Part shown: positions 1 to 64,000 of the stretch, piece after piece
How positions within the stretch are numbered: the stretch's first letter is position 1
Layout of the letters: every line of letters begins with the position of its first letter
NCBI GenBank assembly: GCA_000004985.1
Contig: GG738849.1
Direction: 5' to 3' (one strand)
DNA from: Naegleria gruberi
Taxonomy: Eukaryota
DNA: 64,000 bases
Notes under the pieces: model-generated
Told to the model about the DNA's origin: nothing
Database searches by the model: none
What the model saw: only the letters and a program-made list of their open reading frames with translations
Program-made: the position numbers and the translations under genes

Positions 1-1054
1 CCCTTTCTAATCTTTACATTCTTCACAAAAACGTTTGGATTATTATAAATTTCAACAAGAGTGGCAATAGCCATAACTTGTGGGATGGCACAGAAACTGA
101 AAACTTTTGGATCCTTAATGCTTGACATGTATTCGAGACAATCTGGAGCATGTGAGAGGGCATCAGTGACGAGGTAGTTCAATGTTTTAAGAGCTTGTGG
201 TAAATTCTTTGGATCCTTCAAGTCGGTAACTTGAGTGAGACCAAATTGTTGGAAAGCAGATGATGGATAGAAAGTTCTTCCTTCCTCAATATCTTCAGCA
301 TAGTCACGAATAATATTAACCTTTTGTAAGAAGAGACCCATGAGATTGGAAAGTGATTTCTTGAGTGGATCTTCCGATGAACCACTGAGGCCAACCTTGA
401 AGAGAGCTTGTTTATCTTCACCAAAGGCAGTAAACATATCTGAGAGACCAATACCAACCAAACCAGCAACATAGTGACAATATTCATCATAGTCCTTGAC
501 AGTATCAACACCAGTCATTCCCAAATAATCAACCATACCACAACCCATCTTCATTGTGACATCTTCAATAACAGCTTGATACTTTTGGTCAAGGCTGAGG
601 AAAATCTTACAAACGTGATCAAAGTGTAACATTAAATCAGCATAGTGAGCAGTAGCATTGAGACTACCACCACAATTTTCCAAATGGAAATTAGGATTAC
701 GAATCTTTTGATAGAAGGTTCTGAGCAATTCATGTTTAGCTTCAGGATTTTCCTTCAAGTATTCAGTATCGTCTTCAACAGTGTCCAAACCTCTCAAGAC
801 AAGATAAAAGATGGCAACCTAAAGAGTTCGGAATTAACATTGATTTTAACCATCATATTAATACTTACTGGATGTTTGAGTTCGTCTGGCAATTCTTGAA
901 TGACCATGGCAAAGGATCTGGATACTTGGTTCAACTTGTCATAACAAAACTTCAAGGATACATCATTTCTATCAATGGCTGGTAACTTGTGGAAATACTT
1001 GAGTTGGATCAAGGCTCCAAACTCGCTAAAGGTTTCAAAAGGAAGAAGACCCAT
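1..1054 (-). CDS. FDFT1: squalene synthase (farnesyl-diphosphate farnesyltransferase); the C-terminus runs off the left edge of the window
   Basis: ATG at 1054. Exon 1 is 1054..869 (..FCYDKLNQVSRSFAMVIQELPDELKHP). A 50-nt GTAAGT..TAG intron spans 868..819. Exon 2 is 818..1 (VAIFYLVLRGLDTVEDD..YCHYVAGLVGIGLS..NIIRDYAEDIEEGRTFYP). Both squalene/phytoene synthase signature regions are recognisable. Confidence 0.9.
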
Positions 1055-1217
1055 TTTCTATATATAAATTAAATATTAAATTCACAAATCGTGAGTGATG
1101 GTTGTTGTTGTTGAAAAGCCGATAGGGAGCGAGTGATAGTGTTGTTGAAAGAAATTGTTAACAACAACGGCAAAAGTAATCACAGGCAGGGACAAAATTA
1201 AGAAATTTTTTTCAAAT

Positions 1218-1772
1218 TCAATTTTTAGAATGTAACGGAAAGCGAATCGCAAGTGGTGAAGGAATTAATACAAGGTGGAAAGTCAAAAAATCAATGTGTT
1301 GAAAAGCGACACTTACCTTTGAGAATAAATTCTCCAAAACTTTTTGGTTATGTTCAATGGTTTTTTGAGGTAAAGCAGAATGTAAGTCATCTAGAGTGAG
1401 TCCATTAGTTTGACTCAATGAATGGTTATTATTTACAAGGTTTGAATGATTGGTTGTGTTGGCAGCTGATGGAATGTAGAGTGTTGAATGTTCCAGAGCT
1501 ACGAGGTTATGAGTGGTTTTTCTGTGGAATTCTGCTTTTTGAGAATGGGAACTAGCAACACCTGTTGATGAGGATTTTCTTTTTACAAGCAGAATATTAT
1601 GTTCAGCGGTTTGTAAGGAATTTGTGTGAACGAAATGGTTATTATTGAGAATTGAGGAGGGGGATGGATGAACTGATTTCAACTTATTTGCACTTAAACA
1701 TTCCGATTGACTAGATGTTATCACATTTTCAAATTCCAAATTATTGGATGACACTGGTCCCAAAGAGGTCAA
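1218..1772 (-). CDS. hypothetical S/N/H-rich low-complexity protein
   Basis: 184-codon ORF with no recognisable domain. The track start is a non-ATG codon, so the true start is unclear. A GTAAGT lies at about 1313, but no AG acceptor exists in the 230 nt downstream on this strand. Confidence 0.3.
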   Translation of the reverse strand: MTSLGPVSSNNLEFENVITSSQSECLSANKLKSVHPSPSSILNNNHFVHTNSLQTAEHNILLVKRKSSSTGVASSHSQKAEFHRKTTHNLVALEHSTLYIPSAANTTNHSNLVNNNHSLSQTNGLTLDDLHSALPQKTIEHNQKVLENLFSKVSVAFQHIDFLTFHLVLIPSPLAIRFPLHSKN

Positions 1773-2305
1773 TGATTGGTTCCTATTGCTAAATGTTCCA
1801 ATACAATTGTTGGTTATTAAAAAGTGATGATTCCAACAAGGAAACTTGTCTGGTACAACAAGAATTTAGTGTCATCATTAAATTACTTCTGCTTTTAACC
1901 ATTCCACAAGTCTTTTTCATCATCTTTATGTTATTTATGAAGTAGAAAAATAGATGTTTTTAATGCTTATTATAATGATGAAATACACTGAAGAGGTAGT
2001 GTTTGATGGGTAGTATTGTGGTGGGACTTTTTCTTTTGTATCTTTGCTGGATCAAACAATGCCTTGTGCAGAGATTCATCTGAGTCTCGAGATTGGACCA
2101 GATTAAAGTGTGGCGCATTCAATTATAGACTTACAAAGCTTGGAATCGCATGTTAACTGCACAATTGCTACGCTTCAAGGATAGATGAAATAAATTCAAC
2201 TCCAACAAAGAGATTCTTAGTTGTAAGTACATCCAAATCAGAAAAATAATGGATATTTGGCAGTATGGTATTGTCAAACCTTATGACAGTCAATTAGAAT
2301 TTATA

Positions 2306-3640
2306 TTACAAAATCTGTACATTATTTTCTAGTTTCATCTTTTCTCGGTAAGAACTCAGGCAGCATTCAGCCCGACAAAGAAAAGTGAAAGAATCAAGGG
2401 TTGGAGTTATGTTCTCCCTTGATAGAGACAGTACATCTCTCAATAAATTACAATCTTCCTGGAGTTTTTGCCAACCATTTTTCATTTCCATATTTTCTTC
2501 AACTTGTTTTAACTTGAGTGATGACGAATCGTTAGAGTTTAAAATCTCAATCATTTTGGAATTCAAGCTCTCTATACTCTTTTCACATTCATAAATTAGG
2601 TCATTAAGGAGTTGAGAGTGATTTGCTCTGATAAATTCTAATTTTTTCTCATATTCCTCTTCTATTCTTTGGGGAGACCATAACTTGATAGAGTCTAGGT
2701 CAACTATGTAAGTTTGTGAGCTCGCTGGCAAGTTAGTTAAATCGAGAGAATTTTCAGATTCCTCCATTTCTTGATCCTCCATATCATCGCTGTTCTCCGT
2801 TTTAATTTTCTTGTTAGAGGGGGATTGCATGTTGGATTTCCTCTTTGTTTTCGAAGAATCAGTTGTCACCGATTGAGTATCTGAATTATCTTCAATAACT
2901 TTAACTAAATTTCTAGTATCAAGACTTTTCATTCTATTATCCTTATTCTTTTTTATAAGAGCCTCAATCTCTTGATCGCTCATTGCCTCTAATCTTTCTT
3001 TCAGTTCTGATCGTTTACAAACATTTTTGTATCTGTTAGAAAGTTGAATGTCAGGAAAGAACCCCTCGTACTCTTTCGAGGCTATCAATGACCATTTCTT
3101 ATCATGTTTTGTGCAATAGTGCAATAACTCTAAATCTTCTTCATCACTCCATCGATGCTTTTTGGCATTTAATGTTCTGTGATACCTCTGATATAAAAAG
3201 TTTGAGGAATATTGACTATTGAATAATTTACGGTTGATCTCTTTCCATTGTATTGGATTATTACTTTCAGTGTATTGTCTAACTGCATCAATTAACATCA
3301 AATCTTGTTCTTTTGAAAGAGTCATTTTCTTCTTTTTCTTTTTATCATCATCCTCTTGTTTTTTACTGTTTTTCTTCTTTCTGGTAGAGGGCTTTTTCCC
3401 AGGATCTTCTGGAGTTGTGTGACTTCCATCATCAGAAGGCGACGAAGGAGGTTGTTGTGATGTTCGAGGAGGAGTTGAGATGAGTCCATTATTATTATTT
3501 ACAATATTTGAAGTAGAGGCATTGTTATTCATCATCACCATTGGAGAAAATTTGTCAACCAATTGGTGACTAAAACCATTGAATTGATTGCCCGTAATCA
3601 TTCCAATCTTCAATTTGTCTTTTTTTACAAAGTACTTCAA
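2306..3640 (-). CDS. Myb/SANT-domain DNA-binding protein (two Myb-like repeats)
   Basis: 444-aa ORF. Myb-type repeats are LSKEQDLMLIDAVRQYTESNNPIQWKEINRKL and WSDEEDLELLHYCTKHDKKWSLIASK. There is a basic KKKK tract and a C-terminal coiled-coil-like region. Confidence 0.6.
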   Translation of the reverse strand: MKYFVKKDKLKIGMITGNQFNGFSHQLVDKFSPMVMMNNNASTSNIVNNNNGLISTPPRTSQQPPSSPSDDGSHTTPEDPGKKPSTRKKKNSKKQEDDDKKKKKKMTLSKEQDLMLIDAVRQYTESNNPIQWKEINRKLFNSQYSSNFLYQRYHRTLNAKKHRWSDEEDLELLHYCTKHDKKWSLIASKEYEGFFPDIQLSNRYKNVCKRSELKERLEAMSDQEIEALIKKNKDNRMKSLDTRNLVKVIEDNSDTQSVTTDSSKTKRKSNMQSPSNKKIKTENSDDMEDQEMEESENSLDLTNLPASSQTYIVDLDSIKLWSPQRIEEEYEKKLEFIRANHSQLLNDLIYECEKSIESLNSKMIEILNSNDSSSLKLKQVEENMEMKNGWQKLQEDCNLLRDVLSLSRENITPTLDSFTFLCRAECCLSSYREKMKLENNVQIL

Positions 3641-3869
3641 ACAACTTTCCGAATCGAAAAAGTACGTGACTTCACAACCAGTCTCTCTTTTTCAAAAACT
3701 ATAAGTAATTGATGTGTCTTGAAGCGGCGATCACCACCATTGTCTCTATCAAAATAAATATTCTTAAACACAGTGCTCCAAGCCTATAATGCTGATGCTT
3801 TGAGAATTAAAATTTGATAGCGAGCAAGTTTGAAGAAAGAAAGGGTCTGTTTTTTTTGATCAAATTCAA

Positions 3870-3878
3870 TCTCCCGCC
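3870..3878. promoter_or_regulatory. TCTCCCGCC (E2F-type) element next to a short hairpin
   Basis: TCTCCCGCC at 3870..3878 lies in the divergent spacer between the Myb gene (ATG 3640) and ATG 4021. It is followed by the hairpin CGGTTT-GCA-AAACCG. Confidence 0.3.
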
Positions 3879-4020
3879 AACTCATCATACGGTTTGCAAA
3901 ACCGCTTAAAAAAAATCAAACAGTCTTCTTGGACAATTGCTGAGAGAGATTTTCATCATCATTCATCATCAAATTGGTGGAAACTAATCAGTGTTAGAGT
4001 AGTAAAAGAATAGTGTAAAT

Positions 4021-5197
4021 ATGAAGAAAACAAGTATAGGGGGTTCTACCTTAAAACAATTTAATATGGATTCAATAGGATCGATTAAATCAACAAATGG
4101 GACAGTGCCGGTCAGCACAGGAACATTAAAAAAGACACCAAGTTCTTCAGGTAGTGCAACTAAACCAAAAGTTTCAAAACCATCATCAGCCTCCTCTCAG
4201 GCATCATCTTCCTCTACAAGGAGTAACAATTCAACTATCGGAAAGAAAGTTGCACCAAAAGCTCTCGAAGATTTATATGAACAATCCAAAAAGAATCCAG
4301 TTGTTGCAAAGGCAAAGCAGAAAGCAATTGAGGCAGGTGAACCTGTTGACAAGCTTGCCTTTGAAACTGTGGTTTTGGAGGAAGAGTTGAAAAAACTCAA
4401 AATGAATATAATGAAAGATAAGGAGGTGAGAAGTACTATGCCGTAGGTTTTCATATTTAAAATTGTTGACTAAATTTCAAATTAGAAAGCAAGGATTTTG
4501 GAAAAGTTCACAAAAAATTAGGGAAGAATTGACACAAACAACGTCTCCAACAATGAGTAATAGACCCCCTTCATCCACAACAATGAGAAATTCTTTCAGT
4601 AGAGATGGTGAGCAGGGAAAGGTCATTAAAATTAGATCATCTATAACGAGCTTAACAAACAGTAGACCAAGCAGCTCTGCTGGTTTAAATAGTAGTACAC
4701 TTTCTGTAAAAACTAAACCTATTCCAGGAACACAATACGAGGAAATTATAGAGTTTGCTGGCCACAAAGCAAGTGCAGTATCGACGGAAACAAGTACAGC
4801 AAATGGAGGGGGCGTATTCTTGAATGGAGAATATAATGAGGCTGAACAAAGCAGGCTATTCCAGGAGGCCCTTAGAAATTGGAGGGGTGATAACAAATTG
4901 GAATCTAAAATTTATGAAGAGGATAACTCTGCAACCATGCAACGAGGAAAATTGAAGGAAGGCAATTATGATGAGCATTTGCAACAAAAACTATTCAAAG
5001 ATGCTGTAATGTCTTGGAGAAATGGAGGAGCATCAGATAGCAAACGAGAGAAATGCAATGCAGAAACAGAGTCAGATCAAAACATGACCAATACTGAAAG
5101 AAAAATGAATGGAATGGCACTGTTTCAGAATGAGTTTTTGGAGCATTTAAGAAATGCAACAAGGCATACTTATTTTGACTTACATTTCAGGAAATAA
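4021..5197 (+). CDS. hypothetical S-rich protein with two copies of a ..LFxxAxxxWR.. motif
   Basis: ORFs 4021..4446 and 4463..5197 join in frame through a GTGAGA..AAG intron at 4426..4489 (64 nt). The acceptor at 4484/85 would be out of frame. Repeated motifs are EAEQSRLFQEALRNWRG and EHLQQKLFKDAVMSWRNG. Confidence 0.45.
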
Positions 5198-5224
5198 CTT
5201 TGTAAATAATGGATAAATAATTTA

Positions 5225-7636
5225 TTACTTTTTCGACAAAACTTTTTCGACAACACCTGCAGCAACAGTCTCGCCATTCACTCTAGCTGTTAAACGACCA
5301 AACTTGGCAAAATCAGCATACTTTTCAATTGAGATAGTATTATCAGTAACTATGGTTACAATAGCATTCGAATACTTTGGAATACATTTTGGTTTCTTTT
5401 CAAGTATTTCTAATTGCTTGTTTAAGGTACAAGTGAGTTTGGTAATTACAGCTGGAACATCAATGTTGTGCAAATGGAGAACAACATGAGCACCCTTAAT
5501 GATTGGTATCTTCATATCAAAGGTAGCAATTCTAGCCTTGAATCTATTTGTTACCTTAATTTCATTTCCAATAGGGCATAGAATTTGACCAACCATAAGC
5601 TTTTCTATATCAATAGATCCCAAACCAATTTCAACATTGTCACCAGCATAACCATGCTTGACAGGACTCTTATGACGAAGAATGGATTTAACTGTACAAA
5701 CTTCTCTAATTGGCATAATAACCAATTCGTCTCCTTCTGAGATAGTACCTGTTTCAATCTTACCAGCAACAGTAATACCAGTTGCCAATGATTTATAAAC
5801 ATCAGAAACCGACATTCTCAAGGCCTTTTCAATATCACGAGGTTTAGGTTCGAACTTGTCAATTCTTTCAACAACTGAAAGACCATCATACCATGAAATA
5901 GATCCTGATTTTGTGATCAAATTTTCTCCTTGAAGACCACTAGCAGGAATATAAAAAACATGACTACCGTCTTGAGTTTGGAATCCTATTTGTCTCATAA
6001 AGTCGTCCAATTGAGCTACAATACTATCATAACGTTCCTTTGACCATCCGATTGAGTCCAACTTGTTTACGACAACAATTACTTGTTCAACTCCCAAACT
6101 TCTAGCTAAAATCAAGTGTTCCTTAGTTTGACCTCCATTGGCAAATCCTGTTTCAAAACCACCAGGAGTTGAATCAATAACTAGAATAGCAAAGTCAGCT
6201 TGAGCAGCACCAGTAATCATTTTTGGAATAAAATCCTTGTGACCTGGGGCATCCAAAATGGTAACATGACGATTTGGTGTTTCGAAATATCGTACACCAA
6301 CATCCATTGTGACACCACGTTGTCTTTCCTCTTCATGTTCATCCATTACCCAAGCAAAGTGGAATGATGATTTACCAATTTCAACTGACTCCTTCTTGAA
6401 TTTACGTAAAGTATTCTCAGAAACATTTCCCAATTTGTAAAGTAAATGTCCCATCAAGGTTGATTTACCAGCATCAACGTGACCAATAATAACAACATTA
6501 ATACGCTTCTTTTCCTTATCCTCAGGAGCCTTGTGTTTAATACCAGAGGATTTAATTGGTTTTGGTGATTGTGGTTCCTTCTTTTCTGATTCATCAATAT
6601 CCATATCTAAAATTGTGGTATTCTTAGACTTATTCTTTTGAGGAGTTTGTTTCTTTTCAATTGGTTTAAAGTCCTCAAGAGGTTTGTGACTAGCTTTTTG
6701 TTGAGATCTAGCAGAACTAATGAGATCATCTGGAGATGGTGTGTCAAATTTAAAAAAATCAATTATAGGGGAAGAATTGGTGTTTGAATTATTAACATGT
6801 TTTTTGTTGTGGAGTATTTCATAATAGGGAGACAATCGTTCTGGAGAGTTTGCAAAAAATGACTTTACAAAGGATTCATTGGTGAGAGAGGTTGTAAGGC
6901 AACGACCAAAAGCTGATGCAACTGCTTGACCTGTTTCTTGATTCTTTTGATTTGACGAATCAGAGAGTGAGCTTTGTGAAAGCTTTTTGATAATTTCTCT
7001 TTCATCTTCACTCAAATCAGAATCATTATTGTCTAAATCTGTCTTGTTGGATTTTCTCATATTCTTCTTCTTGTTAGAAGAAACAGATCTGAGGTATTCT
7101 TCATCAGAGGACACTTCTTCCTCCGATGAGCTGATTGACTGTTGCACTTTTGGTGTTGATTTTACATCGCTTGGTGGTTGAGTGGAATTGGAAATTTTGG
7201 AACCTCTTCCTGCCGAGAGAGGAGTTGTGTTGTTATTATTATTACTGGAAGATGATGGTGTAGTGGTAGTAGAGTTATTATCTGATGTTGTTGGTGGTAT
7301 TGTAGAGGTTTCACTCTTTACGGTTATCACAGGCCCTGAATTATTCGTTCGCATCAATCCACCCCGTCCAGCACTTACTATTGGAGTTGATGATGATGTT
7401 GTTGTTGTTGTAGTTGTGGGTATATTACCACCACTCAACAGTGATGAACCTCTTCCGGCCGAATTATTGCTACTATTGTTTGCTATTGTGGAAACAACAA
7501 CTGGAGCACTGGAAATAACATTTCCTCTACCGATGCCAGCTACACTACTAACACTTGTTGGTTGTTGTTGATTGATGGTTGGTGAAGAATTGGCGTTTCC
7601 AAGAAGGAGCCCACCTCTTCCTCTACCAGCAGACAT
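5225..7636 (-). CDS. HBS1: HBS1-like translational GTPase (ribosome-rescue factor): GTPase and domains II/III, with a long S/T/N-rich N-terminal extension
   Basis: G1 motif is GHVDAGKST, G3 is DAPGHKDF and G4 is NKLD. The block LMGHLLYKLGNV..SFHFAWVMDEHEEERQRGVTMDV is closer to HBS1L than to eRF3 (from memory). The ATG at 7636 has the typical A-run context. It may instead be exon 4 of a larger gene (see 7773..8560). Confidence 0.85.
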   Translation of the reverse strand: MSAGRGRGGLLLGNANSSPTINQQQPTSVSSVAGIGRGNVISSAPVVVSTIANNSSNNSAGRGSSLLSGGNIPTTTTTTTSSSTPIVSAGRGGLMRTNNSGPVITVKSETSTIPPTTSDNNSTTTTPSSSSNNNNNTTPLSAGRGSKISNSTQPPSDVKSTPKVQQSISSSEEEVSSDEEYLRSVSSNKKKNMRKSNKTDLDNNDSDLSEDEREIIKKLSQSSLSDSSNQKNQETGQAVASAFGRCLTTSLTNESFVKSFFANSPERLSPYYEILHNKKHVNNSNTNSSPIIDFFKFDTPSPDDLISSARSQQKASHKPLEDFKPIEKKQTPQKNKSKNTTILDMDIDESEKKEPQSPKPIKSSGIKHKAPEDKEKKRINVVIIGHVDAGKSTLMGHLLYKLGNVSENTLRKFKKESVEIGKSSFHFAWVMDEHEEERQRGVTMDVGVRYFETPNRHVTILDAPGHKDFIPKMITGAAQADFAILVIDSTPGGFETGFANGGQTKEHLILARSLGVEQVIVVVNKLDSIGWSKERYDSIVAQLDDFMRQIGFQTQDGSHVFYIPASGLQGENLITKSGSISWYDGLSVVERIDKFEPKPRDIEKALRMSVSDVYKSLATGITVAGKIETGTISEGDELVIMPIREVCTVKSILRHKSPVKHGYAGDNVEIGLGSIDIEKLMVGQILCPIGNEIKVTNRFKARIATFDMKIPIIKGAHVVLHLHNIDVPAVITKLTCTLNKQLEILEKKPKCIPKYSNAIVTIVTDNTISIEKYADFAKFGRLTARVNGETVAAGVVEKVLSKK

Positions 7637-7772
7637 TTTTTTCTATTTGATTAACAACACAAGCTCTCTCAACATTAACAGTCATTATTGCAAACCAATT
7701 CCCAGAACAATGTGTCCACTCCTATCATGTCATACTCAACACTCGTTCATGTTTTGAAAATAAACATAGAAT

Positions 7773-8560
7773 TCACACGATCAAAATGAAATTAAACATA
7801 CCAGTAAAGATATTTTCAGAAACTTCACTTGTTGGTGTTGGAGTGCCAGAAATCTCGGTAAAATTATCCAATTCTGAAACTAGAATGATATTATTCCTAT
7901 TATCCTTCTTTTTGCTTGATTGTTTCTTATTGTCATTCTTCTTTTGAGAATTGGAAGATGTGGCAGCAGGTTGTTGTTGTGTGGCTTTAGTTGTATTGGC
8001 AGCCTTATTTGAGTTATTCTTATTTCCAGTAGTTTTAGAATTATTTGATTTTACAACAATATTGACTGCTGACTTTTTCTTTCTCTCCTCTTCTTTTTGA
8101 GCCATTTCATAAATTTCATTAATGCAAGCTTCAAAATCTCCATCACATCTTTCCAAAATATCAACTAGGAATGGTTCACCTTCTGGTTTCTTAATCAATG
8201 GGAAAATTGAAAGAATATATTGTGATGATTCAGCATCAATTCCGTGAATTATAAAATCCGCAAGCTGATGAACTGGATCATCAGATTCTATTAATTATCA
8301 AATAATATTCCAAAAATCATATTGATGATAAAACATTTAAAAAGCCTTTTAAATACCACACATTGAATTTATCACACATACCATTTTGTCCATTTTCATC
8401 CTCATCATATTCATACTCATCATCGAGGTCTTATCCGATATAGAATACATAATTAGTGGCAACAGTATTAGAACACATTCAAATAATTTTAAATTCTCTC
8501 TCCAAACACCACAACTAGCAACCTACCTTCATCATCGTAAAAGTTGGAGTGTCTAGGCAT
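7773..8560 (-). CDS. HBS1 N-terminal-domain protein; either a separate gene or exons 1-3 of the HBS1 gene
   Basis: Exons on the minus strand are 8560..8527, 8429..8382 and 8287..7773. Introns are 8526..8430 (GTAGGT, 97 nt) and 8381..8288 (GTATGT, 94 nt). The product is MPRHSNFYDDEDLDDEYEYDEDENGQNESDDPV..PFLVDILERCDGDFEACINEIYEM. This resembles the HBS1L N-terminus ([20 protein letters not shown].. plus a UBA-like fold). It ends at TGA 7775..7773 unless a GTGTGA donor at 7778 is spliced to AG 7644/43. Confidence 0.6.
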
Positions 8561-8583
8561 TTTTCTTTAAATATTCTAAAAAC

Positions 8584-9474
8584 TTAAGGTGGCACTATTG
8601 TTCATTGTTCACCAAAATTTAAAAAAAAATAACAAGTCGAAACAGTTTATATCTTGTTTGTCCTTTGTGACAATCATTGCCACACAATACACGAGCTGAT
8701 TTACAAGGACAACTTTTGCAGTACATGAACATGAAACACCATGATCTATTTTCTTCTTCTTTCTTTTTCGGAAATTAATTTCTGTTGATTGTGTTTCTGA
8801 AACTATGCACTTCTTTCGTCAATTTTACAACAAGCATCTTGTTTTTTCTCCATAGCACTTGTCATAATTTCCACACCAGTGATCTACATACACATTCAGT
8901 ATTGTTCTTAGAATATTCTCTTTTGCATGCTACAGAAACAGTTGAATCCTATCTGATGGTTGAGAACTTCGTGATGCAACTTCGTGATGCGATTTCATTT
9001 AAAATTTGTAGAAACATCCGAAAATAAAATTAATTGGTTTTGATAGTACTTTTAGTTGCTTATTTTCAATACGGAAACACAATAAGAAGGCAAAGTAAAG
9101 TTGGTACAAACATAACAACACATCTAGACCATATCTTGTTTTTTGCAATGTTTAATTTTGTTACTGGAGTGTAGGAGAAGATTAAAACTTTAATTTTTTT
9201 ACCGTTACGATGATGAAGAACAATCGGATCATGTTGGGATTTCATTATTTATTCTAAAGAGAGTGAAAAGTAAAGCAAAGTAAAGTAGGGATAAACTATT
9301 CACATATAAGAGAAGATGCTGTCTTCTAACCAAGTCTCCAAATTTGTAGGAGAGTGTAGGAGAACCTCTCAAACTTTAATAAATTACTTCGTCATTCAGC
9401 AAGAATTGTAAAAAATAATTAACCAAAAATTTTTACCGAATTTCCTTTTATTGTCAGCTACAGTGCCACCTTAA
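8584..9474. mobile_element. candidate TTAA-flanked inverted-repeat (MITE-like) element in a divergent promoter region
   Basis: TTAAGGTGGCACT at 8584..8596 and its exact reverse complement AGTGCCACCTTAA at 9462..9474. This reads as a 9-bp TIR (GGTGGCACT) plus TTAA on each side. The interior is non-coding and holds a degenerate 185-bp direct duplication. Confidence 0.3.
9083..9438. repeat. degenerate direct duplication with about 185-bp period
   Basis: Collinear shared words at constant offset: CAAAGTAAAGT 9091 and 9276; GAGTGTAGGAGAA 9168 and 9353; AAACTTTAAT 9185 and 9371; TTTTTACCG 9196 and 9430. Confidence 0.7.
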
Positions 9475-9742
9475 AAATAGAAATTGTTCAATTTTAAATA
9501 GTACCTCAGAGATTTTGAGTTACCATTATCAATGAAAGTTTATACTACTTGCAAAGATGAATGGATGAATGGAAAATCTTGTTGTTACTAATTAAATATG
9601 AAGATGAGAAAAAGTGAATAATAAAAAACGAATAATTCTATTTTTCAACAACTTGTTTGAAATTCTGTAAATTTTTTGTTGATTAAAAAAAAATTCGTCA
9701 TCATCGAATCAAACAATACCACAAACAATAACCATCATCAAA

Positions 9743-11071
9743 ATGGTCGAAAGATTCCGTAACAAGAAGAAGCACACTACCAAGTCTGTGGATACAGTTG
9801 GAAAGTTGAGAAAGTTAAAAAAACATTATCCAGAATTAACCGGACCATTTAAACCAACAGCTGGTTTTACTAAACAACCTGAAGTAGTACAATCAAATAT
9901 TTCTAATGAAGAGGAATTGAGGTTACAAAGAGTATTGGCTGAAAATCCACTCTCATATGATGCCCGTACAAAACTTAAAAGAGAAACTTCCAAAAGAGAA
10001 TTCCGTGATGATTTGAGCCGATTAACTAAACAAGATGAAGCTAAATTTCAATTATCATTCACTCCAAAAGCAATTGAATCCGAAGTAAAAGCAAAGGAAG
10101 AAAAATATGCAAATACATCATGTGAAAAAGCTGACAAGAATAATCAACAGAGAGATATGTTCAGAGTGAAAAAACATGAAAAGAAACCAGTCACATTCTC
10201 TACAGGAAATGTTAAAAAGAGATTGATTGGACAAGTAGAAGGTGATCCATTGATTGGATTCTGGCAAGGAACTGATTTAACCAAGAGAAGAAAGCCATCT
10301 GAACCACAACAAGATATTGTTGAACAAGTTAAGAATGCTGTCTATAATCCGACTACTGGTCAATCATACAATCCAACTCTTAAAGAATATAAGAAGGCTT
10401 TGGAAATGGCTTCTAAGGGTGAATCAAAGATTTTCAATAGATTGGATAATATTTTGGATCAACTTACAAATAGAGATGATGATGCCGCAAATATTTCCAT
10501 AAAATCTATACGTATGGAAGACTTTTTAGCTAAAACACCAATTGAGAATAATGAAGAACCAACCGAGGAAAATAATGAAACAAAGGAAAAACAAAAGCCA
10601 AAATTCTTGAAAAAGAAAAAGATTCTTTCACTCACAAAGAGAAAGGGTCTGAGAAAACATAAGGGTGATTTGATTAGATCCCTCGTTAAAAAGAAGAGAG
10701 CTGCTGAAGAAACTGTCAATGTTACAAAATTGGGTAAAAAATTATTGCGACACAGAATGGACTATGAAAAGAGTATTCCAAAGATTCAAGAAAGACGTTT
10801 GAAGGAGCATTTGAAAAAGATCAGAAAAGTTCCAGTTCAAAGATCTGACGATGTCATGATTAATGATGATAAGGATATTGAAGAAGCCTTCCATACTCAA
10901 CCAAAAGATGAATCTCAAACACTCTCTTCTGTTTCCTCATTCAGAACAATGCAAAGTGGTAATTCACTTTCACTTTGGTCATCCATGACAAGAAGATTCC
11001 ACGATACAAAGACTGTTCACATTCAACCATATTCTAAAGGTCACATGAAAGTTGGCAATTACACAATATAA
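9743..11071 (+). CDS. NOP53: NOP53/GLTSCR2-like ribosome biogenesis protein
   Basis: 442-aa basic protein. It contains TGQSYNPTLKEYKKALE (the family's GxSYNP motif), K/R-rich tracts, and a C-terminal S.R..Q.GN.L block resembling the Nop53 C-terminus. Confidence 0.55.
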   Translation: MVERFRNKKKHTTKSVDTVGKLRKLKKHYPELTGPFKPTAGFTKQPEVVQSNISNEEELRLQRVLAENPLSYDARTKLKRETSKREFRDDLSRLTKQDEAKFQLSFTPKAIESEVKAKEEKYANTSCEKADKNNQQRDMFRVKKHEKKPVTFSTGNVKKRLIGQVEGDPLIGFWQGTDLTKRRKPSEPQQDIVEQVKNAVYNPTTGQSYNPTLKEYKKALEMASKGESKIFNRLDNILDQLTNRDDDAANISIKSIRMEDFLAKTPIENNEEPTEENNETKEKQKPKFLKKKKILSLTKRKGLRKHKGDLIRSLVKKKRAAEETVNVTKLGKKLLRHRMDYEKSIPKIQERRLKEHLKKIRKVPVQRSDDVMINDDKDIEEAFHTQPKDESQTLSSVSSFRTMQSGNSLSLWSSMTRRFHDTKTVHIQPYSKGHMKVGNYTI

Positions 11072-11325
11072 AATATTTAAATTATTTAAAAAACTAAATT
11101 GTAAATTTTAACTTTTAAACTTTTTTTAAATAGAAAAATCATCTTTTTTCACATTGTCAAATTTGGAAAATAATTTAAAAATCCAATAAAAATTATTTAA
11201 AACATCCTCTAAGATTTCCTGAGATGAAATATTACATTGAACTATTTGAAATTTAAATTAAATAATTATATTTTTATTACAACAATATCGTTTTGAAAAT
11301 TTGAAAAAACTCTAGTACATTCAAC

Positions 11326-12093
11326 TTAGTCCTTCTTGGCCAACTTGAGATGCTTTCTGTGTTCTTGTGGAATAAAGTCCAAATTAATAGTATTCTTATT
11401 CTTGTCAGTGACAATATTTTCAGTGGAGGTAGTGGTGGAAGAAGCAGAGGAAGCACCAAAGACCTTCTTGTATTGTGGAGTACCCTTGAACAAGTACCAA
11501 GCACCGAAAGCCATCAAACCCAACATACCGAAGAGGGAAATGTAGGAGAAGACAGTTTCAAAATCAGCAGATTCAGCAGCTTCAACAAATTGAATAGTTT
11601 GATTGAAGAAAGTGGTGGAGAAGGTATCGTTTTCAACATTCAAATAAAAGACATCAACCATGACGGTATATTCACGGGAATCCAACATCTTTTCTGGAGT
11701 GAACTTGTAGGAGAAGGTAGCAGTTTCTTCTGGACCAACAGTAACGTTTTGGAGAGCACCAGTAAAGTTTTGAACAATGTAAGGTTGATCTTGATTCATG
11801 AGGAGGTAACCACGGATGAATTGGACGCTGAATGGAAGATCACCAGTGTTCAAGAAACCCAAAACGACTTCAGTTTCCTTGCCTAATTCAACAGTCTTTT
11901 GATCTTGATTTAACAATGCATATGGAACAACATCAGGTGAGGAAATGTATCCTTGTGTATCTTGTTCTTCAAGAATAGGTTCATCTTTAATTTCTTCCTC
12001 TTCTTGAGCTCTAATTCCTACGAAAAATAAAGTTGAGATGAGCAAAGCTCCTATCAAGAACAACACGGTGCGTTTTGTGTTGAAATACTTCAT
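11326..12093 (-). CDS. SSR1: translocon-associated protein alpha subunit (TRAP-alpha/SSR1)-like
   Basis: Signal peptide, then an acidic stretch (QEEEEIKDEPILEEQD). A beta-sandwich region follows (VELGKETEVVLGFLNTGDLPFSVQFIRGYL..TATFSYKFTP). There is a single C-terminal TM (FSYISLFGMLGLMAFGAWYLF). Confidence 0.55.
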   Translation of the reverse strand: MKYFNTKRTVLFLIGALLISTLFFVGIRAQEEEEIKDEPILEEQDTQGYISSPDVVPYALLNQDQKTVELGKETEVVLGFLNTGDLPFSVQFIRGYLLMNQDQPYIVQNFTGALQNVTVGPEETATFSYKFTPEKMLDSREYTVMVDVFYLNVENDTFSTTFFNQTIQFVEAAESADFETVFSYISLFGMLGLMAFGAWYLFKGTPQYKKVFGASSASSTTTSTENIVTDKNKNTINLDFIPQEHRKHLKLAKKD

Positions 12094-12408
12094 GATGATA
12101 TTGATGTATTTTTTTGTGTGTTATTACAATTTTTTTTTAAAGTGATGACGAGAAGAGAGTGCAAGCCAAAAAATGACTCTCTCTTCCTGCCTTCACAAGT
12201 ACACGTCATTTTATCACTTCCATGAGTGAGCTGCAATAAGCTGTGGTCACTTCAATTATTGGCAAAGCTTTGATATGGACTTGGAGAGTGATTGGTGGCA
12301 TTAAGAGGTTTTTCAAACTGTACTCACATGGAAAGTGCATTGGATTATAATTGTGTTAATATAAAGAGAAGGTTAGGAGATTTTGAAACATTACTTTATT
12401 GAAAGAAT

Positions 12409-13857
12409 TTACAATTCCAAATCATCATCTGGATCATCTTCTTCATATTCATCATCAGAATCAATGATAATGAATCCTTGATTTTGTTTTCTTTGCTCTT
12501 GTGGTGTCAAATTTGAATGGTTAGTGAGACCTTCCTTCATAAATGGCAGTTCAAGAGTTTCTCTAGCTCTCTTTTCCTTTTCTGTGAGGCCAATCTTGAA
12601 AGTTACTTGGTTTTCAATGTCTTCTTTTGTCATTGGTCTATCCATACGATTTTGTCTGGCCTTTTCCTTCTCTCTTTCATCAAAGGTATCCAAAAGTGAA
12701 AGTCCACTCTTTCTAACTCCTCCACTCATTGAGCTACCACTAGTATTATTGTGAGAACAATTTGGACCATGTACATGCTCCTCTCCAATAGTAATGTGTC
12801 TCTTTTCTCCAACATGTCTTTTAACTCCAGATTGTTGAGTGGTTGTCACATTTTGTTGTTGAGGCTTTTCCTCTTCTTCATCGTGATGCTTTTCACTCTT
12901 GACCTTCTTTTGTCTCTTGGCAATGAATGGATGCTTGACATGAGTCATTGCACCTTCATCATCACTAGTTGCACTGATTTTATAATATTCCTCATTGAAA
13001 AGTAATTTTCCTCCAAGTCTCAAACTATGAATGTCACATTTGAAATCAATTGCTGCAATGTTGAGTATTTTTTCTTCCAATTCTTCTTCGTCTTGATTTG
13101 ATCCTTCAACAGGGAAATAAAAAGTTTCATCTTGATCCATATCCTCTGAGGCAATAATTGAAATTATACCCTGAGCATGGAGTTTGTATTGTTCAACTAC
13201 ATTCTTTGGATGTGTATCTGTATGAACTACACTCACTACAGAACAAACTCTACTATCTTGAGAATTACTCAATTGAAGAAGTTTTTGTACAAGTTGGAAT
13301 GCTGGACTATCTCCAAACCAAAATGCAAGAGCACTCAATGAATTAATAACTACTATAACCTTCTTTTTCTTACTAGAATCCGATGATGACCATTGTGATG
13401 TCAAAATTGAATTAATATATTTGTACAAATCATTAGCCTTTTCAAAATCTGTTGAATCAACACGAATGACCAACTTGTCACTCTCATCAGTGGATTTTTT
13501 AAAAGTTGCATGATATCTATTCATATCCTGTTGAAGTCTTTTAGGAATTGCTTGTTTATAATCTCCAGCATCAATAATTAATAATCGTAAATCTTGTTTT
13601 TGATTTTTCAAAATATCATCCTCCGAGAGTTTGTTTGATTTAGAATTATTCTTTTGTGGTTGTTCATTTTCATCATCACTGTGATTATCATTCAACATTA
13701 AATCCTCTTCCAAACTGGCATTTGAAGTTGCTGATGAAATCACTCTCTTTACAATCTTATTCAATAGGAATGGAACATGTGATTTACTGTTGCAATTTCC
13801 AAGAATCAATAGGTTTGGATATTGTTCCGAGTGTAACAATAATTGTTGAAGAAACAT
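12409..13857 (-). CDS. ELP5: Elongator complex subunit 5 (ELP5/IKI1)-like
   Basis: The C-terminus VTFKIGLTEKEKRARETLELPF..FIIIDSDDEYEEDDPDDDLEL matches the ELP5 tail as I recall it (..LRLSEEEREARD.L.LPF..DEEDPDDDLDI). The N-terminal region is RecA-like. Confidence 0.6.
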   Translation of the reverse strand: MFLQQLLLHSEQYPNLLILGNCNSKSHVPFLLNKIVKRVISSATSNASLEEDLMLNDNHSDDENEQPQKNNSKSNKLSEDDILKNQKQDLRLLIIDAGDYKQAIPKRLQQDMNRYHATFKKSTDESDKLVIRVDSTDFEKANDLYKYINSILTSQWSSSDSSKKKKVIVVINSLSALAFWFGDSPAFQLVQKLLQLSNSQDSRVCSVVSVVHTDTHPKNVVEQYKLHAQGIISIIASEDMDQDETFYFPVEGSNQDEEELEEKILNIAAIDFKCDIHSLRLGGKLLFNEEYYKISATSDDEGAMTHVKHPFIAKRQKKVKSEKHHDEEEEKPQQQNVTTTQQSGVKRHVGEKRHITIGEEHVHGPNCSHNNTSGSSMSGGVRKSGLSLLDTFDEREKEKARQNRMDRPMTKEDIENQVTFKIGLTEKEKRARETLELPFMKEGLTNHSNLTPQEQRKQNQGFIIIDSDDEYEEDDPDDDLEL

Positions 13858-14154
13858 TTTTTTAATTCTTAAAATTTATTAATAATTTTCTTAGAACGTT
13901 CGTTACTAGAAGAAAAGTGCATTATTGAATTGTAAGAATGTTTGTTATTCAACTGTTATTACTGAGTAAGCTTGAACAATAGCATGAGTAATTTAGTATT
14001 TTAATATATTTTTCTCTTTATTCAATCATGTTAAAAAACACCCCATGATGAAGAATCTTTGAGTTTTTAATAATAATTTAGGTTAAAATTGTGTCGAAAA
14101 TTTAGAGTCATTCGAAAATGTATTGTTGTGTGGTAGATTAACTTGTTGGGTTAT

Positions 14155-14800
14155 TTACTTTTGGGAGAGCTTTGAACCAACATAAGTGTACCACCATGAG
14201 AAACAAATGGCAACTATTAGAAGTGAGTCAATCAATTAAGTGAAAAATATTCAGCAGAATAAGCAAAAAAGTTTCAATATCAAACATTAAAGATAATTTC
14301 AAAACATACCTGGAGTACCAATCATGAAAGTCATCCAAGCAGCAACAGCAGCCTTCTTTGGTGGACCATCTGTATTTGAAAAAAGTAGTAATCATTTAAT
14401 GGTATCCAAGAAAAATAAAGTGTTGAGAATCCCAAGTAAATGTGGCAGGTTTGTCCATTGACATACATTAGAAAGATAAACATGAATAATAACACATTAA
14501 ACAGAGCATTAGAAGCACGAATAAACAAATGAAAGTTATTATTAATGTACTTACTGGTAAACATGACCAACTAATTATTGTCATCCACATGGAATTTAAA
14601 TGCACAAAAGAGGGTAGTAGTATAAAAAGAATCCCGTAAAGAAAGCGAGTTTTTGAAAGGTTTAGTCAATTGTTTATCCATAAGCAGCATGAATATTAAA
14701 GATATAAAGATAAGAAACATACTTCGTGGTGGTGGTCATGGGCATCATGTCCTCTTCTTGGCAAGTTTCTGGCAGCACTTCTAATAAATCTGTTGAGCAT
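14155..14800 (-). CDS. small (about 70 aa) single-TM protein with a presequence-like N-terminus, possibly a respiratory-chain small subunit (COX7-like)
   Basis: Four exons: 14800..14723, 14570..14555 (16 nt), 14369..14310 and 14213..14155. Introns are 152, 185 and 96 nt with GTATGT or GTAAGT donors. Product: MLNRFIRSAARNLPRRGHDAHDHHHELVMFTNGPPKKAAVAAWMTFMIGTPGVAICFSWWYTYVGSKLSQK. Confidence 0.5.
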
Positions 14801-15491
14801 CTTTTTTTTAAATGTTTTACAAAATGCAGAATAGGACGAAAACACTTTTGAAGCGGAATACTTTGAGAATCCTCTGTAGTTTTGCTTCTATGGTTGAGTT
14901 GAAGCTGTGTTTGATTGTGTGATTACCCGTTCAAACAAGGAGCCGAAATTATTGCCAATAACCACAAAAATTGGATTGATTTGGAATGAAAAACCGTAAG
15001 GCAACTAATTTCAATTGAAAAATGTATTAAGGATTCTCAAAATGTTTGTTATTATCTTTGTGTTGGTGTGATTCTTTCTCAAATTGCTTAATATTTAAGG
15101 AGAAATGACTTCTTAATTGAGAATTTTGATTGAGTCGTATCGTCCCTCCTTATTGATGGAGACTTATTAATTTATCACCGAATTGAGAACAAATTTTGAG
15201 GCAAACAATTGAGACACTTCTTTTCTTTCAGTTATTGAATGTTCTAATTGTTGAAAGTTTACAAAGATTTAATTTCTTCTTGTAAATAATAAGATAGTTT
15301 TTGGAATTTTCTATACTCTTGATAGAGTTGACATATTATCTATTGTTGAGCGAGTAATTGAAAAGCATGTGGCTATGAAAAATGTTCATAACTAATATAG
15401 AGATTAAAAATTAATTTAAAAATTAAATTAAAAAAATACCGTTACTTCGTGTCCTATTGAAGAACTGACAATATAACAACAAGAATAAAAA

Positions 15492-16357
15492 ATGGGTAAG
15501 AGAAGAAGAAAGAATAACAAAAAATCTAACGAAGATGAATCCCTTGATCAAAAATTGGAGGAAAGACTTTCAAAAACATGGTGTTATTATTGTGATAGAG
15601 AATTTGATGATGAAGCCATTCTTATTCAACATCAAAAAACAAAACATTTTAAATGCCCATACTGTCCAAAGAAACTTGTCAGTGTAAAGGGAATGAAAAC
15701 TCACGTACTTCAGGTACACAAGGAGAATATTAATTTTATTCCAAATGCTAAACCTGAAAGAAATACATTTGATTTTGAAATTCAAGGTATGCAAGGAATA
15801 CCAGATTATATTATTTTGGAAAGACAAAAGAAGTTGGAAATTGAAATTTTCGGACAATCAGACATTCAAACTGAAGGAGAACATTTACCTGGTTCAATCT
15901 TCTCCTCAGCAACAGATGAAACCGTAACTAGTAATAATAATTTAATTAATAATTCTCACCAAGATTCTGAACAAGAAGAAGATGCAGAAGAAGGTTCTTC
16001 AAATAATCAAGAATTTGAACCTGAAAATAAGAAGTTGAAATTAACTTCCGATGATAATGCCCAACAGCAACAACCATCATCTGTGTCCTTCTCCTTACAA
16101 AAGAAGTCTAAAATTTCAGCACCACCAACAATTTATAGTGCTGCTCCTGTTATTCACAAAAACTTACAAAGTGATATTTCCGCTACTATTAATGATATTT
16201 CTAAGGAATCAGGAGTTAATAATGAGGAAAGTAAGTTAAACGACAACACACAAATATAATCAAAAAAGTCACTTCATCATCCTATCTTGTTTACAATGAT
16301 TCTCTTTCCATGGAAGAGAGAAGAGCATTAGACATGAATAATGACAGAAACTATTAG
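15492..16357 (+). CDS. ZNF207: ZNF207/BuGZ (BUB3-interacting C2H2 zinc-finger protein)
   Basis: [60 protein letters not shown] is near-colinear with the ZNF207 N-terminus. Exon 1 is 15492..16230, the GTAAGT..AAG intron is 16231..16268, and exon 2 is 16269..16357 (..[15 protein letters not shown]..). Confidence 0.85.
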
Positions 16358-16545
16358 GCAATTCCGTAAGTTTTACTGAAAATTGATTCAATAAAGGATT
16401 GATGAATATGTGTACTTGCTCAATTTAATTGTCTTGCTTTTATTTTCACTATTCTTGTTTAATTTACTAATAAATAAATATACTAATTTCAAAATTAAAT
16501 TTTAATTAAATCCGATATGTTTTTTTTAATAATAAATTAATTTAT

Positions 16546-17098
16546 TTAAGCAATAGTAAAATTGAAAGAAACACAAGCAATTTCCTTGGTCTTGGAAGCG
16601 TCAGCATAGGCAGATGCAACAGTATTATAGGTTCCTGGGAAGGCGAATGATGGAATGGAATTTTGAATAGTGATGGCCTTGGTTCCTGGAGTGATTGGAC
16701 AACCACCAGAGACAGACTATTATTGTTTAAACTTTAATACACGAATCATGATGAAATACAAACCTTGCACAAATCATAAGTAAATTCAAACAATCTGACA
16801 CCTGATAAGTAAATATCAGCATACAAAATACCTGATGGAACAGTAGCAGATACGGTACCCTAGTTATGTGTCAATCAATGATTTTTTGATCATTAAATAT
16901 GATGATAATCAATTTACTTACGGTAGCAACAGCAACTAAAGTGTCACCAGCCTTTGGTTTGGCTGGAGTAATATCCAATGATTGTGGGAAGAAAACACCA
17001 TTACTCATACATTGTTTGAAAGGAGCTGGGTCTGCGCTAACCATCATTACAGTGGCAATCAAACAGACTAAGAGAATTGAGAGGATAATTTTGGCCAT
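16546..17098 (-). CDS. ML-domain (MD-2-related lipid-recognition, NPC2-like) secreted protein
   Basis: Signal peptide MAKIILSILLVCLIATVMMVSA. Exons are 17098..16922, 16859..16764 and 16716..16546. Introns are 62 nt (GTAAGT) and 47 nt (GTTTGT). The conserved Cys pattern is ..FKQC..DLCK..GGCPI..IACVSF. Confidence 0.7.
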
Positions 17099-17306
17099 TT
17101 TTTAAAGGGTTGTGAGGTGAAAAATCTATGCAAAATCCTTATCCTGACTTTTCTACTTTAAAAATAGAAGCAGAAATGGAAGAGCAAAGATTCTATTTCT
17201 ATTAAGAATTCTCCTTATGTGAACTAACCTAATTTTCAATTCTAATAAGTTTCCTAATCTTAGGATGGTTGTTTGATACACATGATTTTGAGAGTAATGA
17301 GTGTAA

Positions 17307-17377
17307 GCATTAGTAGTGTAACGGTATCATACCAGCCTTCCAAGCTGGTGACCCGGGTTCGACTCCCGGCTAATGCA
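17307..17377 (+). tRNA. tRNA-Gly (anticodon UCC)
   Basis: GCATTAGTAGTGTAACGGTATCATACCAGCCTTCCAAGCTGGTGACCCGGGTTCGACTCCCGGCTAATGCA. The 7-bp acceptor stem is GCATTAG/CTAATGC and the anticodon loop is CTTCCAA. The T-arm is GGGTTCGACTCCC, and T-runs lie 5-14 nt downstream. Confidence 0.95.
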
Positions 17378-17381
17378 ATAA

Positions 17382-17391
17382 TTTTGTTTTT
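17382..17391 (+). terminator. Pol III terminator T-runs after tRNA-Gly
   Basis: TTTTGTTTTT begins 5 nt after the tRNA 3' end. Confidence 0.5.
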
Positions 17392-17588
17392 AAACGATGC
17401 TGGTTTGGATTTGTTCAAAATCGAAAATTTTTTGGCCAAGAATGCCACAAGTTGAATTAGAAGACCATTTCCCGTTTTTCGCCTGCGCCGATACTGAAGG
17501 GTCTGAGAATCGGGTGGAAGGGATATTGTAAACAGACTAGAGTTCTGATCAAGTTCTGTAACTTTTAGTTAAATTTATCTTCAAAAAA

Positions 17589-19308
17589 ATGGGTCAATCT
17601 CAAGAGAAAAGTACAAACACATTTTCAAACACTGATTCAAACAATAATATTGATGAAGTGGATGAATTGGAAGAATTAGATAAAATGATTAAATTGGACG
17701 GCTACACTCGAGACACTCCAACACCAGTAATGGATCCAACACTTTCAAAATTATTCCTCGGAGCAAGTAAAGGTAATTTTGATGAAATTCTCAAAATGGA
17801 TCACTCAGAATTGGAGCAATATGTGAATACAACAAACGATGGGGGTGTTACATTGTTATATCTGGCTTGTGAAAATGGAAGGGAAGATGTGATTAAATAC
17901 TTGTTGGCTGTGAAGGGATTGGATGTCAATTTTTTAGTGAGTTTGTTTTTGATAAGCAGTATTTAATGTTTGAATTTTGTCATTCAATTGAAGGAAGTAT
18001 GTAATTTTATATATTTGAATGGTTTCGAATAATGAAAAAGGGAGTAAGTAGTTGAATTACAAGAAAGTTTTAATTTTGTTTAAATACAGTTTGTAAGTAT
18101 ACATTTCTATGTGTTGTTCAGTAATTGAAAAATGAATAGTATGAGGTTGGTTTTTAATTTTCTATTTTTGGTAATTATTATAAAAGAAAAAAACAGTAAG
18201 TTGTAAACAATCAATTATTCTGATCCAACGAATATCTCTCTTTAGAAAAGAGATGGTGTAAGTTACATTTATCGAATCAATTCTTTTCTGAATACATTCA
18301 TATAGCTTGTAAGTATTTCATTTAAAGTTTAATTGGTTGTGAATAACTATTGTTAGGGAGTAAGTATACTTTTCAGTTATTGATATTTATTGTTATAACA
18401 ATATTGTAGAGTGTAAGTTAATAATATTAAACAAATTGTTGTAAAAATTCCAAATATAGAGTGTAAGTCAATCCTAAATTGTATAATTTTTTGATTAAAC
18501 TCTATTAATTCAGACACCTCTATTTGTTTCATGTAAACTTGGGAAAGTAAATATTGTAAAGTTATTGCTTCAAATGCCAGGAATTCAGGTAAATGAGGGC
18601 TTAACATTCAGTTCAGTATACTTGGACTCGTGTGGTCATGTTACAACCAGTCCACTCTATGCTGCATGTCAAGAAGGTCATTTGGAAATTGTAAAATTAT
18701 TATTGGACACTAAATCTATTGATCCTTATCGTGGAGAAGTTCATGATGCTGAAAATGCAATGTCATGTCTTGGAATTTCTATTTACAATGGAAAATGGGA
18801 AATTGCTTCCTTAATACTGAAAAGTATGACGTGTTGTGGTAGAAAGAAATCAGTTTTAATATTTAATAGGGATCCAATATCTGAAATTCTACTTGTATGC
18901 ATGAAAGGAAATGTTCAATTTCTGAAAGATTTATTGGAATCTAAATTGTTTGACCTTGATCACTGCGTAAGTTTCCCCATATTCCATGGAAATTATTCAA
19001 ATATGAATTAGTTTCCTTTGCATTTCTGTATTAAAAATAATGACAAGATTATGGCTAGCTTATTAATTGAGAATGGAGCTTCAACAAGTTTGAAATTTGA
19101 AAGATCAAAAGGATGTGGATATCTATTGTACAGTTTTTGTGGAAGAACATTTGATGATTTTGTAAAAATTAAGGATGGCAAGACTCCAATTGAACTGGCA
19201 AAGGAATTGAGATTTGATATTGGATCCTTGATGGGTGGAAGGTTGAAGAATAATTTGGGTAAATCATTTGACGCATTAAATGATGTCACTATTCAATTTA
19301 AAGAGTAA
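17589..19308 (+). CDS. ankyrin-repeat protein
   Basis: Exon 1 is 17589..17936 (..GGVTLLYLACENGREDVIKYLLAVKGLDVNFL). A microexon/intron ladder spans 17937..18513. The next exon is 18514..18966 (TPLFVSCKLGKVNIVKLLL..SPLYAACQEGHLEIVKLLL..). A 45-nt GTAAGT intron spans 18967..19011. The last exon is 19012..19308 (FPLHFCIKNNDKIMASLLIENGAS..). Confidence 0.7.
17937..18513 (+). other. ladder of about 10 short introns separated by 3-12-nt phase-0 microexons inside the ankyrin gene
   Basis: AG|NNN|GT(A/T)(A/T)GT occurs 7 times, at gaa 17994-96, gga 18041-43, ttt 18090-92, ctt 18306-08, gga 18357-59, agt 18410-12 and agt 18460-62. There is also AG|aaaagagatggt|GTAAGT at 18246-57. The intervening segments are 57, 44, 46, (ambiguous 18093-18245), 48, 48, 50, 47 and 51 nt. 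Confidence 0.6.
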
Positions 19309-19383
19309 ACTTTGGATCTTTACAAAATTTCATTTTATTTCAATTAAATGTACATTATTTACAATATTTATTTACAATTCAAT

Positions 19384-20568
19384 TTACCAAATATTTGGAT
19401 CAGTGTTAGTTTCTAAATCTTTCAATTTGGAAAGTATTGTAATAATTTGGTTACTGACGTATTGATGGAAGGAAATGGCTTTGGTAATTTCAATATCAAA
19501 TGGTTCACCTAGTTGGGATTTGACTTGTTCAAGTTTAGTCAGTTTTTCAATGGATGGCTTGCAATTATTTAACTGATCGATAGCATTGGAAAGGGTTTCA
19601 ATGGATGGATTCTTCAAATCTTTGCATACATTTGAAAAAATTGGGCTAATACTAAAGATGGCATTAAAGAATTCTAATTTTTTAAGATTCTTGGAAGTAT
19701 TATCAACGTGCCTAGAATGAATATCTCTTGTGGATCTTGTATCACGGTACTTGCTCAATAATTGATGAGAAATTTCCAATGAGTTAATAAGTGATTGACA
19801 TGTTTGTGAGAAGGTTTCATTGTTTGAATATGTAGAACTGCCAATAATTGAAAATTTGTGACTACCAGAATTGATTAATTGTTCAATTTGAGAGATAAAC
19901 TTTTGAGCATCTTGATTATGTTGAATGATTGTTGGCAATTCTCTCTTCATTGGTTCGTAGACGGTGGCAACGTGAACTGCTAGACTAAACAATTTTCCAA
20001 TGAGATTAATGATGTTATCGTGATCAACTTTCATATCCTTTGAGATTGGTTTAAATAATGTCAAAGGTTGTCTGTATCCATGAATTTGTTGTGACACAAG
20101 TCTGTGATCAACTGAAGCCAAAGTATTAAATAATTCATATTTCTTCAGGAATGGAATATCAAAATTCTCTGTCAATTCCATCAAATCAATAAATGATTTG
20201 CAACTTGTATGAAATTCATTCAAATTATTCTTGAAATTTTCTACACTTTTTGGATATCTATCAAATTGAGAAATTACTTCTTGTAACTTCTTTATCAAAT
20301 CCTTTCTTTCTTGTCTCAACTCTGGATATTCAGAAAGATCAAATACATCCATCTGCTCCACCTTTTTAAATAACATTTCTCCCATCACTATAATTTCCTT
20401 CAAATTATTAAAATCACATTCATTGGTCTTTTTAATGGCTTGTTGAAGGAGAGCATTTGTTTCGGTTTTGTGTTTTTCAAATTTTTCTTTCACTGTCATC
20501 ACAACTCTTGTTGCCGATGATGATGATGGTGCTGATGGCGAAGGTTGCTGTTTGTAAGTAAAATTCAT
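19384..20568 (-). CDS. hypothetical all-helical protein
   Basis: 394-aa uninterrupted ORF starting at an ATG, with no domain I can name. It is convergent with the ankyrin gene, with 75 nt between the stops. Confidence 0.5.
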   Translation of the reverse strand: MNFTYKQQPSPSAPSSSSATRVVMTVKEKFEKHKTETNALLQQAIKKTNECDFNNLKEIIVMGEMLFKKVEQMDVFDLSEYPELRQERKDLIKKLQEVISQFDRYPKSVENFKNNLNEFHTSCKSFIDLMELTENFDIPFLKKYELFNTLASVDHRLVSQQIHGYRQPLTLFKPISKDMKVDHDNIINLIGKLFSLAVHVATVYEPMKRELPTIIQHNQDAQKFISQIEQLINSGSHKFSIIGSSTYSNNETFSQTCQSLINSLEISHQLLSKYRDTRSTRDIHSRHVDNTSKNLKKLEFFNAIFSISPIFSNVCKDLKNPSIETLSNAIDQLNNCKPSIEKLTKLEQVKSQLGEPFDIEITKAISFHQYVSNQIITILSKLKDLETNTDPNIW

Positions 20569-21020
20569 CTCTTATTTTCTTTGTTCTTATTTTTTTCAAT
20601 TTTGTTATTTTTAGATTGAAATTCTTTCGTGTTGTTCTTTGTGTGTTTTAAATCAAAAATTTGTGCTGTTGGGAATTGTCCATTTCTCTTATTATTGTTG
20701 AAGATGAAAGGAAAAGTGTTATTATTAAACTTGAGAGCTACGGAAGGGATTCCGTGTGAGTGAGGATGAACTTGTTTGAAAATGCTCAATGAGTTTGAAA
20801 GTGGAATAATCCTTTGCACAGTCAACAGAACTTGTTTACAAATGTTCATTAGTCTGGTGTGAATTGGAGAACGCAAGATAATGGTACAGGCAGAGGTTTC
20901 CAAAACAGGAAATACAAAAAAAATTAAAAAATGAACATCATCTCACATATCTTAAATATCAAATTATGCAAAATATAGGGAAAATAATGAATGTTGAGCT
21001 AGAAAATACAAAAATTTTTA

Positions 21021-21091
21021 CTCGAGTGCCGGGAATTGAACCCGGGTCGCCAGAGTGACAGTCTGGAATGCTACCACTATACCACACCCGA
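21021..21091 (-). tRNA. tRNA-Asp (anticodon GUC)
   Basis: The reverse complement is TCGGGTGTGGTATAGTGGTAGCATTCCAGACTGTCACTCTGGCGACCCGGGTTCAATTCCCGGCACTCGAG. The acceptor stem is TCGGGTG/CACTCGA (one G-U pair) and the anticodon loop is CTGTCAC. A T5 run lies at 21014..21010 on the minus strand, 6 nt downstream. Confidence 0.95.
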
Positions 21092-21282
21092 TTTTACATT
21101 ACATACACATTGAGTAATGAAACTAGTCTTATTACCTTAGTACCATTTATATTATGTTCTGTTATCTTCAATATTTACACCATTAACCAAGAAGGTGTTA
21201 TCGGGATAACATCCAATAAGCATTGTTTTTCTTCAATCAACCTTCTTGCTTGCATGAGAAAGGAATTGATGATTAGTTGAAA

Positions 21283-22506
21283 TCAAATCAAATTTCCTTC
21301 ATTCTGTAACTCTGTTTCAATAAATATTTGATCACTCAAAGAGAATAAGTCTTGGTGAGGCAAATAAACATGTTGATAATAGCTTTTGAAAAAGTGAATG
21401 GCTGAACAAGCTATATTTCCAAAATATGCTCCTCCACTATGCAAACCCATTATTCTTGTTGAAATGTAACTCTTCTGGAACAAGTTTTTTAGTTCGGTTT
21501 CATTGATTGTTATTTGATCATATTTCACAATCTCTCCTAACCGGTCGACATTGATTCTACACTTAAATAAAGGCCCTCCAGAGCAACAGATAGTGGTTCC
21601 ACAATTGTAAACAGGGTTGTTCCCTGGCTTACAAGATGTAGTCCATCCAAAAGACAGGGCCATATCGAAGGGAATAATTTTCCAAACATCTTCAATTTCA
21701 AATCCAATCTCTCTTAATCTTTTAAATTCTCTACAGTCATTATCAAAGGTGCCTTTTGTGAAATAGCCAATAAGCAAAGTTGAATAAATGCACGGATATC
21801 CTTCTGTTTCTGTAAAATGGTTTAATGCTCTTGATTCTGATGGAGAAGGAATTAATGTTAACGAATCTTCTAAAAGGTCGTTCGTCATCCCAGAGGTAAC
21901 CTTCAAAAGTGCCCAGTCAGAGGAGTGGTCTTTTTTCGTTTTAAAATCTCCTGTTTCCACTAGACTACCATCACACTCCTTAAATTGCCCACCATTACTC
22001 AAGACAATGAAAATTCCCTTAATAATTGGATTATTCATCTCTTTAGGATAAAATATATGAGCACTTGTTAAAGCCATCATATAGTCCAAAGATTTATCTT
22101 TCAAGACAATAACACCACTTCCAATGAAGGAACGGGTTTCGTATCCTTCTTGTAGAATGACTGTTATTTTGCATGAGTGAGCATATATGGACTTTAAAGC
22201 ACAATCTTGAGAAGCAAAACTCCACTCTTTTTCAAGAAACTTTGGAGTGATAAGGTTGTGGTAATTAATTTTTCTCTTTGCATCTGTCTTGAGGAGTGCA
22301 ACAGAGTTTCCTTTGAAATGTTTTTGCTCAGTTTCTGTTAGTTCTTCATTGGAAATCAACTTATCCTTATTAATTACATTAAAGAACACAGTTTCCCAAA
22401 CAATATCTTCATCATTGGTCTCGAATGAAAATTCAGGAATGTTATTACTAACGGCAAAACATTCATCAGGGCTATCGAGTTGAACTTCTGGTTCTGGTTC
22501 TAACAT
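21283..22506 (-). CDS. trypsin-like (chymotrypsin-fold) serine peptidase domain protein
   Basis: Candidate catalytic triad contexts are LTSAHIFYP (His), SDWALLKV (Asp) and CCSGGPLF (Ser). I chose the first ATG, at 22506 (MLEPEPE..), and the ORF track extends further upstream from a non-ATG codon. Confidence 0.55.
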   Translation of the reverse strand: MLEPEPEVQLDSPDECFAVSNNIPEFSFETNDEDIVWETVFFNVINKDKLISNEELTETEQKHFKGNSVALLKTDAKRKINYHNLITPKFLEKEWSFASQDCALKSIYAHSCKITVILQEGYETRSFIGSGVIVLKDKSLDYMMALTSAHIFYPKEMNNPIIKGIFIVLSNGGQFKECDGSLVETGDFKTKKDHSSDWALLKVTSGMTNDLLEDSLTLIPSPSESRALNHFTETEGYPCIYSTLLIGYFTKGTFDNDCREFKRLREIGFEIEDVWKIIPFDMALSFGWTTSCKPGNNPVYNCGTTICCSGGPLFKCRINVDRLGEIVKYDQITINETELKNLFQKSYISTRIMGLHSGGAYFGNIACSAIHFFKSYYQHVYLPHQDLFSLSDQIFIETELQNEGNLI

Positions 22507-22686
22507 ACTAAGGCTATTATTTTTTTTTGATTTTAAAATTATTCCTAATAGTGTTTGATGAATGTTTGGTAGTGAAATTGGAGAACTCAAGATAATGATG
22601 GAAAACCATCCTCGACGAATAATAACTTTAATGGAAATAGTTTGGCATGTTGCATTGTAAATTGATCCTATCAAAAGTTAAAAAAA

Positions 22687-23391
22687 ATGTCAAAAGATAA
22701 TTTGTTATTTCTTGTTGTTATCATTGTTGGTGTATTGACTCATCTCTCTACACAAACATCATATCCACTATCCGAATCCATCACAACAATGATCAAACAA
22801 TCTCGCCAACAATATTCTGAAGCAAGTCGTTTCGAATACATGAAGAAACTTTCCGAAACTAAAAATCAACGTTCAGTTCTTGCCACTTCAGGTGTAGAAT
22901 CTGGTACATGGTTACTAGGTGATATGACACTGTTTGATAAGAATTGCGATCAATCAGTTCTTCCATTCACTCAAATGCAGTCAACTGGAAATGACATTAC
23001 AATTTCACATATCATTGGCAACTTTAAAATGTCAATTGGAACCATCATTCAAAGACCATTAAGTAATTTATATAATGCCATTCTTTCCTATGATGGGGAT
23101 AGTATTCCAATTTGTTTTAATTTTAAAGATGGACAACTGGCATTTACTTCTGATTTCTTACTTTGTTCCTCAGTTGACAATTTCACACCAACTTGCCAAG
23201 CATCAAATGGAAATATTTACAATATTGCAATTGTTTACAAATCACCTGGTTCAATTTCTGGAGGAGTAACTGCAGCATTAGTTATTGGAATTGTTTTGGT
23301 ATGTTTACTGATTTTGTGTTGTTTCATTTGTTGTATTGTTTGCATGGTAAGAAGTGGAAGATCTCAAACAAATTATGGAAGATTAAATTAA
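22687..23391 (+). CDS. hypothetical type-I membrane protein with a Cys-rich juxtamembrane tail
   Basis: Signal peptide (LLFLVVIIVGVLTHLS), a luminal domain, and a C-terminal TM followed by CLLILCCFICCIVCMVRSGR. Confidence 0.5.
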   Translation: MSKDNLLFLVVIIVGVLTHLSTQTSYPLSESITTMIKQSRQQYSEASRFEYMKKLSETKNQRSVLATSGVESGTWLLGDMTLFDKNCDQSVLPFTQMQSTGNDITISHIIGNFKMSIGTIIQRPLSNLYNAILSYDGDSIPICFNFKDGQLAFTSDFLLCSSVDNFTPTCQASNGNIYNIAIVYKSPGSISGGVTAALVIGIVLVCLLILCCFICCIVCMVRSGRSQTNYGRLN

Positions 23392-23663
23392 AGTCATCTG
23401 CAAATGCAAACCATCTTTCATTCAAATTATTTGGTGTAAATAAATCTCTTTTTCAGATTCTAATTCGTGAACAGTCAAAGAACTTTGCAAAGTATTCATG
23501 CATGAATAAAATTTAATATTTTGTTTTATTATTGTATGAACTTGTTAAATTCAATACCATTTAAACTTCAGGAACCAATTTTGCAGGACCTATTCATTGG
23601 AATTAATGAGGAATAAATCATCATATGATGAAGTGTTTCATGTAAGGAAAACAAACAATAATT

Positions 23664-23927
23664 CTACATACCAGTCGATCTCTTATAAATTAAAATACCC
23701 CACAAAATACTCCAAACCCATCCGACAACAAACCATGAAGTAAACATTTGCAAAAGACCGAATATTATGCAATAAGTCTTCTTCTTATCCTTCTTAGTCA
23801 AAAAGGCAGCAATAAAGGTACCCAAACCTGGCCAGATAATATTCAAAATCAACAAAATAATTGGCCAGTTATCCTCCACCTTTGGAATATACTTTAACAA
23901 TGATTTTAAGAGACCTGCTTCAGACAT
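23664..23927 (-). CDS. small 2-TM protein, SPEC3/Stum-like
   Basis: 87 aa containing ..IIWPGLGTFIAAFL.. and ..VVGWVWSILWGILIY... This resembles the GW(I/V)WS(I/V)xWG motif of that family as I recall it. Confidence 0.4.
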   Translation of the reverse strand: MSEAGLLKSLLKYIPKVEDNWPIILLILNIIWPGLGTFIAAFLTKKDKKKTYCIIFGLLQMFTSWFVVGWVWSILWGILIYKRSTGM

Positions 23928-23964
23928 TTTGTGTTGAGTTTTTTTTATGTTGTTGTGGCTATTA

Positions 23965-23978
23965 AAATGGCGCCAAAT
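23965..23978. promoter_or_regulatory. W-run/GGCGCC/W-run motif (E2F-like site)
   Basis: AAATGGCGCCAAAT, with GGCGCC at 23969..23974, about 45 bp upstream of the minus-strand ATG at 23927. Confidence 0.4.
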
Positions 23979-24479
23979 TGTAATTTAAGGTTTTGGAGCC
24001 TTCCTAAAAGGGATGATGAGAAAGTGATGGCCGAAAGGTGTGACCTGAATGGCTGTGGATTGGCTACAAGTGGAAAGGATGGTAGACAATTAGTCTATGC
24101 TGAGAAGTTGTGGAAAAGGACATGGCTTTAACCAATTCCAAATTGTTGCAAGTCAAGGAAATTCAAACAATTTCATGAACTATCTCAATTGTACTTCAAA
24201 TTTTCAAACTATTCCAGTAGCACAGTTCAGTTGTGAAATCAGAACCTCAATCTCCTTAAACATCTCAAAAACCCCTCCATCAACATTCAAAGCGATCAGT
24301 CACCACGGATAATAGCAAACATAGTTTAGGAACTGTCTTCATTTTCATTGGACTGAAAATAAGAAAAAAAATAGCAACCTTAACCTTGAAATTAACCCCC
24401 AAACAATTCAAAATTAATAAAACAACTCTCCGTTAGGTCAAATTCAATTAAGAATTTTTGATTGAAAAGTTGAAAAAAA

Positions 24480-25787
24480 ATGAACGTGCAACACATAAAG
24501 ACCATTTCATCTTCCTCCTCAGAGGATGAACGAATTTCCATTATCAAATCAGAGAAAGCCTCTTCATCATCAGCATCACGTAGAAAAGTAATTTTAGGAA
24601 TTTCCATCACAATGATTATTCTGGTGATTTGTTTGATTGTTTTGGGAGTAATTGTGATGGCTATTTGTTTTGGAGTTGGTTCATATGTGTGGGATTTAGC
24701 ATTTGGAACTGATAAAGCAGAGGATTGTCCGAATAGTGTGAGACAGAACAGACCTTGGAATTTTACTGTGGCCGATGCTGATTATTGTCCTCCCTTGGTT
24801 GATTCCTATAATTATTCATTGTTGAAGAATGTTTATTTGAATTATGATGAAATTAAACCATATTTTGAGGAGGTTACATTTAAATCGAGAGATACTGAGT
24901 GGGTTGCAAGTGGAAGTGGAAATATTGTTGGAAATTTGGTGTTACAACCAGTTGTGAATGAAACGAGTCGTTTTGTGATTGTTGTGCACGGATATCAATG
25001 TTGTAGATTTACGTATGCAAGTGTTGAGCCAGCTGCCATGCTCTATAGAAATGGATTCAATGTCTTGTATATTGATTTGAGAAATTATGGAGATTCTGAT
25101 ATTTATGCTCCAAATCCATACGCTTCATATGGTTATTATGAACATCGTGATGTTTTGGGAGCTTTGGATTATTTGGAGAGTAGATTTAAATTCCTAAAGA
25201 ATGCTTCACAACCAAGAGTGGCTGTTTTTGGAACTTCAATGGTAAGTCTTTCAGGAAATAATTATTGAAACTAAACTGTTCAGGGAGCTGCAACCTCATT
25301 GATTGCCTTCTCACAAGAGAAGAGATTCAAAATGGTATTTGCCGATTCACCACCTTGTAACGTGTACGAAACAATAATGTTTGGAGCTGAACAAATTGCT
25401 CCTGGCATGTCGGGTGCCCTTTTTAATTTAGCCAAATCAGTAGTTGCAATTAAGGGAACTCAAGGATTTCCACCATTCCCTCTCGATCCTCAAACATGCA
25501 TGAAAACTGTTGACCTATCAGGAGAGAGAAGAATATTCTTCTTCCAAGGTTCATCAGATTATGTAGTTCCAGAATTCAATTATTATCAATGTATTGAAGC
25601 AGCTACCGCCAGTGCCAAATCTCAGAACGTAAACATTACAGAAAAGATCAATTCACACTTGTTTGAAGTGGATTATTCCAAGATTAGTGGAAGAGGAGTT
25701 GATTTTTGTGATGGACACCTGGTGCCAATGTATGTCGATCCTGCAGGATATGAAAAGATAATGATTGGATTTTTCAAAGATTTGTAG
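24480..25787 (+). CDS. membrane-anchored alpha/beta-hydrolase
   Basis: N-terminal TM (ILGISITMIILVICLIVLGVIVMAICFGV). The nucleophile elbow G-T-S-M-G is reconstituted across a 42-nt GTAAGT..CAG intron at 25242..25283 (..VAVFGTSM|GAATSLIAF..). Exons are 24480..25241 and 25284..25787. Confidence 0.7.
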
Positions 25788-26151
25788 AAATACATTAATT
25801 TATTCTTATACTTTGATTGGAGCCACTTGATACTCTAGGTGGTGTTTCAATATTGCTTTTTCTACAATTTCATGAACCAATGATACTTTGATCTACTTTG
25901 GTTGAAAGATTCAAATCCTTGAGGACCAGGAACTCCATGTTAACAAGTATCCCTTCTTAGCGACCTTATTCTTGAGCTCCACTGAAGAACAAATATACGA
26001 ATTGAATTTAAAGCAAAACTTAAGATGAAAAAGATTATAACACTTCTTAAAATTTTTAAATAGTAATTCTGCAAACTCAAACCTTGAATATTGAATTTCC
26101 ACCTTATGTTTTTGAATTCTTGCACCTTTACAAAATTTCCACTAATAAAAA

Positions 26152-26682
26152 ATGTTGAAACACATCCGATCATCATCCGTTCTGATGAACACAAAGAGAT
26201 TCTACACAACAACAATTATTAACAAATTCATGAATAATTCATCATTATTATCATCATCATCAGCACCAACAACAACCACTACTGAACATACACCACTTGG
26301 TGATTTTCCCTTCACTCAAACTCAATACATCGGAGCAATCAATAGAACTGTCGATAGAATTACAGAAGTATTGGATAAATTCTATGATTCGGAGGTGGAT
26401 AACTTGGAAGAGAAGGGTATGGATTTGGAGGTTGAAGGAGGACATGATGGAGTTGTAAATATTAAAGTCACAACAAGTGAAGATAAGCTGATGGTTTTTG
26501 TAGTTTCGAGACAAACCCCTGCTAGAGAGTTGTGGCTTTCGAGTGCCATCAGTGGACCTTGGCATTATAGATATGATCATGTCAATGATGATTGGATTTG
26601 CACACGAGAGGGACATTTGAAATTTTGGCAAAGAATGGAAAAGGAATTATCACAAGTTTTAGAACAGGAAATTAAATTTTAA
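26152..26682 (+). CDS. FXN: frataxin (mitochondrial iron-sulfur cluster assembly)
   Basis: Presequence-like N-terminus. The core ..YIGAINRTVDRITEVLDKF..GVVNIKV..VVSRQTPARELWLSSAISGPWHY..WICTREGHLKFWQRMEKEL matches the frataxin fold signature (..Q.W.SSP.SGP..). Confidence 0.85.
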   Translation: MLKHIRSSSVLMNTKRFYTTTIINKFMNNSSLLSSSSAPTTTTTEHTPLGDFPFTQTQYIGAINRTVDRITEVLDKFYDSEVDNLEEKGMDLEVEGGHDGVVNIKVTTSEDKLMVFVVSRQTPARELWLSSAISGPWHYRYDHVNDDWICTREGHLKFWQRMEKELSQVLEQEIKF

Positions 26683-26883
26683 ATATTCATGATATCATGC
26701 TTTTTAAATTATTATTATTTGATTCCGAATTGATGAATTGTAATTGTTTTAACTATATTTAAAAAGGACAAGATTGTAAAAAAATAAAATATTATTGTAA
26801 TAATACATATATAAATAATTTTATTTTTCCTTAGGGCTCTATTACAAGCACTGTAGTTGTCTCTTATCTACAAATTTACACAT

Positions 26884-27840
26884 TTAAATGAATGGAATGT
26901 CAACACCCAATCTCCATTGTGCCAAAGTGAGAGCAATACCACTCATAATTGGAATTGACAAGTTATCATTAATCTGATCGAGGAAAAGTTCAGTAAGTGT
27001 GGCAGTAATTGCACCAACAAGTGAAATATATTCATAGAGATGAACATGATAAAAGATTGAAAATCCAACAAGGAGACAAACTAAAAAGTTTGCAATGCAT
27101 CCTTCCAATGATTTGCTCTTGTAAACTCTAACTCTACCAAATGAAATACCAACCAATGCAGCAGACAAGTCACCCAAATCCAAGAATAAAAGAGAAGCAA
27201 TAGCAATTGTTGGTTGGAAAAGAATCATTGTCAAGAGTGAACCAATCAAATAATAAGTAGAACCGTTGATATCATTAATTTCCTTCTTTCTCATAATTCT
27301 ACCAGCTGGTGAATCTTGGAAAAACTTGTTGAATTTGTCAGAATTTAATCTCAAAATCTAATTTACATGACATTATGATAATTGACAAGATTCATAAAAC
27401 ATCATAAATCATCAAATAACAAATTGTCATTATTTAAATAATATTATGATCAAATAGTCATCACAACAAGATATTTAAATAATAATAAACGTAATTGTTA
27501 TCACCAACAGTATCGGATCATCATGATGACAAATAAAATTCAACCACTATAAACTTACATCAACTGCAAGTGAAAGACCAGCAAATCCAGCAACAATAGA
27601 ACAAGCATAGAATTGAGACAAGAATTCAAACTTCAATCCAAAATAATAAATACCAGGAACCAACAAACCAATCAAGTGGAATGTCTTTCTCTTAAATTCA
27701 CTCATAAATTTAGCAGCTCTTTGTTTGGATGTTCCTAAAAATTCTCGTACTTGTTGTTGAACACCTTTTCCTTTGAGAAACACTGACACTACCAGGGCAC
27801 TGATAGTCATGACCGTTAAGAGAATCCACAAGAGGTTCAT
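26884..27840 (-). CDS. polyprenol/dolichol kinase-family (CTP-dependent) integral membrane protein
   Basis: Exons are 27840..27559 and 27357..26884, with a 201-nt GTAAGT..TAG intron at 27558..27358. The protein is multi-TM. The C-terminal block GDLSAALVGISFGR..KSLEGCIANFLVC resembles the cytidylyltransferase/dolichol-kinase family motif. Confidence 0.5.
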
Positions 27841-28021
27841 GGTGTTGTTGAATTTTTTTTAAAATTAGTGGTGGAGTTTTATTTGAGTGCCATTGATGTT
27901 CAATGTTCGAAGTTTCTCAAGTGAATCAATTCACAAAATAAAATTAGATGGGAATCAAAAAATTGTAATAGAAGAAATGAAATAAAGAATAAAAGAAGAG
28001 ATGTGTTGGCCATCTTTCTTT

Positions 28022-28053
28022 GAAAATCTTTAACGAAAATCTTTAGCGAAAAG
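28022..28053. repeat. 13-bp tandem repeat, 2.5 copies
   Basis: GAAAATCTTTAAC GAAAATCTTTAGC GAAAAG, lying in the spacer upstream of ATG 27840. Confidence 0.6.
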
Positions 28054-28198
28054 GATATCCTAAACAGTTCCCTTATAATTTCTTCTTACAAATTGTAACA
28101 CCATTGGAGAATATGAAAGAATTTCCAAATTATGATAAATAGTTTTTTGTTTTTTAATGATTCGATTCCAAAATTGTTCAGTTACTGAACTAGTTAAT

Positions 28199-29626
28199 TT
28201 ACAAATTCTTAAAGATTGAAACAACAGATGTCTTGTCGTTACCACCCATGTTAGCACAGACACCGACTTCCAAACTTCCATTCAATTGGTAATCACCTGC
28301 CTTACCCTTCATTTGCTTGAAAACTTCGTTAATTTGTTTAACACCAGTAGCCTTAATAAAAGAGTAAATAAATTATTATACTAAATACTTACACCAACAG
28401 GGTGACCGAATGAGATCAAACCACCACCAGTATTGACCATAGGCTTTGTCAAGTGGAGGAAAGCACCTTCACCTGGCTTGGAGAAGCCCAAAGCTTCATT
28501 CATACCAACTTCAGCAATAGCAAAACAGTCGTGAACTTCAGCAATGGAAACATCAGATGGTGAAACACCAGCCTTCTTGTAAGCTCTCTTAGCAGCAGCA
28601 TAAGTGGTCAACAAGTCAGAGAATGTTTCTGGAGTATCTTGATACAAGTTACCAATGGCAACTTCGGAGGCCAAAACTTCAATAGCATCAGAGTGCTTCA
28701 AGCCCAATTTTTGCAAACCTTCTTCACTGAGAACCAAAAGACCAGCACCACCATCGGAAACTTGAGAACATTCACACATCTTCAAAAAGTCCTTAATTTC
28801 TGGGTTAGAAAGGAATTTTGGTGAATCAATAATACCTTGATGATCGAGTTTAGAAGTGAACATTTGAGCCAATGGATTCTTATTACCAGCTTGATAGGCC
28901 TTGAAAGCAACCTTTTCGACATCTTCAGATTTAACAATTGAACCATACTTCTTCAAGTAGTGCATCTTACGAGTAGCATACCTATTTCATGATCAATTTC
29001 ATTTGTTCGGAATGAATATTTCATTTCGGAATTTGGTAATAATTCATCACACAATTAAAAAATCATTAAATAATTAAAAACATACAAAGCTGGGAATGTA
29101 AATTCATCGAGAACACGTTGTCTATTGAAATCGGCAGCCTTTGCCAAGTGAGCAGCACCTTCACGAGCACTGACAGTATTTTGTTCTTCGGCACCGACAA
29201 CCAAAGCAACATCACTGGTACCAGCCAAAATAGAGTCAACAGCAGCATTGAAAGCAACTAAAATTCATGAATAAATTAATCATGAAAATTAAACTTACCA
29301 CCACCAGAAGCACAAGCAGCTTCCAATCTATAAGATGGCTTGTACAACAAACCAGCATCGGCTTCAGAAATACCTGAACCAATGTGACCTTGTTGAGAGA
29401 AGCATTCACCAGCAAAGTTACCAACGAAAACTTTATCAACTTGTTTACCAGTACACTTATTCATCTTGAGGGTTTCTTGGATAGCTTGGACCAAATAAGT
29501 CTTCAAATCTGGATTGACTTGCTTGCCAAAGAGTGGGTGCTTCTTGTGAATAAAATCTGGATGACCCTTGCCAATAAACTTGGAGGTATAACCACCCAAA
29601 ACGTAGACCTTTCTGAGAGAGCTCAT
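28199..29626 (-). CDS. SCP2-type (SCPx-like) 3-ketoacyl-CoA thiolase
   Basis: Four exons: 29626..29299, 29257..29086, 28981..28393 and 28351..28199. Introns are 41, 104 and 41 nt. The active-site contexts are RLEAACASGGG, EVHDCFAI and GGGLISFGHPVGATG (reconstituted across the last intron). Confidence 0.8.
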
Positions 29627-30232
29627 TGTATGTATTGTTAGTGTTTTGATATTTTTTTTTGCTTGAAATTCTGCGCATTCATGCAAAGTGCGTCCCACCT
29701 TGGAAAATAAAGCGAGAAAATTTTGTAAAACCTCGCGTTTTGATCTGTTAAAATGTGTAAAAAAGAACCCAACAATATTTAGCGAGATTTAGGTCACTAC
29801 TCAATTCATTGTTCACCACCTTTGTTGTTTTTTCAATGTGAATGAACCAACTTTTTAAGGTTCAAATAAGGTAGGTTTTGGATTTTGATGATTTGCCTTA
29901 AAGATTTCCAAATGGCGAATTACATAACATCCTATAATAGTTATGGATTGTTGACTTTTCAAATTTATTTTCTGGCATGTGAAATATGTCATTATCTCTC
30001 ATGTGAAAGAATTTCTGGTTTAAGTATTTAACTAAGATGAAATTACCTTTACCTGATTGAATAAATAGTTAAATGTCCTTGATATTCTTAAAATTAATAG
30101 GAACAAACTCACAAAATTAATATTAAATTAATAAGAATGAAAAAGATAATATGATGTACATCCATTATATTAAGCAGAGAAAACAATTTATATATTGAAT
30201 TAATTTTAAATGAATAAATATTTTTTAAAAAA

Positions 30233-30436
30233 ATGTTCACCACATCCCTTGTTTGCCAAATGTCGGCAAGATTCACCAAGGCTCAAATTCGTCGTCTCCG
30301 TGAAACTAGAAACTTGCAAAAGCTCCGTGAAGAACAAAAGCAAACTCTCAACAAGCGTTATTATCCTGCTTTGGAACCAACTTGGCACAAGAAGGCTTCT
30401 TGGAAGAAGCTTGTTGAATCAGTGCAACAACAATAA
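30233..30436 (+). CDS. small basic protein (67 aa), possibly mitochondrial
   Basis: ATG with an A-run context. Product is MFTTSLVCQMSARFTKAQIRRLRETRNLQKLREEQ... It is preferred over the overlapping ORF at 30210..30479 on composition only. Confidence 0.3.
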   Translation: MFTTSLVCQMSARFTKAQIRRLRETRNLQKLREEQKQTLNKRYYPALEPTWHKKASWKKLVESVQQQ

Positions 30437-30951
30437 TTTAACTAATAACAATAACCTAATTTTTGGAACGAGTTTATAGTATCATAGTATCGGAACATCA
30501 GAAAATAAAACATTAAAAAACATTCGCAAATTCTCCAACAATTATCTTTCAATCATTATCTTATTTCCCAACAAAACAAATTAGAAATAATTTTAAAAAA
30601 CTATTTCTTGCCTCCAACTCTGCTCACCTGGACAATGTGTGAATAGGTTTAATATGGTCAAGGAATCTATCAACCCCCGTATAGACTACATCTAGTGGAA
30701 GCCAGAAAATAGCTTTTAAGAGGTTTTAAATTGGGTAAAGATTTACGCAATGTATTTTCCTTCTGGATTATTGTATTTGACAAAAATGAGATTTACTTTT
30801 GGTTTTTTAATTTTAAAATATTATTTAATTGTTTTAAAAGATTCTAAACAATTTAGATTTCATTATTCTATAAAATTGAACATAACTAAAAGATAATATA
30901 TTAAACTGGGCAGATAAAGAAACATTCAATTATTAATAACATTAAAAAAAA

Positions 30952-33084
30952 ATGAGTTCATCCCAAACACCATCATCACAACAAGGAGGTGAGTCATCCA
31001 ATCCACCTTCAAGTAGCAGCAGCAGTGGTATCAATCAATACAATACTTCTCAAGCTACAGGAGGTTCCTCGTCATCTTATTATGGTCGGGGTAGTGGTAG
31101 TAGCGGTGGTGGTGGAAATACTTCAGCCTCTTCTCATCATTCATATAATAATAATTATAATTATTATTCTAGGTCTTCCGGTGGTAGTAGTAGTGGAGGT
31201 TATAATTATAATCGCTCTGGAAATTATTACAATAATAGTGGACATTATTCACAAAGTCAACAACCTTCTTCGACATCATCATCGTCATCGACGAGTGGTA
31301 ATACCAACCCAAATTCTGCAAATCCACAACCACCTCCACCTACAAGTGGTAGTGATAATTCTACAATGTCTACATCGGCAACAAATGTGACTGCCGCAAC
31401 AGGAGCCTCTTCATCATCTATGAGTCAGGATGGAGGAAATTCTCAATCATCCTATCATCAGTATGGTAATTATAGAAGATTTGGAAATGATCAACAACAA
31501 ATGTATTCGGGAAGAGATTATTATTATAGAAGAGATGCAGGATATGATCAATATAGAACAGATGACATGTCATATAATAGATCCTACTATCAACAAAACT
31601 ATCAAAGAAAGAATTTTTCCTCTCCAAGTGGTTACAATAACAAGTATTATTACAATACCACAAGTCCATATACAAGCTATCATGCAAGTAGCAATCCAAC
31701 TGCAGCAGCTGCTGCATTAGCTTCTAGGCAATCCAGCGAACAGTCCAAGTCACAAACCAACACTTCAACATCAACTACTACCAGTAACGAGACTACCCCA
31801 AGCAAAAATTCAACAGTATCAAATGCAACAAATGTAACAACAACAACAGTGGATTCTACCAATCCTCCCCAACAAACCACAACAACACCTCCACCACCAA
31901 CTGTTAGCAATAGTAATGCTATGAGTAGTGGCAACACTTCAGTGCCATCCACACCAACCAAGTCTGTCACAAATGCAACAGACCAGCAGCCAGTTACACC
32001 TTCGGAAAAGAGCTATTCATCACATTATCACGATGTTAATTCATATGGATCTCATTACGATCCAAATTTAATGCAAGATGACATGTACAAGTACGATCAT
32101 GATTACTATGGATACGATAGAAGATATAATTATCAAATGAGAGGAAGAGATTATTACGATCACAGAGGAACTTATCAAACTGATCCAAACTATAGGTACG
32201 CATCACCAAAGGATGCCTATGCCTACAATTCAGCAACAGGTTATGACCATCGTTCTTCCACAAGTGGTGTTAATACTTCTTCTTCACAAGTTTCCTCTTC
32301 GACTGGTACTCCAACCAGTGCAACAAGTGTTGATAAGGCATCTTTTTGGAACAATCCTCAATATAATAGAGATAATTATTACTACAAGCAACAACAGCCA
32401 TACCAAGGAGCATATAGTACACAATCAACAACCAATGCTTCATATAGCACCCCTCCAAGACAAAATCTTCAAGTTGACACCAGATTCAATAATGCCAACT
32501 ATAATAAGGCCAATGCATCAGCTTCCACACCTATTTCTACACCTTCCAAATTGTCTTCAACAGCTGGAAATTTCTCTACTCAACCTTCAACACCAACTAG
32601 TGCCTTATCTAATCGACCAACAACAACGCCAATAAGTGCTAACACTGTTGCTTACGTAAACCAATCAGTTTTTCCAACTAACAGCCAACCTGTTGAGCAG
32701 CAACAACCTCCAATGTGGGATTATAATGATTATATGGGAACTTTTAAATATTATGATAGTCAAACTCAAAAACATATTATTCGTGTAAGTGAGGGAGACA
32801 ATGAATTGGATATGATTAATGAAAGCTTGGAGAGAATAAGGGAGGAAAAGAGACAACTCTATGAGAAATATCTTGCCTCACAAAAGAGGGTTTTGGAAAC
32901 TGACTATAATTTAATGTTGGCTGAGCTTGATGTCATTGTCTCCAGCACATCAACTATGGACACCACCCCAGAAACAGTCACTCCTCCAATTTCTGAAACT
33001 AGTTTCTCTACTACTACTACTTCTTTAGATATTACATCCCCACAAACACAACTCGATACAAGTGCCATGCAAATTTCAGTATAG
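30952..33084 (+). CDS. S/N/Y/Q/T-rich low-complexity (prion-like) protein with a short C-terminal coiled coil
   Basis: 710-aa uninterrupted ORF. ATG after A9. The only structured-looking part is ..INESLERIREEKRQLYEKYLASQKRVLETDYNLMLAELD... Confidence 0.5.
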   Translation: MSSSQTPSSQQGGESSNPPSSSSSSGINQYNTSQATGGSSSSYYGRGSGSSGGGGNTSASSHHSYNNNYNYYSRSSGGSSSGGYNYNRSGNYYNNSGHYSQSQQPSSTSSSSSTSGNTNPNSANPQPPPPTSGSDNSTMSTSATNVTAATGASSSSMSQDGGNSQSSYHQYGNYRRFGNDQQQMYSGRDYYYRRDAGYDQYRTDDMSYNRSYYQQNYQRKNFSSPSGYNNKYYYNTTSPYTSYHASSNPTAAAAALASRQSSEQSKSQTNTSTSTTTSNETTPSKNSTVSNATNVTTTTVDSTNPPQQTTTTPPPPTVSNSNAMSSGNTSVPSTPTKSVTNATDQQPVTPSEKSYSSHYHDVNSYGSHYDPNLMQDDMYKYDHDYYGYDRRYNYQMRGRDYYDHRGTYQTDPNYRYASPKDAYAYNSATGYDHRSSTSGVNTSSSQVSSSTGTPTSATSVDKASFWNNPQYNRDNYYYKQQQPYQGAYSTQSTTNASYSTPPRQNLQVDTRFNNANYNKANASASTPISTPSKLSSTAGNFSTQPSTPTSALSNRPTTTPISANTVAYVNQSVFPTNSQPVEQQQPPMWDYNDYMGTFKYYDSQTQKHIIRVSEGDNELDMINESLERIREEKRQLYEKYLASQKRVLETDYNLMLAELDVIVSSTSTMDTTPETVTPPISETSFSTTTTSLDITSPQTQLDTSAMQISV

Positions 33085-33116
33085 CCCTAGATAGAATAAA
33101 GCTACATTTACTGCTT

Positions 33117-35064
33117 TTAATATTTAATGTCTTGGACTGGTTCATCATTTCGGGATGTACTCAAAGAGGAAACACTCTGTGTGTCAGAAATCATGCTGAG
33201 TATATTACTGCTGGTAAGTTTGTTCTTATTACTCCTTCCTGCTAGTACTGACAAGTTGGTATTACTCTGGCTGTCTAAAAGTTGTTCTCTCATGAATTTA
33301 ACTTGTTGAATGAGTTCTGAATTTTCTGAAACCAAATCATCGTATGCTCCTGTTAATATTGAGAGTTTGTCATTATTTTGCATGTCCCTTTTCTGCATTT
33401 GCTCCTCCAACCTTAAAATATAATTCTCTGATTGGGTCAGTTCTTTTGAAACAATTTTCCTACTCTTTCTTTCAGATTCCAGTTTTTCCTTTAGTTTTTC
33501 ATTTTCTACCTTTAATTGTTCAATTATTCCCTTTTGAATTTCTTGTTTAATCCTCATTTCCTTAACAATCCTTGATTCTTTCGGGGTTATGCTTAGAGAA
33601 GAAGAATCGAGAAAAGACTTTAAAGAGCTAGTTAAATTTCTTGTCCTTTCAGTTTGGGATCCATCACTTTCAATGGTCAATTTTTGAAGTAAGGAACTAA
33701 TTTCTGATGTGAGAGATTCTCTTAAGCTCTCTGTTGCTCTTTCATTTTCATACCTATATTTGATTTCTTCTATTTTCTCTCGAAGAGAATAAATTACACT
33801 ATCCTTTTCACTAGATGTCATATTCAACACGGGGAATTTCTTTGGAGTACTATTCAGTAGGGATTGAGAAAGCTTTACGATGGGTGAGTCTTCAGCGCTT
33901 GGAATATCTTTTCGCAAGGTACTATTAACACTTGACAATTCTTCATCAGAAAGATGTTTAGAGAGAGACCGTCTTCCTTTCTTTACGTATGGTCTTTGAC
34001 TTCTAGTGAGGAATTTCTCCAACTCTTCAACTTGTGTTACAAATTGCTCTTCCAAATCGTTCTTTTCCTTAGTGACATCGTCGAGAGCATATTTCAACAC
34101 TCTGTTTGCCTCAATCATTGAATAGAGATCATTATCGGTCTCTAACCCATCATCGTCAGGAATTGGGGTAATGTCAATATTGTGTACAGAATCTATGAGA
34201 AGAGATGAATTTCTTGAAGAAGAATTTACACTTTTGCTCTAGGAATTAGAATTTGTAAATCGTCATCTGCTTGCACTTCCTGATCAATTGAATCATCCAA
34301 ATTGTACACTAATTTTTGAATAGGTTGAGGTGAAGAAGGGTCTTCAGTATTAAAATCCAATTGACTTGCACCATTCGGAGAATCACTAAGGCCAGTCGAA
34401 ATTGAACTAATTTCCGAATTTTCCTCATCCTCTGTATCAGTCATTTTGTATTTATCTGTTGCATATATTCTTCTTGAAAGTGGTTTTTGAGGAGAGGAAG
34501 TTTTTGAGGATTTCTTAATGGCTGATTGAAACATTCTCTCAACTTTTAATCGTTGGGCTTTTTGAATATCAAAATTTTCGGAAATGGCATTACAATATTC
34601 GGATGATGTATTATTGTTCAAAATATAATTATTATTATTATTCGATCGAGATGGGATGGGTTGGAAGTATTATCTTGTTGATGGTAGGGTAATTCTCTGG
34701 AGTAGGAAAACTTTCTAGGAGCATTGCTTCGAATTGGATTGCTGGATGGATGATGGTAATTGATAATATTTTCCTGATATTGTTGAAGATTTTGTTCGGA
34801 AAGAGTTGGATAATGGCTTGATGAATTTAAGGATGAAGAAGAGGAATTGGCAAAGGATGAATTTCTCGATATGACTGCAATGGAAGTACTAGATGATGAG
34901 AGCGAGGGCCTTCTTCCCCGAGAGGAGGTGGATTTCATTGGGGAATTTGAGGCTGCTACAATAATGGCAGCACTTCTCATTCCCAGCTCATCGAGGTAAT
35001 TGCCCTCTCCAATCAATGATGATGATGAAGATGAGGAAAGCAATGATGAGGTCGGTAGACTCAT
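33117..35064 (-). CDS. coiled-coil protein; the gene model is broken by one unresolved frame change
   Basis: There are three ORFs. ORF 34621..34226 joins 34238..33117 in frame through a 38-nt GTGCAA..TAG intron at 34276..34239. ORF 35064..34618 cannot be joined to 34621.. by any GT-AG intron. That frame change lies at or near the (AAT)5 tract at 34628..34642. Confidence 0.4.
34628..34642. repeat. (ATT/AAT)5 microsatellite at a frame break
   Basis: attattattattatt on the plus strand. It reads as N5 in the downstream frame and IIII in the upstream frame. Confidence 0.8.
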
Positions 35065-35115
35065 TTCTTTGAGAAGAATTTAGGTATTTTCTGAAGGAGA
35101 AAAAATGTAAATGGA

Positions 35116-35129
35116 TTTTGGCGCCAAAA
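35116..35129. promoter_or_regulatory. perfect palindromic E2F-like site TTTTGGCGCCAAAA
   Basis: 14-bp perfect palindrome, about 55 bp upstream of the minus-strand ATG at 35064. Confidence 0.45.
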
Positions 35130-35218
35130 TTATCAGTTCAACATTAAGAAATAATGTCATTTGAAGTGTAAAGCATGTTTCATAGAATATGCAAATAAAA
35201 GAAAGAAATATATATTTA

Positions 35219-37045
35219 CTATTTCTTTCTGAGAGTGAGTCCAGTGAGTTTGGACAGAGTGAAAAATACTAATGTGTGTAAAGTCACCAGATAAAAGAAG
35301 AGGAATAAACGACCAAGTTTGTGGGATAGCATTAAACCACTACATCTATAAATAAGCTTCTCAGCTGCATTCATATTGTTTAGTCTGTCTTCTCTTTCCT
35401 TCTTGTGGAATCTCTTGAAAGGATCTAATTCTTGTTCATAGAGCTTTTCGTACTTGTTTTGAATTGGTTCATATTCCATATTTGATTCAGGATTTGGTTT
35501 GTTTCTACTTGTTGATGTATTATTACCAAATGATTGTAAATATTTAGTCTTTTCATACAGCTTCAAATTCTCCTTTCTGAGTTTTCCAACCTCATTTTCA
35601 ACTTGTTCCATTTGCTGTTTCAATTGGGCATATTGCTCCTCCATGACATTATTCTTGTCTCTGAAACGGTTACGTTGCTCTGTAAGAATTGATATGAGGG
35701 ATTGAGCATCAGTGGATTCTTCATTCTTTGGTGATTTCATTAAATTGTCCACATTGGATTCCAATCTCTCAATCATGGATGCTTGTTCCTTTGTTTTGGC
35801 TGAAAGTTGAGTGAGTTCTGTGTTGAGCGTTTCGATTTTTTCTTCCTTTTCTCTATTGTTTTGATTGGATTTGGTCAAATCATTTTCCAATTTCATAACC
35901 TTTTCCTTCAATAATTGCTCAACAGTCTTCTCTTGCAAGTTATTGTCATAGCCAAATTCCAATTGTTGAAGTGTGTCAATTCGTTCTCTAAGTTTGGACA
36001 TTTCCTCTCTGGATGGTCTTTGATTCAATTCATGTTGAGTATTCAACAAGAGTTGATGTTGTTGGTGGATTTGATCTTGTAGTTGTTGGATATTTTCCAT
36101 TTTTTCTCTATTTTCCTGTTTAAGGTCATTAATCTTTGTCAGATATTCAGTTTTCATTTCATTAATCATTAATTCCTCATCTACTCGTCCTTCAGAATTT
36201 TCAACAACAGATTTGGCTTGAGATTTCAATTCTAAAATTTCATTTTCATACTTTAACACTTGCTCATGATGCATATCGGATTGATACTGTTTTGATGCTT
36301 CAATTTCTTCAATCTTAGTCTTTAGTTCATAATTTACATTTTGAGTCTCATTGTACAAGTTTGATAAACGGTCATTTTCATTTTTCAACTCCTTGAGTTC
36401 ACTTTGCATTATCAGCTCACGATCTTTGAATTTTTGAATCATTAACTCGTGCTCTTTGGATAATTCATTTTGATTCTTGTACTTTAAAATTTCTTCCTCT
36501 AGCTTTCTAATTGTAACTTCTTGATTTTTCAAATGAGTAAATTCATGTTCATATTCAGTCAATTGTTTTTTCAATTCCTTGATTGTATTTTCATATTCTT
36601 CCTGGCTAGCCTGTTGTTGTGACATTTGTTGATATTTACAAATAATGTGATATGGATCAGGGGCTTCTCTTATTGGCTGATACAATTCCAAGAATAATTT
36701 TTCAGCATTCATTCCTCTGTTTGTCAGAGAATCAATCTCATCTTGATACGATTTGAGCAGTTTTGAGAATGAATTTAATTTTTCATCATTATTCAACTTT
36801 TTAAAATTCTTTGTAAGAGTTGCCAAGTTTTTTCTACTATTAGCTGTTTGTTCTCTAACCTTTACAATATTTAATCCTTGTTCATCAAAAAAGTCTCTCT
36901 TTTTATCTAATTCAATAGTTTTCCACAATTCTTTACATTTTTGTAAATCATTTAAATACATCATTGTTACTGATGAGGTGGGAATTATCGGATCGTTATT
37001 AGAACCACCCGATGATGATGAAGGGACTGTTGGTTGCAACGACAT
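35219..37045 (-). CDS. CASP: CASP (CUX1-alternative-product type golgin, tail-anchored)
   Basis: Near-colinear with CASP. Matching blocks are ELWKTIELDKKRDFFDEQG..SRKNLATLTKNFKK..LLKSYQDEIDSLTNR..EAPDPY, LKNQEVTIRKLEEEI, ILTEQRNRFRDKN, LYEKTKYLQSF and YEQELDPFKRFHKKERE. There is a C-terminal TM (LFLFFYLVTLHTLVFFTL). Confidence 0.9.
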   Translation of the reverse strand: MSLQPTVPSSSSGGSNNDPIIPTSSVTMMYLNDLQKCKELWKTIELDKKRDFFDEQGLNIVKVREQTANSRKNLATLTKNFKKLNNDEKLNSFSKLLKSYQDEIDSLTNRGMNAEKLFLELYQPIREAPDPYHIICKYQQMSQQQASQEEYENTIKELKKQLTEYEHEFTHLKNQEVTIRKLEEEILKYKNQNELSKEHELMIQKFKDRELIMQSELKELKNENDRLSNLYNETQNVNYELKTKIEEIEASKQYQSDMHHEQVLKYENEILELKSQAKSVVENSEGRVDEELMINEMKTEYLTKINDLKQENREKMENIQQLQDQIHQQHQLLLNTQHELNQRPSREEMSKLRERIDTLQQLEFGYDNNLQEKTVEQLLKEKVMKLENDLTKSNQNNREKEEKIETLNTELTQLSAKTKEQASMIERLESNVDNLMKSPKNEESTDAQSLISILTEQRNRFRDKNNVMEEQYAQLKQQMEQVENEVGKLRKENLKLYEKTKYLQSFGNNTSTSRNKPNPESNMEYEPIQNKYEKLYEQELDPFKRFHKKEREDRLNNMNAAEKLIYRCSGLMLSHKLGRLFLFFYLVTLHTLVFFTLSKLTGLTLRKK

Positions 37046-37247
37046 TTTTTTTATGTGATGATGTCATTCGATTTTGTCAGTGGGCAATTTTAGATAGGTT
37101 TCTTTAGTTTATTTGATTAATATAAAATTGAAATTAGCAAATAATTTAACTTACGGATTATCATTATGATTTGTTCTATGATGGATTGAACATGTATTTA
37201 ATGAAAACTAGTTGTTATATATTATTAAAATTTTAAAACTAAAAAAA

Positions 37248-37550
37248 ATGGTAAGTTTTATTGGAGGGATGTGCTAATAATATTCTCATCAATTTAAAAA
37301 TTAGTCATCATCGGATCAAGCCAATCAATTGGAATTATTGAAGAATAAATTTGTTGGAGTTGGACATGCTGATATCACAAAATTTGAATGGGCTGTAAAT
37401 CAACATAGAGATAGTTATGCATCATATGTATCACATTACCCAATGTTATCATATTTTGCCATGATTGAAAATGAATCCGTTCATAGAGAAAGATATCAAT
37501 TTATTGAACGAATGATTAAACCTTGTGGAAATAAGCCAACTAAGCAATAA
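37248..37550 (+). CDS. SF3B5: splicing factor 3B subunit 5 (SF3b10)
   Basis: Exon 1 is the ATG only (37248..37250), followed directly by GTAAGT. The intron spans 37251..37304 (54 nt). Exon 2 is 37305..37550: SSSDQANQLELLKNKFVGVGHADITKFEWAVNQHRDSYASYVSHYPMLSYFAMIENESVHRERYQFIERMIKPCG. Confidence 0.9.
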
Positions 37551-37551
37551 T

Positions 37552-38385
37552 TTATTTTAACAACCAATACAGTAATACAAACGAAACAACTTGTAATGCA
37601 AGTTCAACCTTATACTTTCCAATAAAATTTAAAATATATCTAGTAAGTGAGGTTAGACCTCCACTGTTGCTACTTCTGGATTGTGATTCAATTGATGGTT
37701 TTTGATTATTCTGAGTTACAGAAGTGTTAGATTGGGTGGCTGGTATTGATTCCTTATGTGTCACTTGTTTTGTTGATGGTGGCAGAGCAGAATATCCTCC
37801 GTCATCATAATCCTCGTCTTGTGGCTCTGCAAAATATGCACCTCCAGATTGTTTGAATTTACTATTTCTATACATGTAGGAGAGCTTGTTAAAATTATTT
37901 TGATGCTCAGTAATGGCTTGTGCTTCTTTCATTTGTGATTCCTCTCGTTCCAAATAATCTTCCAATGTATGTCTTTCTTGTTGAGGAAGTGTTTTCATTG
38001 ATTCATTTCCGAGTAATTCTTTTGCCTTGTCAAATAATTGAAGTTTAATGCAAAATTGAATGTAGAGAGTTAAAGTTTTTTGAGATAAACTTGTTGGAGG
38101 AATTTCAAATAATTTATGTACTGATTCATATTCTTGTATTTCATAATAACATTGAATGAGTGTTGAAATAATAAATTCTTGAAGTTGCGAATTTCTAATA
38201 TTTAAAGTAATATTGTCAATACTTGTTCCGTATTGTTTTCCTATACATCCAATACATTCTTTAAATTGTTTTAATTTGAAATGTTTTTTAATTGTTGTGA
38301 TGGTCCACAAATCTACCTTTCCAACCTCCGATAATAATGATGCACCTGATGATGAAGAGCTACTACTTGTTGATGTACGGAGCAT
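37552..38385 (-). CDS. hypothetical tail-anchored protein (TPR-like N-domain; PEX26-like is only a guess)
   Basis: 277-aa ORF with a single C-terminal TM (VELALQVVSFVLLYWLL). Its stop codon at 37552..37554 lies 1 nt from the SF3B5 stop. Confidence 0.4.
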   Translation of the reverse strand: MLRTSTSSSSSSSGASLLSEVGKVDLWTITTIKKHFKLKQFKECIGCIGKQYGTSIDNITLNIRNSQLQEFIISTLIQCYYEIQEYESVHKLFEIPPTSLSQKTLTLYIQFCIKLQLFDKAKELLGNESMKTLPQQERHTLEDYLEREESQMKEAQAITEHQNNFNKLSYMYRNSKFKQSGGAYFAEPQDEDYDDGGYSALPPSTKQVTHKESIPATQSNTSVTQNNQKPSIESQSRSSNSGGLTSLTRYILNFIGKYKVELALQVVSFVLLYWLLK

Positions 38386-38501
38386 TTTTAATAATAATGA
38401 TTTATTATTGAAATTACTTTTTGCGCCTTAAATTTAAAAAAGTGAACGTTAATCAGTACTGGTTATTTGAAAACTCTCATAAGGAATCATCTTTAAAAAA
38501 A

Positions 38502-40553
38502 ATGGAACAACCTTACCCTTACTCCCATTTTTCAACCACCAACAATTATAACCAAAGGAATAATATGTGGATGAAGGAATCAGAAGACCCTGCCTATGTA
38601 TATAATTATAGTGCCACAGACGATGATATGTCATCCTCATACGAATATTCTTCAAATTGGAGCCAAAGTGCCTCGAACTATTCAGCAAATACAGCAACTA
38701 CCCAATCTTCTCTCACTTCAAAAGAATCCGAGCAGGTTGATCAATTCTTATCATCACTCTATGGATCCGATTATGAAAATATTATTAGTGATGACTCGAG
38801 TTGGAATTCAAGGCAAACGTCTGACCAATTTAAAAACGTGGCCAATATGTCGTTAGCAGAGCTTAATGATGCCCTAAACATCATGTTGCCTTATGAATCA
38901 CCAAACAAAACTACTTCATCAGAGAATAGTAGTGGCAAAATTTCTTCTTCCCATTCACCAACTTTGAAACCTTCAACCAGAAAGACTTCAAATAATTCAA
39001 TCTTTCATGCCCTCTATGAGAATAGTAATGACTGTTTTAGTGGAGCAAAATCTTGTATTGATCTCTCGTCGACGAGTGGCAGTAACAAGGAGAATACCTA
39101 TGCAACTAGCCCTTTGTCCAGTAACAGATCATCTCTATGTTTATCGCCATGTTCTACCAGTAGCTCTCTAACAAAGGTTAGAGAATTCAATCTCCAAACC
39201 GAGAAGAGATCCAGAATTATTAATAATGATATTGTGAAAAAAGAGGAGAAAGAATGTACTTTTCGACCAAAAATCAATTCAACCTCGTCAAGCATTGTAC
39301 AGTGTGACAAGTTTCACGACAGATTAGTAAAATGGCAAGAGAAAAAACGAAAAGAAACTGAGAGAAAGAGAGAGGAATTACTTCAGGAAGAAAATACTCA
39401 ATGTACATTTAAACCAAAAGTATTTTCAGTATCCTCAAATACAGAATCAGATGCGTGTATCAAGCTATTCAACAGTGCAACAAAGTTGGTCGAGAAAAAG
39501 AAGCACAATATTAAAAAGTTGGAACAAGAAGAAATGAAAGAATGTTCCTTCAAGCCATCCATATCAGGAGATCCTTCAGTACAATCAAGGTATTTGGATC
39601 AATCAAAGAAATCAACATCTACTGTGGAGGATGAAGAATGTACCTTCCAGCCAAACATTAGAAAGTCCATTGGAGGACAAAACTCTTCCTATCTTAAGAG
39701 TAATCCCTTTGAAAGATTGAGTAAGGTAAATAGATCTAGAATGGAATTTGATGAAAAAGATTCATTGTTGGATGAATTGACTGATTTGGAATCAGTCGAT
39801 TCATCAAATCAATCAAGTTGGCAGTCTTCTAGACCAAGTTCTGCACCATCCTCAAGGGGAGGAAGAGCTTACCAGGCATCTGTTGAGGAAACTAGTAGAA
39901 AAACCTTTAAGGATTTCATAGACAGGCAACAAAACACAATGAAAAGGAAGGAGCAAAAGATAAATTTCATTAAGAGCAATATGGAACACTCACACAAGCC
40001 TTCAATCAACAAAACTAGTATTGATTTGGCGAAAAATAGAAGTAAGACACCTTTTGAAGAACGGGTAAAGAATGAAATTAACAGAAAGAAACTAAATGAA
40101 AGGCAACAATCCGCACTTGCTGAGAAAAATTGTACATTCCAGCCCCAAATTAACAAAACCTCAAAACAGCTACCCTCGAGAGGGGTGGAAGAGTTGAGTA
40201 AGGGAGATTTGAACCTGAAACAAAAGAAAATAGAACAAACAAAGAAGGTTCTTGAGAGAAGTGAGTTTAAAGACGTAACATTCAAACCAAAAACCAACAA
40301 TGGTACTAAAGCCAAGTCAATTCTCAAATTATCGACTGAACCAGAAACCTATATTGAAAGAATTACTCAATATAAGGAACGAAATGAATACAAGAAGAAA
40401 ATGATGCTGCTTTCAAAGGAACAAAAAGAGCTCGAAGAGTGTACCTTCAAGCCACAAATTCACGATGCACCAGTTTATGTTAAAGAGATTGCTAAATCGA
40501 TGGCATTTGCAAGACAATTAGAGAATCAAGAAATACAAATTAAATGGCGTTAG
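38502..40553 (+). CDS. repeat protein with seven (E/K)-C-T-F-x-P-x-I motifs
   Basis: ATG at 38502 after A8. The motifs are KECTFRPKI, TQCTFKPKV, KECSFKPSI, EECTFQPNI, KNCTFQPQI, KDVTFKPKT and EECTFKPQI. They are spaced 30-85 aa apart in K/E-rich sequence. Confidence 0.55.
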   Translation: MEQPYPYSHFSTTNNYNQRNNMWMKESEDPAYVYNYSATDDDMSSSYEYSSNWSQSASNYSANTATTQSSLTSKESEQVDQFLSSLYGSDYENIISDDSSWNSRQTSDQFKNVANMSLAELNDALNIMLPYESPNKTTSSENSSGKISSSHSPTLKPSTRKTSNNSIFHALYENSNDCFSGAKSCIDLSSTSGSNKENTYATSPLSSNRSSLCLSPCSTSSSLTKVREFNLQTEKRSRIINNDIVKKEEKECTFRPKINSTSSSIVQCDKFHDRLVKWQEKKRKETERKREELLQEENTQCTFKPKVFSVSSNTESDACIKLFNSATKLVEKKKHNIKKLEQEEMKECSFKPSISGDPSVQSRYLDQSKKSTSTVEDEECTFQPNIRKSIGGQNSSYLKSNPFERLSKVNRSRMEFDEKDSLLDELTDLESVDSSNQSSWQSSRPSSAPSSRGGRAYQASVEETSRKTFKDFIDRQQNTMKRKEQKINFIKSNMEHSHKPSINKTSIDLAKNRSKTPFEERVKNEINRKKLNERQQSALAEKNCTFQPQINKTSKQLPSRGVEELSKGDLNLKQKKIEQTKKVLERSEFKDVTFKPKTNNGTKAKSILKLSTEPETYIERITQYKERNEYKKKMMLLSKEQKELEECTFKPQIHDAPVYVKEIAKSMAFARQLENQEIQIKWR

Positions 40554-40633
40554 TTTATTTTCTTCTGTTTTATTTGCTTAATTAACATATTGTTTATGAA
40601 CAAAACGGTTTTCTAATTGGAAAATGAGGGAAT

Positions 40634-40659
40634 TTTTGGCGCCAATTTTGTTTCCCGCC
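40634..40659. promoter_or_regulatory. tandem E2F-like sites: TTTTGGCGCCAATTTT plus TTTCCCGCC
   Basis: GGCGCC is at 40638..40643 and canonical TTTCCCGCC at 40651..40659, 45-65 bp upstream of ATG 40702. Confidence 0.5.
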
Positions 40660-40701
40660 TTTCAAATCACATCAAAATCTTAATAAAACAATTTAAAAAA
40701 A

Positions 40702-41980
40702 ATGGAACCAATTGATGACTCTGATCTCGAAAATGCTATGCAGGATACTAACTCTACAAATCTCTCCACTCTAGAGAAAAAGTTAAAGGAGAAGAATCAG
40801 CAGCTGAAAAAGGTTTGTATTATCTTGTTGTCTACGAATGTCAACACAACATAGCTATCAAAAGCTTTCTATGCTCTCCAACAAGAGAAGAGAGACTTGG
40901 AAGAGTATTGTATTGTGTTGGAATCGGAAAATATGGAATTTAAAAAAGTTAGGGAACAAATGGATTTCCTCAAAAGCAAAGACGAAGACATTGCTAGACA
41001 ACATCAAAAGCTTTTAGAAAATGAGGAAAGACACATTCAAAAATTGGAAAGAGATATTGAAAAGTATAAAGACGAGAAGAAGAAACTTCAATCAAAGATC
41101 AAGGATTACTTTCTTCCTGAAATCAAAAAATTGCAAATGCTTAGTTCAAAACTGGAAAAGAGTAACATTATGCAAAAAAATCAAATCAAGGAATTTAAAC
41201 GAGAAGTCCAAGAAAAGAATCAAAGGATTAATGAAATGATTGAAGAAAATAGAAGGGATGAATCTCTTCAGAATATCAAGTTTCTTAGAGATCAAAATTC
41301 GACACTTCAAGCAGATCTTAAAGTACTGAAACAAAAACTTGTCACAAAGAACGCATTATGTGAAGATCAGTATGTTGAGCTTCAAGATCTGAGAGCAAAA
41401 GTCGAGGATTTGGATAACAAGCTAGCAAGGAAAACAAATTGGAATCAACAGACTCAATTATTTTACACAGAAAAGAAAGAGCACATAGATGTATTAAAGA
41501 GGGAAAAGATGGCACTCACACGACAACTTAAAAAAGAAGGTAAAAAAGCAACGAAACGAGAAGAAATTATTACAGACCTACTGGAAAGAAATGCTAAACT
41601 GAGAGAGGCCCTTATATGTACGAGTGTTCCTCCAGCCACAGTAGTTGACCATGTTGTCGAAAAATCATTCTATGACAATGTTTCGAATCAACTTAAACTT
41701 ATACAGCAACAGTTAGATATGGACGTGGTTGGTGATCCGTAAGTACTATTAGTTTTATAAGATTATTAATTATCAAAATAATCATTTGTTTAAAAACAGA
41801 GAGCACATTGAAACCAACAGACTTGAAAAGGTAGTTCAAGAAATTCCAATCACATTCCCAACATCCCCACCAAGATTTGATGATAACAAAGAATTAACAA
41901 AAGAACTGAAAAATGAAAGTGCAAGACTTCTCACAAAATCAGTGTTTTTAACGAACGAATTTAAGGAAGTCAACATTTAA
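40702..41980 (+). CDS. coiled-coil protein
   Basis: Exons are 40702..40812, 40855..41738 and 41800..41980. Introns are 42 nt (GTTTGT) and 61 nt (GTAAGT). The protein shows heptad-rich K/E/L sequence throughout. Confidence 0.55.
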
Positions 41981-42008
41981 TGAAACTTGTAAATATATAA
42001 ATTATAAC

Positions 42009-45000
42009 TTATTTATTGAGCATTTCTTTCAAAGCATTCTTTTGTTCAGTGGTTAACATCTTTTCCAAGTGAGGTAATACTTGTTGATTGACTTGGCATA
42101 ATTCCTTCATCACTTGAGGAAGTATCTCAATAAGATTTACATTATTAATTGGATCTTTTGATGACAAGACATCGTCAAAGTACTCCTCTTCATCATCGTC
42201 AAAGTCATCATCAACAAGTTGATGTAAATAATCATCCTCAACATTAGAATCTGTACCCATAGGCTCACCACCATACAAGACACTTTCAGCAGAATATTCC
42301 TTCTTCTTGTCGTTTTCATTTTCCTTTGCTCTCACAAAAGCATCAACCAAAAGAACAAATGCATGAAGAACAAATGGCATTTGTCTTTCCTTTGTCTTTG
42401 ACTTGGATCTAGTTCTGTATTTTCCTGATGATTCCTTTTCAATTTCTACGGATACAGTAACTGTTCCCAAACGTTCATCTCCAGTTTGGAGCAATTTAGC
42501 CAAAGCTGTTGCTGTAACCTTTAACTTGTAAGCTCCAAAGAAAAATTGTTGATTCTTGGACCACTTATTCAAAAGACAAACTAGCCCATTAGAATCTCCA
42601 ACCTTGATTGATTCCAAAAGGTTGAACATTTGCACAACATCTTGATGATGGAAAAGCTTGGCAAACACAAAAACTATTGATTGAATGAAGATTAATTCTT
42701 CTGAGACATTCAATTTAACAATGCAAGCAGATAGAATTTTTCCAATAATTTCCATGTTAAGTGCAGTACCAAGCTTGGTAAAAATTTCAGTAATTAATTC
42801 GCCAACACCAAAAGCAGCTGATTCACTGAAATTTGGTTGCAACAATCTGTAAATATATTCCAATAAGAAGTGGAATGAAGAAACTTGGTGGTTTTGACTT
42901 GTAAATCTGTGTTGAACTAGAATTTCCTCACTCACATGAACAATGGATCTCAGGCATTCATTGATTTTTTGGATCCATGAAGGATCTTCATTGGAAAATC
43001 CAAGAGACATCAAACTAGGGAAGAGAGAATTCAAAATTGTAATAGAATCTTCCTTCTTTGCACGAACAATAATGGTATTAGACAAGTTGAGCAAATTCTC
43101 TACGAAATCTGATTTGGTGGCAGTTCCACTACTTGTGAAAATTTGAGCAATTCGTGGAATGACATTGTTAACGAGTTGAGCCTCAGTTTCTGGGATTTGT
43201 GCAAGCTTGTCGAATACATTAATAATATCACTTGAAATAGCATGATCATTAGAAAACTTGTCCAATTGATTCAACATAATTGAAATAACATTGGCGCTTT
43301 GAGGAACCACAACATGAGGTAAGAACTGCAATATTTAGAAATTTAGAATCACTCACACACATATAACAACTTACATTTACAAAAACAGCAATGCTTTCCA
43401 ATGGAATGTACATGGTTTCATCTGTTAAATCATCAACCAATTTACACATACAAAAGAGAATGTTTTGTAAAATCTCATCCTTTCCTTGTCCAAATGATGA
43501 GATGAGAGGTTCCAAAATTGGTGAATGTAAACAGAAAATTCTTGCAACTGCTTGACAAGAGTATAATCTCAATGGAAGTGGTTGTTGCTCGTTAAGGTGA
43601 TTTACATAAATAATAAATAATTGCTTGATCAGTTCAAGACTATTGATCTTGTATAGTTTGGTATTACTGATTTGTCCTAAGAAGAAGCTTGAACATTGGA
43701 TGGCTCTCGATTTCAAAAATTGCAAGCTTTCTGTGTTGACTTTCAAGTCATTTTGAACAAGTTGATTCATAAGAGATGGCAGATCGAAAATCTTTGGATA
43801 ATCTTCAATACTATCTCTGAATCCTGTAAAACTGGAAATACACATCAAGCAGGCTTCTCTGAGTTTCCACCAAGTACATGAATTAGAATTTTGAATATAT
43901 AAATTTTGTGATTCTTGCATTCTCTTGTGATATGCTTCAAGTAAACTTTCAACTGCTAAATTATCATAAGTATCATGGAAATCTTCAATCAATTTAGCAC
44001 AAGCAATTCTAATACTATAGCTGGAATATTGATTGTCTTCCTCAGAGACAAATTGTTCTGGTTCAGTTTCCCAAAGTTCTGTCATACTTTCTGGTAATTG
44101 AGAGTAACCAATTAATAAATAAATTAATTGAACCAAATTTGCCTTGCTAGAAGATAGCAATGTTGAAAGCTTTGGATTTAAAACAATTGTCGCCAAAAGT
44201 TCAATTTGTTGACAAATTACTGTTGTAAAGTTAACATTTTCACCTTCACTATCATATCTAGCTGCAATTTCTTTTGTTGGAATACCACTTTCAGATGGCG
44301 AAAGAACAGCATGTTTAAAGTAAGTTTCATATTCCTTTTCCAAAGAGATACAAGTTGATTGTAAAACAACAATGATTGCTTGTTGTAATGTTTTTCCAAA
44401 CTCTTTGATAAGTGTATTCATCATCTTGACACATTCCATCTTGAATGAGCAATCAGATTCAACATTTGGAATCGGTTTGCAAATTTCTCCTAACACTATA
44501 TTCATAGTTGGCTCCAAAGCAGTAGCCAATAATTTCTTTGATTCTTCAATGAGACGATCATCAATAACTCTTTCTCCCTCCTCTGGAGCTTCTTCATAAA
44601 CTCCATCATCCCCATAATCATCCACATACTCATCATCTTCATCAGTTACATCCCCTGATACCATAGCAATTAAAGAAAACATTTCTGAACAAACAGTAAG
44701 AGCTTTAGCTCTAATAATATCAGGTAATTGAGCATTTTCAGCAATTTTCAACATGTAAGGTACTAAAACTGGAAAAACGAAAATGGTATGCTTATCAGAG
44801 AAGTGTTGAGCAACAAGTGACAAACACTTGAGAGCACCCAATGATTGAGCAAAATTTTGTTGATTTGTTAAACCATTTTCATAAATATTAATTAAAATTT
44901 GAATCAAATCATTCCATTCCTCAGGAAATTCATGTTCAGCTGCCTCTGATATACTCATACCAAAAGCTGTATTAATTTTTGAAAGGAAAGCAGGAGGTGT

Positions 45001-45522
45001 ATCAACTTCAAAATCACCAACCATTAAACCCAAAGGAAGAAGATCCTTGAATTGTTTTTTCAAATCTGCTGATGTAATAGTATTCCAATGTGTTTTAATA
45101 TAACCCTTCAATAAAACTGCTGATAATTGTCTAACAGCAGGATTTAAAATAACATTCTTAAGTTGTGATTCTTGTTGAATAATTTGATGAAGAGGAAAGT
45201 GAATAGAACAATTAAACATGTTATTATCCGAAACACAAAATCTATTTCGGAATGGAATATAATCATAAAGTGATACATGTAAAAGTAAAATTCCATAATA
45301 TGAACATCGTGATGGAAATGATAATAATTCATTTTGTGCTCCATTAATTTCCTGTGGTGATACCATCACACCACCTCCAATCTTGTATAAACATTGAGCA
45401 AGAATAGAAAACTCGCGTTGGAGTTCTTCCATTGTGAGAGGTACAAATGAGCTGAAGGGTGGTACTACCGATGCATGTGATGATGAGGCGTGAAGCGGCG
45501 AACCAACAACTTTTGGCATCAT
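42009..45522 (-). CDS. importin-beta-family nuclear transport receptor (importin-9/Kap114-like)
   Basis: Exons are 45522..43375 and 43325..42009, with a 49-nt GTAAGT..CAG intron at 43374..43326. The product is about 1155 aa of HEAT-like helical repeats. It has an N-terminal importin-beta-N-like region and an acidic insertion (DDDFDDDEEEYFDD) near the C-terminus. Confidence 0.6.
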
Positions 45523-45659
45523 TTTTTTTCAACTTCAATTTTTTCCTTCTTTTTTCATTTATTATTTAAAACTGCGAAAGCTTAAAACCAACACAAGCCA
45601 AACTCTATTGAAGTAGAAGAACACTCGAAAAGTAACTTGGCAAGTTGAGAATAAATTTA

Positions 45660-47807
45660 CTAAAAGTAAGGTTCGTGAGGAAGGTGGTTATTTTGTTTGC
45701 AACGTCTTGTCTTTTTGATTTTTCGTTTGCCATCTATTGGAAAATTCCAATCCAAAGCAATATAAAACAGAATGGATATAAAGAGAACTCCAGCTAGTGT
45801 AAATTGAACTGTTTGAACAGAGAAGAGGGTTCCAAAAACAATTCCAATGCAAACACCCAATGATTGAATTATTTTGAAAGAGGAGAAGGCTTCACTAGTC
45901 TTGGCATATTTAAAGTAATCACCTGTTCCACCAAGTACTGAATAAATTACAACATTCAATCCAGAATCGGCTAGTCCACAAATAATTTGAGGAACAAAAT
46001 AAGTGATATAACTTGGAGGCCAGTAAACTGTAGCAAACGATGATGATATGGCCAAAACGTGGAAAATAATTGTGGCTATCATGACTGGTCTTTTTCCAAT
46101 CTTGTCACTCAACCTTCCAAACAATAGAGATCCCACCACCTCACTCAACCCAAAGCAAGCAATAGCCCAAGGAACAATGAATGAATTGGAATGCTTTTGC
46201 ATGACTCTTGGCAAAACTCTGTAAAAGAATGCAATAGAATAGCCAGAGTAGAAGAATATTACAGAGAAGAGGATCATTTTTGGAGAAAGAATTACAGAAA
46301 TAGTATCCTTAATGTACACCAACACATTGGCAATTATTGCCAAAAGTCTATCCCTTGTGGATGGTGGTTTCGGTAATTCATATTCAATTGTAGCTACACT
46401 GAGATTTTCCTCATACATGGAAGGTAAATTGGTGCTGGCTTCATCATCTGTATCATCATTGATAGTGGCCGATTCTACTGTTAAAGAAGAATCTGATTTC
46501 ATGACCACCGTTTTAGGGTAGATTGTTTTTCCTGTATCTAGATGTTTGAATGAGCTATCATTATTCCGTAAATGTTCTGTTCTCTCTACCTTTCTAGGCT
46601 GAGATTTAAGTTGCATATTACTTATAGTTTCATGAAATGAAATATTTCTCAGTGGTGTTAATAGAATAATTCCAAACAATGAGATGATAAATAAAATCAA
46701 AAATAGCCAAAATTCTCCCAATGATAATTTCAACATTGAGGTTGAAATTAAATTTCCCAACAAGGAATTAAGTTGATAAATTGCAAAAAAGACTCCAGAA
46801 TAAAGTCCCATTACGTCATCAGCATGTGAAAGACCCTTTCTCAGAGGTCTATATCTACTCACAGTAAATGCAGAGTTGAAATGATCAATTTCCATCTTGT
46901 TTCTTTCTTTTTTAGCCATTCTTTGATAATAATTGGCAGCTCTTGTCAAAATTTCTCCATTCGCTATCCATAATAAACTTCCTCCCAATCCTGAAATTGT
47001 AGACATGGTATAGGAAACTGGAGCCATCTCCACTGACAAGCTCAACACAAATAAAGCATACAAGAAAGCTCCAACAATAATACTCGTCCTAAGTCCAAAT
47101 AATTTAATAATACTCGGTGTAACTATTGAAAATCCTGACAGAGAAGAATAGAGAACAATGGCAGATGCTGTTATTCTCCTCCTAATTTCAGTAAAATAGA
47201 ATAGTAAAATATTAAATGCTGAAAAGAGAATTAGAAATGAAATTCCCAATACCAACACATTGAAAAATCCCTTGTTGAAATACTTGATTTTAGTTGGAAG
47301 AGATGTTTTAAATTTCCGAAAGAGTGGACTCGGTGAACTATTAATTAAAAGTGGTGATCTTATATTTTCCAAATGATGATAATTACTTCTTGATGATTTT
47401 ACTTGATCCATTCCACTCAATATTGAATTGTTCCGAGATAATTCATCATCATCAAAATCCAATTCGTAGGGATCATCGTCATCATCCAGTGTATTATGAT
47501 TTACTCTACTGGGCGAAATCTCTTGACGATAATTAAATCTGTTCTGGTTACGATTTGAAGAGGGTGATTGTTGATAGTAATATTCGGCATGTCCACTTGT
47601 TAATAGAGTATTGTTATTATAATCATAGTGATGATGAGCATTACGTGATGGAGATTGTATTATCGGGTGTGATGATACATTGTGATGATTAGGAATAGAG
47701 GAATTTGGTGTCGTTAGAGTTGTTGTAGTGGTAGTGAGCATCATATTACTGCTAAATTCATCCCCACTACGCGCAGCATTATCAGCCATTATTATATTAT
47801 TATTCAA
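45660..47807 (-). CDS. MFSD11: UNC93-like major-facilitator transporter (MFSD11-like) with a long N-terminal extension and central loop
   Basis: Blocks resembling MFSD11/UNC93 are LGGSLLWIANGEILT, GVFFAIYQLNSLLGNLI, FFYSGYSIAFF, SEVVGSLLFGRLSDKIGKRPV, CGLADSGLNVVIYSVLG and SSFKIIQSLG. There are about 11-12 TM segments. Confidence 0.7.
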   Translation of the reverse strand: MNNNIIMADNAARSGDEFSSNMMLTTTTTTLTTPNSSIPNHHNVSSHPIIQSPSRNAHHHYDYNNNTLLTSGHAEYYYQQSPSSNRNQNRFNYRQEISPSRVNHNTLDDDDDPYELDFDDDELSRNNSILSGMDQVKSSRSNYHHLENIRSPLLINSSPSPLFRKFKTSLPTKIKYFNKGFFNVLVLGISFLILFSAFNILLFYFTEIRRRITASAIVLYSSLSGFSIVTPSIIKLFGLRTSIIVGAFLYALFVLSLSVEMAPVSYTMSTISGLGGSLLWIANGEILTRAANYYQRMAKKERNKMEIDHFNSAFTVSRYRPLRKGLSHADDVMGLYSGVFFAIYQLNSLLGNLISTSMLKLSLGEFWLFLILFIISLFGIILLTPLRNISFHETISNMQLKSQPRKVERTEHLRNNDSSFKHLDTGKTIYPKTVVMKSDSSLTVESATINDDTDDEASTNLPSMYEENLSVATIEYELPKPPSTRDRLLAIIANVLVYIKDTISVILSPKMILFSVIFFYSGYSIAFFYRVLPRVMQKHSNSFIVPWAIACFGLSEVVGSLLFGRLSDKIGKRPVMIATIIFHVLAISSSFATVYWPPSYITYFVPQIICGLADSGLNVVIYSVLGGTGDYFKYAKTSEAFSSFKIIQSLGVCIGIVFGTLFSVQTVQFTLAGVLFISILFYIALDWNFPIDGKRKIKKTRRCKQNNHLPHEPYF

Positions 47808-47958
47808 ATCAAGTATTATAAGTTGTGTTACTATTCCGTAAATAATCTTGAAGATAAGCTGTCGCCAATTTTTTGTTCAAAATTTGTGGGCTTCTTCAAG
47901 AGTTGAGTGGAATCATAAGAAATATTAAATAATAATATATTAATATTAATCAAAAAAA

Positions 47959-48558
47959 ATGGAAAGAATGACAGAGGTTCATCGTCACATTCTTCAAATG
48001 ATGATGGCACACAAATTTATGGCTGAAGATGAATTGACTCGAAAATTAGAAGATTTTAAGAATAATTTTCAATATGAAACTCTGGTGCAAAATAACAGTG
48101 AAGAACGATTTGATATTGATCTTTCCGAGTTTATCACAACAATTAATTCTGCACTAAATTTTATGGATATGAAAATAGTTAGAGAACAACATCCAAAGAC
48201 AAAGAAAATATTATATACATTAATTAATCAAACGGAGGATGAAATTTCAAAGCTTGCAACACGTTATTCTATTGATGAACTGGAATTATTTAAAAGTATT
48301 TGTGAAGCAATAGCTAATGATAATGATGAAATTCTAACAATTGTTGTGGCAACAAGTAAACGTCCAAAAGCACTTTCAGTGGAGGCTGCAGAACAAGCTA
48401 TCAGATTATTTATAGAGGAAGGCTGGTTAGAAAATTTACCAGGTCAAGGATTGAAATTTGGATTTAGATCACAAACTGATTTGGCCAACTATATTTCTGA
48501 ATTACAGACTCTGGAAGAAGAAGAAGAACCACAAGGAGAAGAGGAAGAAGAAGAATAA
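47959..48558 (+). CDS. NSMCE1: NSE1-like (SMC5/6 complex non-SMC element 1) lacking the C-terminal RING
   Basis: MTEVHRHILQMMMAHKFMAEDELTRKL..FITTINSALNFMDMKI..LYTLINQ..ELELFKSICEAI..AEQAIRLFIEEGWLE parallels the human NSMCE1 N-terminal winged-helix region from memory. The ORF ends in an acidic tail. Confidence 0.55.
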   Translation: MERMTEVHRHILQMMMAHKFMAEDELTRKLEDFKNNFQYETLVQNNSEERFDIDLSEFITTINSALNFMDMKIVREQHPKTKKILYTLINQTEDEISKLATRYSIDELELFKSICEAIANDNDEILTIVVATSKRPKALSVEAAEQAIRLFIEEGWLENLPGQGLKFGFRSQTDLANYISELQTLEEEEEPQGEEEEEE

Positions 48559-48733
48559 TGTAACATATATTGAATCTAGGAACTAAATATTAACTAAATG
48601 ATATTTTATTAATCAGATTATTTCCGATATAAATAATATCACATTCGAATTGTTATTACTATTACTGAATATATTGAAGAAATGATCCAAATTGATGTCC
48701 TGATATTATTATATTACCGAATAATGCTTGTTA

Positions 48734-49066
48734 TTAATCAGAATAGTTGGCATTTGGGAAATCAGCATGAAATTGGTCCATAAATGTTCTGGTCAACTCT
48801 ACAGCTTCCAAATACTTGCTTATACATCTATTTTGACAAATCATTTCTCCAGAGTGAATATCATTATGTTTAAAATTCAATCCGATACAATGTTTAAAAC
48901 ACTGATTCACCATCCTTTAAAAATTCTATCCAAACCACCTCCTCACACCAATTACTTACCTTCCATAATTATCTTTAATATTATAGGCTCTAATCTTTGC
49001 CAGTTCCAACTCTTCGGGAGTTTCAGCAGTAGCAACAATCTTCTGTACTGAATTATTGTTTGTCAT
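48734..49066 (-). CDS. small Tim protein (Tim9/Tim10 family, twin CX3C)
   Basis: Exons are 49066..48960 and 48914..48734, with a 45-nt GTAAGT intron. The product contains ..NQCFKHCIGL.. and ..MICQNRCISKYLEA.., giving a C-x3-C ... C-x3-C pattern. Confidence 0.8.
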
Positions 49067-49144
49067 TTTTTATTGAAGAAAAAACAAATGGATTTTGATT
49101 TAAAAATTATTTTTAAAATTACAAATATTAAAAAATTCAAAAAA

Positions 49145-51019
49145 ATGTCCTACAATAATAACTATCATCGGGATAGACAATATAATAACGGAGGAGGTTC
49201 GTATCGTAATGATAATAGAGGAGGATCGAATAATTATCAGGGTAGTAATAATAGCAGAGGAGGAGGAGGAGGAAATTATTCATCATACAATTCTCACCAA
49301 GCATCAGCTTCATCTTCTCATATTCTTCCACCATCATCAAATCAGAAAAAGACTAAAATTATTCATGTCGATCCATCAGTTGTACAAAAAACAAAACCAT
49401 CTGTAAATACAAGCGTTCAAGAAATTATTCAAAGAAGACAATTAAAGTATCCAATATCTAGTGTGAATATTAGTGTTGGTAAATCACCTGTAGAATTGCC
49501 AACTGGTGAATTTCCTAATCCATTGGAACATCCATCTATATTAATTGATACAAAAACAGGTATTGCAATTGAAGATTTGAGTGCAGATACTGAAAATGAT
49601 TATATTAAAAAGTTACTGGAAAGTTGTGGACCTTACGCAAGTTGGAAACGGTTGAAAGACACAAATACAAATAGATGGAAAACTTTTGGATTTTGTGAAT
49701 ATCAATCATGTGCATCAGCTATTCGTGCAATGAAACTTTTGAACGGATTGGAAATTGAACCTGGAGTGTTTATTAAAGTAAAATGTGGTAAAAAAACCCA
49801 AACATTTATGGATCAATATCAACAGAAAAAACTAGAATTATGGTCTAAAAGGTTGAAGGAAAAGGAAGAACAATTATCAAACTTTGATGGTGGACAAGAA
49901 TTAACACCAGAACAAAAACAATTACTTGCACAACTTGAACAGCAAATGGGCTCTGCTAATGCACCTGTAGAAATTAGAGATAAGGATAAAGTTGAACTTG
50001 AAAAGTTTGAAACAGCTCTCGACCAAATCTCACAAGTAATTATCAAAGATTTGGTTGGTGAGAGAATGAATGTGGAAAATGAAAATAGATCCAGAGAATC
50101 GATCAGTCAGCAACTTGCTGTCTCTAACACTGTTCAAAAGATTGCAGAGTCTGGTGTCAGTAACGAAGAAACAGAGGCTACCAAAAATGTAATTTATGAT
50201 GAAATTCGTCGATTCAGAGATAATGAAAGACTGAAGGAAGAAGAAACCAAACAAATTGAAAAGAGAAGCAGAGAAAAGATTTATAAGGAGAAGAGACTTA
50301 AACAATCCAAACAATTGGAAAGGGAGAGAAGAAGAAGATTGAGATGGGAAAAAGAGAATGAACAAGACAAGAGACAACGAGAAATTACCATCAGAAATAT
50401 TGAAGAATTCGAAAGAAGAAGGGAAAGAAAGTATGGAGGTATTGATGGAACAGGTCAAGATTATGATACAAGTGATGACGAGATGGATATCACAGAAAAG
50501 AAAAAGATCCAAATCGAATTGCAAGAAAGATCTTCAAATTTACCAAGTCAAACAGCTAATGTCTCTATTGGATACTCTGAGGAAGACGAACAAGAAGCAT
50601 GGAGTGGAAGAAAGAAGAAGAAATTATCAGCCATTGAGGAAATTGAAAGATCCAAACAACAAAGTGAATATTTGGATTTGGAAAATATTTACAAATCTCT
50701 TCCAGTATCAACGGCTGATATATTTGCCTTTGCAATTGATTGGAATATTGTTGATAAGTATCATCTCTGGCAAAGTTTAACCAAATTTGTTGATGAAGGT
50801 GTTATCAACTTGACAGGTGATTCTGAAGAAAGTTTAAGTCAATTTATTTTGGGTAAGATTGAAACTCACTCTCCACCTCAGGAAGTAATTGATGACTTGC
50901 TTGAAATCTTTGATGACCAGACTGAACAATTTGTAGTAGGGTTATGGAGAAAGCTCTTAGTGGAAATGATAAGAAAACAACGTGAAGAAGAAATCAATAA
51001 TCAAGAAATTAATGAATAA
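49145..51019 (+). CDS. RBM25: RBM25/Snu71-like splicing factor (RRM, ER-rich region and C-terminal PWI domain)
   Basis: The RRM is ..WKTFGFCEYQSCASAIRAMKLLNGLEI... An E/R/K-rich central region follows. The PWI-like C-terminus is LTKFVDEGVINLTGDSEESLSQFILGKI..QFVVGLWRKLLVEMI. ATG 49145 follows an A-run, 78 bp from the divergent Tim ATG. Confidence 0.7.
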   Translation: MSYNNNYHRDRQYNNGGGSYRNDNRGGSNNYQGSNNSRGGGGGNYSSYNSHQASASSSHILPPSSNQKKTKIIHVDPSVVQKTKPSVNTSVQEIIQRRQLKYPISSVNISVGKSPVELPTGEFPNPLEHPSILIDTKTGIAIEDLSADTENDYIKKLLESCGPYASWKRLKDTNTNRWKTFGFCEYQSCASAIRAMKLLNGLEIEPGVFIKVKCGKKTQTFMDQYQQKKLELWSKRLKEKEEQLSNFDGGQELTPEQKQLLAQLEQQMGSANAPVEIRDKDKVELEKFETALDQISQVIIKDLVGERMNVENENRSRESISQQLAVSNTVQKIAESGVSNEETEATKNVIYDEIRRFRDNERLKEEETKQIEKRSREKIYKEKRLKQSKQLERERRRRLRWEKENEQDKRQREITIRNIEEFERRRERKYGGIDGTGQDYDTSDDEMDITEKKKIQIELQERSSNLPSQTANVSIGYSEEDEQEAWSGRKKKKLSAIEEIERSKQQSEYLDLENIYKSLPVSTADIFAFAIDWNIVDKYHLWQSLTKFVDEGVINLTGDSEESLSQFILGKIETHSPPQEVIDDLLEIFDDQTEQFVVGLWRKLLVEMIRKQREEEINNQEINE

Positions 51020-51134
51020 ATTATTTCACTAGCAATAATTACTTTAGTATTATTTAGCTTTTTGAAATGCAACACACTCAGCCAGTTCTTTAATAATTTA
51101 ATAAAAATCCGACGAATTTATTACATAAAAGTAT

Positions 51135-51725
51135 TTAGTTTCCCTTTTGTACAGCTTCCATAGTCTTGTTGAAAAGTTCATCTTCCGATAACTCTTCTGT
51201 GGATGTAGAAACAGTTTGTGTAATTTCTTTTTCTGGCTTTTCCAATTTTCTCTTCATTTGCTTTGTTAATTTGTATTCAAAAGGAACTCTCTTGTATGTT
51301 AATTGACCTCTCAATGGTTGAATGGCAGCGACTTTGTGTCCTCTCTTCAAAATTGTAAGAATTTGCTTCAAGTGTCTCTTACTATTGATAAGTCCTGGGT
51401 GTCTTGAATTCATTTCTTCGTACAAGACGGATGATGTTGCTCTTCCCAATTCGTTGAGTGTATTAATGACGTTATGGATTGGATAGGATGGTGTTCTGTT
51501 GTTGGTAACAGTCTCCAAGGTTTTACCCTTTAAACGATCCAATTCAGAGTCTATCGTTTCGGTAAAACTACTATTATTGTTATTAGTCATAGAAAAACTT
51601 CTACATTGTTGATAAAAGTTAAATGATGATGGTTTATGTAAGAAAAGGGTTGGAGTAGCGAATTTGTTGATGCTACCAGCAGATGAAAGTTTGGTAAGAA
51701 GGGAGAGTCTCTTCATTTTTTTCAA
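51135..51725 (-). CDS. hypothetical protein with a presequence-like N-terminus
   Basis: 196-aa ORF starting at an ATG after an A-run, with no domain recognised. Confidence 0.4.
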   Translation of the reverse strand: MKKMKRLSLLTKLSSAGSINKFATPTLFLHKPSSFNFYQQCRSFSMTNNNNSSFTETIDSELDRLKGKTLETVTNNRTPSYPIHNVINTLNELGRATSSVLYEEMNSRHPGLINSKRHLKQILTILKRGHKVAAIQPLRGQLTYKRVPFEYKLTKQMKRKLEKPEKEITQTVSTSTEELSEDELFNKTMEAVQKGN

Positions 51726-51873
51726 TATTTTTATTTATTATTTTTTATTTTAAAAATTTGCAATTTTCTTTTTTTCACTCCTTAGTTGAATTGTTGGAGG
51801 AAATGTTGTCTTCAACTCCAATTACTAAGAATTTTAATTTAAGAAAATTATATAATAGAAGGAAGTTTTTAAT

Positions 51874-53871
51874 TTAATGATTGGTTGGAGTAACACGAAT
51901 TGGGTGAGCTTCAGTATTGAAAACAAACTTGTCAATTGGAATGATATGTTTTGGAGAGAATAATAAATAGAGATATTTCAATGTTTCAGCCAAGAAGAAT
52001 GATTGTTGGAAATCGTCGTGAACTGGAGACTGTGTTGCTACATTTCGAAGTCCACTGTAACCACCAGAGGCAATTTTGCATTTTGATTCAATTGCTTGGA
52101 AAATCTTCCATCCCCATTCTCTGTACTTTTCATCACCAGTAACTCTGTACATGATGAAAATACTTTCAACTGTTTCTGGTCTTAATAAATAAGTAGAGAC
52201 ACCAGGGTTAAATTTACCGCTGGCAGTGTCAAAGTGGAAAGTTTCTGGTCCAATTCCTGAAGGCATTTGAGCATAAGTTTCATAACATGTTCTTGTGAAT
52301 TCAGCACCAGTTTCAATTTGACGCTTATTTGAGATTTGGAATCCAGGAGTGGAAACATTGAAATAACCACCCAATGCAAACATACCAGCTGCAAAACATG
52401 CCAAATGGTCAACCTTGTGATGAGCTCTACCTTCGTATTCTGCAACATAGGTATATCCTTGGTTGGATTTGATAACCATATTCTCAAAGATACCCTTCAA
52501 AGTTGCCATGTACATGAATCTATATTTTTCAGCACCCTTTGTTCCTCTATTCAACAACCATTGTTTCAATAAATATTCATAGAATGAATCTCCCAAAGCA
52601 CCCAAAGAAACATAGTTAGAACACCAACTTCCAGAAGTTGGAGATATTTTGAGTGGATATAATCCATTGTCTGGCTTTTTGCTTTCCATGATATCCATAA
52701 CCTTAGTTACAGCATTATGATACTTCATATCCCCAGTCAATTCACTCAATCTTCTGAATTCCAATTGAAGAGAACCAAGTTCGCTCAAAATTGCACAATT
52801 ATTAGCCCAAGCAAATGTCTTTTTGGATCCAGTCTTCAAGTTAATTTCCGAATATGGAATACCAGTTGGTGAAGAGAAGGCAGGAAGTAATCTGTCAGCC
52901 ATATCTTTGGCTTTTTCGAGGAAGATCTTTTCCTTTGTCAAATCATACGCACTCACAAAACCTCCAACAACACGAATAGTTGTTTCAAAAACACTAATTC
53001 CACCATTAATTGTTGAAAATGAAGGCATGTCATTCTTAACATAATTCAATGATTTTTCATATTGTTGTTTCAAACCCATGATAACCATTGTATCAAGTGA
53101 ATCAATCAGTGTCATACCAAAACCTTTTGAGCTAGCAATCCAATTATGATAACCTTTGCTTACTGGTCTATATTCATCCTTTCCCCAAACATGTTCATAT
53201 CCTTTGAATGCGTGAATGAATGCATCTCTTACAGCCTTTCTTTTTTCGTTTGCACTGTCACTCATAAAATCATTCTCATAATCGTCAATAGTCATCTGTT
53301 CTGGTTGATAAAGATAAGATTTTGGTCCAACTTTTAATTCCTCAGTCTTTGGTTGTTGAACAACTTCTATATGTTTTTCAACTATTGTTTCCTTTGTTGC
53401 TTCCTTAATTTTGACTTGTTGAATTGGTTGTTTTACATCCCTTGTTGGTGGTGCTTGTTGTTCTTGTTTTTGAGGTGTTTGTGGAGGTTTTGGAATTGGA
53501 GGAGGAACATTTGGTGGAGTTCTCTTTTCTTCTCTTGTTGTTTTAATAATTTCAATTTCATCATGCAACTCCAAATCTTCAATTCTTGGAAGAATTTCAA
53601 AGTTTGACTCTCTAGTATTACCAATTGAAAGAGTTGAAAAGAGGAAGATGAAAAGAACAATTGTTCCGAAGAGGATTAAAGTGTACTTCCAAAAATTACT
53701 AATATCTCCACTAGACTCACTCAGTTTCGAGGAAAAACCCTTCTTGTTATAAACTCCCAGAGGATCCAAATCTGCATCCTTAGAAACTGTTAATAATTGA
53801 GGGTTTACATTTGATCTTTTTATCAAATTTTTCCCCTCCTCAATCCCACTAAAATCGGATGATGATGACAT
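51874..53871 (-). CDS. GH47 mannosyl-oligosaccharide alpha-1,2-mannosidase (type-II membrane protein)
   Basis: N-terminal TM anchor followed by a P/Q-rich stem. The GH47 blocks are AFIHAFKGYEHVWGKDEYRPVS, GMTLIDSLDTMVIMG, ISVFETTIRVVGG, LGALGDSFYEYLLKQW, HLACFAAGMFALG, PETFHF, YLLRPETVESIFIMYRVTGD and SFFLAETLKYLYLLFS. Confidence 0.9.
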   Translation of the reverse strand: MSSSSDFSGIEEGKNLIKRSNVNPQLLTVSKDADLDPLGVYNKKGFSSKLSESSGDISNFWKYTLILFGTIVLFIFLFSTLSIGNTRESNFEILPRIEDLELHDEIEIIKTTREEKRTPPNVPPPIPKPPQTPQKQEQQAPPTRDVKQPIQQVKIKEATKETIVEKHIEVVQQPKTEELKVGPKSYLYQPEQMTIDDYENDFMSDSANEKRKAVRDAFIHAFKGYEHVWGKDEYRPVSKGYHNWIASSKGFGMTLIDSLDTMVIMGLKQQYEKSLNYVKNDMPSFSTINGGISVFETTIRVVGGFVSAYDLTKEKIFLEKAKDMADRLLPAFSSPTGIPYSEINLKTGSKKTFAWANNCAILSELGSLQLEFRRLSELTGDMKYHNAVTKVMDIMESKKPDNGLYPLKISPTSGSWCSNYVSLGALGDSFYEYLLKQWLLNRGTKGAEKYRFMYMATLKGIFENMVIKSNQGYTYVAEYEGRAHHKVDHLACFAAGMFALGGYFNVSTPGFQISNKRQIETGAEFTRTCYETYAQMPSGIGPETFHFDTASGKFNPGVSTYLLRPETVESIFIMYRVTGDEKYREWGWKIFQAIESKCKIASGGYSGLRNVATQSPVHDDFQQSFFLAETLKYLYLLFSPKHIIPIDKFVFNTEAHPIRVTPTNH

Positions 53872-54068
53872 TTTTTTTGAAATTCGAACATCTCTAACCT
53901 CTTAGCCTTAATTCTCTAAATGTTGTGTTAATACTCTTTGAATAATTTGGGCTGATTCAGAATATTATTATATTATTATTTATTATATATTTATTGAAAT
54001 GAGACAGACAAAAATTGAAAAATTTAGGATACAATCTAGATAACAAGTGTAGAAAAATGGAAATCCAT

Positions 54069-55162
54069 TTACTTCCACATTTGACCCAACTTCATAACTT
54101 GGTGAGTCTTTGGACACAAGTTACAGATACGTCCACAAGCCTTGTTTGGAGTCAAGACAAATTCAAACATGAGAGCAGCAAAAATAGCACCCAAGAATGG
54201 AGCAGTGTAATAAATCCAACAATGCTTATAGAATGACCAAGAAATGAGCATTGGACCCAAAGCACGAGCTGGATTCATACAAGCACCAGTTAAAGCACCA
54301 GCCATGGCATTGGCACCAAGGGCCAAACCAATGTACAAGGCAGAAACGATCTTGGCAATAGGTTCAAAGTTGACTTCCAAGAAGATCTTGCTTTCATTTT
54401 CAACCATCTTGCTTGCTTGGTGAGGAGCAGAAGCATATGATTGAGTATTCAAGTGCTTAACCTTGACGGCAGCTCCGAAAATAGTAGTGACAAACATGAA
54501 GGTCATCAAGAGTTCAGAAGTGAAACCTCTAAGAGCAGTAGTAATGTCATCATTTGGTAAAATGAAAACAGCACCATCAATACCACCAGAAATCCAAAGA
54601 GTTAATGATGATCCGACAACAGCACCCAAACATTGGGCAATCAAATACAAAATACCTGACATGATACCAATATTACGAGTAACCAAAACACAAATAGTAA
54701 CAGCTGGATTAACGTGACCACCAGAAATTGGAGCAAAGACGTGAATGACAATAATCAAACCGAAAATGTGGCCCAAAGAACCACGAATATAATCACCTGG
54801 AACTTGTGAAGAATATTGAGAACTCAAAGTACCAATAAGAACGAACTATTGCAGGTTTAGAATAAATAATGTACTAATAATTGACTACTTACCAGCATGG
54901 TACCAATAAATTCACCCAAAACAGCACGCCAATCGAAAATAATATCGGGATGGGTAAAGAATGGGACAATGTTTGATGTAATTGGGGCTTCTTCGACTGG
55001 TTCTTGTTTATCCTCTAATTCAATTTCGTTGGCAACCAAATCTTTTCTTTGTCCTCTTTCGAGTTCATCCATACTAGTCTTACTGGCACCTTTCTTTCCA
55101 GCTGGTCTGTCGTACTTTTCATCTTCATCATGAAGAGGTTCCTCATAACGGGAGGCTTTCAT
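54069..55162 (-). CDS. aquaporin/MIP-family channel
   Basis: Exons are 55162..54893 and 54845..54069, with a 47-nt GTAAGT..TAG intron at 54892..54846. Both NPA boxes are present (SGGHVNPAVT and GACMNPARALGP). The N-terminal extension is acidic. Confidence 0.85.
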
Positions 55163-55892
55163 TTTCTTTATAATTTGTTATAAAATACACAATATAAGTG
55201 ATTAACATGATGAGATAACAAAAGGTGATGACACCAATAGATGATGAAAATAAAATTTGGAGATGGATGTTGTGATCAAAAGTAATAAAGATGTTAATAA
55301 AAACAAGTCATCATTAAATAATAAATATCAAACAACAAGAATAGGATCATCACACAACAGGAGTCAACAAAAGCGCTGTAAATAGGAGTGTAACGGTAAG
55401 ATGACTTACCCTTCTTTAGCGGGTTGGTAAGGAATGTATTATTGAATTGTTTTTTTTTAATTTTACAAAATGTTGCAGACCTCTGTTTGGATAACTGGCC
55501 CTAAATAGAATGCAGACATCATAGATAATGCAAAATTTCACTTGAAAAAGTATTTTTATCATTGCTTTACAACATAATATTACAATCTTCAACTTAAATC
55601 TACTTTTGGAATGAATGCCATTCCATGTCGAACGGATACCAATGACTTTTGCTTCTTCAGCAATTAATAATTCAAATAACGTAATAGAACTAGATTAGAA
55701 ATTTCTTCTTCTTTCACCTTTAATTTAGAACAGACCCTCTCCGTGTAGTGATGTCACTTGTATCCTTATAATTTTCCTTCATTATCTCAGAGAATTGTCT
55801 TAATTGCTAAAATATTTGAAAATTAATTTTTTATTTTAAAAAGAAAAAATATTAACAATGCCTCCATACAAAGATCTTCATCGCGGACTTGA

Positions 55893-58413
55893 TTAATTCT
55901 CCACCAAGTATTCTCTGATTGTCGTATGATAACCCTTCAGTAAATGCTCAACAAACTTTTCATCTCTATTCTGTTCAATAGTATTGATGAGGTGAAGTAA
56001 CTTTTTGGAGGGAACATCCTCACCCTTCTCCATCAAATAGGTTTCTAAATAGACCTTCTTTTCCTTTAGCTCAGATAGTATATTCTCTACACTTGTATTG
56101 TTGTTGAAGAGATTGAAAATAGAGTGGTATTGGAGAATCTTTTGATTTTGATTCTTATTTTCCAACTCGTACATCCATTCTACAATATTGATTAGGAAAG
56201 ATAATAATAAGAAATGTTGATGAAAACAAAGAATACTTACCATCACCTTCAACTTTGGATTCTCTGATAATTTCGTAAATAGTTTGTGGAGTATTGTCGT
56301 GGGTTGTGTCTTTCTGATGTGAGTTGGAGGAGAATACTGAATTGTGTGGGATTATTCTGTCGACTGGTCTGACAACAAAGTGCTCATTATTTGCAGTTTG
56401 CTCGTCGACAAGGATGGATATTCTGTACAATGAAGCCAAATGGCTTAACCTTTGAGACATTTTACATGCATTGGAAATAATAGAGTAGACTCTTGAGGTT
56501 TTAGTTCCCAAGTTTCCAACGTAAGAAGAGCGAGTAGAGATTCCTATGAAGCACTCGATCTGAGTTTCGCTCAGATCTTGTTGTTGGTTGATTTGATCCA
56601 TAACTTTTCTAATTTTAAGAGCTAACTCTTGAGCTACCAAGTTGGACTTTTTCTTCTTGCTTTCTATTATTATTTGGTATTCATCTAGGGCAATAATTTG
56701 ATAATCACATTGGAAAACCTTTGCTGCTTCTGAAATACTAGTCAAAATTTTAGGGAATATACTTGAAACTGTTTCATGAGAATGATTTTTCAACAAGTTA
56801 CTCAATCTTACATTCACTACTGAGCACTCTTTGTGTGTGAGACCTAATTTAAAAAGACCACCCTTGTGATGAGTACCACTATCATTTGTTCGATTTCTGT
56901 CACTAAAACTACTGTTCAACCCAGTGCTAACCGAAATATCTGTTCCTTCTTGCTTCTTTTCTGCAATAGGTTCTTCCTCAATGTTTTGATTCTGTTGTAA
57001 TTGGAGGAATACTGATTCAGGAACAAAGGCCTTAATTTCTTTTAACCACTTAACTGTAATGGACAAGCTTGTATAGACTTGATTTAATTCATTGAACATG
57101 GAATTGGAATGTCTGACATTCTCAAGCTCGAAGATTTTGATAAATTCAAATTGGTTTCTGAGATAGGAAATTGGTTTCAAAATAATCATTGAAAGCACGA
57201 CTGAAAATGCAATACCAATAAGCGTAATCAAAACGGCAACACCAACCGAAACACCAATACTAATGTGAGTGGTTTGCAAAATATCTTGTGTTACTACAAT
57301 GACATACATATCCCATTTGATATTTTCAAATTCGTAAACAACATGTCGCACAAGATAATCAACACCATTTGAGGAAATTGAAGTACCTTTTGGTAGCTTA
57401 CTGATATCACCAATAGTTGAATTGATATCTTTCATTAACTTGCCTGCATTTCTAGCCGAAATATCAAAAATACTCAATCTTGACTTTTCATCAAATGTTG
57501 TACAATTGATACTGCCAGCTATTACATAGTCGTTTGAGCTTTCTTTGATAATTACAAAACCTTGGTCGAAGACTTGGACCTTCTTCTCAAGAAAATCACT
57601 AATACCAGAAAGTGGCTTGACAATTCTTGCAATACCTTTCAAATGTTTGGTTCCTTGAGCGAATAATTGTTGGTCATACACCTTGGCACCAAATGAAATG
57701 GACAAGGTTCCGTTTGTAACAATGTAAGGATAACTGAAAGCTCCCTCCTTCCCAATTCTAGCTGCTTCACTCACAGCAACATAGTAAAAGTCCTTCTTTG
57801 CCACATTGTAAGGAGTATAATCAATAGTTTCATTTAACACAAGAAGAGTACCATTCAACAAATAGGTATCACGAATTGAGCCAATGAAACCAGGAGGTTG
57901 ATAAGAGTAGACAATTTCCTGTTTACCTTGTTTTCCAATAATGGTATAGGAATATCTTTCTGAAGGATTTGTAAATGCATAACCAGCACTCAACCCACTC
58001 ACTTTGAAAGGAGTATAAAAGTATTTTCTAAAGTAATCAGTTGTAGCCAATCCATAATTATAGTGATCTGCCATCGTCATGCCAGTATTTTTCATTTCGT
58101 TCAAAACCGAGTCAATATAAACACTCATCTTTTCTTCAAGCAAACCAAGAACATTTTCAGTTAGTTCATCCACTGATTGATTCATCAATACAAATACAGA
58201 GACATAGATAGAAACAGAACACAACAAGACAAGCATTATCATTGAGACAATTATAAATGTCTTTAAAGAGCAACAAGTTGTTTTCTTTCCAGTGCCAAAG
58301 AAGGACCCATCATCAGAGAAAGATGCAATACTCTGGTCCTCCTTATGATTTTCTATAACACTTGCAGTGGTGGGTGTTATCTTCATGTCTTTTTTAAAAA
58401 GAATTGTTTTCAT
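55893..58413 (-). CDS. receptor-type class III nucleotidyl cyclase: extracellular sensor domain, TM, linker and cyclase-homology domain
   Basis: Exons are 58413..56241 and 56179..55893, with a 61-nt GTAAGT..TAG intron at 56240..56180. An N-terminal TM is followed by a Cache-like ectodomain of about 330 aa. A second TM (VGVAVLITLIGIAFSVVLSMIIL) and a HAMP-like linker follow. The cyclase-like region is ..VVNVRLSNL..FIGISTRSSYVGNLGTKTSRVYSIISNACKMSQRL... The first ATG is at 58413, and the ORF track starts at a GTG at 58479. Confidence 0.6.
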
Positions 58414-58594
58414 CAAATGTTTTAAAAAGTTGTAGTTTATGCACGAATCTGAACCTAAAGTCCAAAAGAACTTATGCACATTAGAATAATGCGTCTTTCG
58501 AAACTATCTCTTTCAGCACAAATAACAGCGATCTAACACTCCCACTTGGCAGAGATTTAGCTCAAGAACAAGCTGACACACAATAGGCATTGAA

Positions 58595-58608
58595 TTTTGG
58601 CGCCTTTT
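58595..58608. promoter_or_regulatory. W-run/GGCGCC/W-run motif (E2F-like site)
   Basis: TTTTGGCGCCTTTT, with GGCGCC at 58599..58604, 120-190 bp upstream of the cyclase start candidates. Confidence 0.35.
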
Positions 58609-59039
58609 TTCTGTACAATTTTAGCTAAATTGTCAGTTCAATTGATACACAACTATGCCTCGATAATCCTTTAGTATGTATCGGTGTAGTCGAGAATGTC
58701 TAAAATCACTTTTTTTGTTCTACCTCAATGATCAGGAAAGGATGGATTTTGATAAAATTTGTTTAAATTTCTTCTGAGATTGAGGAAAAGCCAATGAAAC
58801 CCATATCTAGTGTAAGTAAATTCATGCACTTTTTAGAGAAGTGAAGGCCAAGAAATAGTGTCTTCTTTTCATACGCCCAAGGAAGATGATCTATGTTATT
58901 TACAAGAAAGAATCTGACAATTATTAGATTTTGAACTCAAATTAGTTTAGAATAGGTTTAATTTTGTCTAATGAGTGGAAAAGTTGATTCCAAACAACAA
59001 CAAATGAAAAGTTTATTGAAGGAACTATTTGAATTGCGT

Positions 59040-61010
59040 TTGGTTTCTTACTTCTAAATCAAATGAAAGATCTATTGTAGGATCCAGAATGCTTTCAATC
59101 GTTGCTATGAGATATTGTGTAGATTCCAACGAGCAATCCAGCATTTTACGTTTATGGCACAACACGAACAATCAGTGGATGATTAATTTTCTCCAGAATC
59201 TTCTTTGAAGAATCCAACAAGTTGTCACTAAGCATGGAGTAATTCTTCACTTCTGAAAGAGCTTGAAGAATATCTCTCAATATTTGAATACAGAACAGAC
59301 CTGGATCAGAAAAATTATGATCGTAAAGTTGACGCTCTGAAAGAAGTTTTTCTGTGACTGTTATTATATAATCATTGCTAACGTTTTACACAAAAAATTA
59401 CTCTCAATATGTTTTACAATATTCATGGCGTCCTGATTTTCATATCTTTTTTCGGATAATTTGAAGAAAATGTTGCATTGATTTTTCATTTCTCCATGAC
59501 CATAAATTTGCCTACTTCCTTCGCAATCGATTTCAGCATTCTTAATGCCATACTTTTCTAACGTACTAATATCGAATTGTAGAATATCTTTTTTAGATTT
59601 CGAATTATTCTCAGGTGTGTGGATTAACATGTCGTCTTTAATTTGAAGGGATAGCATTTCCTGATTAAGAATATTTAAATCATCTTGTAGCATTGCCTTA
59701 AAACAAAACATATCTAAATTAAGTAATAACAAGACAGTAAACTGTTTTTTATCTCACCAAAAAAATAACAAACACCATACCCAATAATGATTGTGTTATC
59801 ACTCAACTCTGTCTCACCTTTAGAAAAAATGGAGGTTCACGACCACCCAAATATCTTTCTTGAATTGAATAGTTGGCCTCTGGCAAGGAAATGAAATTTT
59901 GAAACGATCTCAAGTTAGATGTACGATGAACTTTTTGCATACTATCTTTGATATCTTTCATGTCGAGATGTCAATTCCACCATTTTACTATAGACTTTTG
60001 ACGTTGTATCATAAAGTGTACTCCAACTCGCTCATTTTCCTTATAATCTACCTAGAATTGTATCACACAGTTATGGCATCTGTACTAGTTTTGAAACAAT
60101 TCATACCCTCTCATTCAGTCAATCAGGAAATGCTCAATGTCAACAATGTTTATCCATTTGAACACTCCATCTCAGAAAAAGTTCATCCAATGAGATACGA
60201 GTTTTTATTGTTACGGGTAGCATATACAATCAGAATTCAACATCTCAACAACGAAACCAGATCTAATCTTTAGTCAATAAAGTTGAAAACAACCATCTTG
60301 TTATGGCTTCTGCAGTTCTGTCATCTTTTAGTCTTAGTTTTTCAAAAGCATGTCCAATCTTGGCTTCGTCATCTCCATTAAAACCTATCAATGCGGCCAC
60401 AATGATTTCCAGGTCAGAACCTTCCGTATCATTGGCATCTTTTGCTCTATTTTGCTTAGTCCAACACCACTGAAGCAGTTAACAATTCTTGGATGGACTC
60501 AACTGACCATGTGGAACAAGTATCCATATCTAATTGGTGCTGTCTCATTCTGAAAATTCCTGTTTTCCTTTTTAGAGTTTGGATTTTGGAGAAAGGATTT
60601 TCTTTTTTAAAGTATTTTCGTTTGTTCTATTGATTGTTTTATATTCCTTACTTCCTTCAGATAGACCTTCTGTAGATGAACTTTCCACTTCTGGTATGAG
60701 TTTTACAACTTCTTCCCCAAGAAATCAACAGGATACTTGGACACCCAACTATCATATAAAAGCTCCATAAATTCTTTCAACCTAGATATGCTTCTTGAAA
60801 ATAAGTGTACCTGAAGGGAAGTCTCTGCCATTTTGTTTTTATTAGATGGTGTGCAATCTGTTCGATAAACTTGCCCATAAACATGGGCTTGTATTGCAAA
60901 TGCTCTTATTGTTCTTTTGGCTTGTTTTCCTCCAGGAACGTAAATAGCTAGTGTGAAATGGGTGGGTATTTCATACGTAACAGAAACTTGCTTGTTATCT
61001 CCATTTAGAA
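59040..61010 (-). other. unresolved minus-strand coding potential (one or two intron-rich orphan genes, or decayed gene fragments)
   Basis: Protein-like segments lie in shifting frames. Examples are LNGDNKQVSVTYEIPTHFTLAIYVPGGKQAKRTIRAFAIQAHVYG.., ..AKDANDTEGSDLEIIVAALIGFNGDDEAKIGHAFEKLRL.., ..ERYLGGREPPFFLK|GTGAGA.. and AMLQDDLNILNQEMLSLQIKDD... I could link some through GT-AG introns, but I could not build a complete model or recognise a family. Confidence 0.2.
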
Positions 61011-61679
61011 GCTAGACATGCCGTGGGCCATGGTAGTAGTTGTATTTTTTTTTGTGTTAAAAATACATACCAACCGTAGTCTCCTTAGTTAACAGTCTAT
61101 TACTACAGGAGTTTCAAATGATGAATTGGATGTTGAATATCAGCAAGTTTCTAATTAAATAATAATAAAACTCATTATACACAAACACTACTTCAAAGGC
61201 ACGGTCATGATTCAATAGAATTTACTGACAAAGAAACATGCTGGCACTTCATGAAACATTCAATAAGAAGATTTTCTCTCCAAACTTAATGCCAGGTTTT
61301 GAGATACTGGTGGGCTTTGAATTTAACGAAAATGATTTGCATGTTGTTTGCCTTCTTGATGTGTTTTGAAGCTAAGGGAGTAGTGCACAATTTCCTTTTT
61401 GCTTAAAATATTTACCTCAAAACGGCATGGTAACTATTGACGATGTGGAATGGGAGTCTTCTTTTCATTGAAGGACTAACCACTTTCTGCTTGCATTGTA
61501 AAATCTCTAAACCTAAAAATAACTTCAAATACAAGATTGAAACAACAAAACCTTCAAATCCAAAAATACATATTCTAATTTTAAATTCAAACCAAAAAAA
61601 ACAACTTTTTGTGTAAACCTACTCGTTAAATTGCCTCTTTTGCAAAACGAAAATATAATTAAACCTATTAATTTCAAAA

Positions 61680-63093
61680 ATGATGATTAACAATACTATT
61701 AACGCTCAAGACAATATTGCTCTCTACAAGTACAAGCAACAATTAGAACAATTGGAAAATTGCAAAGGCTTGGGAACATCTGTTATTACCTTGTTGGTTA
61801 GTTGCAAGACTTCATTGACTCAAGTTATTTCTCAAATGGATCAACGTTTGACAAAGTCTAACAATATCAAGTCGTGTATTTAACAGGAATAGTGTTCAAG
61901 TGGCTACAAGGACTGTTATATCCAGATTAAAGCTATTGAAACAGACACCTGCTAATGGTTTGGCAATTTTCTGTGGAATGGTAAATCCAGATTCTGCTCC
62001 AGGTTTATTCTCTGATGATGAATCTAGTTTGGTGGTTGATAACGGTTTAGAAGGCTCTGACAATAATGCACATGTTGATTTGAAGAAATTGTGTGTTATG
62101 ATTGAACCACCAAATCCAATTGACAGCAATCTTTACTATTGTGACGATTGTTTCCATGTTGAACAGTTGAGAAGTCAATTGCAAGAATTTAATTCTGGAA
62201 AAACTTATGGTGTAATTGTTATTACAGGTACAGGTACTTTGTATGGTACTTTACGTGGAAATACCAGTAGTATTTTACGTGAATTTTCTCATGAACTTCC
62301 AAAGAAACATTCTAAGGGAGGTCAATCTCGTGAAAGATTTGCTAGAAATAGAGAAATTGCCAAGAATGAATATCTCAAGATTATTGCAGAGAAGGCAAAT
62401 GGTTTATTCGTTTCTTCAGCTCTCAATGCTCCAACTGTTGATGCTATTATTCTTGCTGGATGTGCAGAATTGAAGAATGAATTACTTTCTCTCAAATCTG
62501 ATTGTTTAGACTATAGATTGAGAACTAGAATTTTAACTGTTGTTGATGTTGCATATGGTGGCAGACCTGGATTTTATCAAGCTATTCAACTTGCACAAAA
62601 TGAAATTCAAGATTCTAGATTCTTGGAAGAGAGTGAAACCATTCAAGAGCTATTGAATTTACTTTCCAAAGGATCCAAGGCTGTTGTTGGTTTGGAAGAA
62701 ACCATGTTTGCTATTGCAAGTGGTTGGGCTAGTAAGGTAATCTTGTGCGAAAAGCAATCATCCTTGAAGAGAGTTACACTCTCTGATGATTCTGTTCACT
62801 ATTTGGAAGAAGACAAGATTAAATTCTTATTGGAAAGAAATTCTGTCAAGGTTGCTAGAATTGAAAACCTTATTGATTATTTAGTTGACAATTACAAGAA
62901 AATTGGTATTGACAAGTTGTCTCTTGTTACTGATTGTACTAATGAGGGAAATATGTTTTTGAAGGGCTTCTCAGGTATTGGTGCTATTCTAAAGTTTGAT
63001 GTAAATGTTGCCTCTCTTCTCTCTGAGGAGAAGGATAACTTTGAAGCTTTTGAAGAGGAAGCCTACAATGAAGACTTGTCCGAATTCTACTAA
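61680..63093 (+). CDS. ETF1: divergent eRF1-family release factor encoded in two frames (frame 0 at 61680..61883, frame +1 from 61852/61882 to 63093)
   Basis: Frame 0 encodes ..GLGTSVITLL..TKSNNIKS-CI-TAA. Frame +1 encodes NRNSVQVATRTVISRLKLLKQTPANGLAIFCG..LYYCDDCFHVEQL (YxCxxxF)..LPKKHSKGGQSRERFAR (GGQ)..VDVAYGGRPGFYQAIQLA..NYKKIGIDKLSLVTDCTNEGNMFLKGFSGIGAILKF. Gapless alignment to canonical eRF1 needs exactly a +1 shift between 61875 and 61881. Confidence 0.8.
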
Positions 63094-63228
63094 ATGGATT
63101 AGAAAGTATATTAAGGATGAATTACAAATTAGATCCTTCAATTATTTGAACAACAACAAAATAAACTACAATTGTGTGAAGAATATTTTTTTGGCTTCTG
63201 CTGAATGGATAGCTATTGAGGGGTTAAG

Positions 63229-63242
63229 AAATGGCGCCATAG
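63229..63242. promoter_or_regulatory. W-run/GGCGCC motif (E2F-like site)
   Basis: AAATGGCGCCATAG, with GGCGCC at 63233..63238, about 64 bp upstream of ATG 63300. Confidence 0.35.
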
Positions 63243-63299
63243 TTAGTTAATCGTTGTATCTGTCTAAACATACAATGTCTAATAACAACTTTAAAAAAA

Positions 63300-63695
63300 A
63301 TGTCTGAAATTGTATATTCTGTTATGGAGTACTTGTTGGATGAACAATTCGGTGATGCTGTAGGTAAATTAAAAACATGATTCTAAATAATGGATGATAA
63401 GGTAGAAGAGTTCGGTAATAAGCACTGTGATATCTTTGAAATTGATGAAGAAGAACAAAAATTGGAATATACAAATGTATACAACAAATTCGTAAAGCTT
63501 TTTGAATCCAAAGTTGAAGAATTGCTTAAACAAAAGGGAGTCACACCTCAAGAATTTTATATTGAATGTAAAAGATTGTCTGAGGAAGAAAACGATCAAG
63601 AAATTGTAGAGTTCTTGTTAGCACTTTCAGATTATCAAGTATTTTACAACATGATGAAGGAAATCAAGTTGAGAAAACTAGGAAAACAACAATAA
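63300..63695 (+). CDS. BART-domain protein (ARL2BP/CFAP36-like)
   Basis: Exon 1 is 63300..63359 (MSEIVYSVMEYLLDEQFGDA). A 42-nt GTAGGT..AAG intron spans 63360..63401. Exon 2 is 63402..63695 (VEEFGNKHCDIFEIDEEEQKLEYTNVYNKFVKLFESKVEELL..EFLLALSDYQVFYNMM). The pattern is typical of the ARL2-binding BART fold. Confidence 0.6.
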
Positions 63696-63851
63696 AACCA
63701 TTGTATTTTTAATAATTTATTATCATCATTGAGTAAGGAATTAGAGTAGTACGTTTATTGAATAAATGAAAAGAAATTAAAGGAATGGTACAGAATATTC
63801 TGTAACTTCTCACTCTATCTCAAAGTTGTAGAATGTTGTTATCAAAGTCTA

Positions 63852-64000
63852 CTAAGGGACGTTTGTAACAAAATTTTCATTCATCAACCTGTCATCCCAG
63901 AGTGATATCAATGTGTCGTTGATGCAGTAATGTATGCCTTGTTGATTCCGATACTGTACAATTAGAAGTAATCAAAATTAATAGGTGTCACTTCTGATGA
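63852..64000 (-). CDS. 3' end of an unidentified gene that continues past the right edge
   Basis: The terminal exon is 63953..63852 (YRNQQGIHYCINDTLISLWDDRLMNENFVTNVP-TAG). It is preceded by a possible 38-nt GTGACA..CAG intron at 63991..63954. Confidence 0.25.

What the first reader, a model, noticed from the sequence alone, without database searches (positions are those of the whole stretch)
7637..7810. HBS1 is either split into two genes or joined via a weak donor, while a consensus donor gives a truncated product
The HBS1 N-terminal domain (MPRHSNFYDDEDLDDEYEYDEDENG.., exons 8560..7773) and the HBS1 GTPase body (7636..5225) are adjacent and co-oriented. They are separated by TGA 7775..7773 and a 136-nt gap.

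- An in-frame fusion requires the non-consensus donor GTGTGA at 7778 spliced to AG 7644/43, phase 0 on both sides.
- The much better donor GTATGT at 7801..7796 is phase 1. With the same acceptor it runs into a stop after 6 codons.
- The downstream ATG 7636 has the genome-typical A-run start context, and the gap equals normal tandem-gene spacing here. Gene fission is therefore equally plausible.

Either outcome is unusual for this conserved no-go/non-stop decay factor. The outcomes are a split HBS1, or donor choice toggling between full-length and N-domain-only protein.
Basis: partly seen in the sequence, partly recalled or inferred. Interest (0 to 1): 0.5.

Follow-up and report, generated by a model that had tools for sequence, protein, structure and literature searches.

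The report
Naegleria HBS1/SKI7 gene uncoupled at intron
In Naegleria gruberi, the N-terminal module and the GTPase body of the mRNA-surveillance factor HBS1/SKI7 sit in two adjacent reading frames that normal splicing cannot join, whereas all sequenced relatives encode one fused protein; RNA data are needed to say whether the gene is truly split.

Summary
The window is Naegleria gruberi NEG-M, and the public annotation already lists two genes: XP_002681805.1 (198 aa, hypothetical) and XP_002681804.1 (803 aa).

N. fowleri, N. lovaniensis, Willaertia magna and an uncultured relative carry one fused gene.

In N. gruberi none of the 8 AGs between that donor and ATG 7636 restores the frame. The best acceptor (7644/43) is one base out of frame: 6 A before the ATG, against 5 nt in N. 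lovaniensis. A second strain has the same sequence.

ATG 7636 has the species' start signature, AAAAAA-ATG. That context occurs at 0.7% of all ATGs and at nearly half of probable gene starts. The orthologous ATGs lack it.

I found an in-frame 26-nt micro-exon path, but 68% of shuffled gaps give one too.

Best reading (about 0.5): a lineage-specific uncoupling into a 22-kDa N-module and an 87-kDa body. The rival is a fusion made through weak splice sites. Only RNA or protein data can settle this.

The parts
8527..8560 (-). Exon 1 of the N-module (MPRHSNFYDDE + G); start context agaaaaATG
   Evidence: The orthologues begin MPRHSNFY.. or MSRHRN...
8430..8526 (-). Intron 1 (GTAGGT..AAG, 97 nt, phase 1)
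   Evidence: An intron sits at the same position in N. lovaniensis, N. fowleri, L003 and Willaertia.
8382..8429 (-). Exon 2 (acidic stretch DLDDEYEYDEDENGQN)
8288..8381 (-). Intron 2 (GTATGT..TAG, 94 nt)
7802..8287 (-). Exon 3. It holds the UBA-like HBS1_N-type helical domain, a Lys/Asn-rich linker and the conserved motif NIILVSELDNFTEISGTPTPTSEVS
   Evidence: Alignment A1. hhalign gives 97.6% probability against the animal HBS1L N-terminus. Its evolutionary rate equals that of species where the module is fused.
7796..7801 (-).
   Evidence: It scores 10.5 bits, the 99.6th percentile of all GT in the window. The same donor and phase occur in N. lovaniensis, N. fowleri, L003 and Willaertia.
7773..7778 (-). 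Its last three bases are the TGA that closes the unspliced N-module ORF (198 aa, as in XP_002681805.1)
   Evidence: PWM score 1.0 bit.
7688..7740 (-). The only part of the gap that aligns with N. fowleri intron 3. The same block is the best-conserved island between the N. lovaniensis and N. fowleri introns. Function unknown
   Evidence: (z 3.45, 3/500 shuffles; N. lovaniensis vs N. fowleri z 17.6). No Rfam match. No convincing consensus fold.
7696..7721 (-). Candidate 26-nt micro-exon, or 23 nt from the tandem AG at 7720/19. With donor 7801 and acceptor 7643 it restores the frame: ..NIFT-GVDTLFWEL-KKMSAGRG
   Evidence: Its signals are weak: acceptor 7722 scores -3.9 bits and donor GTTTGC 7695..7690 scores -1.9 bits. 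68% of shuffled gaps also give such a path.
7643..7654 (-). Branch-point-like TTAAT (7654..7650), then the acceptor AG 7644/43. The acceptor is part of an in-frame TAG (7645..7643) that closes the body frame upstream
   Evidence: The acceptor scores 1.1 bits, within the leave-one-out range of true acceptors, -1.2 to 7.4. The branch A lies 8 nt from the AG, against 9-15 nt in surveyed introns.
7637..7642 (-). A6 run between acceptor and ATG. Its length (6, not 5 or 8) puts the conserved donor out of frame, and it also forms the species' typical start context
   Evidence: N. lovaniensis has 5 nt (tagtg) at this place.
7623..7625 (-). TAG that ends the N-module ORF after 7801>7643 splicing (195 aa). 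It lies 11 nt downstream of the body ATG
5225..7636 (-). Body ORF of 803 aa (XP_002681804.1). Its features, in order:
- five [SAI]GRG repeats (aa 4-145);
- acidic SSDEEYLRSV/DLSEDE motifs;
- the SKI7-like candidate ASAFGRCL (6919..6896);
- the Patch-4-like FFKFDTPSPDDLI (6757..6719);
- the GTPase domain (6508..5915);
- domains II and III (5773..5240).
   Evidence: The motif consensus sequences are taken from PMC6143672.

Best explanation
This is the single N. gruberi copy found of an ancestrally single HBS1/SKI7-type gene. That gene had three 5' introns. Intron 3 (phase 1, G|GTATGT) lies between two parts:
- the N-terminal module, made of an acidic tail and a UBA-like HBS1_N domain; in human HBS1L this shared N-terminal fragment binds the SKI complex;

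In the N. gruberi lineage the two reading frames have become uncoupled at the 3' end of that intron. The orthologous donor is intact. The only decent acceptor is AG 7644/43, and it is followed by six A rather than 5 or 8 nt.

The default spliced mRNA therefore encodes a 195-aa (22-kDa) N-module protein that stops at TAG 7625..7623. The unspliced form gives 198 aa. The 803-aa (87-kDa) body starts at its own ATG 7636, which has acquired the species' AAAAAA-ATG initiation context.

Shown: the anatomy, the orthology, the frame arithmetic, the start-context statistics, and the constraint on both halves.

Inferred: that the two halves are made as separate polypeptides. The body would most simply come from a transcript initiating in the 136-164-nt gap.
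For: 1. Relatives are fused. N. lovaniensis (989 aa), N. fowleri (1021 aa; two separate accessions carry a 1021-aa product) and Willaertia (996 aa) are annotated as one protein. L003 joins cleanly with the same phase-1 GTATGT donor. P0016 is an uninterrupted 881-aa ORF on a 2.7-kb contig.

2. Frame arithmetic from the conserved donor:
   - N. gruberi: 0 of 8 AGs upstream of the ATG give a fusion.
   - N. fowleri: 4 of the last 5 do.
   - N. lovaniensis: the last 2 do.

3. Start context:
   - 6/6 A before ATG 7636.
   - 0.7% of all 2483 ATGs in the window have this.
   - About 45% of first ATGs of long ORFs have at least 5 A.
   - The orthologous ATGs read ctagtagtgATG and aacgaggaATG, although neighbouring genes in those loci use aaaaaaATG.

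4. Every other donor in the region scores 1.8 bits or less, against 8.3-13.4 bits for 14 surveyed introns.

5. A second strain has an identical structure, so this is neither an assembly error nor a laboratory mutation.

6. The N-module shows no rate acceleration. N. gruberi is 54-57% identical to N. lovaniensis, N. fowleri and L003, and L003 is 55-57% identical to N. lovaniensis and N. fowleri. Both halves are therefore still functional.

7. The gap length equals that of other tandem gene pairs in the window.

8. The public annotation calls two genes.
Against: - No RNA or protein evidence was available.
- The fused state is universal in relatives. In this family the N-terminus binds the SKI complex and the middle binds the exosome (PMC5389692, PMC6143672), so separating them should abolish a SKI7-type bridge.
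- The perfectly conserved GTATGT donor suggests the upstream transcript still runs into the body region.
- An in-frame micro-exon path exists and overlaps the only conserved island of the gap.
- N. fowleri intron 1 uses a GTTTGT donor, so off-consensus donors can function in this genus.
- No promoter or poly(A) signal could be recognised in the gap.
- The annotations of relatives are gene predictions, not cDNAs.
Confidence: 0.5

Rival explanations
1. The gene is still one gene making one ~110-kDa protein. The conserved GTATGT donor splices to AG 7723/22 (or 7720/19). A 26/23-nt micro-exon (GVDTLFWEL) is included. A second, 53-nt intron (GTTTGC 7695 .. AG 7643) is then removed. On this view the public two-gene annotation is a missed-intron error.
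For: - The path is in frame and free of stops, giving 1003 or 1002 aa.
- Introns of 41-62 nt are common in this window.
- The micro-exon and both of its splice sites fall inside the only block of the gap that aligns with N. fowleri intron 3. That block is also the best-conserved intronic island between N. lovaniensis and N. fowleri.
- The junction peptide ..DTLFWELKKM-SAGRG loosely resembles the motif D[AT]xL[LM]K[ST][LM]GRG / EGELLK[SA]MGRG that opens the GRG region in relatives.
- A GTTTGT donor is used in N. fowleri intron 1.
- A fused product fits the SKI7 bridging logic.
Against: - Donor GTTTGC scores -1.9 bits, the 62nd percentile of all GT. Acceptor 7722 scores -3.9 bits, below the leave-one-out range of true acceptors.
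- 68% of dinucleotide shuffles of the gap also yield some in-frame micro-exon path.
- In N. fowleri and N. lovaniensis the corresponding acceptor is GG and the corresponding donor is GC, so the exon is not conserved as such.
- This model does not explain the N. gruberi-specific A6 start context.
Confidence: 0.27
2. Competing 5' sites, GTATGT 7801 (truncating) and GTGTGA 7778 (in frame), share acceptor 7643. They toggle output between an N-module-only protein and full-length HBS1.
For: - GTGTGA>7643 is phase 0 on both sides and gives 1002 aa.
- Alternative processing between the N-terminus and the GTPase is a conserved theme of HBS1/SKI7 loci (PMC6143672, PMC7491326, PMC5389692).
Against: - GTGTGA scores 1.0 bit and sits 23 nt downstream of a 10.5-bit donor.
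- It overlaps the TGA.
- No relative has a donor at that position, and the segment it would add (GMFNFILI) has no counterpart in any orthologue.
- Any full-length product made this way should be minor.
Confidence: 0.08
3. One spliced, functionally bicistronic mRNA (7801>7643) makes both proteins or a fusion by recoding. The options are reinitiation at AUG 7636, which lies 11 nt before the N-ORF stop; a +1 slip of tRNA-Lys; or transcriptional slippage on the A7 run that restores the frame.
For: - In the spliced mRNA the sequence is ACU GAA AAA AAU GUC UGC UGG UAG. The body AUG is embedded in it, in the +1 frame, directly after a run of 7 A.
- In N. lovaniensis, the acceptor homologous to the N. 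fowleri acceptor also ends the N-ORF, 18 nt before the body ATG.
Against: - No stimulatory element is recognisable.
- Reinitiation after a 195-codon ORF is normally very inefficient.
- From general knowledge, A7 is short for RNA polymerase slippage.
- The 0-frame codon after the run is a sense codon, not a stop.
Confidence: 0.07
4. Artefact or decay. Either the one-base offset is an assembly error, or one of the two halves is a pseudogene.
For: The offset lies in a homopolymer run.
Against: - The Sanger-era reference and an independent Illumina metagenome contig agree base for base.
- Both halves keep open frames, intact introns 1-2, and normal conservation.
Confidence: 0.03

Closest known systems
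Orthologous HBS1/SKI7 genes of Naegleria fowleri (XP_044563623.1 / CAG4714951.1), N. lovaniensis (C9374_009250) and Willaertia magna (ABK040_010512)
   Same: - Same N-module, GRG repeats, SDEEYLRSV, FG.CLT..L, Patch-4-like motif and GTPase.
- Same three 5' introns, including the phase-1 G|GTATGT intron 3.
   Different: In these species an AG just upstream of the MSA(A)GRG methionine is in frame, so one 989-1021-aa protein is predicted. N. gruberi is one base out of frame and has an A6 start context that they lack.
Alternatively spliced SKI7/HBS1 loci of fungi, plants and animals (Marshall et al. 2013, PMC3597508; Brunkard and Baker 2018, PMC6143672; PMC7491326)
   Same: [quoted passage not shown]
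- The variable processing site lies between the N-terminus and the GTPase.
- The N. gruberi body carries FFKFDTPSPDDLI, which fits the published Patch-4-like consensus PFKFDxPSPDDhV.
   Different: In the known cases both isoforms share the N-terminus and differ by inclusion of the exosome-binding exon. Here the break would separate the N-terminus from everything else. No RNA evidence for alternative splicing exists for Naegleria.
Human HBS1L isoforms V1 and V3 (Kalisiak et al. 2017, PMC5389692)
   Same: An N-terminal fragment can be combined with different C-terminal parts, and one product lacks the GTPase. The shared N-terminal fragment is the SKI-complex-binding part.
   Different: V3 gains a long exosome-binding exon. 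The N. gruberi short product would be only the N-module plus 6-9 unrelated residues.
Rice Os04g58140.2, a retained 'poison' intron with a premature stop and a downstream alternative start (PMC6143672)
   Same: An HBS1/SKI7 transcript in which an intron-borne stop ends the upstream frame, and a downstream ATG could start an N-terminally truncated protein.
   Different: In rice this is one of two splice forms and a productive fused form exists. In N. gruberi no canonical productive form can be drawn.
S. cerevisiae HBS1 and SKI7 (duplicated, subfunctionalised genes)
   Same: A lineage-specific rearrangement of how the functions of this locus are distributed among polypeptides.
   Different: Yeast duplicated the whole gene. 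N. gruberi would have cut a single gene in two.

Membership tests
HBS1 subfamily of eEF1A-like translational GTPases | GTP_EFTU G domain followed by domain II and domain III | tested here: met
   Pfam gives GTP_EFTU at 1.9e-50, D2 at 2.5e-11, and D3/eEF1A_C at 6e-12 and 2e-22 on the 803-aa ORF.
HBS1 subfamily of eEF1A-like translational GTPases | Closer to HBS1 than to eRF3 or eEF1A | tested here: met
   Among solved structures the best hit is mammalian HBS1L 5lzw at 3.3e-139. eRF3a scores 1.1e-97 and eEF1A about 1e-94. The best non-heterolobosean database hits are named HBS1-like.
HBS1 subfamily of eEF1A-like translational GTPases | HBS1-type N-terminal module (M[AS]RHRN.. acidic tail plus UBA-like HBS1_N domain) | tested here: met
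   The Pfam HBS1_N model itself gives no hit at E<0.1; only weak CUE/UBA_4 hits appear. A profile of 8 heterolobosean N-modules aligns to the animal HBS1L N-terminus with 97.6% probability, E 4.2e-12, over the helical domain. The MPRHSN start matches MSRHRN/MARHRN.
HBS1 subfamily of eEF1A-like translational GTPases | N-module and GTPase on one polypeptide | tested here: inconclusive
   No canonical in-frame splice exists: 0 of 8 AGs give a fusion. Only weak-signal paths remain. No transcript or protein data were available.
HBS1 subfamily of eEF1A-like translational GTPases | Binds Pelota/Dom34 and dissociates stalled ribosomes | not testable with these tools
   This is a biochemical property.
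SKI7-type product of an HBS1/SKI7 locus | Patch-4-like motif (plants IaPFKFDaPSPDDhV; metazoans IaPF[D/R]F[K/D][S/T]aSPDDIV) | tested here: met
   The body has IIDFFKFDTPSPDDLI at aa 291-306. The motif is conserved in all heterolobosean orthologues. The consensus comes from PMC6143672. The comparison was made by eye. phmmer of this region against PDB chains found nothing.
SKI7-type product of an HBS1/SKI7 locus | SKI7-like exosome-binding motif (RxxxFxxxL; plants A+SLFaaa[P/L]; metazoans A+PShFAahL) | tested here: inconclusive
   The candidate is ASAFGRCLTTSL (aa 240-251). It is conserved as SAFG.CL or STFAQCL in relatives. It is only a loose match to the published consensus, and no profile was available to test it.
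SKI7-type product of an HBS1/SKI7 locus | Alternative splicing between the N-terminus and the GTPase yields two isoforms | not testable with these tools
   This needs RNA data. No transcript-derived proteins of N. gruberi were found in the protein collection.
Orthologous U2-type spliceosomal intron 3 | Consensus GTA[AGT]GT donor at the orthologous, phase-1 position | tested here: met
   GTATGT at 7801 scores 10.5 bits. The same donor and phase occur in four relatives.
Orthologous U2-type spliceosomal intron 3 | An acceptor that restores the downstream frame | tested here: not met
   All 8 AGs between the donor and the ATG lead to a stop within 1-15 codons. In-frame AGs exist only inside the body ORF, and they are GAG-type.
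U12-type (minor) intron | RTATCCTT 5' site, TCCTTRAY branch site 10-15 nt from the 3' end, and a minor spliceosome in the organism | tested here: not met
   ATATCTTT at 7813..7806 matches 7/8 and TTGTTAAT matches 6/8. A survey of 263 species found no strong evidence of minor introns or minor snRNAs in the six Excavata genomes it analysed; Naegleria is not named in the text I read (PMC11347168). All orthologues use the U2-type GTATGT donor.
Gene fission (two independent transcription units) | Own promoter or transcription start for the downstream half, and own 3' end for the upstream half | not testable with these tools
   Only indirect evidence is available: the A6 start context and typical tandem-gene spacing. 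No shared upstream motif was found.

The most novel reading that the evidence does not exclude
The conserved intronic island (7740..7688, and its counterparts in the N. fowleri and N. lovaniensis introns) marks an internal promoter or regulatory exon. All Naegleria species would then make a body-only isoform alongside an N-module-containing one. N. gruberi would have taken this to the extreme, with the SKI-binding N-module and the exosome-binding GTPase body working as two separate polypeptides. A related version has both made from one spliced bicistronic mRNA through stop/start coupling at AUGUCUGCUGGUAG.
Probability: 0.12. Interest if true: 0.6.

Novelty: new variant of a known kind. Interest (0 to 1): 0.38.

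Why it matters
HBS1/SKI7 links ribosome rescue to SKI-complex and exosome mRNA decay. In the systems studied, the N-terminus (SKI binding), the middle motifs (exosome binding) and the GTPase (Pelota and ribosome binding) are combined on one chain by splicing or by gene duplication.

A free-living excavate in which the N-module is physically separate from the rest would be a natural dissection of these functions. It would show whether the SKI-binding module can act in trans.

If instead a weak micro-exon or a weak donor joins the two halves, the locus documents a mis-annotated gene: a 'hypothetical protein' that is really the HBS1 N-terminus. It would also be a case of off-consensus splicing in a genome whose donors are otherwise very uniform.

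Either way the reference annotation needs a note. XP_002681805.1 is the HBS1/SKI7 N-module. XP_002681804.1 is HBS1/SKI7, not a generic eEF1A-family protein.

Tried and rejected
1. **Transcript evidence.** No transcript-derived or fused N. gruberi protein is in the 15-billion-protein collection. Exact look-ups of the two N. gruberi proteins in the contig index found nothing. A literature search for the accession numbers found nothing.

2. **Closer relatives.** Two metagenome scans returned nothing, one with a protein alignment and one with a degenerate TEISGTPTPT pattern. No third N. gruberi-clade sequence is available.

3. **Strain comparison.** L001 is only 0.5% divergent, so the identical gap says nothing about constraint.

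4. **Micro-exon as positive evidence.** Rejected as such, because 68% of shuffled gaps give an in-frame path.

5. **Acceptors inside the body ORF (7621, 7615).**
   - They are in frame.
   - They are GAG-type and sit directly after a TAG that is out of frame.
   - I consider them unlikely.

6. **U12-type intron from ATATCTTT 7813.** Rejected.

7. **Structured RNA or snoRNA in the gap or intron.** Rfam gave no hit. The consensus fold is only -4.2 kcal/mol.

8. **The island as a common promoter motif.** No recurrence upstream of other genes in the window.

9. **Acceptor PWM.** Leave-one-out scores show it has little discriminating power. Only the donor PWM is used as an argument.

10. **PDB sequence search for the SKI7 and Patch-4 region.** No hits.
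Full report
**What is there**

On the minus strand an N-terminal coding unit starts at ATG 8560. It has two short introns: 8526..8430 (GTAGGT..AAG) and 8381..8288 (GTATGT..TAG). Its frame stays open to TGA 7775..7773.

After 136 nt an 803-aa ORF runs from ATG 7636 to TAA 5227..5225. It carries a complete eEF1A-type G domain plus domains II and III.

GTATGT 7801..7796 is phase 1, and joined to AG 7644/43 it gives ..NIFT-EKNVCW-stop. GTGTGA 7778 joined to the same AG is in frame. The ATG is preceded by AAAAAA.

**Source and annotation**

- The N-unit read through to the TGA is identical to XP_002681805.1, the hypothetical protein NAEGRDRAFT_63006 (198 aa).
- The 803-aa ORF is identical to XP_002681804.1, annotated as a 'eukaryotic elongation factor 1 alpha family protein' of Naegleria gruberi.
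- The public annotation therefore already treats the locus as two genes.
- An independent metagenome contig from a second strain (L001) is 99.5% identical over 6 kb. It has the same gap base for base, including the six A. The arrangement is not an assembly error.

**Identity of the two halves**

- The body's best solved homologue is mammalian HBS1L at E 3e-139. eRF3a scores 1e-97 and eEF1A 1e-94. Its best named database relatives are HBS1-like proteins, and Acrasis kona 'Ski7'.
- Pfam's HBS1_N model does not hit the N-unit.
- A profile of eight heterolobosean N-modules aligns to the animal HBS1L N-terminus with 97.6% probability, E 4e-12. The MPRHSN.. acidic start mirrors MSRHRN/MARHRN.
- Upstream of the GTPase the body carries five [SAI]GRG repeats and FFKFDTPSPDDLI. 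The latter fits the published Patch-4-like consensus of SKI7-type proteins.
- The body also carries a looser candidate for the SKI7-like motif, ASAFGRCL.
- The locus is therefore of the HBS1/SKI7 type. For that family, alternative processing between the N-terminus and the GTPase is well documented (PMC6143672, PMC7491326, PMC3597508, PMC5389692).

**Relatives**

- N. lovaniensis (989 aa), N. fowleri (1021 aa; two separate accessions carry a 1021-aa product) and Willaertia magna (996 aa) are annotated as one protein covering both halves.
- I mapped these proteins onto their loci, and read an uncultured relative (L003) directly. All four have an intron at the orthologous place, phase 1, with donor G|GTATGT. 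It joins in frame to the exon that begins the GRG region.
- P0016 is an uninterrupted 881-aa fused ORF on a 2.7-kb contig.
- The ancestral state is therefore one gene.

**Why N. gruberi differs**

- From that donor, none of the eight AGs upstream of ATG 7636 gives a fusion. In N. fowleri four of the last five do, and in N. lovaniensis the last two do.
- The best acceptor, AG 7644/43, follows a TTAAT branch-like site and is followed by 6 nt before the ATG.
- The corresponding distances are 5 nt in N. lovaniensis and 8 or 2 nt in N. fowleri, all equal to 2 mod 3. One base in the A-run is the whole difference.
- That AG is also part of an in-frame TAG that closes the body frame upstream.

**Splice-signal survey**

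I assembled 14 confident introns from the window by joining coding-like ORF segments.

- All have GTA[AGT]GT donors.
- Lengths are 41-259 nt, and many are 41-62 nt.
- Branch-like CTAAA, TTAAT or TTGAT sites lie 9-15 nt before the AG in most of them.

A PWM built on these introns gives 10.5 bits for donor 7801, against 8.3-13.4 bits for the true donors. GTGTGA 7778 scores 1.0, GTTTGC 7695 scores -1.9, and every other GT in the region scores 1.8 or less.

The acceptor PWM has little power. Leave-one-out scores of true acceptors range from -1.2 to 7.4. Acceptor 7643 (1.1) is acceptable, and 7722 (-3.9) is below that range.

**In-frame paths**

There are eleven single-intron solutions.

I also found a two-intron path: 7801>7722 (or 7719), a 26/23-nt micro-exon, then GTTTGC 7695>7643 as a 53-nt intron. 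It gives ..NIFT(G)VDTLFWEL-KKMSAGRG.

Points in its favour:
- A 53-nt intron is a normal size here.
- N. fowleri intron 1 uses a GTTTGT donor.
- The micro-exon lies in the only block of the gap that aligns with N. fowleri intron 3 (z 3.45; 3 of 500 shuffles). That block is also the one strongly conserved island between the otherwise unalignable N. lovaniensis and N. fowleri introns.

Points against it:
- 68% of dinucleotide shuffles of the gap also offer an in-frame micro-exon path.
- Both of its internal signals are weak.
- In the other two species the corresponding acceptor is GG and the corresponding donor is GC.

**Start context**

- Of 22 first ATGs of long ORFs in the window, 45% have at least 5 A in positions -6..-1. 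Only 2.7% of all 2483 ATGs do, and 0.7% have 6/6.
- ATG 7636 has 6/6.
- The orthologous ATGs of N. lovaniensis (ctagtagtgATG) and N. fowleri (aacgaggaATG) do not, although neighbouring genes in those loci start with aaaaaaATG.
- This is the strongest single argument that this methionine functions as an initiator specifically in N. gruberi.

**Constraint**

The N-module evolves no faster in N. gruberi than in L003. N. gruberi is 54-57% identical to N. lovaniensis, N. fowleri and L003, and L003 is 55-57% identical to N. lovaniensis and N. fowleri. Both halves are therefore functional.

**Verdict**

- Most likely (about 0.5): the frames have been uncoupled in the N. gruberi lineage. A ~22-kDa N-module protein (195 or 198 aa) and an 87-kDa body starting at 7636 are made separately.
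- About 0.27: a full-length protein is still made through the weak micro-exon.
- About 0.07: recoding or reinitiation on a bicistronic spliced mRNA.
- About 0.03: artefact or pseudogene.

Two things count against a clean fission: the universal fusion in relatives, and the functional logic that the N-terminus binds the SKI complex while the middle binds the exosome (PMC5389692). The perfectly kept donor also suggests that upstream transcripts still run into the body.

No RNA or protein data could be reached with the tools, so this remains an inference. Junction reads, transcript-end mapping or junction peptides would decide it.

**Leads that went nowhere**

- A U12-type reading of ATATCTTT.
- Rfam and consensus folding of the island.
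- A promoter-motif search.
- Metagenome scans for closer relatives.
- Contig and literature look-ups for the N. gruberi accessions.

Noticed in passing
window 8584..9474: An ~882-bp insertion with a TTAA target-site duplication (8584-8587, 9471-9474) and perfect terminal inverted repeats GGTGGCACT...AGTGCCACC. It has no long ORF. It is absent from the 99.5%-identical strain contig L001, which has the empty TTAA site. It looks like a non-autonomous TTAA-specific (piggyBac-like) element that is polymorphic between N. gruberi strains. It sits only 24 nt upstream of the HBS1 N-module ATG, so in NEG-M it separates that ATG from its ancestral 5' flank.
   Followed up: partly
window 7740..7688; L006 about 3870..3930; L002 about 3860..3920: A conserved island inside intron 3 (..TGAGAATTTCATGATGG.GAGAGAA..GTTC....GGGAGAG.TTGGCTTT). 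It is about 85% identical between N. lovaniensis and N. fowleri, while the rest of the intron is 30-50% identical, and it is still recognisable in N. gruberi. One-base indels argue against simple protein coding. It has no Rfam match and no convincing fold. Function unknown.
   Followed up: partly
L002 4040..4095 (N. lovaniensis): In N. lovaniensis the acceptor homologous to the N. fowleri acceptor (AG|ATCAAAATTC) gives a stop after 6 codons, because of a 5-nt insertion. The published model uses a tandem TAG|TAG 5 or 2 nt before the ATG instead. The 3' end of this intron is therefore evolutionarily labile across the genus.
   Followed up: partly
window 7627..7200 (body aa 1-150): Five spaced [SAI]GRG motifs sit in Ser/Thr/Asn-rich spacers, often as GRG(S/G)(S/L)L. 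The array is conserved across Heterolobosea (Willaertia, Acrasis, and the metagenomic relatives P0014, P0016, P0017). There it usually opens with D/E-x-x-L-[LM]-K-x-[LM]-GRG. I know of no described function for such an array in HBS1/SKI7.
   Followed up: no
L006 3034..3190 (N. fowleri intron 1): Intron 1 of the N. fowleri orthologue must use a GTTTGT donor, whereas N. gruberi has GTAGGT at the same position. Off-consensus donors therefore do function in the genus.
   Followed up: no
window-wide, for example 25242..25283(+), 29298..29258(-), 28392..28352(-), 54892..54846(-): Many very short introns (41-62 nt) have uniform GTAAGT donors and a CTAAA or TTAAT motif 9-12 nt before the AG. This gives a compact splice-signal set that could be used to re-annotate the window.
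   Followed up: partly
window 7813..7806 and 7657..7650: ATATCTTT (7/8 match to the U12-type 5' site) and TTGTTAAT (6/8 match to the U12 branch site) lie at a U12-like spacing from the 3' end. I take this as coincidence. The first is the codons for N-I-F, and no strong evidence of a minor spliceosome was found in the six Excavata genomes surveyed in PMC11347168; Naegleria is not named in the text I read.
   Followed up: yes
window 5225..8560 (annotation): The public names are uninformative. XP_002681804.1 is labelled generically as an eEF1A-family protein, although it is clearly HBS1/SKI7. XP_002681805.1 is 'hypothetical', although it is the HBS1 N-module.
   Followed up: yes

What the first reader, a model, noticed from the sequence alone, without database searches (positions are those of the whole stretch)
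17937..18513. Ladder of about 10 consecutive mini-introns separated by 3-nt microexons inside one ankyrin loop
Between exon 1 (ending ..DVNFL at 17936) and the exon resuming at 18514 (TPLFVSCKLGK..), one pattern recurs with a 47-53-nt period. The pattern is (T/A-rich)AG | NNN | GTAAGT or GTATGT.

The units, in order, are:
- intron 17937-17993 (57 nt), then gaa
- intron 17997-18040 (44 nt), then gga
- intron 18044-18089 (46 nt), then ttt
- an ambiguous stretch at 18093-18245. It can be parsed as 47 nt + tatgag + 41 nt + aaaaaaaca + 50 nt.
- aaaagagatggt (18246-57, encoding KRDG)
- intron 18258-18305 (48 nt), then ctt
- intron 18309-18356 (48 nt), then gga
- intron 18360-18409 (50 nt), then agt
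- intron 18413-18459 (47 nt), then agt
- intron 18463-18513 (51 nt)

Why this looks real:
- Every inter-intron piece is a multiple of 3, so any combination of inclusion or skipping keeps the frame.
- The segment lengths match the modal intron size of this genome.
- The segments share no sequence similarity beyond the splice signals, so this is not a recent tandem duplication.
- If all pieces are included, the ankyrin loop reads FL-E-G-F-(YE)-(KKT)-KRDG-L-G-S-S-TPLF. KRDG plus one residue before TPLF fits the ankyrin consensus D-x-x-G-x-TPL.

Seven 3-nt exons in a row would require ordered (recursive, 5'-to-3') splicing. They could also allow codon-by-codon variation of loop length. I know of no described equivalent.
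Basis: seen in the sequence. Interest (0 to 1): 0.85.

Follow-up and report, generated by a model that had tools for sequence, protein, structure and literature searches.

The report
Ladder of mini-introns with one-codon exons
Inside one loop of an ankyrin-repeat gene of a Naegleria-like amoeba, about ten normal-looking 41-57-base introns sit back to back, mostly separated by single codons; chance cannot produce this and I found no described equivalent, but no RNA data were available to show how it is spliced.

Summary
The 577 nt at 17937-18513 hold 8 of the 24 plus-strand GTAAGT hexamers of the 64-kb window (Poisson P about 7e-12). Seven of ten donors have AG exactly 3 nt upstream, against 4 of 88 donor-like hexamers elsewhere. 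Every spacer is 3, 6, 9 or 12 nt long.

The units match this genome's ORF-joining short introns in length (41-61 nt), donor sequence and base composition. Their interiors share no detectable similarity, so this is not a recent tandem repeat or a multi-copy element.

The host is a heterolobosean close to Naegleria. The gene is a lineage-specific ankyrin-repeat protein, and the ladder fills the loop between repeats 1 and 2.

Best reading (confidence 0.6): an array of separately recognised spliceosomal introns, removed one after another, leaving in-frame microexons.

Caveats:
- There is no transcript and no orthologue.
- One rung has a degenerate donor (GTTGGT).
- Ankyrin profiles fit best a loop with only KRDG plus one residue.
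- Introns of about 95-205 nt without internal donors are inferred in the same window.

The closest known things are zero-nucleotide ratchet points in Drosophila and schistosome micro-exon genes. This locus meets the defining features of neither. Codon-by-codon loop variation remains speculation.

The parts
17589..17936 (+). Exon 1 of the ankyrin-repeat gene (ATG to ..GLDVNFL, 116 codons). It contains ankyrin repeat 1.
   Evidence: Open frame from the ATG. Pfam Ank/Ank_2/Ank_3 hits.
17937..17993 (+). Rung 1: 57-nt intron-like unit, GTGAGT...AAG.
   Evidence: Retention gives a stop at codon 126.
17994..17996 (+). 3-nt microexon GAA (Glu).
   Evidence: AG-N3-GTATGT junction.
17997..18040 (+). Rung 2: 44 nt, GTATGT...AAG.
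18041..18043 (+). 3-nt microexon GGA (Gly).
   Evidence: AG-N3-GTAAGT match at 18039.
18044..18089 (+). Rung 3: 46 nt, GTAAGT...CAG.
18090..18092 (+). 3-nt microexon TTT (Phe).
   Evidence: AG-N3-GTAAGT match at 18088.
18093..18186 (+). Ambiguous stretch. Either one 94-nt intron (GTAAGT...AAG), or rung 4 (18093-18139, 47 nt) + TATGAG (Tyr-Glu) + a degenerate rung 5 (18146-18186, 41 nt, donor GTTGGT). This is the weak point of the ladder.
   Evidence: If AG 18139 is used and GTTGGT is not, the result is a 56-nt exon with an in-frame stop. An inferred, homology-unconfirmed intron of about 96 nt lies elsewhere in the window.
18187..18195 (+). 9-nt microexon AAAAAAACA (Lys-Lys-Thr).
   Evidence: Lies between AG 18186 and GTAAGT 18196.
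18196..18245 (+). Rung 6: 50 nt, GTAAGT...TTTAG. It has the most pyrimidine-rich 3' end of the set.
18246..18257 (+). 12-nt microexon AAAAGAGATGGT (Lys-Arg-Asp-Gly), the conserved D-G part of the ankyrin loop.
   Evidence: Adding KRDG raises the ankyrin profile scores: Ank_4 26.1 to 38.2 bits, and 42.9 bits with one more residue.
18258..18305 (+). Rung 7: 48 nt, GTAAGT...TAG.
18306..18308 (+). 3-nt microexon CTT (Leu).
   Evidence: match at 18304.
18309..18356 (+). Rung 8: 48 nt, GTAAGT...TAG.
18357..18359 (+). 3-nt microexon GGA (Gly).
   Evidence: match at 18355.
18360..18409 (+). Rung 9: 50 nt, GTAAGT...TAG.
18410..18412 (+). 3-nt microexon AGT (Ser).
   Evidence: match at 18408.
18413..18459 (+). 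Rung 10: 47 nt, GTAAGT...TAG. It is flanked by AGT on both sides.
   Evidence: (family D5).
18460..18462 (+). 3-nt microexon AGT (Ser).
   Evidence: match at 18458.
18463..18513 (+). Rung 11: 51 nt, GTAAGT...CAG, phase 0, directly before TPLF. This is the same position in the ankyrin repeat as the gene's other intron (before FPLH).
18514..18966 (+). Exon resuming at TPLFVSCKLGK.. (151 codons).
18967..19011 (+). Ordinary 45-nt intron (GTAAGT...TAG) joining ..DLDHC to FPLHFC... It serves as the in-gene reference for a normal intron.
   Evidence: ORF-joining test.
19012..19308 (+). Last exon, ending in TAA.

Best explanation
The 577 nt are a tandem array of ten (or eleven) separate U2-type GT-AG introns of this genome's normal minimal size. 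They interrupt the codons of one inter-repeat loop of an ankyrin-repeat gene in a Naegleria-like heterolobosean amoeba. They are separated by symmetrical microexons of 3 nt (seven times), 9 nt, 12 nt and possibly 6 nt.

Inferred mechanism:
- Each ~48-nt unit is recognised across the intron (intron definition), with its donor paired to the nearest downstream branch site and AG.
- A 3-nt exon leaves no room for acceptor recognition of intron n and U1 binding at donor n+1 at the same time. Neighbouring introns must therefore be removed one after another, most simply 5' to 3' as transcription proceeds. Each ligation then supplies a normal-length 5' exon for the next donor.
- Formally this is re-splicing 3 nt downstream of a fresh junction.
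- Because every spacer is a multiple of 3 and none is a stop codon, the product stays in frame. It carries the loop FL-EGF-(YE)-KKT-KRDG-LGSS-TPLF.
- Skipping a rung also stays in frame. Retaining a rung gives an early stop.

Shown: the anatomy, its non-random character, and the likeness to real introns of this genome.
Inferred: that the sites are used, the order of removal, and the origin. The likely origin is old local multiplication of an intron at the conserved pre-TPL position, followed by divergence of the interiors.
For: 1. GTAAGT is about 50-fold enriched in the region (P about 7e-12) and is spaced at intron length.
2. AG lies exactly 3 nt upstream of 7 of 10 donors, against a 4.5% background. 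All spacers are multiples of 3 and none is a stop codon. That is what is expected if the spacers are translated.
3. Nine ORF-joining short introns elsewhere in the window are 41-61 nt, all have GTAAGT donors, and are 43% T and 34% A. The rungs are 41-57 nt, 43% T and 35% A, with the same TAG/CAG/AAG ends and A/T-rich TAAT/TAAC-like motifs 10-20 nt upstream of the AG.
4. Rung interiors show no similarity to each other (the highest z among 55 pairs is 2.6; TRF finds nothing) or to the rest of the window. Only the splice signals are shared. Either selection kept them, or each rung arrived as a ready-made intron.
5. Four longer putative introns of about 95-205 nt in the same window, inferred from frame and splice signals, contain no internal GTAAGT. 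AT-rich intron sequence therefore does not produce such sites by itself.
6. The KRDG microexon restores the ankyrin loop consensus.
7. Every rung, if retained, gives a premature stop.
8. In a complete scan of 2.9 million viral contigs, the three-rung pattern occurs only inside true tandem repeats, with unit identity 0.57-1.0 against 0.42-0.51 here.
9. There is no Rfam match and no unusual RNA structure that would suggest another role.
Against: - There is no RNA evidence of any kind. No transcript-derived protein and no orthologue exist in the 5.8-billion-protein collection, so neither use nor conservation could be tested.
- One rung has a non-consensus donor (GTTGGT at 18146). A competing AG at 18139 would give an unproductive 56-nt exon.
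- Ankyrin profiles score highest for a loop with only KRDG plus one residue and lowest for full inclusion, so the extra 9-11 residues are not needed for the fold.
- Putative introns of about 95-205 nt in this window (one supported by a Pfam hit limited to its downstream exon, the rest by frame and splice signals only) suggest that removal as one or two long introns is not mechanically excluded.
- Simultaneous recognition of sites 3 nt apart is sterically implausible, so the array may splice inefficiently.
- Only one such locus is seen in 64 kb, and none in 41 kb of relatives.
Confidence: 0.6

Rival explanations
1. Leaky or decaying ladder. The array arose as in the best explanation, but it is now spliced only partly or inefficiently. 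Transcripts would be a mixture of in-frame skipped forms and forms with premature stops. The locus would then be either a gene on its way to becoming a pseudogene, or one whose output is throttled by unproductive splicing and mRNA decay.
For: - The GTTGGT donor at 18146 and the competing AG at 18139 give a 56-nt exon with a stop.
- Every retention event gives an early stop.
- The gene is lineage-specific, with no orthologue even in Naegleria species.
- Ankyrin profiles prefer the short loop.
Against: - The other nine or ten donors are consensus or near-consensus: 8 GTAAGT, 1 GTATGT, 1 GTGAGT.
- All three large exons are open (116 + 151 + 98 codons).
- The 94-nt reading of 18093-18186 avoids the defect, and a putative intron of about 96 nt, inferred from frame and splice signals, lies elsewhere in the window.
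Confidence: 0.2
2. One or two long introns with unused internal sites. The spliceosome pairs donor 17937 with acceptor 18245, and donor 18258 with acceptor 18513 (or 17937 with 18513). The internal GTAAGT/AG pairs would be silent relics.
For: - Putative introns of about 95-205 nt, inferred from frame and splice signals, lie in the same window.
- FL-KRDG-TPLF and FL-KRDG-x-TPLF fit the ankyrin models best.
- Exons of 3 nt are hard to recognise.
Against: - Silent sites would not keep eight perfect GTAAGT, ten AG and strict multiple-of-3 spacing while the interiors diverged beyond recognition.
- Strong consensus donors inside an intron normally compete with the outer donor.
- The other putative long introns of this window have no internal GTAAGT.
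- With KRDG alone the loop is one residue short of the canonical seven, so at least one 3-nt exon is still needed.
Confidence: 0.12
3. Not a splicing device. On this view it would be a DNA- or RNA-level array: a decayed minisatellite, a run of transposon or introner insertions, a protein- or U1-binding platform, or a small-RNA source that happens to lie in an intron.
For: - The roughly 50-nt periodicity.
- Rung 10 is flanked by AGT on both sides, like a 3-bp target-site duplication.
- A TTAA-specific DNA transposon that differs between strains lies in the same window.
Against: - There is no unit similarity, no terminal inverted repeats, and no copies elsewhere in the window.
- There is no Rfam hit. 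The whole region folds only modestly better than its shuffles (z -2.26), and ten of the eleven rungs fold no better than shuffles, the same spread as in the reference introns.
- The conserved letters are exactly the splice signals, on the coding strand, in frame, and at the place where the ankyrin reading frame has a gap.
Confidence: 0.04

Closest known systems
Recursive splicing at ratchet points in Drosophila long introns (zero-nucleotide exons; 10.1101/006163, PMC8605326)
   Same: An acceptor and a consensus GTAAGT donor lie next to each other inside what would otherwise be one intron. After the upstream segment is removed, the next donor sits at or beside the new junction, and the intron is taken out stepwise, 5' to 3'.
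   Different: - Ratchet points are AG|GTAAGT with no nucleotide in between. The plus strand of this window has no AGGTAAGT at all, and here 3 nt separate the two signals.
- Ratchet points leave nothing in the mRNA. Here each step would leave a codon.
- Ratchet points subdivide introns of tens of kilobases into kilobase segments. Here the segments are already minimal introns (41-57 nt) and the whole region is 577 nt.
Micro-exon genes (MEGs) of Schistosoma (PMC10526429, PMC4350168)
   Same: Runs of very short symmetrical exons, as short as 3 bp, whose lengths are multiples of 3. Any combination of inclusion and skipping keeps the frame.
   Different: - MEG exons (3-81 bp) are separated by long introns of up to 5 kb. 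They make up most of the coding sequence of small secreted proteins, and they form gene families.
- Here the introns are minimal, nearly all the exons are exactly 3 nt, the array is confined to one loop of an ordinary ankyrin-repeat protein, and the organism is a protist.
Single 3-nt microexons in animals (for example cytohesin-1, PMC6314551; MAP4K5, PMC8632122; RPS24 with 3-, 18- and 22-bp microexons, PMC12207440)
   Same: They show that a spliceosome can include an exon of one codon and so add one residue to a protein.
   Different: They are isolated exons flanked by long introns and depend on exon-definition helpers. At most three microexons occur in a row, and there are no arrays with minimal introns.
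Intron gain by expansion of an intron-containing repeat (Cryptococcus CNN00420, PMC2395259)
   Same: Local multiplication of introns within one gene. This is a plausible origin for a ladder.
   Different: There the gained introns are identical or nearly identical to their neighbours and sit in a repetitive coding region. Here no similarity is left and the exons are 3 nt.
Introners, that is transposon-derived introns (PMC9860276, PMC12130899)
   Same: They produce many new introns that carry their own splice signals, sometimes with short target-site duplications.
   Different: Introners are multi-copy families with recognisable sequence similarity, dispersed over many genes. The rungs resemble neither each other nor anything else in the window.

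Membership tests
U2-type GT-AG short introns of this genome | Consensus donor (GTAAGT, less often GTATGT or GTGAGT) and terminal AG | tested here: met
   10 of 11 units meet it (8 GTAAGT, 1 GTATGT, 1 GTGAGT). One has GTTGGT. All end in AG. The nine reference introns all have GTAAGT.
U2-type GT-AG short introns of this genome | Length and base composition of the genome's short-intron class | tested here: met
   Rungs are 41-57 nt, T 0.43 and A 0.35. Reference introns are 41-61 nt, T 0.43 and A 0.34.
U2-type GT-AG short introns of this genome | Branch-point motif at the usual distance from the 3' end | tested here: inconclusive
   TAAT/TAAC/TAAA-like motifs lie 10-20 nt before the AG in most rungs and in the reference introns. 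Such motifs are common in AT-rich sequence, and no model could be trained on nine introns.
U2-type GT-AG short introns of this genome | Removal restores an open frame that fits the protein family | tested here: met
   Full inclusion and every skipped variant stay in frame. The KRDG microexon improves the ankyrin profile scores.
U2-type GT-AG short introns of this genome | Spliced junctions seen in RNA | not testable with these tools
   No transcript-derived protein or contig exists for this gene.
Drosophila-type recursive splice sites (ratchet points) | Acceptor and donor directly juxtaposed (AG|GTAAGT, zero-nucleotide exon) | tested here: not met
   There are 0 AGGTAAGT on the plus strand. 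The junctions are AG-N3-GT.
Drosophila-type recursive splice sites (ratchet points) | They subdivide very long introns and leave no trace in the mRNA | tested here: not met
   The whole region is 577 nt and the segments are 41-57 nt. Each step would leave 3 nt or more.
Schistosome-type micro-exon genes | Serial symmetrical micro-exons (multiples of 3) | tested here: met
   Spacers are 3, 3, 3, (6), 9, 12, 3, 3, 3 and 3 nt.
Schistosome-type micro-exon genes | Long introns between the micro-exons; micro-exons make up most of the coding sequence of a small secreted protein | tested here: not met
   Introns are 41-57 nt. The microexons give 14-16 of 381 residues of an ankyrin-repeat protein.
Tandem repeat or minisatellite | Units alike in sequence | tested here: not met
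   TRF finds only a 10-nt, two-copy repeat. Pairwise z is at most 2.6, and adjacent pairs are below 1.9.
Introner or transposon-derived introns | Multi-copy family, terminal repeats, target-site duplications | tested here: inconclusive
   There is no similarity among rungs or to the rest of the window, and there are no inverted termini. Only 64 kb of the genome could be searched. Only rung 10 has identical flanking triplets (AGT).
Ankyrin-repeat protein (host gene) | Matches to ankyrin profiles above the curated cut-offs | tested here: met
   Ank_2 scores 40-50 bits (cut-off 27.3), and Ank and Ank_3 are above their cut-offs. All 212 database relatives are ankyrin proteins.

The most novel reading that the evidence does not exclude
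The ladder records a local intron-multiplying process. In this reading, each event places a new minimal intron exactly one codon away from an existing one, for example by reverse splicing shifted by 3 nt, or by duplication of the acceptor-codon-donor junction. The spliceosome of this amoeba then routinely splices across exons of one codon by obligatory stepwise re-splicing. Three nucleotides would be the smallest exon it tolerates, which matches the span I recall U5 snRNA loop I holding on each side of a junction. If so, similar ladders should occur at other loci and in related strains. The locus would then give both a natural minimal-exon model and a direct view of how introns are gained.
Probability: 0.25. 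Interest if true: 0.9.

Novelty: new variant of a known kind. Interest (0 to 1): 0.77.

Why it matters
If the rungs are used, this would be, as far as I could find, the densest packing of spliceosomal introns described: about ten introns in 577 nt, with seven exons of a single codon.

- **Limits of splicing.** It would set a natural lower bound on exon size for intron-defined splicing. It would also force neighbouring introns to be removed in sequence, so splicing order and steric limits could be tested on a 600-nt substrate in a culturable kind of amoeba.
- **Origin of introns.** Ten introns gained in one protein loop of a genome that otherwise has few introns points to a local gain mechanism. 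Known models (transposon-like introners, repeat expansion, repair insertions) do not obviously explain it.
- **Annotation.** I would expect gene predictors and standard RNA-seq aligners to miss 3-nt exons. Such loci would then be mis-annotated as truncated or split genes.

Tried and rejected
1. **Metagenome scan for the three-rung pattern.** Nearly all hits are (AAGT)n microsatellites, where AG-TAA-GTAAGT matches trivially. The rest are ordinary tandem repeats.
2. **Refined pattern on prokaryote genomes.** I changed the pattern so that the spacer cannot begin with T, which excludes stop codons and the microsatellite. Most matches are tandem repeats, with a few chance triples of GTAAGT and nothing longer.
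3. **Refined pattern on viral contigs.** This scan was complete. It gave 12 stretches, all true repeats. It is useful only as a null.
4. **Exact look-ups.** The exon-1 read-through ORF and both neighbouring genes are not on record, so there is no independent copy of the locus.
5. **Synteny.** The HBS1-like neighbour was fetched from N. lovaniensis and from two metagenome relatives (41 kb in all). These loci hold no ankyrin orthologue and no donor cluster.
7. **Other roles for the region.** Rfam gave nothing. Folding the region gave z -2.26. Folding each rung gave values like those of ordinary introns.
8. **Rungs as copies of other window sequence.** Rejected; every BLAST hit has E > 0.1.
9. 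**Literature.** Searches for tandem or stacked introns, 3-nt exons, and Naegleria introns or introners found no description of such an array.
10. **The idea that long introns cannot be spliced here, so a ladder is needed.** Weakened by the putative introns of about 95-205 nt in the window, which have no internal donors.
Full report
**What the window is.**
The window is compact, gene-dense eukaryotic DNA with 29-37% G+C. It has long open exons, few introns and two tRNA genes. An HBS1/eRF3-like GTPase at 5225-7636 (minus strand) is 61-65% identical to proteins of Naegleria lovaniensis, N. fowleri and an unnamed metagenome relative. Willaertia magna is the next best hit. The source is therefore a heterolobosean amoeba close to Naegleria.

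A metagenome contig (ENA ERZ929261) is 99.0-99.5% identical to 7.6 kb of the window. The organism therefore exists in the environment as a slightly different strain. That contig does not reach the finding.

**The gene.**
An ATG at 17589 opens a 116-codon exon. It ends ..GGVTLLYLACENGREDVIKYLLAVKGLDVNFL, which is ankyrin repeat 1. The frame resumes at 18514 with TPLFVSCKLGKVNIVKLLLQMPGIQVN.., which is repeat 2. It runs to 18966, is interrupted by an ordinary 45-nt intron (18967-19011, GTAAGT...TAG), and ends at TAA 19306-19308.

Pfam ankyrin models match well. All 212 database relatives are ankyrin-repeat proteins, but the best is only 36% identical over 39% of the query, and no Naegleria protein is among the best 120. 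The gene is lineage-specific. No transcript-derived copy of it is in the 5.8-billion-protein collection.

**Check of the observation.**
Between 17937 and 18513 there are eleven units that begin with a donor-like hexamer and end in AG:
- 8 begin with GTAAGT
- 1 begins with GTATGT
- 1 begins with GTGAGT
- 1 begins with a degenerate GTTGGT

Unit lengths are 57, 44, 46, 47, 41, 50, 48, 48, 50, 47 and 51 nt. The pieces between them are GAA, GGA, TTT, (TATGAG), AAAAAAACA, AAAAGAGATGGT, CTT, GGA, AGT and AGT.

The pattern cannot be chance:
- Eight of the 24 plus-strand GTAAGT hexamers of the 64-kb window lie in these 577 nt.
- From the window's own rate 0.155 are expected, so Poisson P(>=8) = 7e-12. 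None of 20000 shuffles of the region reached five.
- AG lies exactly 3 nt upstream of 7 of 10 ladder donors, but of only 4 of 88 donor-like hexamers elsewhere.
- A three-rung pattern matches three times in the window and never in 100 dinucleotide shuffles.

Donor-to-donor spacing is 47-62 nt, not 47-53. The seven 3-nt pieces form runs of three and four rather than seven in a row.

**Are the units like real introns of this genome?**
I listed introns that are required to join two long open frames. Nine short ones stand out: +18967-19011, +25242-25283, +41739-41799, -56240-56180, -54892-54846, -43374-43326, -29298-29258, -28392-28352 and -868-819.
- They are 41-61 nt long, all start with GTAAGT and end in TAG, CAG or AAG. 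Their composition is 43% T and 34% A.
- The rungs are 41-57 nt, 43% T and 35% A, with the same kinds of ends and the same A/T-rich TAAT/TAAC-like motifs 10-20 nt before the AG.
- Like most of the reference introns, the rungs have no unusual RNA structure: ten of eleven fold no better than shuffles, and one in each set reaches z about -2.6 to -2.9.

The window also holds longer putative introns, inferred from frame and splice signals. One of 205 nt lies in a gene whose downstream exon hits the ML domain in Pfam. One is 201 nt. Others of 152, 185 and about 96 nt lie in a small three-intron gene. None of these has an internal GTAAGT. So AT-rich intron sequence does not produce such sites by itself. 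It also suggests that this spliceosome is not limited to 50-nt introns.

**Are the units a repeat or a mobile element?**
- TRF finds nothing beyond a 10-nt, two-copy repeat.
- The repeat finder aligns only the junction motifs.
- A shuffle test on all 55 pairs of interiors gives a maximum z of 2.6, and below 1.9 for adjacent pairs.
- BLAST of each rung against the window gives nothing better than E = 0.1.

Only the splice signals are shared. There are two ways to read this. The rungs may be old duplicates whose interiors have randomised while selection kept 60 donor and 20 acceptor positions and the multiple-of-3 spacing. Or each rung arrived as a ready-made intron. Either way the signals are, or were, functional splice signals.

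Some junctions recur beyond the consensus: TAG-AGT-GTAAGT twice in adjacent rungs, AG-GGA-GTAAGTA twice, and A(C/T)AG-(T/C)TT-GTAAGTAT twice. This is a faint hint of common descent, or of a junction preference.

**What the protein says.**
- The homologue consensus is DxNxxxxxGxTPL, with seven residues between N and T.
- FL + KRDG + one residue gives exactly seven.
- Scoring the two-repeat segment with different loops gives these Ank_2 scores: 42.7 bits with everything skipped, 45.7 with KRDG, 50.2 with KRDG + S, 43.2 with KRDGLGSS, and 40.4 with full inclusion.
- Ank_4 rises from 26.1 bits to 42.9 with KRDG + S.

So the 12-nt KRDG exon and at least one 3-nt exon are needed for a canonical repeat. 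The other 9-11 residues are extra. From general knowledge of ankyrin structures, they sit in the inter-repeat hairpin loop, the part most tolerant of insertions.

The last rung lies in phase 0 directly before TPLF. That is the same repeat position as the gene's ordinary intron before FPLH. This suggests an ancestral intron at that position, from which the ladder grew. This step is inference.

**Consequences of splicing choices.**
- Full inclusion gives an open 381-codon frame.
- Each rung, if retained, gives a stop within about 45 codons.
- Any skipping of microexons stays in frame, by construction.

The weak point is 18093-18245. A productive product needs one of three things: the GTTGGT donor at 18146, a 94-nt intron from 18093 to 18186, or a 153-nt intron to 18245. 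If AG 18139 is used and GTTGGT is not, a 56-nt exon with a stop results. I regard the 94-nt reading as the most likely. It amounts to a rung lost by donor decay, which the multiple-of-3 design tolerates.

**Most likely mechanism (inferred).**
Each unit would be recognised across the intron. A 3-nt exon cannot hold acceptor recognition of one intron and U1 pairing of the next (positions -3 to +6) at the same time. Neighbouring introns therefore have to be removed in sequence, most simply as they are transcribed. Each ligation then creates a proper 5' exon for the next donor. This works like recursive splicing, except that each step leaves one codon behind. None of this could be tested here.

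**Rivals.**
- A leaky or decaying array, with much unproductive product (0.2).
- One or two long introns with silent internal sites (0.12). This is hard to reconcile with perfect signals and strict multiple-of-3 spacing beside randomised interiors.
- A function unrelated to splicing (0.04). There is no Rfam hit, no structure, no repeat and no inverted termini.

**Controls in large collections.**
- My metagenome scan was spoiled by (AAGT)n microsatellites.
- With a spacer that cannot start with T, a complete scan of 2.9 million viral contigs gave 12 stretches. All are true tandem repeats, with unit identity 0.57-1.0 against 0.42-0.51 for the window's rungs.
- No ladder and no orthologue were found in 41 kb from N. 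lovaniensis and two metagenome relatives.

**Comparison with what is known.**
- Drosophila ratchet points share the logic of juxtaposed acceptor and donor and stepwise removal (10.1101/006163, PMC8605326). They have zero-nucleotide exons, lie in very long introns and leave nothing in the mRNA. Both of those defining features were tested here and not met.
- Schistosome micro-exon genes share serial symmetrical micro-exons down to 3 bp (PMC10526429). They have kilobase introns and a different gene architecture.
- Single 3-nt exons are known in animals (PMC6314551, PMC8632122).
- Intron multiplication by repeat expansion is known in Cryptococcus (PMC2395259), but there the copies are still alike.
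- Six literature searches found no description of a run of minimal introns separated by single codons. The library is incomplete, so this is absence of evidence.

**Verdict.**
The interpretation as a ladder of real mini-introns is the best-supported reading (0.6), but it rests on sequence statistics alone. Ordered splicing is a sound inference. Regulated codon-by-codon variation is unsupported. I rate it a new variant of known kinds (microexons and stepwise splicing) and of high interest, pending one RT-PCR.

Noticed in passing
window 8584-9474 (element 8588-9470): An 883-bp insertion with perfect 9-bp terminal inverted repeats (GGTGGCACT...AGTGCCACC), flanked by a duplicated TTAA. The 99%-identical metagenome strain (L001) has the empty site with a single TTAA. 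It looks like a non-autonomous TTAA-specific (piggyBac-like) DNA transposon that differs between strains, so it was mobile recently. It lies between the HBS1-like and Nop53-like genes.
   Followed up: partly
window 14213-14800, minus strand: A small gene (MLNRFIRSAARNLPRRGHDAHDHHHE-LVMFT-N-GPPKK...SKLSQK, 70 aa) appears to need a 16-nt microexon (14570-14555). It lies between a 152-nt intron (GTATGT, 14722-14571) and a 185-nt intron (GTAAGT, 14554-14370), followed by a 96-nt intron (14309-14214). Without the 16 nt the frame hits a stop. There is no Pfam hit, so the model is not confirmed by homology.
   Followed up: partly
window 16717-16921 and 27358-27558, minus strand: Two putative long introns, 205 and 201 nt, both with GTAAGT donors. 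The first lies in an ML-domain (Npc2-like) gene, but the Pfam hit covers only the downstream exon (residues 63-114). The second lies in a membrane protein that has no Pfam hit. If real, intron length in this genome is bimodal (about 41-61 nt and about 95-205 nt). Neither contains an internal GTAAGT.
   Followed up: partly
window 17307-17377 and 21021-21091: tRNA-Gly(TCC) lies only about 210 nt upstream of the ankyrin start codon on the same strand. tRNA-Asp(GTC) lies on the minus strand 1.7 kb downstream of the gene.
   Followed up: no
window 30952-33084 and 38421-40553, plus strand: Two open frames of 710 residues each, with no Pfam family. A 774-residue frame at 56155-58479 (minus strand) also has none. 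I did not check whether the two 710-residue proteins are related to each other.
   Followed up: no
loci L004, L012, L025, L041 and others (metagenome contigs returned): Long imperfect (AAGT)n microsatellite arrays, up to about 900 nt (L025 105-1029). They dominate matches to any pattern built on AG-NNN-GTAAGT. This is a trap for genome-wide scans for recursive-splice-like motifs. Excluding T at the first spacer position removes them.
   Followed up: yes

What the first reader, a model, noticed from the sequence alone, without database searches (positions are those of the whole stretch)
35116..35129. All five GGCGCC hexamers are promoter-proximal, A/T-flanked E2F-like palindromes
GGCGCC occurs five times in the 64 kb. 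I expect about 1 by chance at this base composition (a rough estimate). None of the five is in coding sequence.

Each is embedded in A/T runs:
- AAATGGCGCCAAAT, hexamer at 23969
- TTTTGGCGCCAAAA, hexamer at 35120, a perfect 14-bp palindrome
- TTTTGGCGCCAATTTT, hexamer at 40638
- TTTTGGCGCCTTTT, hexamer at 58599
- AAATGGCGCCATAG, hexamer at 63233

Four of the five lie 45-65 bp upstream of an ATG (23927-, 35064-, 40702+ and 63300+). The fifth lies 120-190 bp upstream of the cyclase gene. TTTSGCGCSAAA is the classical E2F/DP site. Related CCCGCC-type elements occur at 3870 (TCTCCCGCC) and 40651 (TTTCCCGCC). A one-mismatch copy (GTCGCCAATTTT at 47861) lies in the NSE1/UNC93 divergent spacer.

The associated genes include coiled-coil proteins, a BART/CFAP36-like protein and an SMC5/6 subunit. 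This is compatible with a cell-cycle or basal-body/differentiation regulon.
Basis: partly seen in the sequence, partly recalled or inferred. Interest (0 to 1): 0.5.

Follow-up and report, generated by a model that had tools for sequence, protein, structure and literature searches.

The report
E2F-type promoter sites in Naegleria
Five copies of the DNA sequence preferred by the cell-cycle regulator E2F sit just upstream of genes in this Naegleria gruberi stretch, and related species keep the same element upstream of matching genes, so these are very probably real gene switches, some of them on centriole and cilium genes.

Summary
The window is Naegleria gruberi DNA. GGCGCC occurs five times, at the stated coordinates, against about 0.5 expected. 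All five copies are non-coding and all fit WWTGGCGCCWWW. Every TTTSSCGC match in the 64 kb lies at these sites.

The core equals the human E2F1 SELEX/JASPAR optimum, TTTGGCGCCAAA. N. gruberi encodes E2F, DP, an E2F7/8-like DEL and RB. Its E2F recognition helix is identical to that of human E2F4 in the E2F4-DP2-DNA crystal structure.

New evidence comes from related species:
- Orthologues of the coiled-coil gene at 40702 keep [A/T]TGGCGCCAAA upstream of their ATG in two other species, one with the second CCGCC site as well.
- CEP44 carries such a site in two species.
- The only GGCGCC in 20-kb loci of N. fowleri and of N. lovaniensis is orthologous, in the Prp19/bromodomain spacer.

Three things count against a simple picture. 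The CFAP36 site is not conserved in N. fowleri or N. lovaniensis. CDK1 orthologue promoters lack the motif. No binding or expression data could be obtained.

Verdict: these are functional, conserved, E2F-type promoter elements, a new member of a known kind. A centriole/flagellum regulon is suggested (Spec3, CFAP36, CEP44) but not shown.

The parts
23965..23978 (.). Site 1, AAATGGCGCCAAAT. It lies 41 nt upstream of the ATG of an 87-aa Spec3-family gene.
23664..23927 (-). Spec3-family small membrane protein gene, the target of site 1. This exact 87-aa sequence is not in the public protein collection.
   Evidence: Pfam PF15795, E=1.5e-12. Exact look-up found nothing.
35116..35129 (.). Site 2, TTTTGGCGCCAAAA, a perfect 14-bp palindrome. 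It lies 55 nt upstream of the ATG at 35064(-) and 99 nt downstream of the CASP stop codon.
33117..35064 (-). Serine-rich/coiled-coil gene 'g2', built from three ORF segments. It has no Pfam match, and its start codon is inferred only.
40634..40649 (.). Site 3, TTTTGGCGCCAATTTT. It lies 58 nt upstream of the ATG at 40702(+). It is conserved upstream of the orthologues in L011 and L010.
40651..40659 (+). Second site, TTTCCCGCC, of the E2F7/8 (DEL) type. It lies 7 nt after site 3. The counterpart in L011 is TTACCGCC at similar spacing.
40702..41980 (+). Lineage-restricted coiled-coil gene 'g3'. Exon 1 is about 40702-40812, and further exons are 40897-41742 and 41786-41980. Only five homologues exist in 1.84 billion representative proteins.
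58595..58608 (.). Site 4, TTTTGGCGCCTTTT. It lies 186 nt upstream of the first ATG (58413) of a divergent cyclase ORF. The target gene is uncertain, because an ORF-poor 3.2 kb lies on its other side.
56155..58413 (-). Transmembrane protein with a weak adenylate/guanylate cyclase domain, the possible target of site 4.
   Evidence: Pfam PF00211, E=0.0067, below the curated cut-off
63229..63242 (.). Site 5, AAATGGCGCCATAG. It lies 61 nt upstream of the ATG at 63300(+). It has the core and one A/T flank but lacks the TTT/AAA tract.
   Evidence: (not matched by TTTSSCGC)
63300..63695 (+). CFAP36 (BART-domain) gene. Exon 1 is 63300-63359, the intron is 63360-63401, and exon 2 is 63402-63695.
   Evidence: Pfam PF11527, E=2.4e-19. 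UniRef name 'Cilia- and flagella-associated protein 36'. Alignment A3.
38419..38432 (.). Possible degenerate site, TTTTGCGCCTTAAA. It lies 38 nt upstream of the ANAPC3-like ATG at 38385(-). This is uncertain, and the motif is not found upstream of the N. lovaniensis orthologue.

Best explanation
The five GGCGCC elements are functional, promoter-proximal binding sites of the E2F type.

Proposed mechanism
- An E2F-DP heterodimer, and possibly the two-domain E2F7/8-like DEL protein at the CCCGCC variant, binds the CpG-containing core through the RRxYD recognition helices. It reads the flanking T/A tract on one side.
- The site sits within a few tens of nucleotides of the start codon, at or just next to the transcription start.
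- Bound E2F then activates the gene, or represses it by recruiting the RB pocket protein.

Shown here
- The motif is real and enriched, and in the N. gruberi window it is confined to non-coding DNA.
- It is identical to the E2F optimum.
- It is conserved at orthologous promoters in other Naegleria-type genomes.
- The genome encodes the cognate factors with an unchanged recognition helix.

Inferred
- That E2F/DP is the protein that binds.
- The sign of the regulation.
- The regulon. The annotated targets (Spec3 family, CFAP36, CEP44, plus uncharacterised coiled-coil proteins) suggest it overlaps the centriole/flagellum differentiation programme.
For: 1. Enrichment and architecture
- 5 GGCGCC against 0.5 expected.
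- WWTGGCGCCWWW gives 9 strand matches against 0.10 expected.
- All TTTSSCGC matches in 64 kb are at these sites, and all are non-coding.
- Apart from A/T-only words (and one miscounted word), GCGCCA, CGCCAA and GGCGCC are the most over-represented hexamers in the 120 nt upstream of 34 gene starts.

2. Identity with the E2F motif
- The E2F1 HT-SELEX/JASPAR consensus is (A/T)TTGGCGCCAAA (PMC5449588, PMC11580471).
- Across species, 9 of 11 sites carry TTTGGCGC on at least one strand, in either orientation relative to the gene.

3. Cognate factors
- Medina et al. 2016 (PMC4862756) list NgruE2F, NgruDP, NgruDEL and NgruRB.
- The E2F and DP sequences are in NCBI as NAEGRDRAFT_54558 and NAEGRDRAFT_50903.
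- The E2F DNA-binding domain aligns to human E2F4 in PDB 1CF7 at E=7e-25, with [24 protein letters not shown] identical. DP aligns to DP-2 at E=1e-28.
- The marked-box domain matches E2F4/5 (5TUU/5TUV).
- The C-terminus ends in EGVSDLF, like the NEGVCDLF near the C-terminus of Nematostella E2F5. In animal E2Fs this region binds RB.

4. Conservation
- g3 orthologues keep the site. In L011 it is TTGGCGCCAAAA plus TTACCGCC, 37 nt from the ATG. In L010 it is AATGGCGCCAAAAAAATG, and that is the only GGCGCC in 13.2 kb.
- L011 has three A/T-flanked GGCGCC in 6.1 kb, each 5-37 nt upstream of a start codon. One of them is upstream of CEP44.
- L010 CEP44 has GGCGCT...CCGCCAAAAAAATG upstream.
- The single GGCGCC in N. 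fowleri L005 and in N. lovaniensis L006 is orthologous. It lies in a conserved block within an otherwise diverged Prp19/bromodomain spacer.
Against: - There is no binding, expression or transcription-start data.
- The CFAP36 site is not conserved. N. fowleri and N. lovaniensis have none in about 180 to 300 nt upstream examined. A metagenomic relative has only ATTCGCGCAA.
- The one classical E2F-target orthologue that could be fetched, CDK1/cdc2, has no such site in N. fowleri or N. lovaniensis.
- No S-phase gene (MCM, PCNA, RNR) was available to test.
- Motif density is lower in N. fowleri and N. lovaniensis: 2-3 per roughly 60 kb, one of them inside a retrotransposon ORF.
- Site 4 is far from its putative gene.
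- Site 5 lacks the T/A tract.
- The statistics on flanks and distances were defined after seeing the data.
Confidence: 0.62

Rival explanations
1. The element is a real promoter motif, but it is bound by a different factor. This could be a Naegleria-specific factor that binds the TGGCGCCA palindrome as a homodimer, and the likeness to E2F sites would then be coincidental.
For: - The core is a perfect palindrome, and T/A flank it symmetrically in most sites.
- The motif-bearing genes are not classical S-phase genes, and the CDK1 orthologue lacks the motif.
- Binding was not tested.
Against: - The match to the E2F optimum extends over 12 bp, including the T/A tract.
- A second, E2F7/8-type CCCGCC/CCGCC site accompanies it at the g3 promoter in two species.
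- The E2F and DP recognition helices are unchanged, so E2F/DP should bind these sites unless something prevents it.
- The known families that share the half-site fail on spacing (NFI: TTGGC-N5-GCCAA, from my own knowledge) or are absent from Naegleria (RFX; PMC12183034).
Confidence: 0.2
2. The element acts in the mRNA, as a 5'-UTR signal for translation control or for the mRNA co-localisation reported during Naegleria differentiation, and not as a DNA-binding site.
For: - The sites lie 5-61 nt upstream of start codons. In L010 and L011 they abut the A-run before the ATG, so they are probably transcribed.
- Differentiation mRNAs are co-localised in Naegleria (abstract of PMC2139841).
Against: - The motif is strand-symmetric, and its T-tract occurs in either orientation relative to the gene.
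- It also serves divergent spacers: Prp19/bromodomain and TPR/CEP44.
- A palindrome without a loop forms no useful hairpin.
Confidence: 0.07
3. The pattern is chance. A rare CpG-containing hexamer happens to survive in A/T-rich spacers of a CpG-depleted genome.
For: - Bare-hexamer enrichment does not survive Bonferroni correction on the order-1 model.
- CpG observed/expected is 0.42, so any CpG word looks unusual.
- The spacers are short, so closeness to an ATG comes cheaply.
Against: - The 12-mer pattern is about 90-fold over expectation.
- 39 of 40 flank positions are A or T.
- None of the five sites is coding.
- The motif recurs independently at orthologous promoters in four other genomes.
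Confidence: 0.03

Closest known systems
Canonical E2F/DP binding sites of animals and plants (TTTSSCGC; E2F1 HT-SELEX/JASPAR TTTGGCGCCAAA)
   Same: - The 12-bp sequence is the same, with site 2 as the perfect palindromic optimum.
- The position is promoter-proximal, near the start of the gene.
- The site works in either orientation.
- The cognate E2F and DP have an identical RRxYD recognition helix, and RB is present.
   Different: - The associated genes are not the classical G1/S set. They are Spec3-family, CFAP36, CEP44, Prp19/bromodomain and lineage-specific coiled-coil proteins.
- Almost all Naegleria sites use the GGCGCC core (a single CGCGCC was seen), where animal sites use a mix of CGCGC and GGCGG cores.
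- Binding is untested.
E2F7/E2F8 (plant DEL) sites, TTCCCGCCAAA
   Same: - TTTCCCGCC lies next to site 3, and TTACCGCC lies at the same place in L011.
- CCGCCAAAAAAA lies upstream of L010 CEP44.
- N. gruberi encodes a two-domain DEL protein.
   Different: - Only a few such variants were seen.
- The second DNA-binding domain of NgruDEL has RRLND where RRxYD is expected, so its specificity is uncertain.
E2F4/5-Multicilin (MCIDAS/GEMC1) programme for mass centriole and cilium production in vertebrate multiciliated cells
   Same: - In vertebrates, E2F-type factors drive centriole and cilium genes outside the normal cell cycle (PMC12183034).
- In the Naegleria-type genomes, E2F-type sites sit on CEP44, CFAP36 and a Spec3-family gene. 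N. gruberi builds basal bodies de novo at differentiation.
   Different: - No geminin-family cofactor, co-expression or binding has been shown in Naegleria.
- Only 3 of about 10 motif-bearing genes have a centriole or cilium annotation.
- The CFAP36 site is not conserved across the genus.
CDE/CHR (DREAM) tandem elements of animal G2/M genes
   Same: These also have a GC-rich E2F-like element close to the transcription start. At site 3, TTCAAA follows CCCGCC after 1 nt.
   Different: No consistent CHR (TTYGAA) lies at a fixed 4-nt spacing in the other four promoters.
NFI/CTF palindromes, TTGGC(N5)GCCAA
   Same: The half-sites TTGGC and GCCAA are the same.
   Different: The spacing here is 0, not 5. 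NFI is a metazoan family (from my own knowledge, not tested here).

Membership tests
E2F/DP binding site | Sequence fits TTTSSCGC, or the palindromic optimum TTTGGCGCCAAA | tested here: met
   - Four of five window sites match TTTSSCGC, and site 2 matches on both strands.
- Site 5 has the GGCGCC core only.
- 9 of 11 sites across species match.
- The consensus is taken from PMC5449588 and PMC11580471.
E2F/DP binding site | The organism encodes E2F and DP with the conserved DNA-contact motif (RRxYD) | tested here: met
   - NgruE2F and NgruDP sequences come from PMC4862756 source data.
- They are present in NCBI as NAEGRDRAFT_54558 and NAEGRDRAFT_50903.
- They align to 1CF7 chains A and B with the recognition helix identical or nearly so.
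E2F/DP binding site | Location close to the transcription start of the regulated gene | tested here: inconclusive
   - The sites lie 5-61 nt upstream of start codons in 4 of 5 window cases and in L010, L011, L005 and L006.
- No transcription-start data were available.
- The spacers are short.
E2F/DP binding site | Evolutionary conservation at orthologous promoters | tested here: inconclusive
   - Conserved: g3 in three genomes.
- Conserved: CEP44 in two genomes, one copy degenerate.
- Conserved: the Prp19/bromodomain spacer in N. fowleri and N. lovaniensis.
- Not conserved: CFAP36 in N. fowleri and N. lovaniensis.
- Orthologues of the other three genes could not be fetched.
E2F/DP binding site | Presence on classical cell-cycle targets (MCM, PCNA, RNR, cyclins, CDK1) | tested here: not met
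   - Only CDK1/cdc2 orthologues could be fetched (L007-L009). They have no E2F-like site within about 440 nt upstream.
- S-phase genes were not available, so the test is very incomplete.
E2F/DP binding site | Physical binding by E2F/DP, and dependence of expression on the site | not testable with these tools
   This needs EMSA, DAP-seq or ChIP, plus reporter mutagenesis.
CDE/CHR (DREAM) element | CHR (TTYGAA) at a fixed short distance downstream of the GC-rich element | tested here: not met
   Only the g3 promoter has TTCAAA next to CCCGCC. The other four promoters have no CHR at comparable spacing.
NFI palindrome | TTGGC and GCCAA half-sites separated by 5 nt | tested here: not met
   The half-sites abut (TTGGCGCCAA) in every site.
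Centriole/cilium differentiation regulon (functional grouping) | Motif-bearing genes are induced together during the amoeba-to-flagellate differentiation | not testable with these tools
   - Expression tables of Kennard et al. are not held, and Fritz-Laylin & Cande 2010 is not held.
- Annotation alone gives Spec3 family, CFAP36 and CEP44.

The most novel reading that the evidence does not exclude
In Naegleria the ancient E2F/DP(/DEL)-RB module is wired to the programme that builds basal bodies and flagella de novo when amoebae stop growing. E2F-type sites would then be the missing cis-code for centriole and cilium genes in an organism that lacks RFX, FOXJ1 and XAP5. This would mirror the E2F4/5-Multicilin programme of vertebrate multiciliated cells and would point to an ancestral link between E2F and centriole biogenesis.
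Probability: 0.25. Interest if true: 0.75.

Novelty: new member of a known kind. Interest (0 to 1): 0.5.

Why it matters
- Almost nothing is known about promoters and transcription factors in Naegleria or in Heterolobosea generally. A 2025 review states that the factors controlling cilium genes in Naegleria are unknown, because RFX, FOXJ1 and XAP5 are absent (PMC12183034).
- A short, highly specific element conserved across species, which matches a factor the genome demonstrably encodes, gives a concrete and cheap experiment: DAP-seq or EMSA with two named proteins, and a genome-wide scan set against published RNA-seq time courses.
- If the sites mark cell-cycle genes, the result extends the E2F-RB network to another deep eukaryotic branch at the level of cis-elements.
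- If they mark centriole and flagellum genes, the result bears on how de novo centriole assembly is switched on.

Tried and rejected
The cause is unknown.
- N. gruberi genes are not indexed in the contig look-up, so no further N. gruberi DNA could be sampled and no genome-wide test was possible.
- the Fritz-Laylin & Cande 2010 and Kennard 2025 papers or their supplements are not held, so co-expression could not be checked.
- only a three-gene block (ANAPC3-like, SF3b10, CASP) is syntenic with N. lovaniensis and N. fowleri. None of the motif-bearing genes lies in it.
- the CFAP36 orthologue promoters gave a negative or weak result.
- the CDK1 orthologue promoters gave a negative result.
- Pfam scans of ORFs in the ORF-poor stretch beside site 4 found nothing, so the target of site 4 stays open.
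- the RB-binding C-terminal peptide of NgruE2F found no PDB chain, because peptides shorter than 20 residues are excluded.
- literature searches for E2F or promoter motifs in Naegleria found no prior description.
- Considered and rejected as identities for the motif: CDE/CHR, NFI, the RFX X-box, and repeat or transposon remnants (the flanks outside the 14-16 bp differ).

Full report
SOURCE AND OBSERVATION. The window is nuclear DNA of Naegleria gruberi. The ORF at 35219-37045(-) is 100% identical to the N. gruberi CASP protein (NAEGRDRAFT_30519). The window has 33% G+C and a CpG observed/expected ratio of 0.42.

GGCGCC occurs exactly five times, at the stated coordinates. Dinucleotide-preserving shuffles give a mean of 0.5 and never more than 3. 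As a bare hexamer this is not decisive. It ranks 91st of 2080 reverse-complement classes (p=1.3e-4 on an order-1 model, 3.4e-6 on order 2).

The extended pattern is decisive:
- All five sites fit WWTGGCGCCWWW, with 9 strand matches against 0.10 expected.
- All six matches to the classical E2F consensus TTTSSCGC fall at four of these sites, or at the TTTCCCGCC 7 nt after site 3 (6 against 1.16 expected).
- Every SGCGCS in the window is GGCGCC.
- 39 of the 40 positions within 4 nt of the hexamers are A or T.

All five sites lie in the 29% of the window that is outside ATG-to-stop ORFs. GCGC as a whole is nearly banished from coding sequence, with 3 copies in 45 kb against 11 in 18.7 kb of non-coding DNA. 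Apart from A/T-only words (and one miscounted word), GCGCCA, CGCCAA and GGCGCC are the most over-represented hexamers in the 120 nt upstream of 34 gene starts.

GENES. The hexamer-to-ATG gaps and target genes are as follows.
- 41 nt: an 87-aa Spec3-family ORF (PF15795, E=1.5e-12).
- 55 nt: a serine-rich/coiled-coil gene, 'g2'.
- 58 nt: a coiled-coil gene, 'g3'.
- 61 nt: CFAP36 (BART domain, E=2.4e-19; named 'cilia- and flagella-associated protein 36' by UniRef).
- 186 nt: the first ATG of a divergent cyclase ORF.

The deposited N. gruberi CFAP36 model starts at an internal Met, inside what is really an intron. My spliced model aligns end to end with the N. fowleri and N. lovaniensis proteins.

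The other genes in the window with a Pfam assignment are mostly of housekeeping type. They include eRF3-like, Nop53, TRAP-alpha, Elongator Iki1, frataxin, thiolase, importin, UNC93/MFS, NSE1, an RRM/PWI protein, mannosidase, aquaporin, CASP, SF3b10 and eRF1-like genes. None has the motif.

One caveat applies to the distances. Three of the spacers are only 150-200 nt long, so closeness to an ATG is less remarkable than a comparison with all non-coding DNA suggests.

WHAT THE MOTIF MATCHES. The human E2F1 HT-SELEX/JASPAR consensus is (A/T)TTGGCGCCAAA (PMC5449588, PMC11580471). Site 2, TTTTGGCGCCAAAA, is that sequence.

The source data of Medina et al. 2016 (PMC4862756) contain N. gruberi E2F, DP, a two-domain E2F7/8-like DEL, and RB. 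The E2F and DP sequences are in NCBI as NAEGRDRAFT_54558 and NAEGRDRAFT_50903.

Against solved structures:
- The E2F DNA-binding domain hits human E2F4 in the E2F4-DP2-DNA complex 1CF7 (E=7e-25). The stretch [24 protein letters not shown] is identical.
- DP hits DP-2 of the same entry (E=1e-28), with NIRRRVYDALNVLMA conserved.
- The coiled-coil/marked-box region matches E2F4/5.

The C-terminus of NgruE2F ends in EGVSDLF, like the NEGVCDLF near the C-terminus of Nematostella E2F5 in the same file. In animal E2Fs this region binds RB. The factor should have unchanged specificity (inference from the 1CF7 contacts).

CONSERVATION (NEW EVIDENCE). g3 has only five homologues among 1.84 billion representative proteins. 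Two orthologue loci could be fetched.
- L011 is a metagenomic Naegleria-type contig whose g3 is about 70% identical. Its upstream region reads GTTGGCGCCAAAACTTTACCGCCCTAC, ending 37 nt before the ATG. It therefore has both the GGCGCC site and the second (C)CCGCC site at similar spacing to N. gruberi.
- L010 comes from assembly GCA_041937235.1, and its g3 is about 56% identical. Its upstream region reads TTAATGGCGCCAAAAAAATG. This is the only GGCGCC in 13.2 kb, and it lies in an 83-nt spacer.

L011 carries three GGCGCC in 6.1 kb. All are A/T-flanked and lie 5, 37 and 26 nt upstream of AAAAAATG starts. The third is TTTGGCGCCAAATTT in the spacer between a TPR gene and CEP44 (PF15007, E=6e-13). 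The L010 CEP44 (E=1e-39) has GGCGCTAAAAGAACCGCCAAAAAAATG upstream.

Independently, the single GGCGCC in 20 kb of N. fowleri (L005) and in 20 kb of N. lovaniensis (L006) is orthologous. It lies 16-21 nt upstream of the Prp19 ATG and about 190 nt upstream of a bromodomain gene. It sits inside a conserved block (TGGCGCCTTT...ATTGAACCnGAA) in a spacer that is otherwise diverged.

Over all genomes, 9 of 11 sites have TTTGGCGC on at least one strand, in either orientation relative to the gene. That pattern fits an asymmetric dimer reading double-stranded DNA.

NEGATIVE AND LIMITING RESULTS.
- The CFAP36 orthologues of N. fowleri and N. lovaniensis have no such site in the upstream sequence examined (about 180 and 300 nt). 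Only AAAATGGCGG overlaps the start codon itself. A metagenomic relative (L004) has only ATTCGCGCAA at -47 to -36.
- The CDK1/cdc2 orthologues (L007-L009) have none. They share instead a conserved block with Myb-like AACG/CCGTTA elements.
- N. fowleri and N. lovaniensis loci have fewer sites. One of them, in L008, lies in a retrotransposon ORF and lacks the TTT/AAA tract and the flanking T and A of the promoter sites, which looks like a chance copy.
- No S-phase gene, no further N. gruberi DNA and no expression table could be obtained.

MECHANISM AND RIVALS. Best explanation (confidence about 0.62): these are E2F/DP-type sites at or beside the transcription start. The CCCGCC variant is possibly read by DEL. 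They act through activation or through RB-mediated repression.

What is shown is enrichment, architecture, conservation, and presence of the factor with an unchanged recognition helix. What is inferred is the binding, the sign of regulation and the regulon.

Rivals:
- Another palindrome-binding factor (0.2).
- A 5'-UTR RNA signal (0.07). The strand symmetry, the orientation independence and the use in divergent spacers count against it.
- Chance (0.03).

CDE/CHR, NFI and RFX identities fail on spacing or on absence of the factor.

REGULON. The annotated motif-bearing genes are Spec3 family, CFAP36, CEP44, Prp19/bromodomain and a cyclase. The rest are lineage-specific coiled-coil or serine-rich proteins. 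Three centriole or cilium annotations among about ten genes is more than expected, and Naegleria builds basal bodies de novo at differentiation. This echoes the E2F4/5-Multicilin programme of vertebrates (PMC12183034). It rests on annotation alone, and the non-conserved CFAP36 site weakens it. I give it about 0.25.

NOVELTY. I found no description of E2F sites, or of any promoter motif, in Naegleria in the held literature. The E2F/DP/RB genes themselves were already catalogued. The finding is a new member of a known kind, with a testable and more interesting extension.

Noticed in passing
window 63300-63695: The deposited N. gruberi CFAP36 model (XP_002681658.1, 101 aa) starts at an internal Met (63390) that lies inside a 42-nt intron (63360-63401). 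It misses exon 1 (63300-63359). The corrected 117-aa protein aligns end to end with the N. fowleri and N. lovaniensis proteins.
   Followed up: yes
window 23664-23927 (-): This exact 87-aa Spec3-family ORF sequence is not in the 15-billion-sequence protein collection. The gene is probably unannotated in N. gruberi.
   Followed up: partly
L007/L008 9775-9860; L009 9785-9870: CDK1/cdc2 orthologue promoters of N. fowleri and N. lovaniensis share a conserved block, AAAAAACGTTA...CCGTTACACATTTAAAAT, about 150-230 nt upstream of the ATG. Its AACG/CCGTTA cores resemble Myb (MSA-type) sites. Myb-domain genes are present in these genomes, including a three-repeat Myb gene at L004 5494-7185.
   Followed up: no
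L008 3624-6678 versus L007: The NCBI N. fowleri assembly has a non-LTR retrotransposon (endonuclease, RT and RNase H) upstream of CDK1. An ENA N. fowleri assembly lacks it at that place, which suggests an insertion polymorphism between strains. Its RT ORF holds the only coding GGCGCC seen.
   Followed up: no
window 58610-61850: About 3.2 kb has no ORF over 125 aa, no Pfam hit and no Rfam hit. It lies between site 4 and the eRF1-like gene. It could be a many-intron gene, a decayed element or a non-coding locus.
   Followed up: partly
window, whole: CpG observed/expected is 0.42. GCGC occurs 3 times in 45 kb of coding DNA and 11 times in 18.7 kb of non-coding DNA. This fits methylation-driven CpG loss, with protected CpGs in promoter elements.
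   Followed up: partly
window 38419-38432: TTTTGCGCCTTAAA lies 38 nt upstream of the ATG of an ANAPC3-like gene, in a divergent spacer. It may be a degenerate copy of the motif. The motif is absent upstream of the N. lovaniensis orthologue.
   Followed up: partly
L004 4231 and 4573: Two copies of GCGCCAAAAATTT (a canonical TTTGGCGC half-site) lie 340 nt apart. They are in apparently non-coding DNA upstream of an ORF that is followed by a three-repeat Myb ORF (5494-7185).
   Followed up: no
window 17307-17377 (+), 21021-21091 (-): tRNA-Gly(TCC) and tRNA-Asp(GTC) genes. These are the only Rfam hits in the window.
   Followed up: yes
window 35219-38385 versus L001 and L002: Synteny with N. lovaniensis and N. 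fowleri is limited to a three-gene block (ANAPC3-like, SF3b10, CASP). Protein identity within it ranges from 36% to 90%, which shows how far apart these Naegleria species are.
   Followed up: yes
L010 6001-10315; L011 2797-6140: g3, a TPR gene and CEP44 are neighbours in both related genomes, but not in N. gruberi. There the gene after g3 is a 440-aa ORF with no Pfam match.
   Followed up: no

What the first reader, a model, noticed from the sequence alone, without database searches (positions are those of the whole stretch)
61852..61900. eRF1 gene interrupted by its own stop codon right after NIKS: candidate programmed +1 frameshift (a eukaryotic analogue of prfB/RF2 autoregulation)
The eRF1-family gene is encoded in two overlapping frames.

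What the sequence shows:
- Frame 0 (61680..61883) reads ..GTSVITLL..QMDQRLTKSNNIKS-C-I-TAA, with the stop at 61881-83.
- Frame +1 is open from 61852. From 61882 it reads NRNSVQVATRTVISRLKLLKQTPANGLAIFCG.., then runs 400 more codons through YYCDDCF (YxCxxxF) and KGGQS (GGQ) to TAA 63091-93.

Why a +1 shift fits:
- Canonical eRF1, from memory, reads ..[41 protein letters not shown]... The two halves align without a gap only if exactly one nucleotide is skipped between 61875 and 61881.
- No plausible intron exists. The only GT..AG spans are 11, 13 or 16 nt, whereas the roughly 25 other introns mapped here are 38-201 nt. Those spans would also delete conserved residues.
- The break has the architecture AUU-UAA-C. 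The P-site codon AUU can re-pair on UUU after a +1 slip. The stop is followed by C, a poor termination context.
- This is the same layout as bacterial prfB (CUU-UGA-C), where RF2 abundance controls frameshifting at its own in-frame stop. Here the stop would be read by the gene's own product, which gives an obvious negative-feedback circuit.

The protein is also unusually divergent for an eRF1.
Basis: partly seen in the sequence, partly recalled or inferred. Interest (0 to 1): 0.9.

Follow-up and report, generated by a model that had tools for sequence, protein, structure and literature searches.

The report
Frameshift-dependent release factor gene in Naegleria
The gene for the protein that reads stop codons in the amoeba Naegleria gruberi is itself interrupted by a stop codon, can only be completed if the ribosome slips forward one base there, and keeps exactly the same slip site in related amoebae and in dozens of environmental sequences, which makes it look like the first cellular eukaryotic counterpart of the bacterial RF2 self-regulating frameshift.

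Summary
ORF0 (61680-61880) ends ..NNIKSCI at TAA 61881-83, and the other 403 codons (61882-63090) lie in the +1 frame. The fused 470-aa protein is collinear with human eRF1.

It is not an assembly error, a pseudogene or an intron. An independent N. gruberi-like assembly has the identical ATT-TAA-C. N. fowleri, N. lovaniensis, Willaertia magna and every more distant relative fetched keep N-UU-UAA-C at the same codon. dN/dS is 0.1-0.3 on both sides, each in its own frame.

The 7 codons ending at the site are the most synonymously conserved window of the gene. The internal stop is always UAA-C; all twelve genuine stops readable in those loci are UAA-A.

A DNA pattern of the site pulled 66 further split eRF1 genes from metagenomes, in at least 35 clusters. 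Many are mRNA-sized contigs and some carry poly(A).

Best explanation: a programmed +1 ribosomal frameshift at a shifty stop. Negative feedback by eRF1 is logical but untested.

Closest known cases are bacterial prfB and Mimiviridae eRF1 genes, whose shift lies at a different position. Nine literature searches found no report for a cellular eukaryote.

Unresolved: whether Naegleria has a second eRF1, and which organisms the environmental genes come from.

The parts
61680..61880 (+). ORF0, codons 1-67 of eRF1 (MMINN...SNNIKSCI), frame 0. It contains the GTS loop and the NIKS motif (NIKS = 61863-61874).
   Evidence: dN/dS vs L003 = 0.11 in this frame.
61866..61884 (+). Conserved cis-element AUC AAG UCG UGU AUU UAA C. 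It comprises the shift heptamer plus about 12 nt of upstream sequence that is conserved at synonymous positions.
   Evidence: The 7-codon window from -5 to +1 ranks first of 367 windows for synonymous codon identity, 0.80 against 0.51 gene-wide. UCG is the only UCG among 41 Ser codons of the gene. ATC makes up 6% of Ile codons and AAC 21% of Asn codons.
61878..61884 (+). Shift heptamer A-UU-UAA-C. The P-site codon is AUU (Ile67), followed by the in-frame stop UAA and then C.
   Evidence: The motif N-UU-UAA-C is seen in the 13 loci, in L025 and L141, and in 66 pattern-retrieved genes.
61881..61881 (+). The single U that has to be skipped. It is the first base of the UAA.
   Evidence: The gap-free alignment NIKS-C-I|N-R-N-S-V against canonical [11 protein letters not shown]. 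In W. magna the +1 frame opens only 9 nt before the stop.
61882..63090 (+). +1-frame part, codons 68-470 (NRNSVQ...EDLSEFY). It contains YxCxxxF (62134-62154), GGQ (62317-62325), domains M and C, and the acidic tail.
   Evidence: dN/dS vs L003 = 0.12 in this frame. The AF2 model has pLDDT 86-91 over residues 51-100, and helix 66-85 runs through the junction.
63091..63094 (+). Genuine terminator UAA-A.
   Evidence: the genuine stop reads TAA-A in all 12 loci where the next base is available. TAAA is also the commonest stop context among long ORFs of the window, 10 of 28.

Best explanation
Full-length eRF1 of Naegleria gruberi is made by a programmed +1 ribosomal frameshift.

Proposed steps:
1. 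The ribosome translates ORF0 to Ile67 (AUU in the P site).
2. UAA-C then enters the A site. UAA followed by C is reported as a poor termination context and an efficient frameshift context.
3. While the A site waits for eRF1, peptidyl-tRNA re-pairs from AUU to UUU. The second and third codon positions still pair.
4. Asn-tRNA reads AAC, and translation continues in the +1 frame for 403 codons.
5. About 12 nt upstream (AUC AAG UCG NGB) are conserved beyond coding needs and probably stimulate the shift by a mechanism not yet known.

Termination at this UAA is catalysed by eRF1 itself. High eRF1 therefore favours release of a 67-aa fragment. That stop lies about 1.2 kb upstream of the genuine one, so the message could also be exposed to nonsense-mediated decay; this was not examined. 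Low eRF1 favours shifting and more eRF1, which gives negative feedback as in bacterial prfB.

Shown here: the split architecture, its conservation and the selection on it. Inferred: the slippage mechanism, its efficiency and the feedback.

My confidence is about 0.9 that a ribosomal +1 shift is required, and about 0.6 that it serves autoregulation.
For: - Architecture: two frames that fuse collinearly with solved eRF1 structures. The predicted helix is continuous across the junction.
- Not an error: an independent Illumina metagenome assembly of an N. gruberi-like strain has the identical ATT TAA C.
- Conservation: CTT TAA C in N. lovaniensis, N. fowleri-type L002, L003 and W. magna. ATT TAA C in L005/L006. 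GTT TAA C in the distant clade L008-L012. CTT TAA C in L141.
- Selection: dN/dS is mostly 0.1-0.3 for each half in its own frame, with dS mostly 0.4-1.4. The arginine codon after AAC varies synonymously between AGG, AGA, CGT and CGG. The NUU third base, the skipped U and AAC never vary.
- Synonymous constraint peaks at the site, and rare codons are used there.
- Stop context: every internal stop seen without constraining it (15 loci) is UAA-C, and 12/12 genuine stops are UAA-A. TAAC accounts for 1 of 28 apparent stops in the window. UAA-C is reported as an efficient frameshift context (PMC3521657).
- Generality: 66 of 111 hits to the site pattern in metagenomes are split eRF1 genes, in at least 35 clusters at 65% identity.
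- mRNA-sized contigs with poly(A) or AATAAA retain the stop.
- Gene callers everywhere split the gene or invent an intron that deletes NIKS.
Against: - There is no direct evidence from N. gruberi itself: no protein, ribosome-profiling or cDNA data.
- No conserved downstream RNA structure was found, and there is no Rfam element. The stimulator, if any, is unexplained.
- AUU to UUU and GUU to UUU re-pairing leaves a first-position mismatch.
- I could not establish whether Naegleria also has a canonical, uninterrupted eRF1. If it does, the feedback would depend on total eRF1 activity and this gene could have a specialised role.
- The shift could be constitutive rather than regulatory.
Confidence: 0.8

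Rival explanations
1. The +1 frameshift is real but constitutive and non-regulatory. On this view a one-base insertion (GUU-AAC to GUU-U-AAC) landed in a naturally shift-prone context, was tolerated, and became fixed neutrally, as proposed for Euplotes frameshift sites.
For: In most environmental genes the protein reads the canonical NIKSRV|NR, so a single extra U is the only difference. No structured stimulator was found. Neutral fixation of shifty stops is documented in Euplotes (PMC10235951).
Against: Among the genes whose relatives were examined, the site occurs only in the one gene whose product reads the stop. It has been kept across very deep divergence. Synonymous constraint surrounds it. 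The UAA-C versus UAA-A contrast is strict. No other homology-supported shifted gene was seen in the 64-kb window.
Confidence: 0.25
2. The frame is corrected at the RNA level by a micro-intron, by U-deletion editing, or by transcriptional slippage on the T run, so that the ribosome never sees the stop.
For: A GT..AG span of 16 nt exists in N. gruberi and several relatives. I did not examine any Naegleria gruberi cDNA.
Against: That span would delete five residues (S-C-I-N-R), three of them invariant. It is absent in L005/L006, L009 and L010, which read TAACCG... TTT is much shorter than known transcriptional slippage runs. L003 ends in AATAAA followed by an A run and keeps the stop. Dozens of mRNA-sized contigs, several with poly(A), also keep it. 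The residues encoded immediately on both sides are conserved in their respective frames.
Confidence: 0.04
3. It is a sequencing or assembly indel in a T run.
For: The site contains TTT, and homopolymers are error-prone.
Against: An independent assembly gives the identical sequence. The same extra base is present in more than 10 other assemblies of different species and technologies, and in 66 metagenomic contigs.
Confidence: 0.01
4. It is a decaying pseudogene, or two separately translated polypeptides (an N-terminal fragment plus a C-terminal protein started at an internal AUG).
For: The public annotation starts the protein at an internal Met (P0001, 371 aa). One W. magna copy (L007) carries extra frame disruptions.
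Against: dN/dS is 0.1-0.3 in both parts. The +1 codons between the stop and the first Met (N-R-x-S-V...) are conserved as protein, and no Met position is conserved. A protein lacking NIKS would lack the motif canonical eRF1 uses for stop-codon recognition.
Confidence: 0.01

Closest known systems
Bacterial prfB (RF2) autoregulatory +1 frameshift, CUU-UGA-C
   Same: A class-I release factor gene is interrupted early by an in-frame stop that its own product reads. The P-site codon ends in UU and re-pairs on UUU. The stop is followed by C. The remainder of the gene lies in the +1 frame. The site is conserved over a wide phylogenetic range. The heptamer of N. fowleri, N. lovaniensis and W. magna (CUU-UAA-C) differs from that of E. 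coli only in the stop codon.
   Different: RF2 and eRF1 are reported to be structurally unrelated protein families (abstract of PMC6514570), so the resemblance is convergent. prfB uses a Shine-Dalgarno/anti-SD stimulator 3 nt upstream, which eukaryotic ribosomes lack. Here a different stretch of about 12 nt (AUC AAG UCG NGB) is conserved. The stop is UAA rather than RF2-specific UGA. The site is at codon 68, inside the stop-recognition domain, rather than codon 26. Feedback has been shown for prfB and only inferred here.
Mimiviridae eRF1-type release factor genes (Mimivirus R726, Megavirus mg280, klosneuviruses, tupanviruses): UGA-C readthrough plus a CUU-UAG/UAA-C +1 frameshift (PMC3521657, PMC6582330)
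   Same: The same protein family (eRF1/aRF1 type) and the same heptamer type; Megavirus has CUU-UAA-C exactly. In both, the internal stop has a poor context and the genuine stop a good one.
   Different: These are viral genes. They need an additional upstream readthrough, which Naegleria lacks. The viral proteins lack the mini-domain and the C-terminal tail, whereas the Naegleria protein keeps a complete C domain and an acidic tail. The Mimivirus shift appears to lie about 50 residues downstream of NIK: an L-S junction in the Fig S7 sequence, with the P2 product at 25-30 kDa. It is therefore not the homologous position. R726 is 30% identical to the Naegleria protein over 236 aa. The Naegleria genes sit in conserved nuclear synteny.
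Plant eRF1-1 autoregulation by stop-codon readthrough plus NMD (PMC5397192)
   Same: Negative feedback on a eukaryotic eRF1, sensed at a stop codon in its own mRNA.
   Different: The plant mechanism is readthrough at the normal stop combined with a 3'UTR intron and NMD. There is no frameshift and no interruption of the coding sequence.
Antizyme +1 frameshift (UCC-UGA-U) and yeast shifty sites (Ty1, ABP140: CUU-AGG-C)
   Same: These are eukaryotic programmed +1 shifts at a slowly decoded A-site codon. Antizyme is autoregulatory and uses a stop codon. (From established knowledge.)
   Different: The sensor is polyamines or a rare tRNA, not the release factor. Antizyme has a 3' pseudoknot and a 5' element; no conserved structure was found here.
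Euplotes genome-wide shifty-stop frameshifting (AAA-UAA/UAG)
   Same: A +1 shift at an internal UAA in a eukaryote.
   Different: In Euplotes thousands of genes are affected, efficiency is about 100%, the sites are not regulatory, and the phenomenon is linked to position-dependent termination. In the Naegleria window only the eRF1 gene shows it, and the motif is NUU rather than AAA.

Membership tests
eRF1 (eukaryotic class-I release factor) | Three-domain architecture: eRF1_1, eRF1_2 and eRF1_3 | tested here: met
   Pfam E-values 1e-7, 1.6e-30 and 9e-12, all above the gathering scores. phmmer against human eRF1 structures gives 5e-72.
eRF1 (eukaryotic class-I release factor) | Stop-recognition motifs NIKS, YxCxxxF and the GTS loop, plus the catalytic GGQ | tested here: met
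   NNIKS (61860-61874), YYCDDCF, GTSVITL and KGGQS are all present, and they sit in invariant alignment columns.
eRF1 (eukaryotic class-I release factor) | Peptide-release activity with eRF3 on UAA, UAG and UGA | not testable with these tools
   The C domain and an acidic C-terminal tail (..NEDLSEFY) are present. Activity was not assayed.
eRF1 (eukaryotic class-I release factor) | Being the organism's principal or only eRF1 | tested here: inconclusive
   The word-indexed searches cannot enumerate Naegleria proteins. Only this gene was seen for N. gruberi, N. fowleri, N. lovaniensis and W. magna.
Shifty-stop programmed +1 frameshift in a release-factor gene (prfB type) | A short ORF0 ends at an in-frame stop and the rest of the protein lies in the +1 frame | tested here: met
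Shifty-stop programmed +1 frameshift in a release-factor gene (prfB type) | The P-site codon can re-pair in the +1 frame (xUU-U) | tested here: met
   AUU, CUU or GUU followed by U in the 13 loci and in L025 and L141. The pattern-retrieved genes show GTT 56, ATT 6 and CTT 4, although the pattern fixed the two U's.
Shifty-stop programmed +1 frameshift in a release-factor gene (prfB type) | The stop is in a weak termination context (followed by C) | tested here: met
   UAA-C at every internal site found without constraining it, against UAA-A at 12/12 genuine stops. The window background has TAAC at 1 of 28.
Shifty-stop programmed +1 frameshift in a release-factor gene (prfB type) | The site is conserved among orthologues, with purifying selection in both frames | tested here: met
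Shifty-stop programmed +1 frameshift in a release-factor gene (prfB type) | An upstream Shine-Dalgarno-like stimulator that pairs with rRNA | tested here: not met
   There is no purine-rich SD. A different stretch of about 12 nt (AUC AAG UCG NGB) is conserved. Its target is unknown, and Naegleria 18S rRNA was not available to test pairing.
Shifty-stop programmed +1 frameshift in a release-factor gene (prfB type) | Frameshift efficiency inversely dependent on the concentration of the encoded factor | not testable with these tools
   This needs reporters or ribosome profiling with eRF1 titration.
Mimiviridae recoded eRF1 | An upstream UGA-C readthrough codon before the shift site | tested here: not met
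   ORF0 (61680-61880) has no internal stop.
Mimiviridae recoded eRF1 | Shift site at the homologous position | tested here: not met
   The R726 sequence is continuous through ..APNIKNKQLRKSV... The L-S junctions compatible with CUU-U-AGC and with the 25-30 kDa P2 product lie about 50 residues further on. This is inferred, because the figure itself is not held.
Mimiviridae recoded eRF1 | Viral genome context with a C-terminally truncated protein | tested here: not met
   The gene is nuclear, and its neighbours (Laminin_G_3/C2 upstream, RTC downstream) are conserved between N. lovaniensis and N. fowleri-type loci. The C domain is full length.
Euplotes-type genome-wide frameshifting | Many genes interrupted by internal stops | tested here: not met
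   A scan of the window for NTT-stop sites with open frames on both sides found only this one with homology support.

The most novel reading that the evidence does not exclude
A +1 frameshift two codons after NIKS (N-UU-UAA-C) may be a widespread and ancient way of expressing, and probably self-limiting, eRF1. On this reading it occurs in several deep lineages of microbial eukaryotes and in some giant viruses, not only in Naegleria. Release-factor autoregulation by a shifty stop would then have arisen in bacteria, viruses and cellular eukaryotes. Public annotations would be systematically mis-modelling these eRF1 genes by truncating them or splicing out NIKS.
Probability: 0.5. Interest if true: 0.9.

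Novelty: new variant of a known kind. Interest (0 to 1): 0.85.

Why it matters
How eukaryotes keep eRF1 at the right level is poorly understood. Plants use readthrough plus NMD, and for other groups little is known.

This finding offers a cellular eukaryote with a prfB-like shifty stop inside its own release-factor gene. It has three uses:
1. It is a striking case of convergent regulatory logic between unrelated release-factor families.
2. It provides a compact, phylogenetically defined eukaryotic +1 frameshift cassette of about 20 nt with no obvious RNA structure. Such a cassette is useful for dissecting how 80S ribosomes shift at stops and for building reporters of termination efficiency.
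3. It gives a natural handle on termination homeostasis in Naegleria, a genus that includes the pathogen N. fowleri, which carries the same site.

It bears on the debate about the origin of recoded release factors in giant viruses. It also exposes annotation errors: the N. gruberi protein XP_002681657 is truncated, and the N. fowleri XP_044561269 and W. magna models lack NIKS.

Tried and rejected
- **Micro-intron.** A 16-nt GT..AG span exists in some species but not in L005/L006, L009 or L010, and it would remove conserved residues.
- **Downstream stimulatory structure.** RNAalifold on 10 sequences gave -0.34 kcal/mol with no meaningful covariation. The single-sequence fold had z = -0.3.
- **Known RNA element.** Rfam gave no hit at E <= 1 in 61000-64000.
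- **Common origin with giant-virus eRF1.** IMG/VR eRF1 genes found by protein patterns are canonical and uninterrupted. The site pattern gave 4 hits in viral contigs, none of them eRF1. The Mimivirus R726 shift appears to be at another position.
- **Second, canonical eRF1 in Naegleria, and taxa of the environmental groups.** The last was flooded by canonical eRF1s, with 5380 hits, so both questions stay open. Cluster look-ups gave names only for N. fowleri and N. gruberi.
- **Another CTTTAAC at 24126** with open frames on both sides. The translations are low-complexity and show no evident domain (not searched), so this is probably chance.
- **Anti-SD-like pairing of the upstream element** with the conserved 3' end of 18S rRNA. 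From memory of that sequence I found no convincing complementarity.
- **Phylogeny.** Only a rough NJ tree could be made. It should not be used to decide between a single origin and several.
Full report
**1. The observation**

The window is Naegleria gruberi. The +1 ORF is 100% identical to XP_002681657.1 / D2V2K9, annotated 'eukaryotic peptide chain release factor subunit 1' but only 371 aa long and starting at an internal Met.

- Frame 0 runs from ATG 61680 to ..AAC AAT ATC AAG TCG TGT ATT TAA (stop 61881-83) and encodes MMINN...SNNIKSCI.
- The +1 frame is open from 61852. From AAC 61882 it encodes NRNSVQVATRTVISRLKLLKQTPANGLAIFCG..., YYCDDCF..KGGQS.., ending ..EDLSEFY at TAA 63091-93.
- The fusion (470 aa) hits Pfam eRF1_1, eRF1_2 and eRF1_3.
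- It aligns to human eRF1 without any gap across the junction: NIKSCINRNSV against [11 protein letters not shown].
- An AlphaFold model built on 27 sequences has pLDDT 86-91 for residues 51-100. A single helix (66-85) runs through the junction Ile67|Asn68.
- Reading on in frame 0 would meet 53 stops.

**2. Not an error, pseudogene or intron**

*Independent assembly.* An independent Illumina metagenome assembly of an N. gruberi-like strain (ERZ929261, 3 SNPs in 361 nt) has the identical ATT TAA C.

*Orthologues.* Orthologous loci fetched through the truncated proteins all show the same split.

| Locus | Site |
|---|---|
| N. lovaniensis | AAG TCG AGT CTT TAA C AGG |
| L002, N. fowleri-type (its cluster contains XP_044561269) | AAG TCG AGT CTT TAA C AGG |
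| L003, 86% relative | AAA TCG TGC CTT TAA C AGG |
| Two metagenome contigs, 60% identity | AAG TCG TGT ATT TAA C CGT |
| Willaertia magna | AAG TCT AGT CTT TAA C AGG |

*More distant clade.* A clade at 40-44% identity (L008-L012) has AAG TCG AGT GTT TAA C followed by AGA, CGG or CGT.

*Gene models.* Gene callers either produce two ORFs or, in N. fowleri and W. magna, invent an intron that deletes the NIKS region.

*Selection.* dN/dS is mostly 0.1-0.3 for the upstream part in frame 0 and for the downstream part in frame +1, at dS mostly 0.4-1.4. Both parts are therefore translated in their own frames.

*Where the shift must occur.* In W. magna the +1 frame opens only 9 nt before the stop. The shift must happen within the last three to four codons.

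*Intron.* The 16-nt GT..AG span seen in some species is absent in L005/L006, L009 and L010 (TAACCG..). It would also delete invariant residues.

*Split protein.* No Met is conserved downstream, while the +1 residues N-R-x-S-V directly after the stop are invariant. This excludes a split protein.

**3. Signature of a selected recoding site**

*Invariant positions.* Anchoring all sequences on the stop needs no gaps. Three synonymous positions never vary:
- the third base of the P-site codon (ATT, CTT or GTT, for Ile, Leu or Val);
- the extra T;
- the C of AAC.

The very next codon varies freely: AGG, AGA, CGT, CGG.

*Synonymous conservation.* Among 367 seven-codon windows, the window covering codons -5 to +1 has the highest synonymous identity, 0.80 against 0.51 gene-wide. 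Codons +2 to +16 are at 0.1-0.3.

*Rare codons.* The codons used at the site are rare in these genes:
- The UCG of NIKS is the single UCG among 31-48 Ser codons in six of the ten genes.
- ATC is 6% of Ile codons in N. gruberi.
- AAC is 21% of Asn codons in N. gruberi.

*Stop context.* Every internal stop found without constraining it (15 loci) is UAA-C, whereas the 12 genuine stops readable in the loci are all UAA-A. In the window, TAAA is the commonest apparent stop (10 of 28) and TAAC the rarest (1 of 28).

*Stimulators.* No conserved RNA structure follows the site, and there is no Rfam match. The cis-element is thus about 19 nt: AUC AAG UCG NGB NUU UAA C.

**4. The phenomenon is much wider than this gene**

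*Profile search.* An exhaustive profile search showed further 50%-identity representatives whose ORFs start exactly after the junction. One of them reads ..SRAFNRQSV.., which is the +1 frame running through NTT TAA C. One of these (L141) was fetched and has ATA AAG TCT AGT CTT TAA C CGT, with a TAA-A genuine stop.

*Site pattern.* I scanned for ATHAARTCNNNNNTTTAACMGNNNNWSNGT.
- Viral contigs gave 4 hits, none of them eRF1.
- Metagenome contigs gave 111 hits, of which 66 are eRF1 genes split at exactly this codon.
- These 66 fall into at least 35 clusters at 65% identity.
- Most encode the canonical ..[N/Q]IKSRV|NR[Q/L]SV... A single extra U is then the only departure from an ordinary eRF1.
- P-site codons are GUU 56, AUU 6 and CUU 4.
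- Genuine stops are TAAA 41, TAAG 5 and TGAG 2.
- The Arg codon before the P-site codon is always CGC, CGU or CGG (60 of 60). The Arg after AAC is AGA or AGG in 53 of 66. This is a further sign of nucleotide-level constraint upstream.

This set is biased by the pattern: UAA and UCN were required. It says nothing about how many eRF1 genes lack the site.

*Transcript evidence.* Fifty-three of these contigs are under 1.7 kb, mRNA-sized, with very short UTRs. Several end in poly(A) and many carry AATAAA. L003 also ends in AATAAA followed by an A run. I have no sample metadata, so 'transcript' is an inference. If it is correct, mature mRNAs keep the stop.

*Probable viral contigs.* A subgroup with short, C-terminally truncated proteins lies on dense, intronless contigs with ankyrin, SNF2 and GH18 neighbours. 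These are probably giant viruses.

*Phylogeny.* A rough NJ tree puts frameshifted genes in at least three groups, separated by uninterrupted canonical eRF1s. That fits either repeated gains or an old origin with losses. I do not regard the tree as decisive.

**5. Mechanism (inferred)**

With NUU in the P site and UAA-C in the A site, decoding of the A site depends on eRF1. UAA-C is reported among the most frameshift-prone tetranucleotides in yeast (PMC3521657).

Peptidyl-tRNA can re-pair on UUU, keeping pairs at codon positions 2 and 3. For CUU the first position can also form a G-U pair, as in prfB. Asn-tRNA then reads AAC.

The invariant UU-U and the variable first base (A, C or G) are what a P-site slippage model predicts. 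A pure A-site occlusion model would not require them.

The conserved upstream 12 nt occupies the E site and the mRNA exit region, the place where the prfB Shine-Dalgarno acts. The partner here is unknown.

The competitor of the shift is the gene's own product, so negative feedback follows logically. The early stop, about 1.2 kb upstream of the genuine one, could add feedback at the mRNA level through NMD; SMG1 and SMG9 have been reported in N. gruberi (PMC5709506). None of this was measured.

**6. Comparison with what is known**

*prfB (CUU-UGA-C).* This is the functional analogue. The protein families are unrelated, and the SD stimulator is absent here.

*Mimiviridae eRF1 genes.* These are the only eRF1-type precedent. 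They need UGA-C readthrough plus a +1 shift at CUU-UAG/UAA-C (PMC3521657, PMC6582330).

Using the R726 sequence from Fig S7, the region ..APNIKNKQLRKSV.. is continuous. The L-S junction compatible with CUU-U-AGC and with the size of the P2 product lies about 50 residues downstream. The viral site is therefore not homologous to the Naegleria site.

Jeudy et al. state explicitly that the eukaryotic class-I RFs they compared contain no internal stop codons.

*Plants.* eRF1 is autoregulated by readthrough plus NMD. That paper counts three independent inventions of RF autoregulation: bacteria, giant viruses and plants.

*Literature.* Nine full-text searches found nothing on a frameshift in a cellular eukaryotic eRF1 gene. 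A 2023 overview of frameshifting names only antizyme and prfB as the regulatory paradigms. The library is incomplete, so prior description elsewhere cannot be excluded.

**7. Open points**

- I could not determine whether Naegleria has a second, uninterrupted eRF1. The searches are word-indexed and cannot be restricted by taxon.
- The organisms behind the environmental clusters are unidentified.
- Efficiency, regulation and the role of the upstream element all need experiments.

**8. Verdict**

It is a new variant of a known kind: shifty-stop +1 frameshifting in a release-factor gene, here in the nuclear eRF1 gene of cellular eukaryotes and at a new, strongly conserved position.

Noticed in passing
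window 5225-7636 (-): An 803-aa translational GTPase. Its best solved relative is human HBS1L (2.9e-138, against about 1e-97 for eRF3a). It is thus the Hbs1 partner of the eRF1 paralogue Pelota, and it lies 55 kb from the eRF1 gene. Probably coincidence.
   Followed up: partly
L002 / P0055 (N. fowleri XP_044561269.1); L004 / P0006 (W. magna); P0001 (N. gruberi XP_002681657.1): Public gene models are wrong because of the frameshift. The N. fowleri and W. magna models splice out 36 and about 19 residues, including NIKS, through invented introns. The N. gruberi and N. lovaniensis models start at an internal Met.
   Followed up: yes
L007 (W. magna JBEGDK010000067, locus 2900-3700): A second W. magna copy has the same CTT TAA C site but extra frame disruptions in homopolymers (..KGNHRNKIL....HSKRRSIKRK..). 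It is either a decaying duplicate or a haplotig with long-read indel errors.
   Followed up: partly
L033, L052, L095, L108, L136 (metagenome contigs): Short, C-terminally truncated eRF1-like genes carry the same NIKS-adjacent GUU/AUU-UAA-C shift. They lie on dense, intronless, AT-rich contigs next to ankyrin-repeat, SNF2-helicase and GH18 genes. They are probably giant viruses, using a shift position different from the one inferred for Mimivirus R726.
   Followed up: partly
66 metagenomic eRF1 genes (L032-L140), codon before the P-site codon: The Arg codon in the E-site position is CGC, CGU or CGG in 60 of 60 cases. The Arg two codons later is AGA or AGG in 53 of 66. In the Naegleria group the same position is AGU, UGU or UGC. 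A conserved N-G-B at this position is unexplained.
   Followed up: no
window 24126-24132 (+): An exact CTTTAAC heptamer with 73 open codons upstream in frame 0 and 60 downstream in +1. Both translations are low-complexity with no evident domain (not searched). Probably chance.
   Followed up: partly
L050 (JGI24216J29974_1007609, 3033 nt): A frameshifted eRF1 whose +1 ORF runs on for 885 codons, about 480 beyond the normal end. It could be a fusion, a missing stop or a chimeric contig.
   Followed up: no
window 63301-63695 (+): The neighbouring gene encodes an ARL2-binding BART-domain protein (Pfam 2.4e-19). There is an apparent short intron between the first ATG (63301) and the main exon. The same neighbour follows eRF1 in the independent N. 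gruberi-like contig L025. N. lovaniensis and N. fowleri have an RTC gene there instead.
   Followed up: partly
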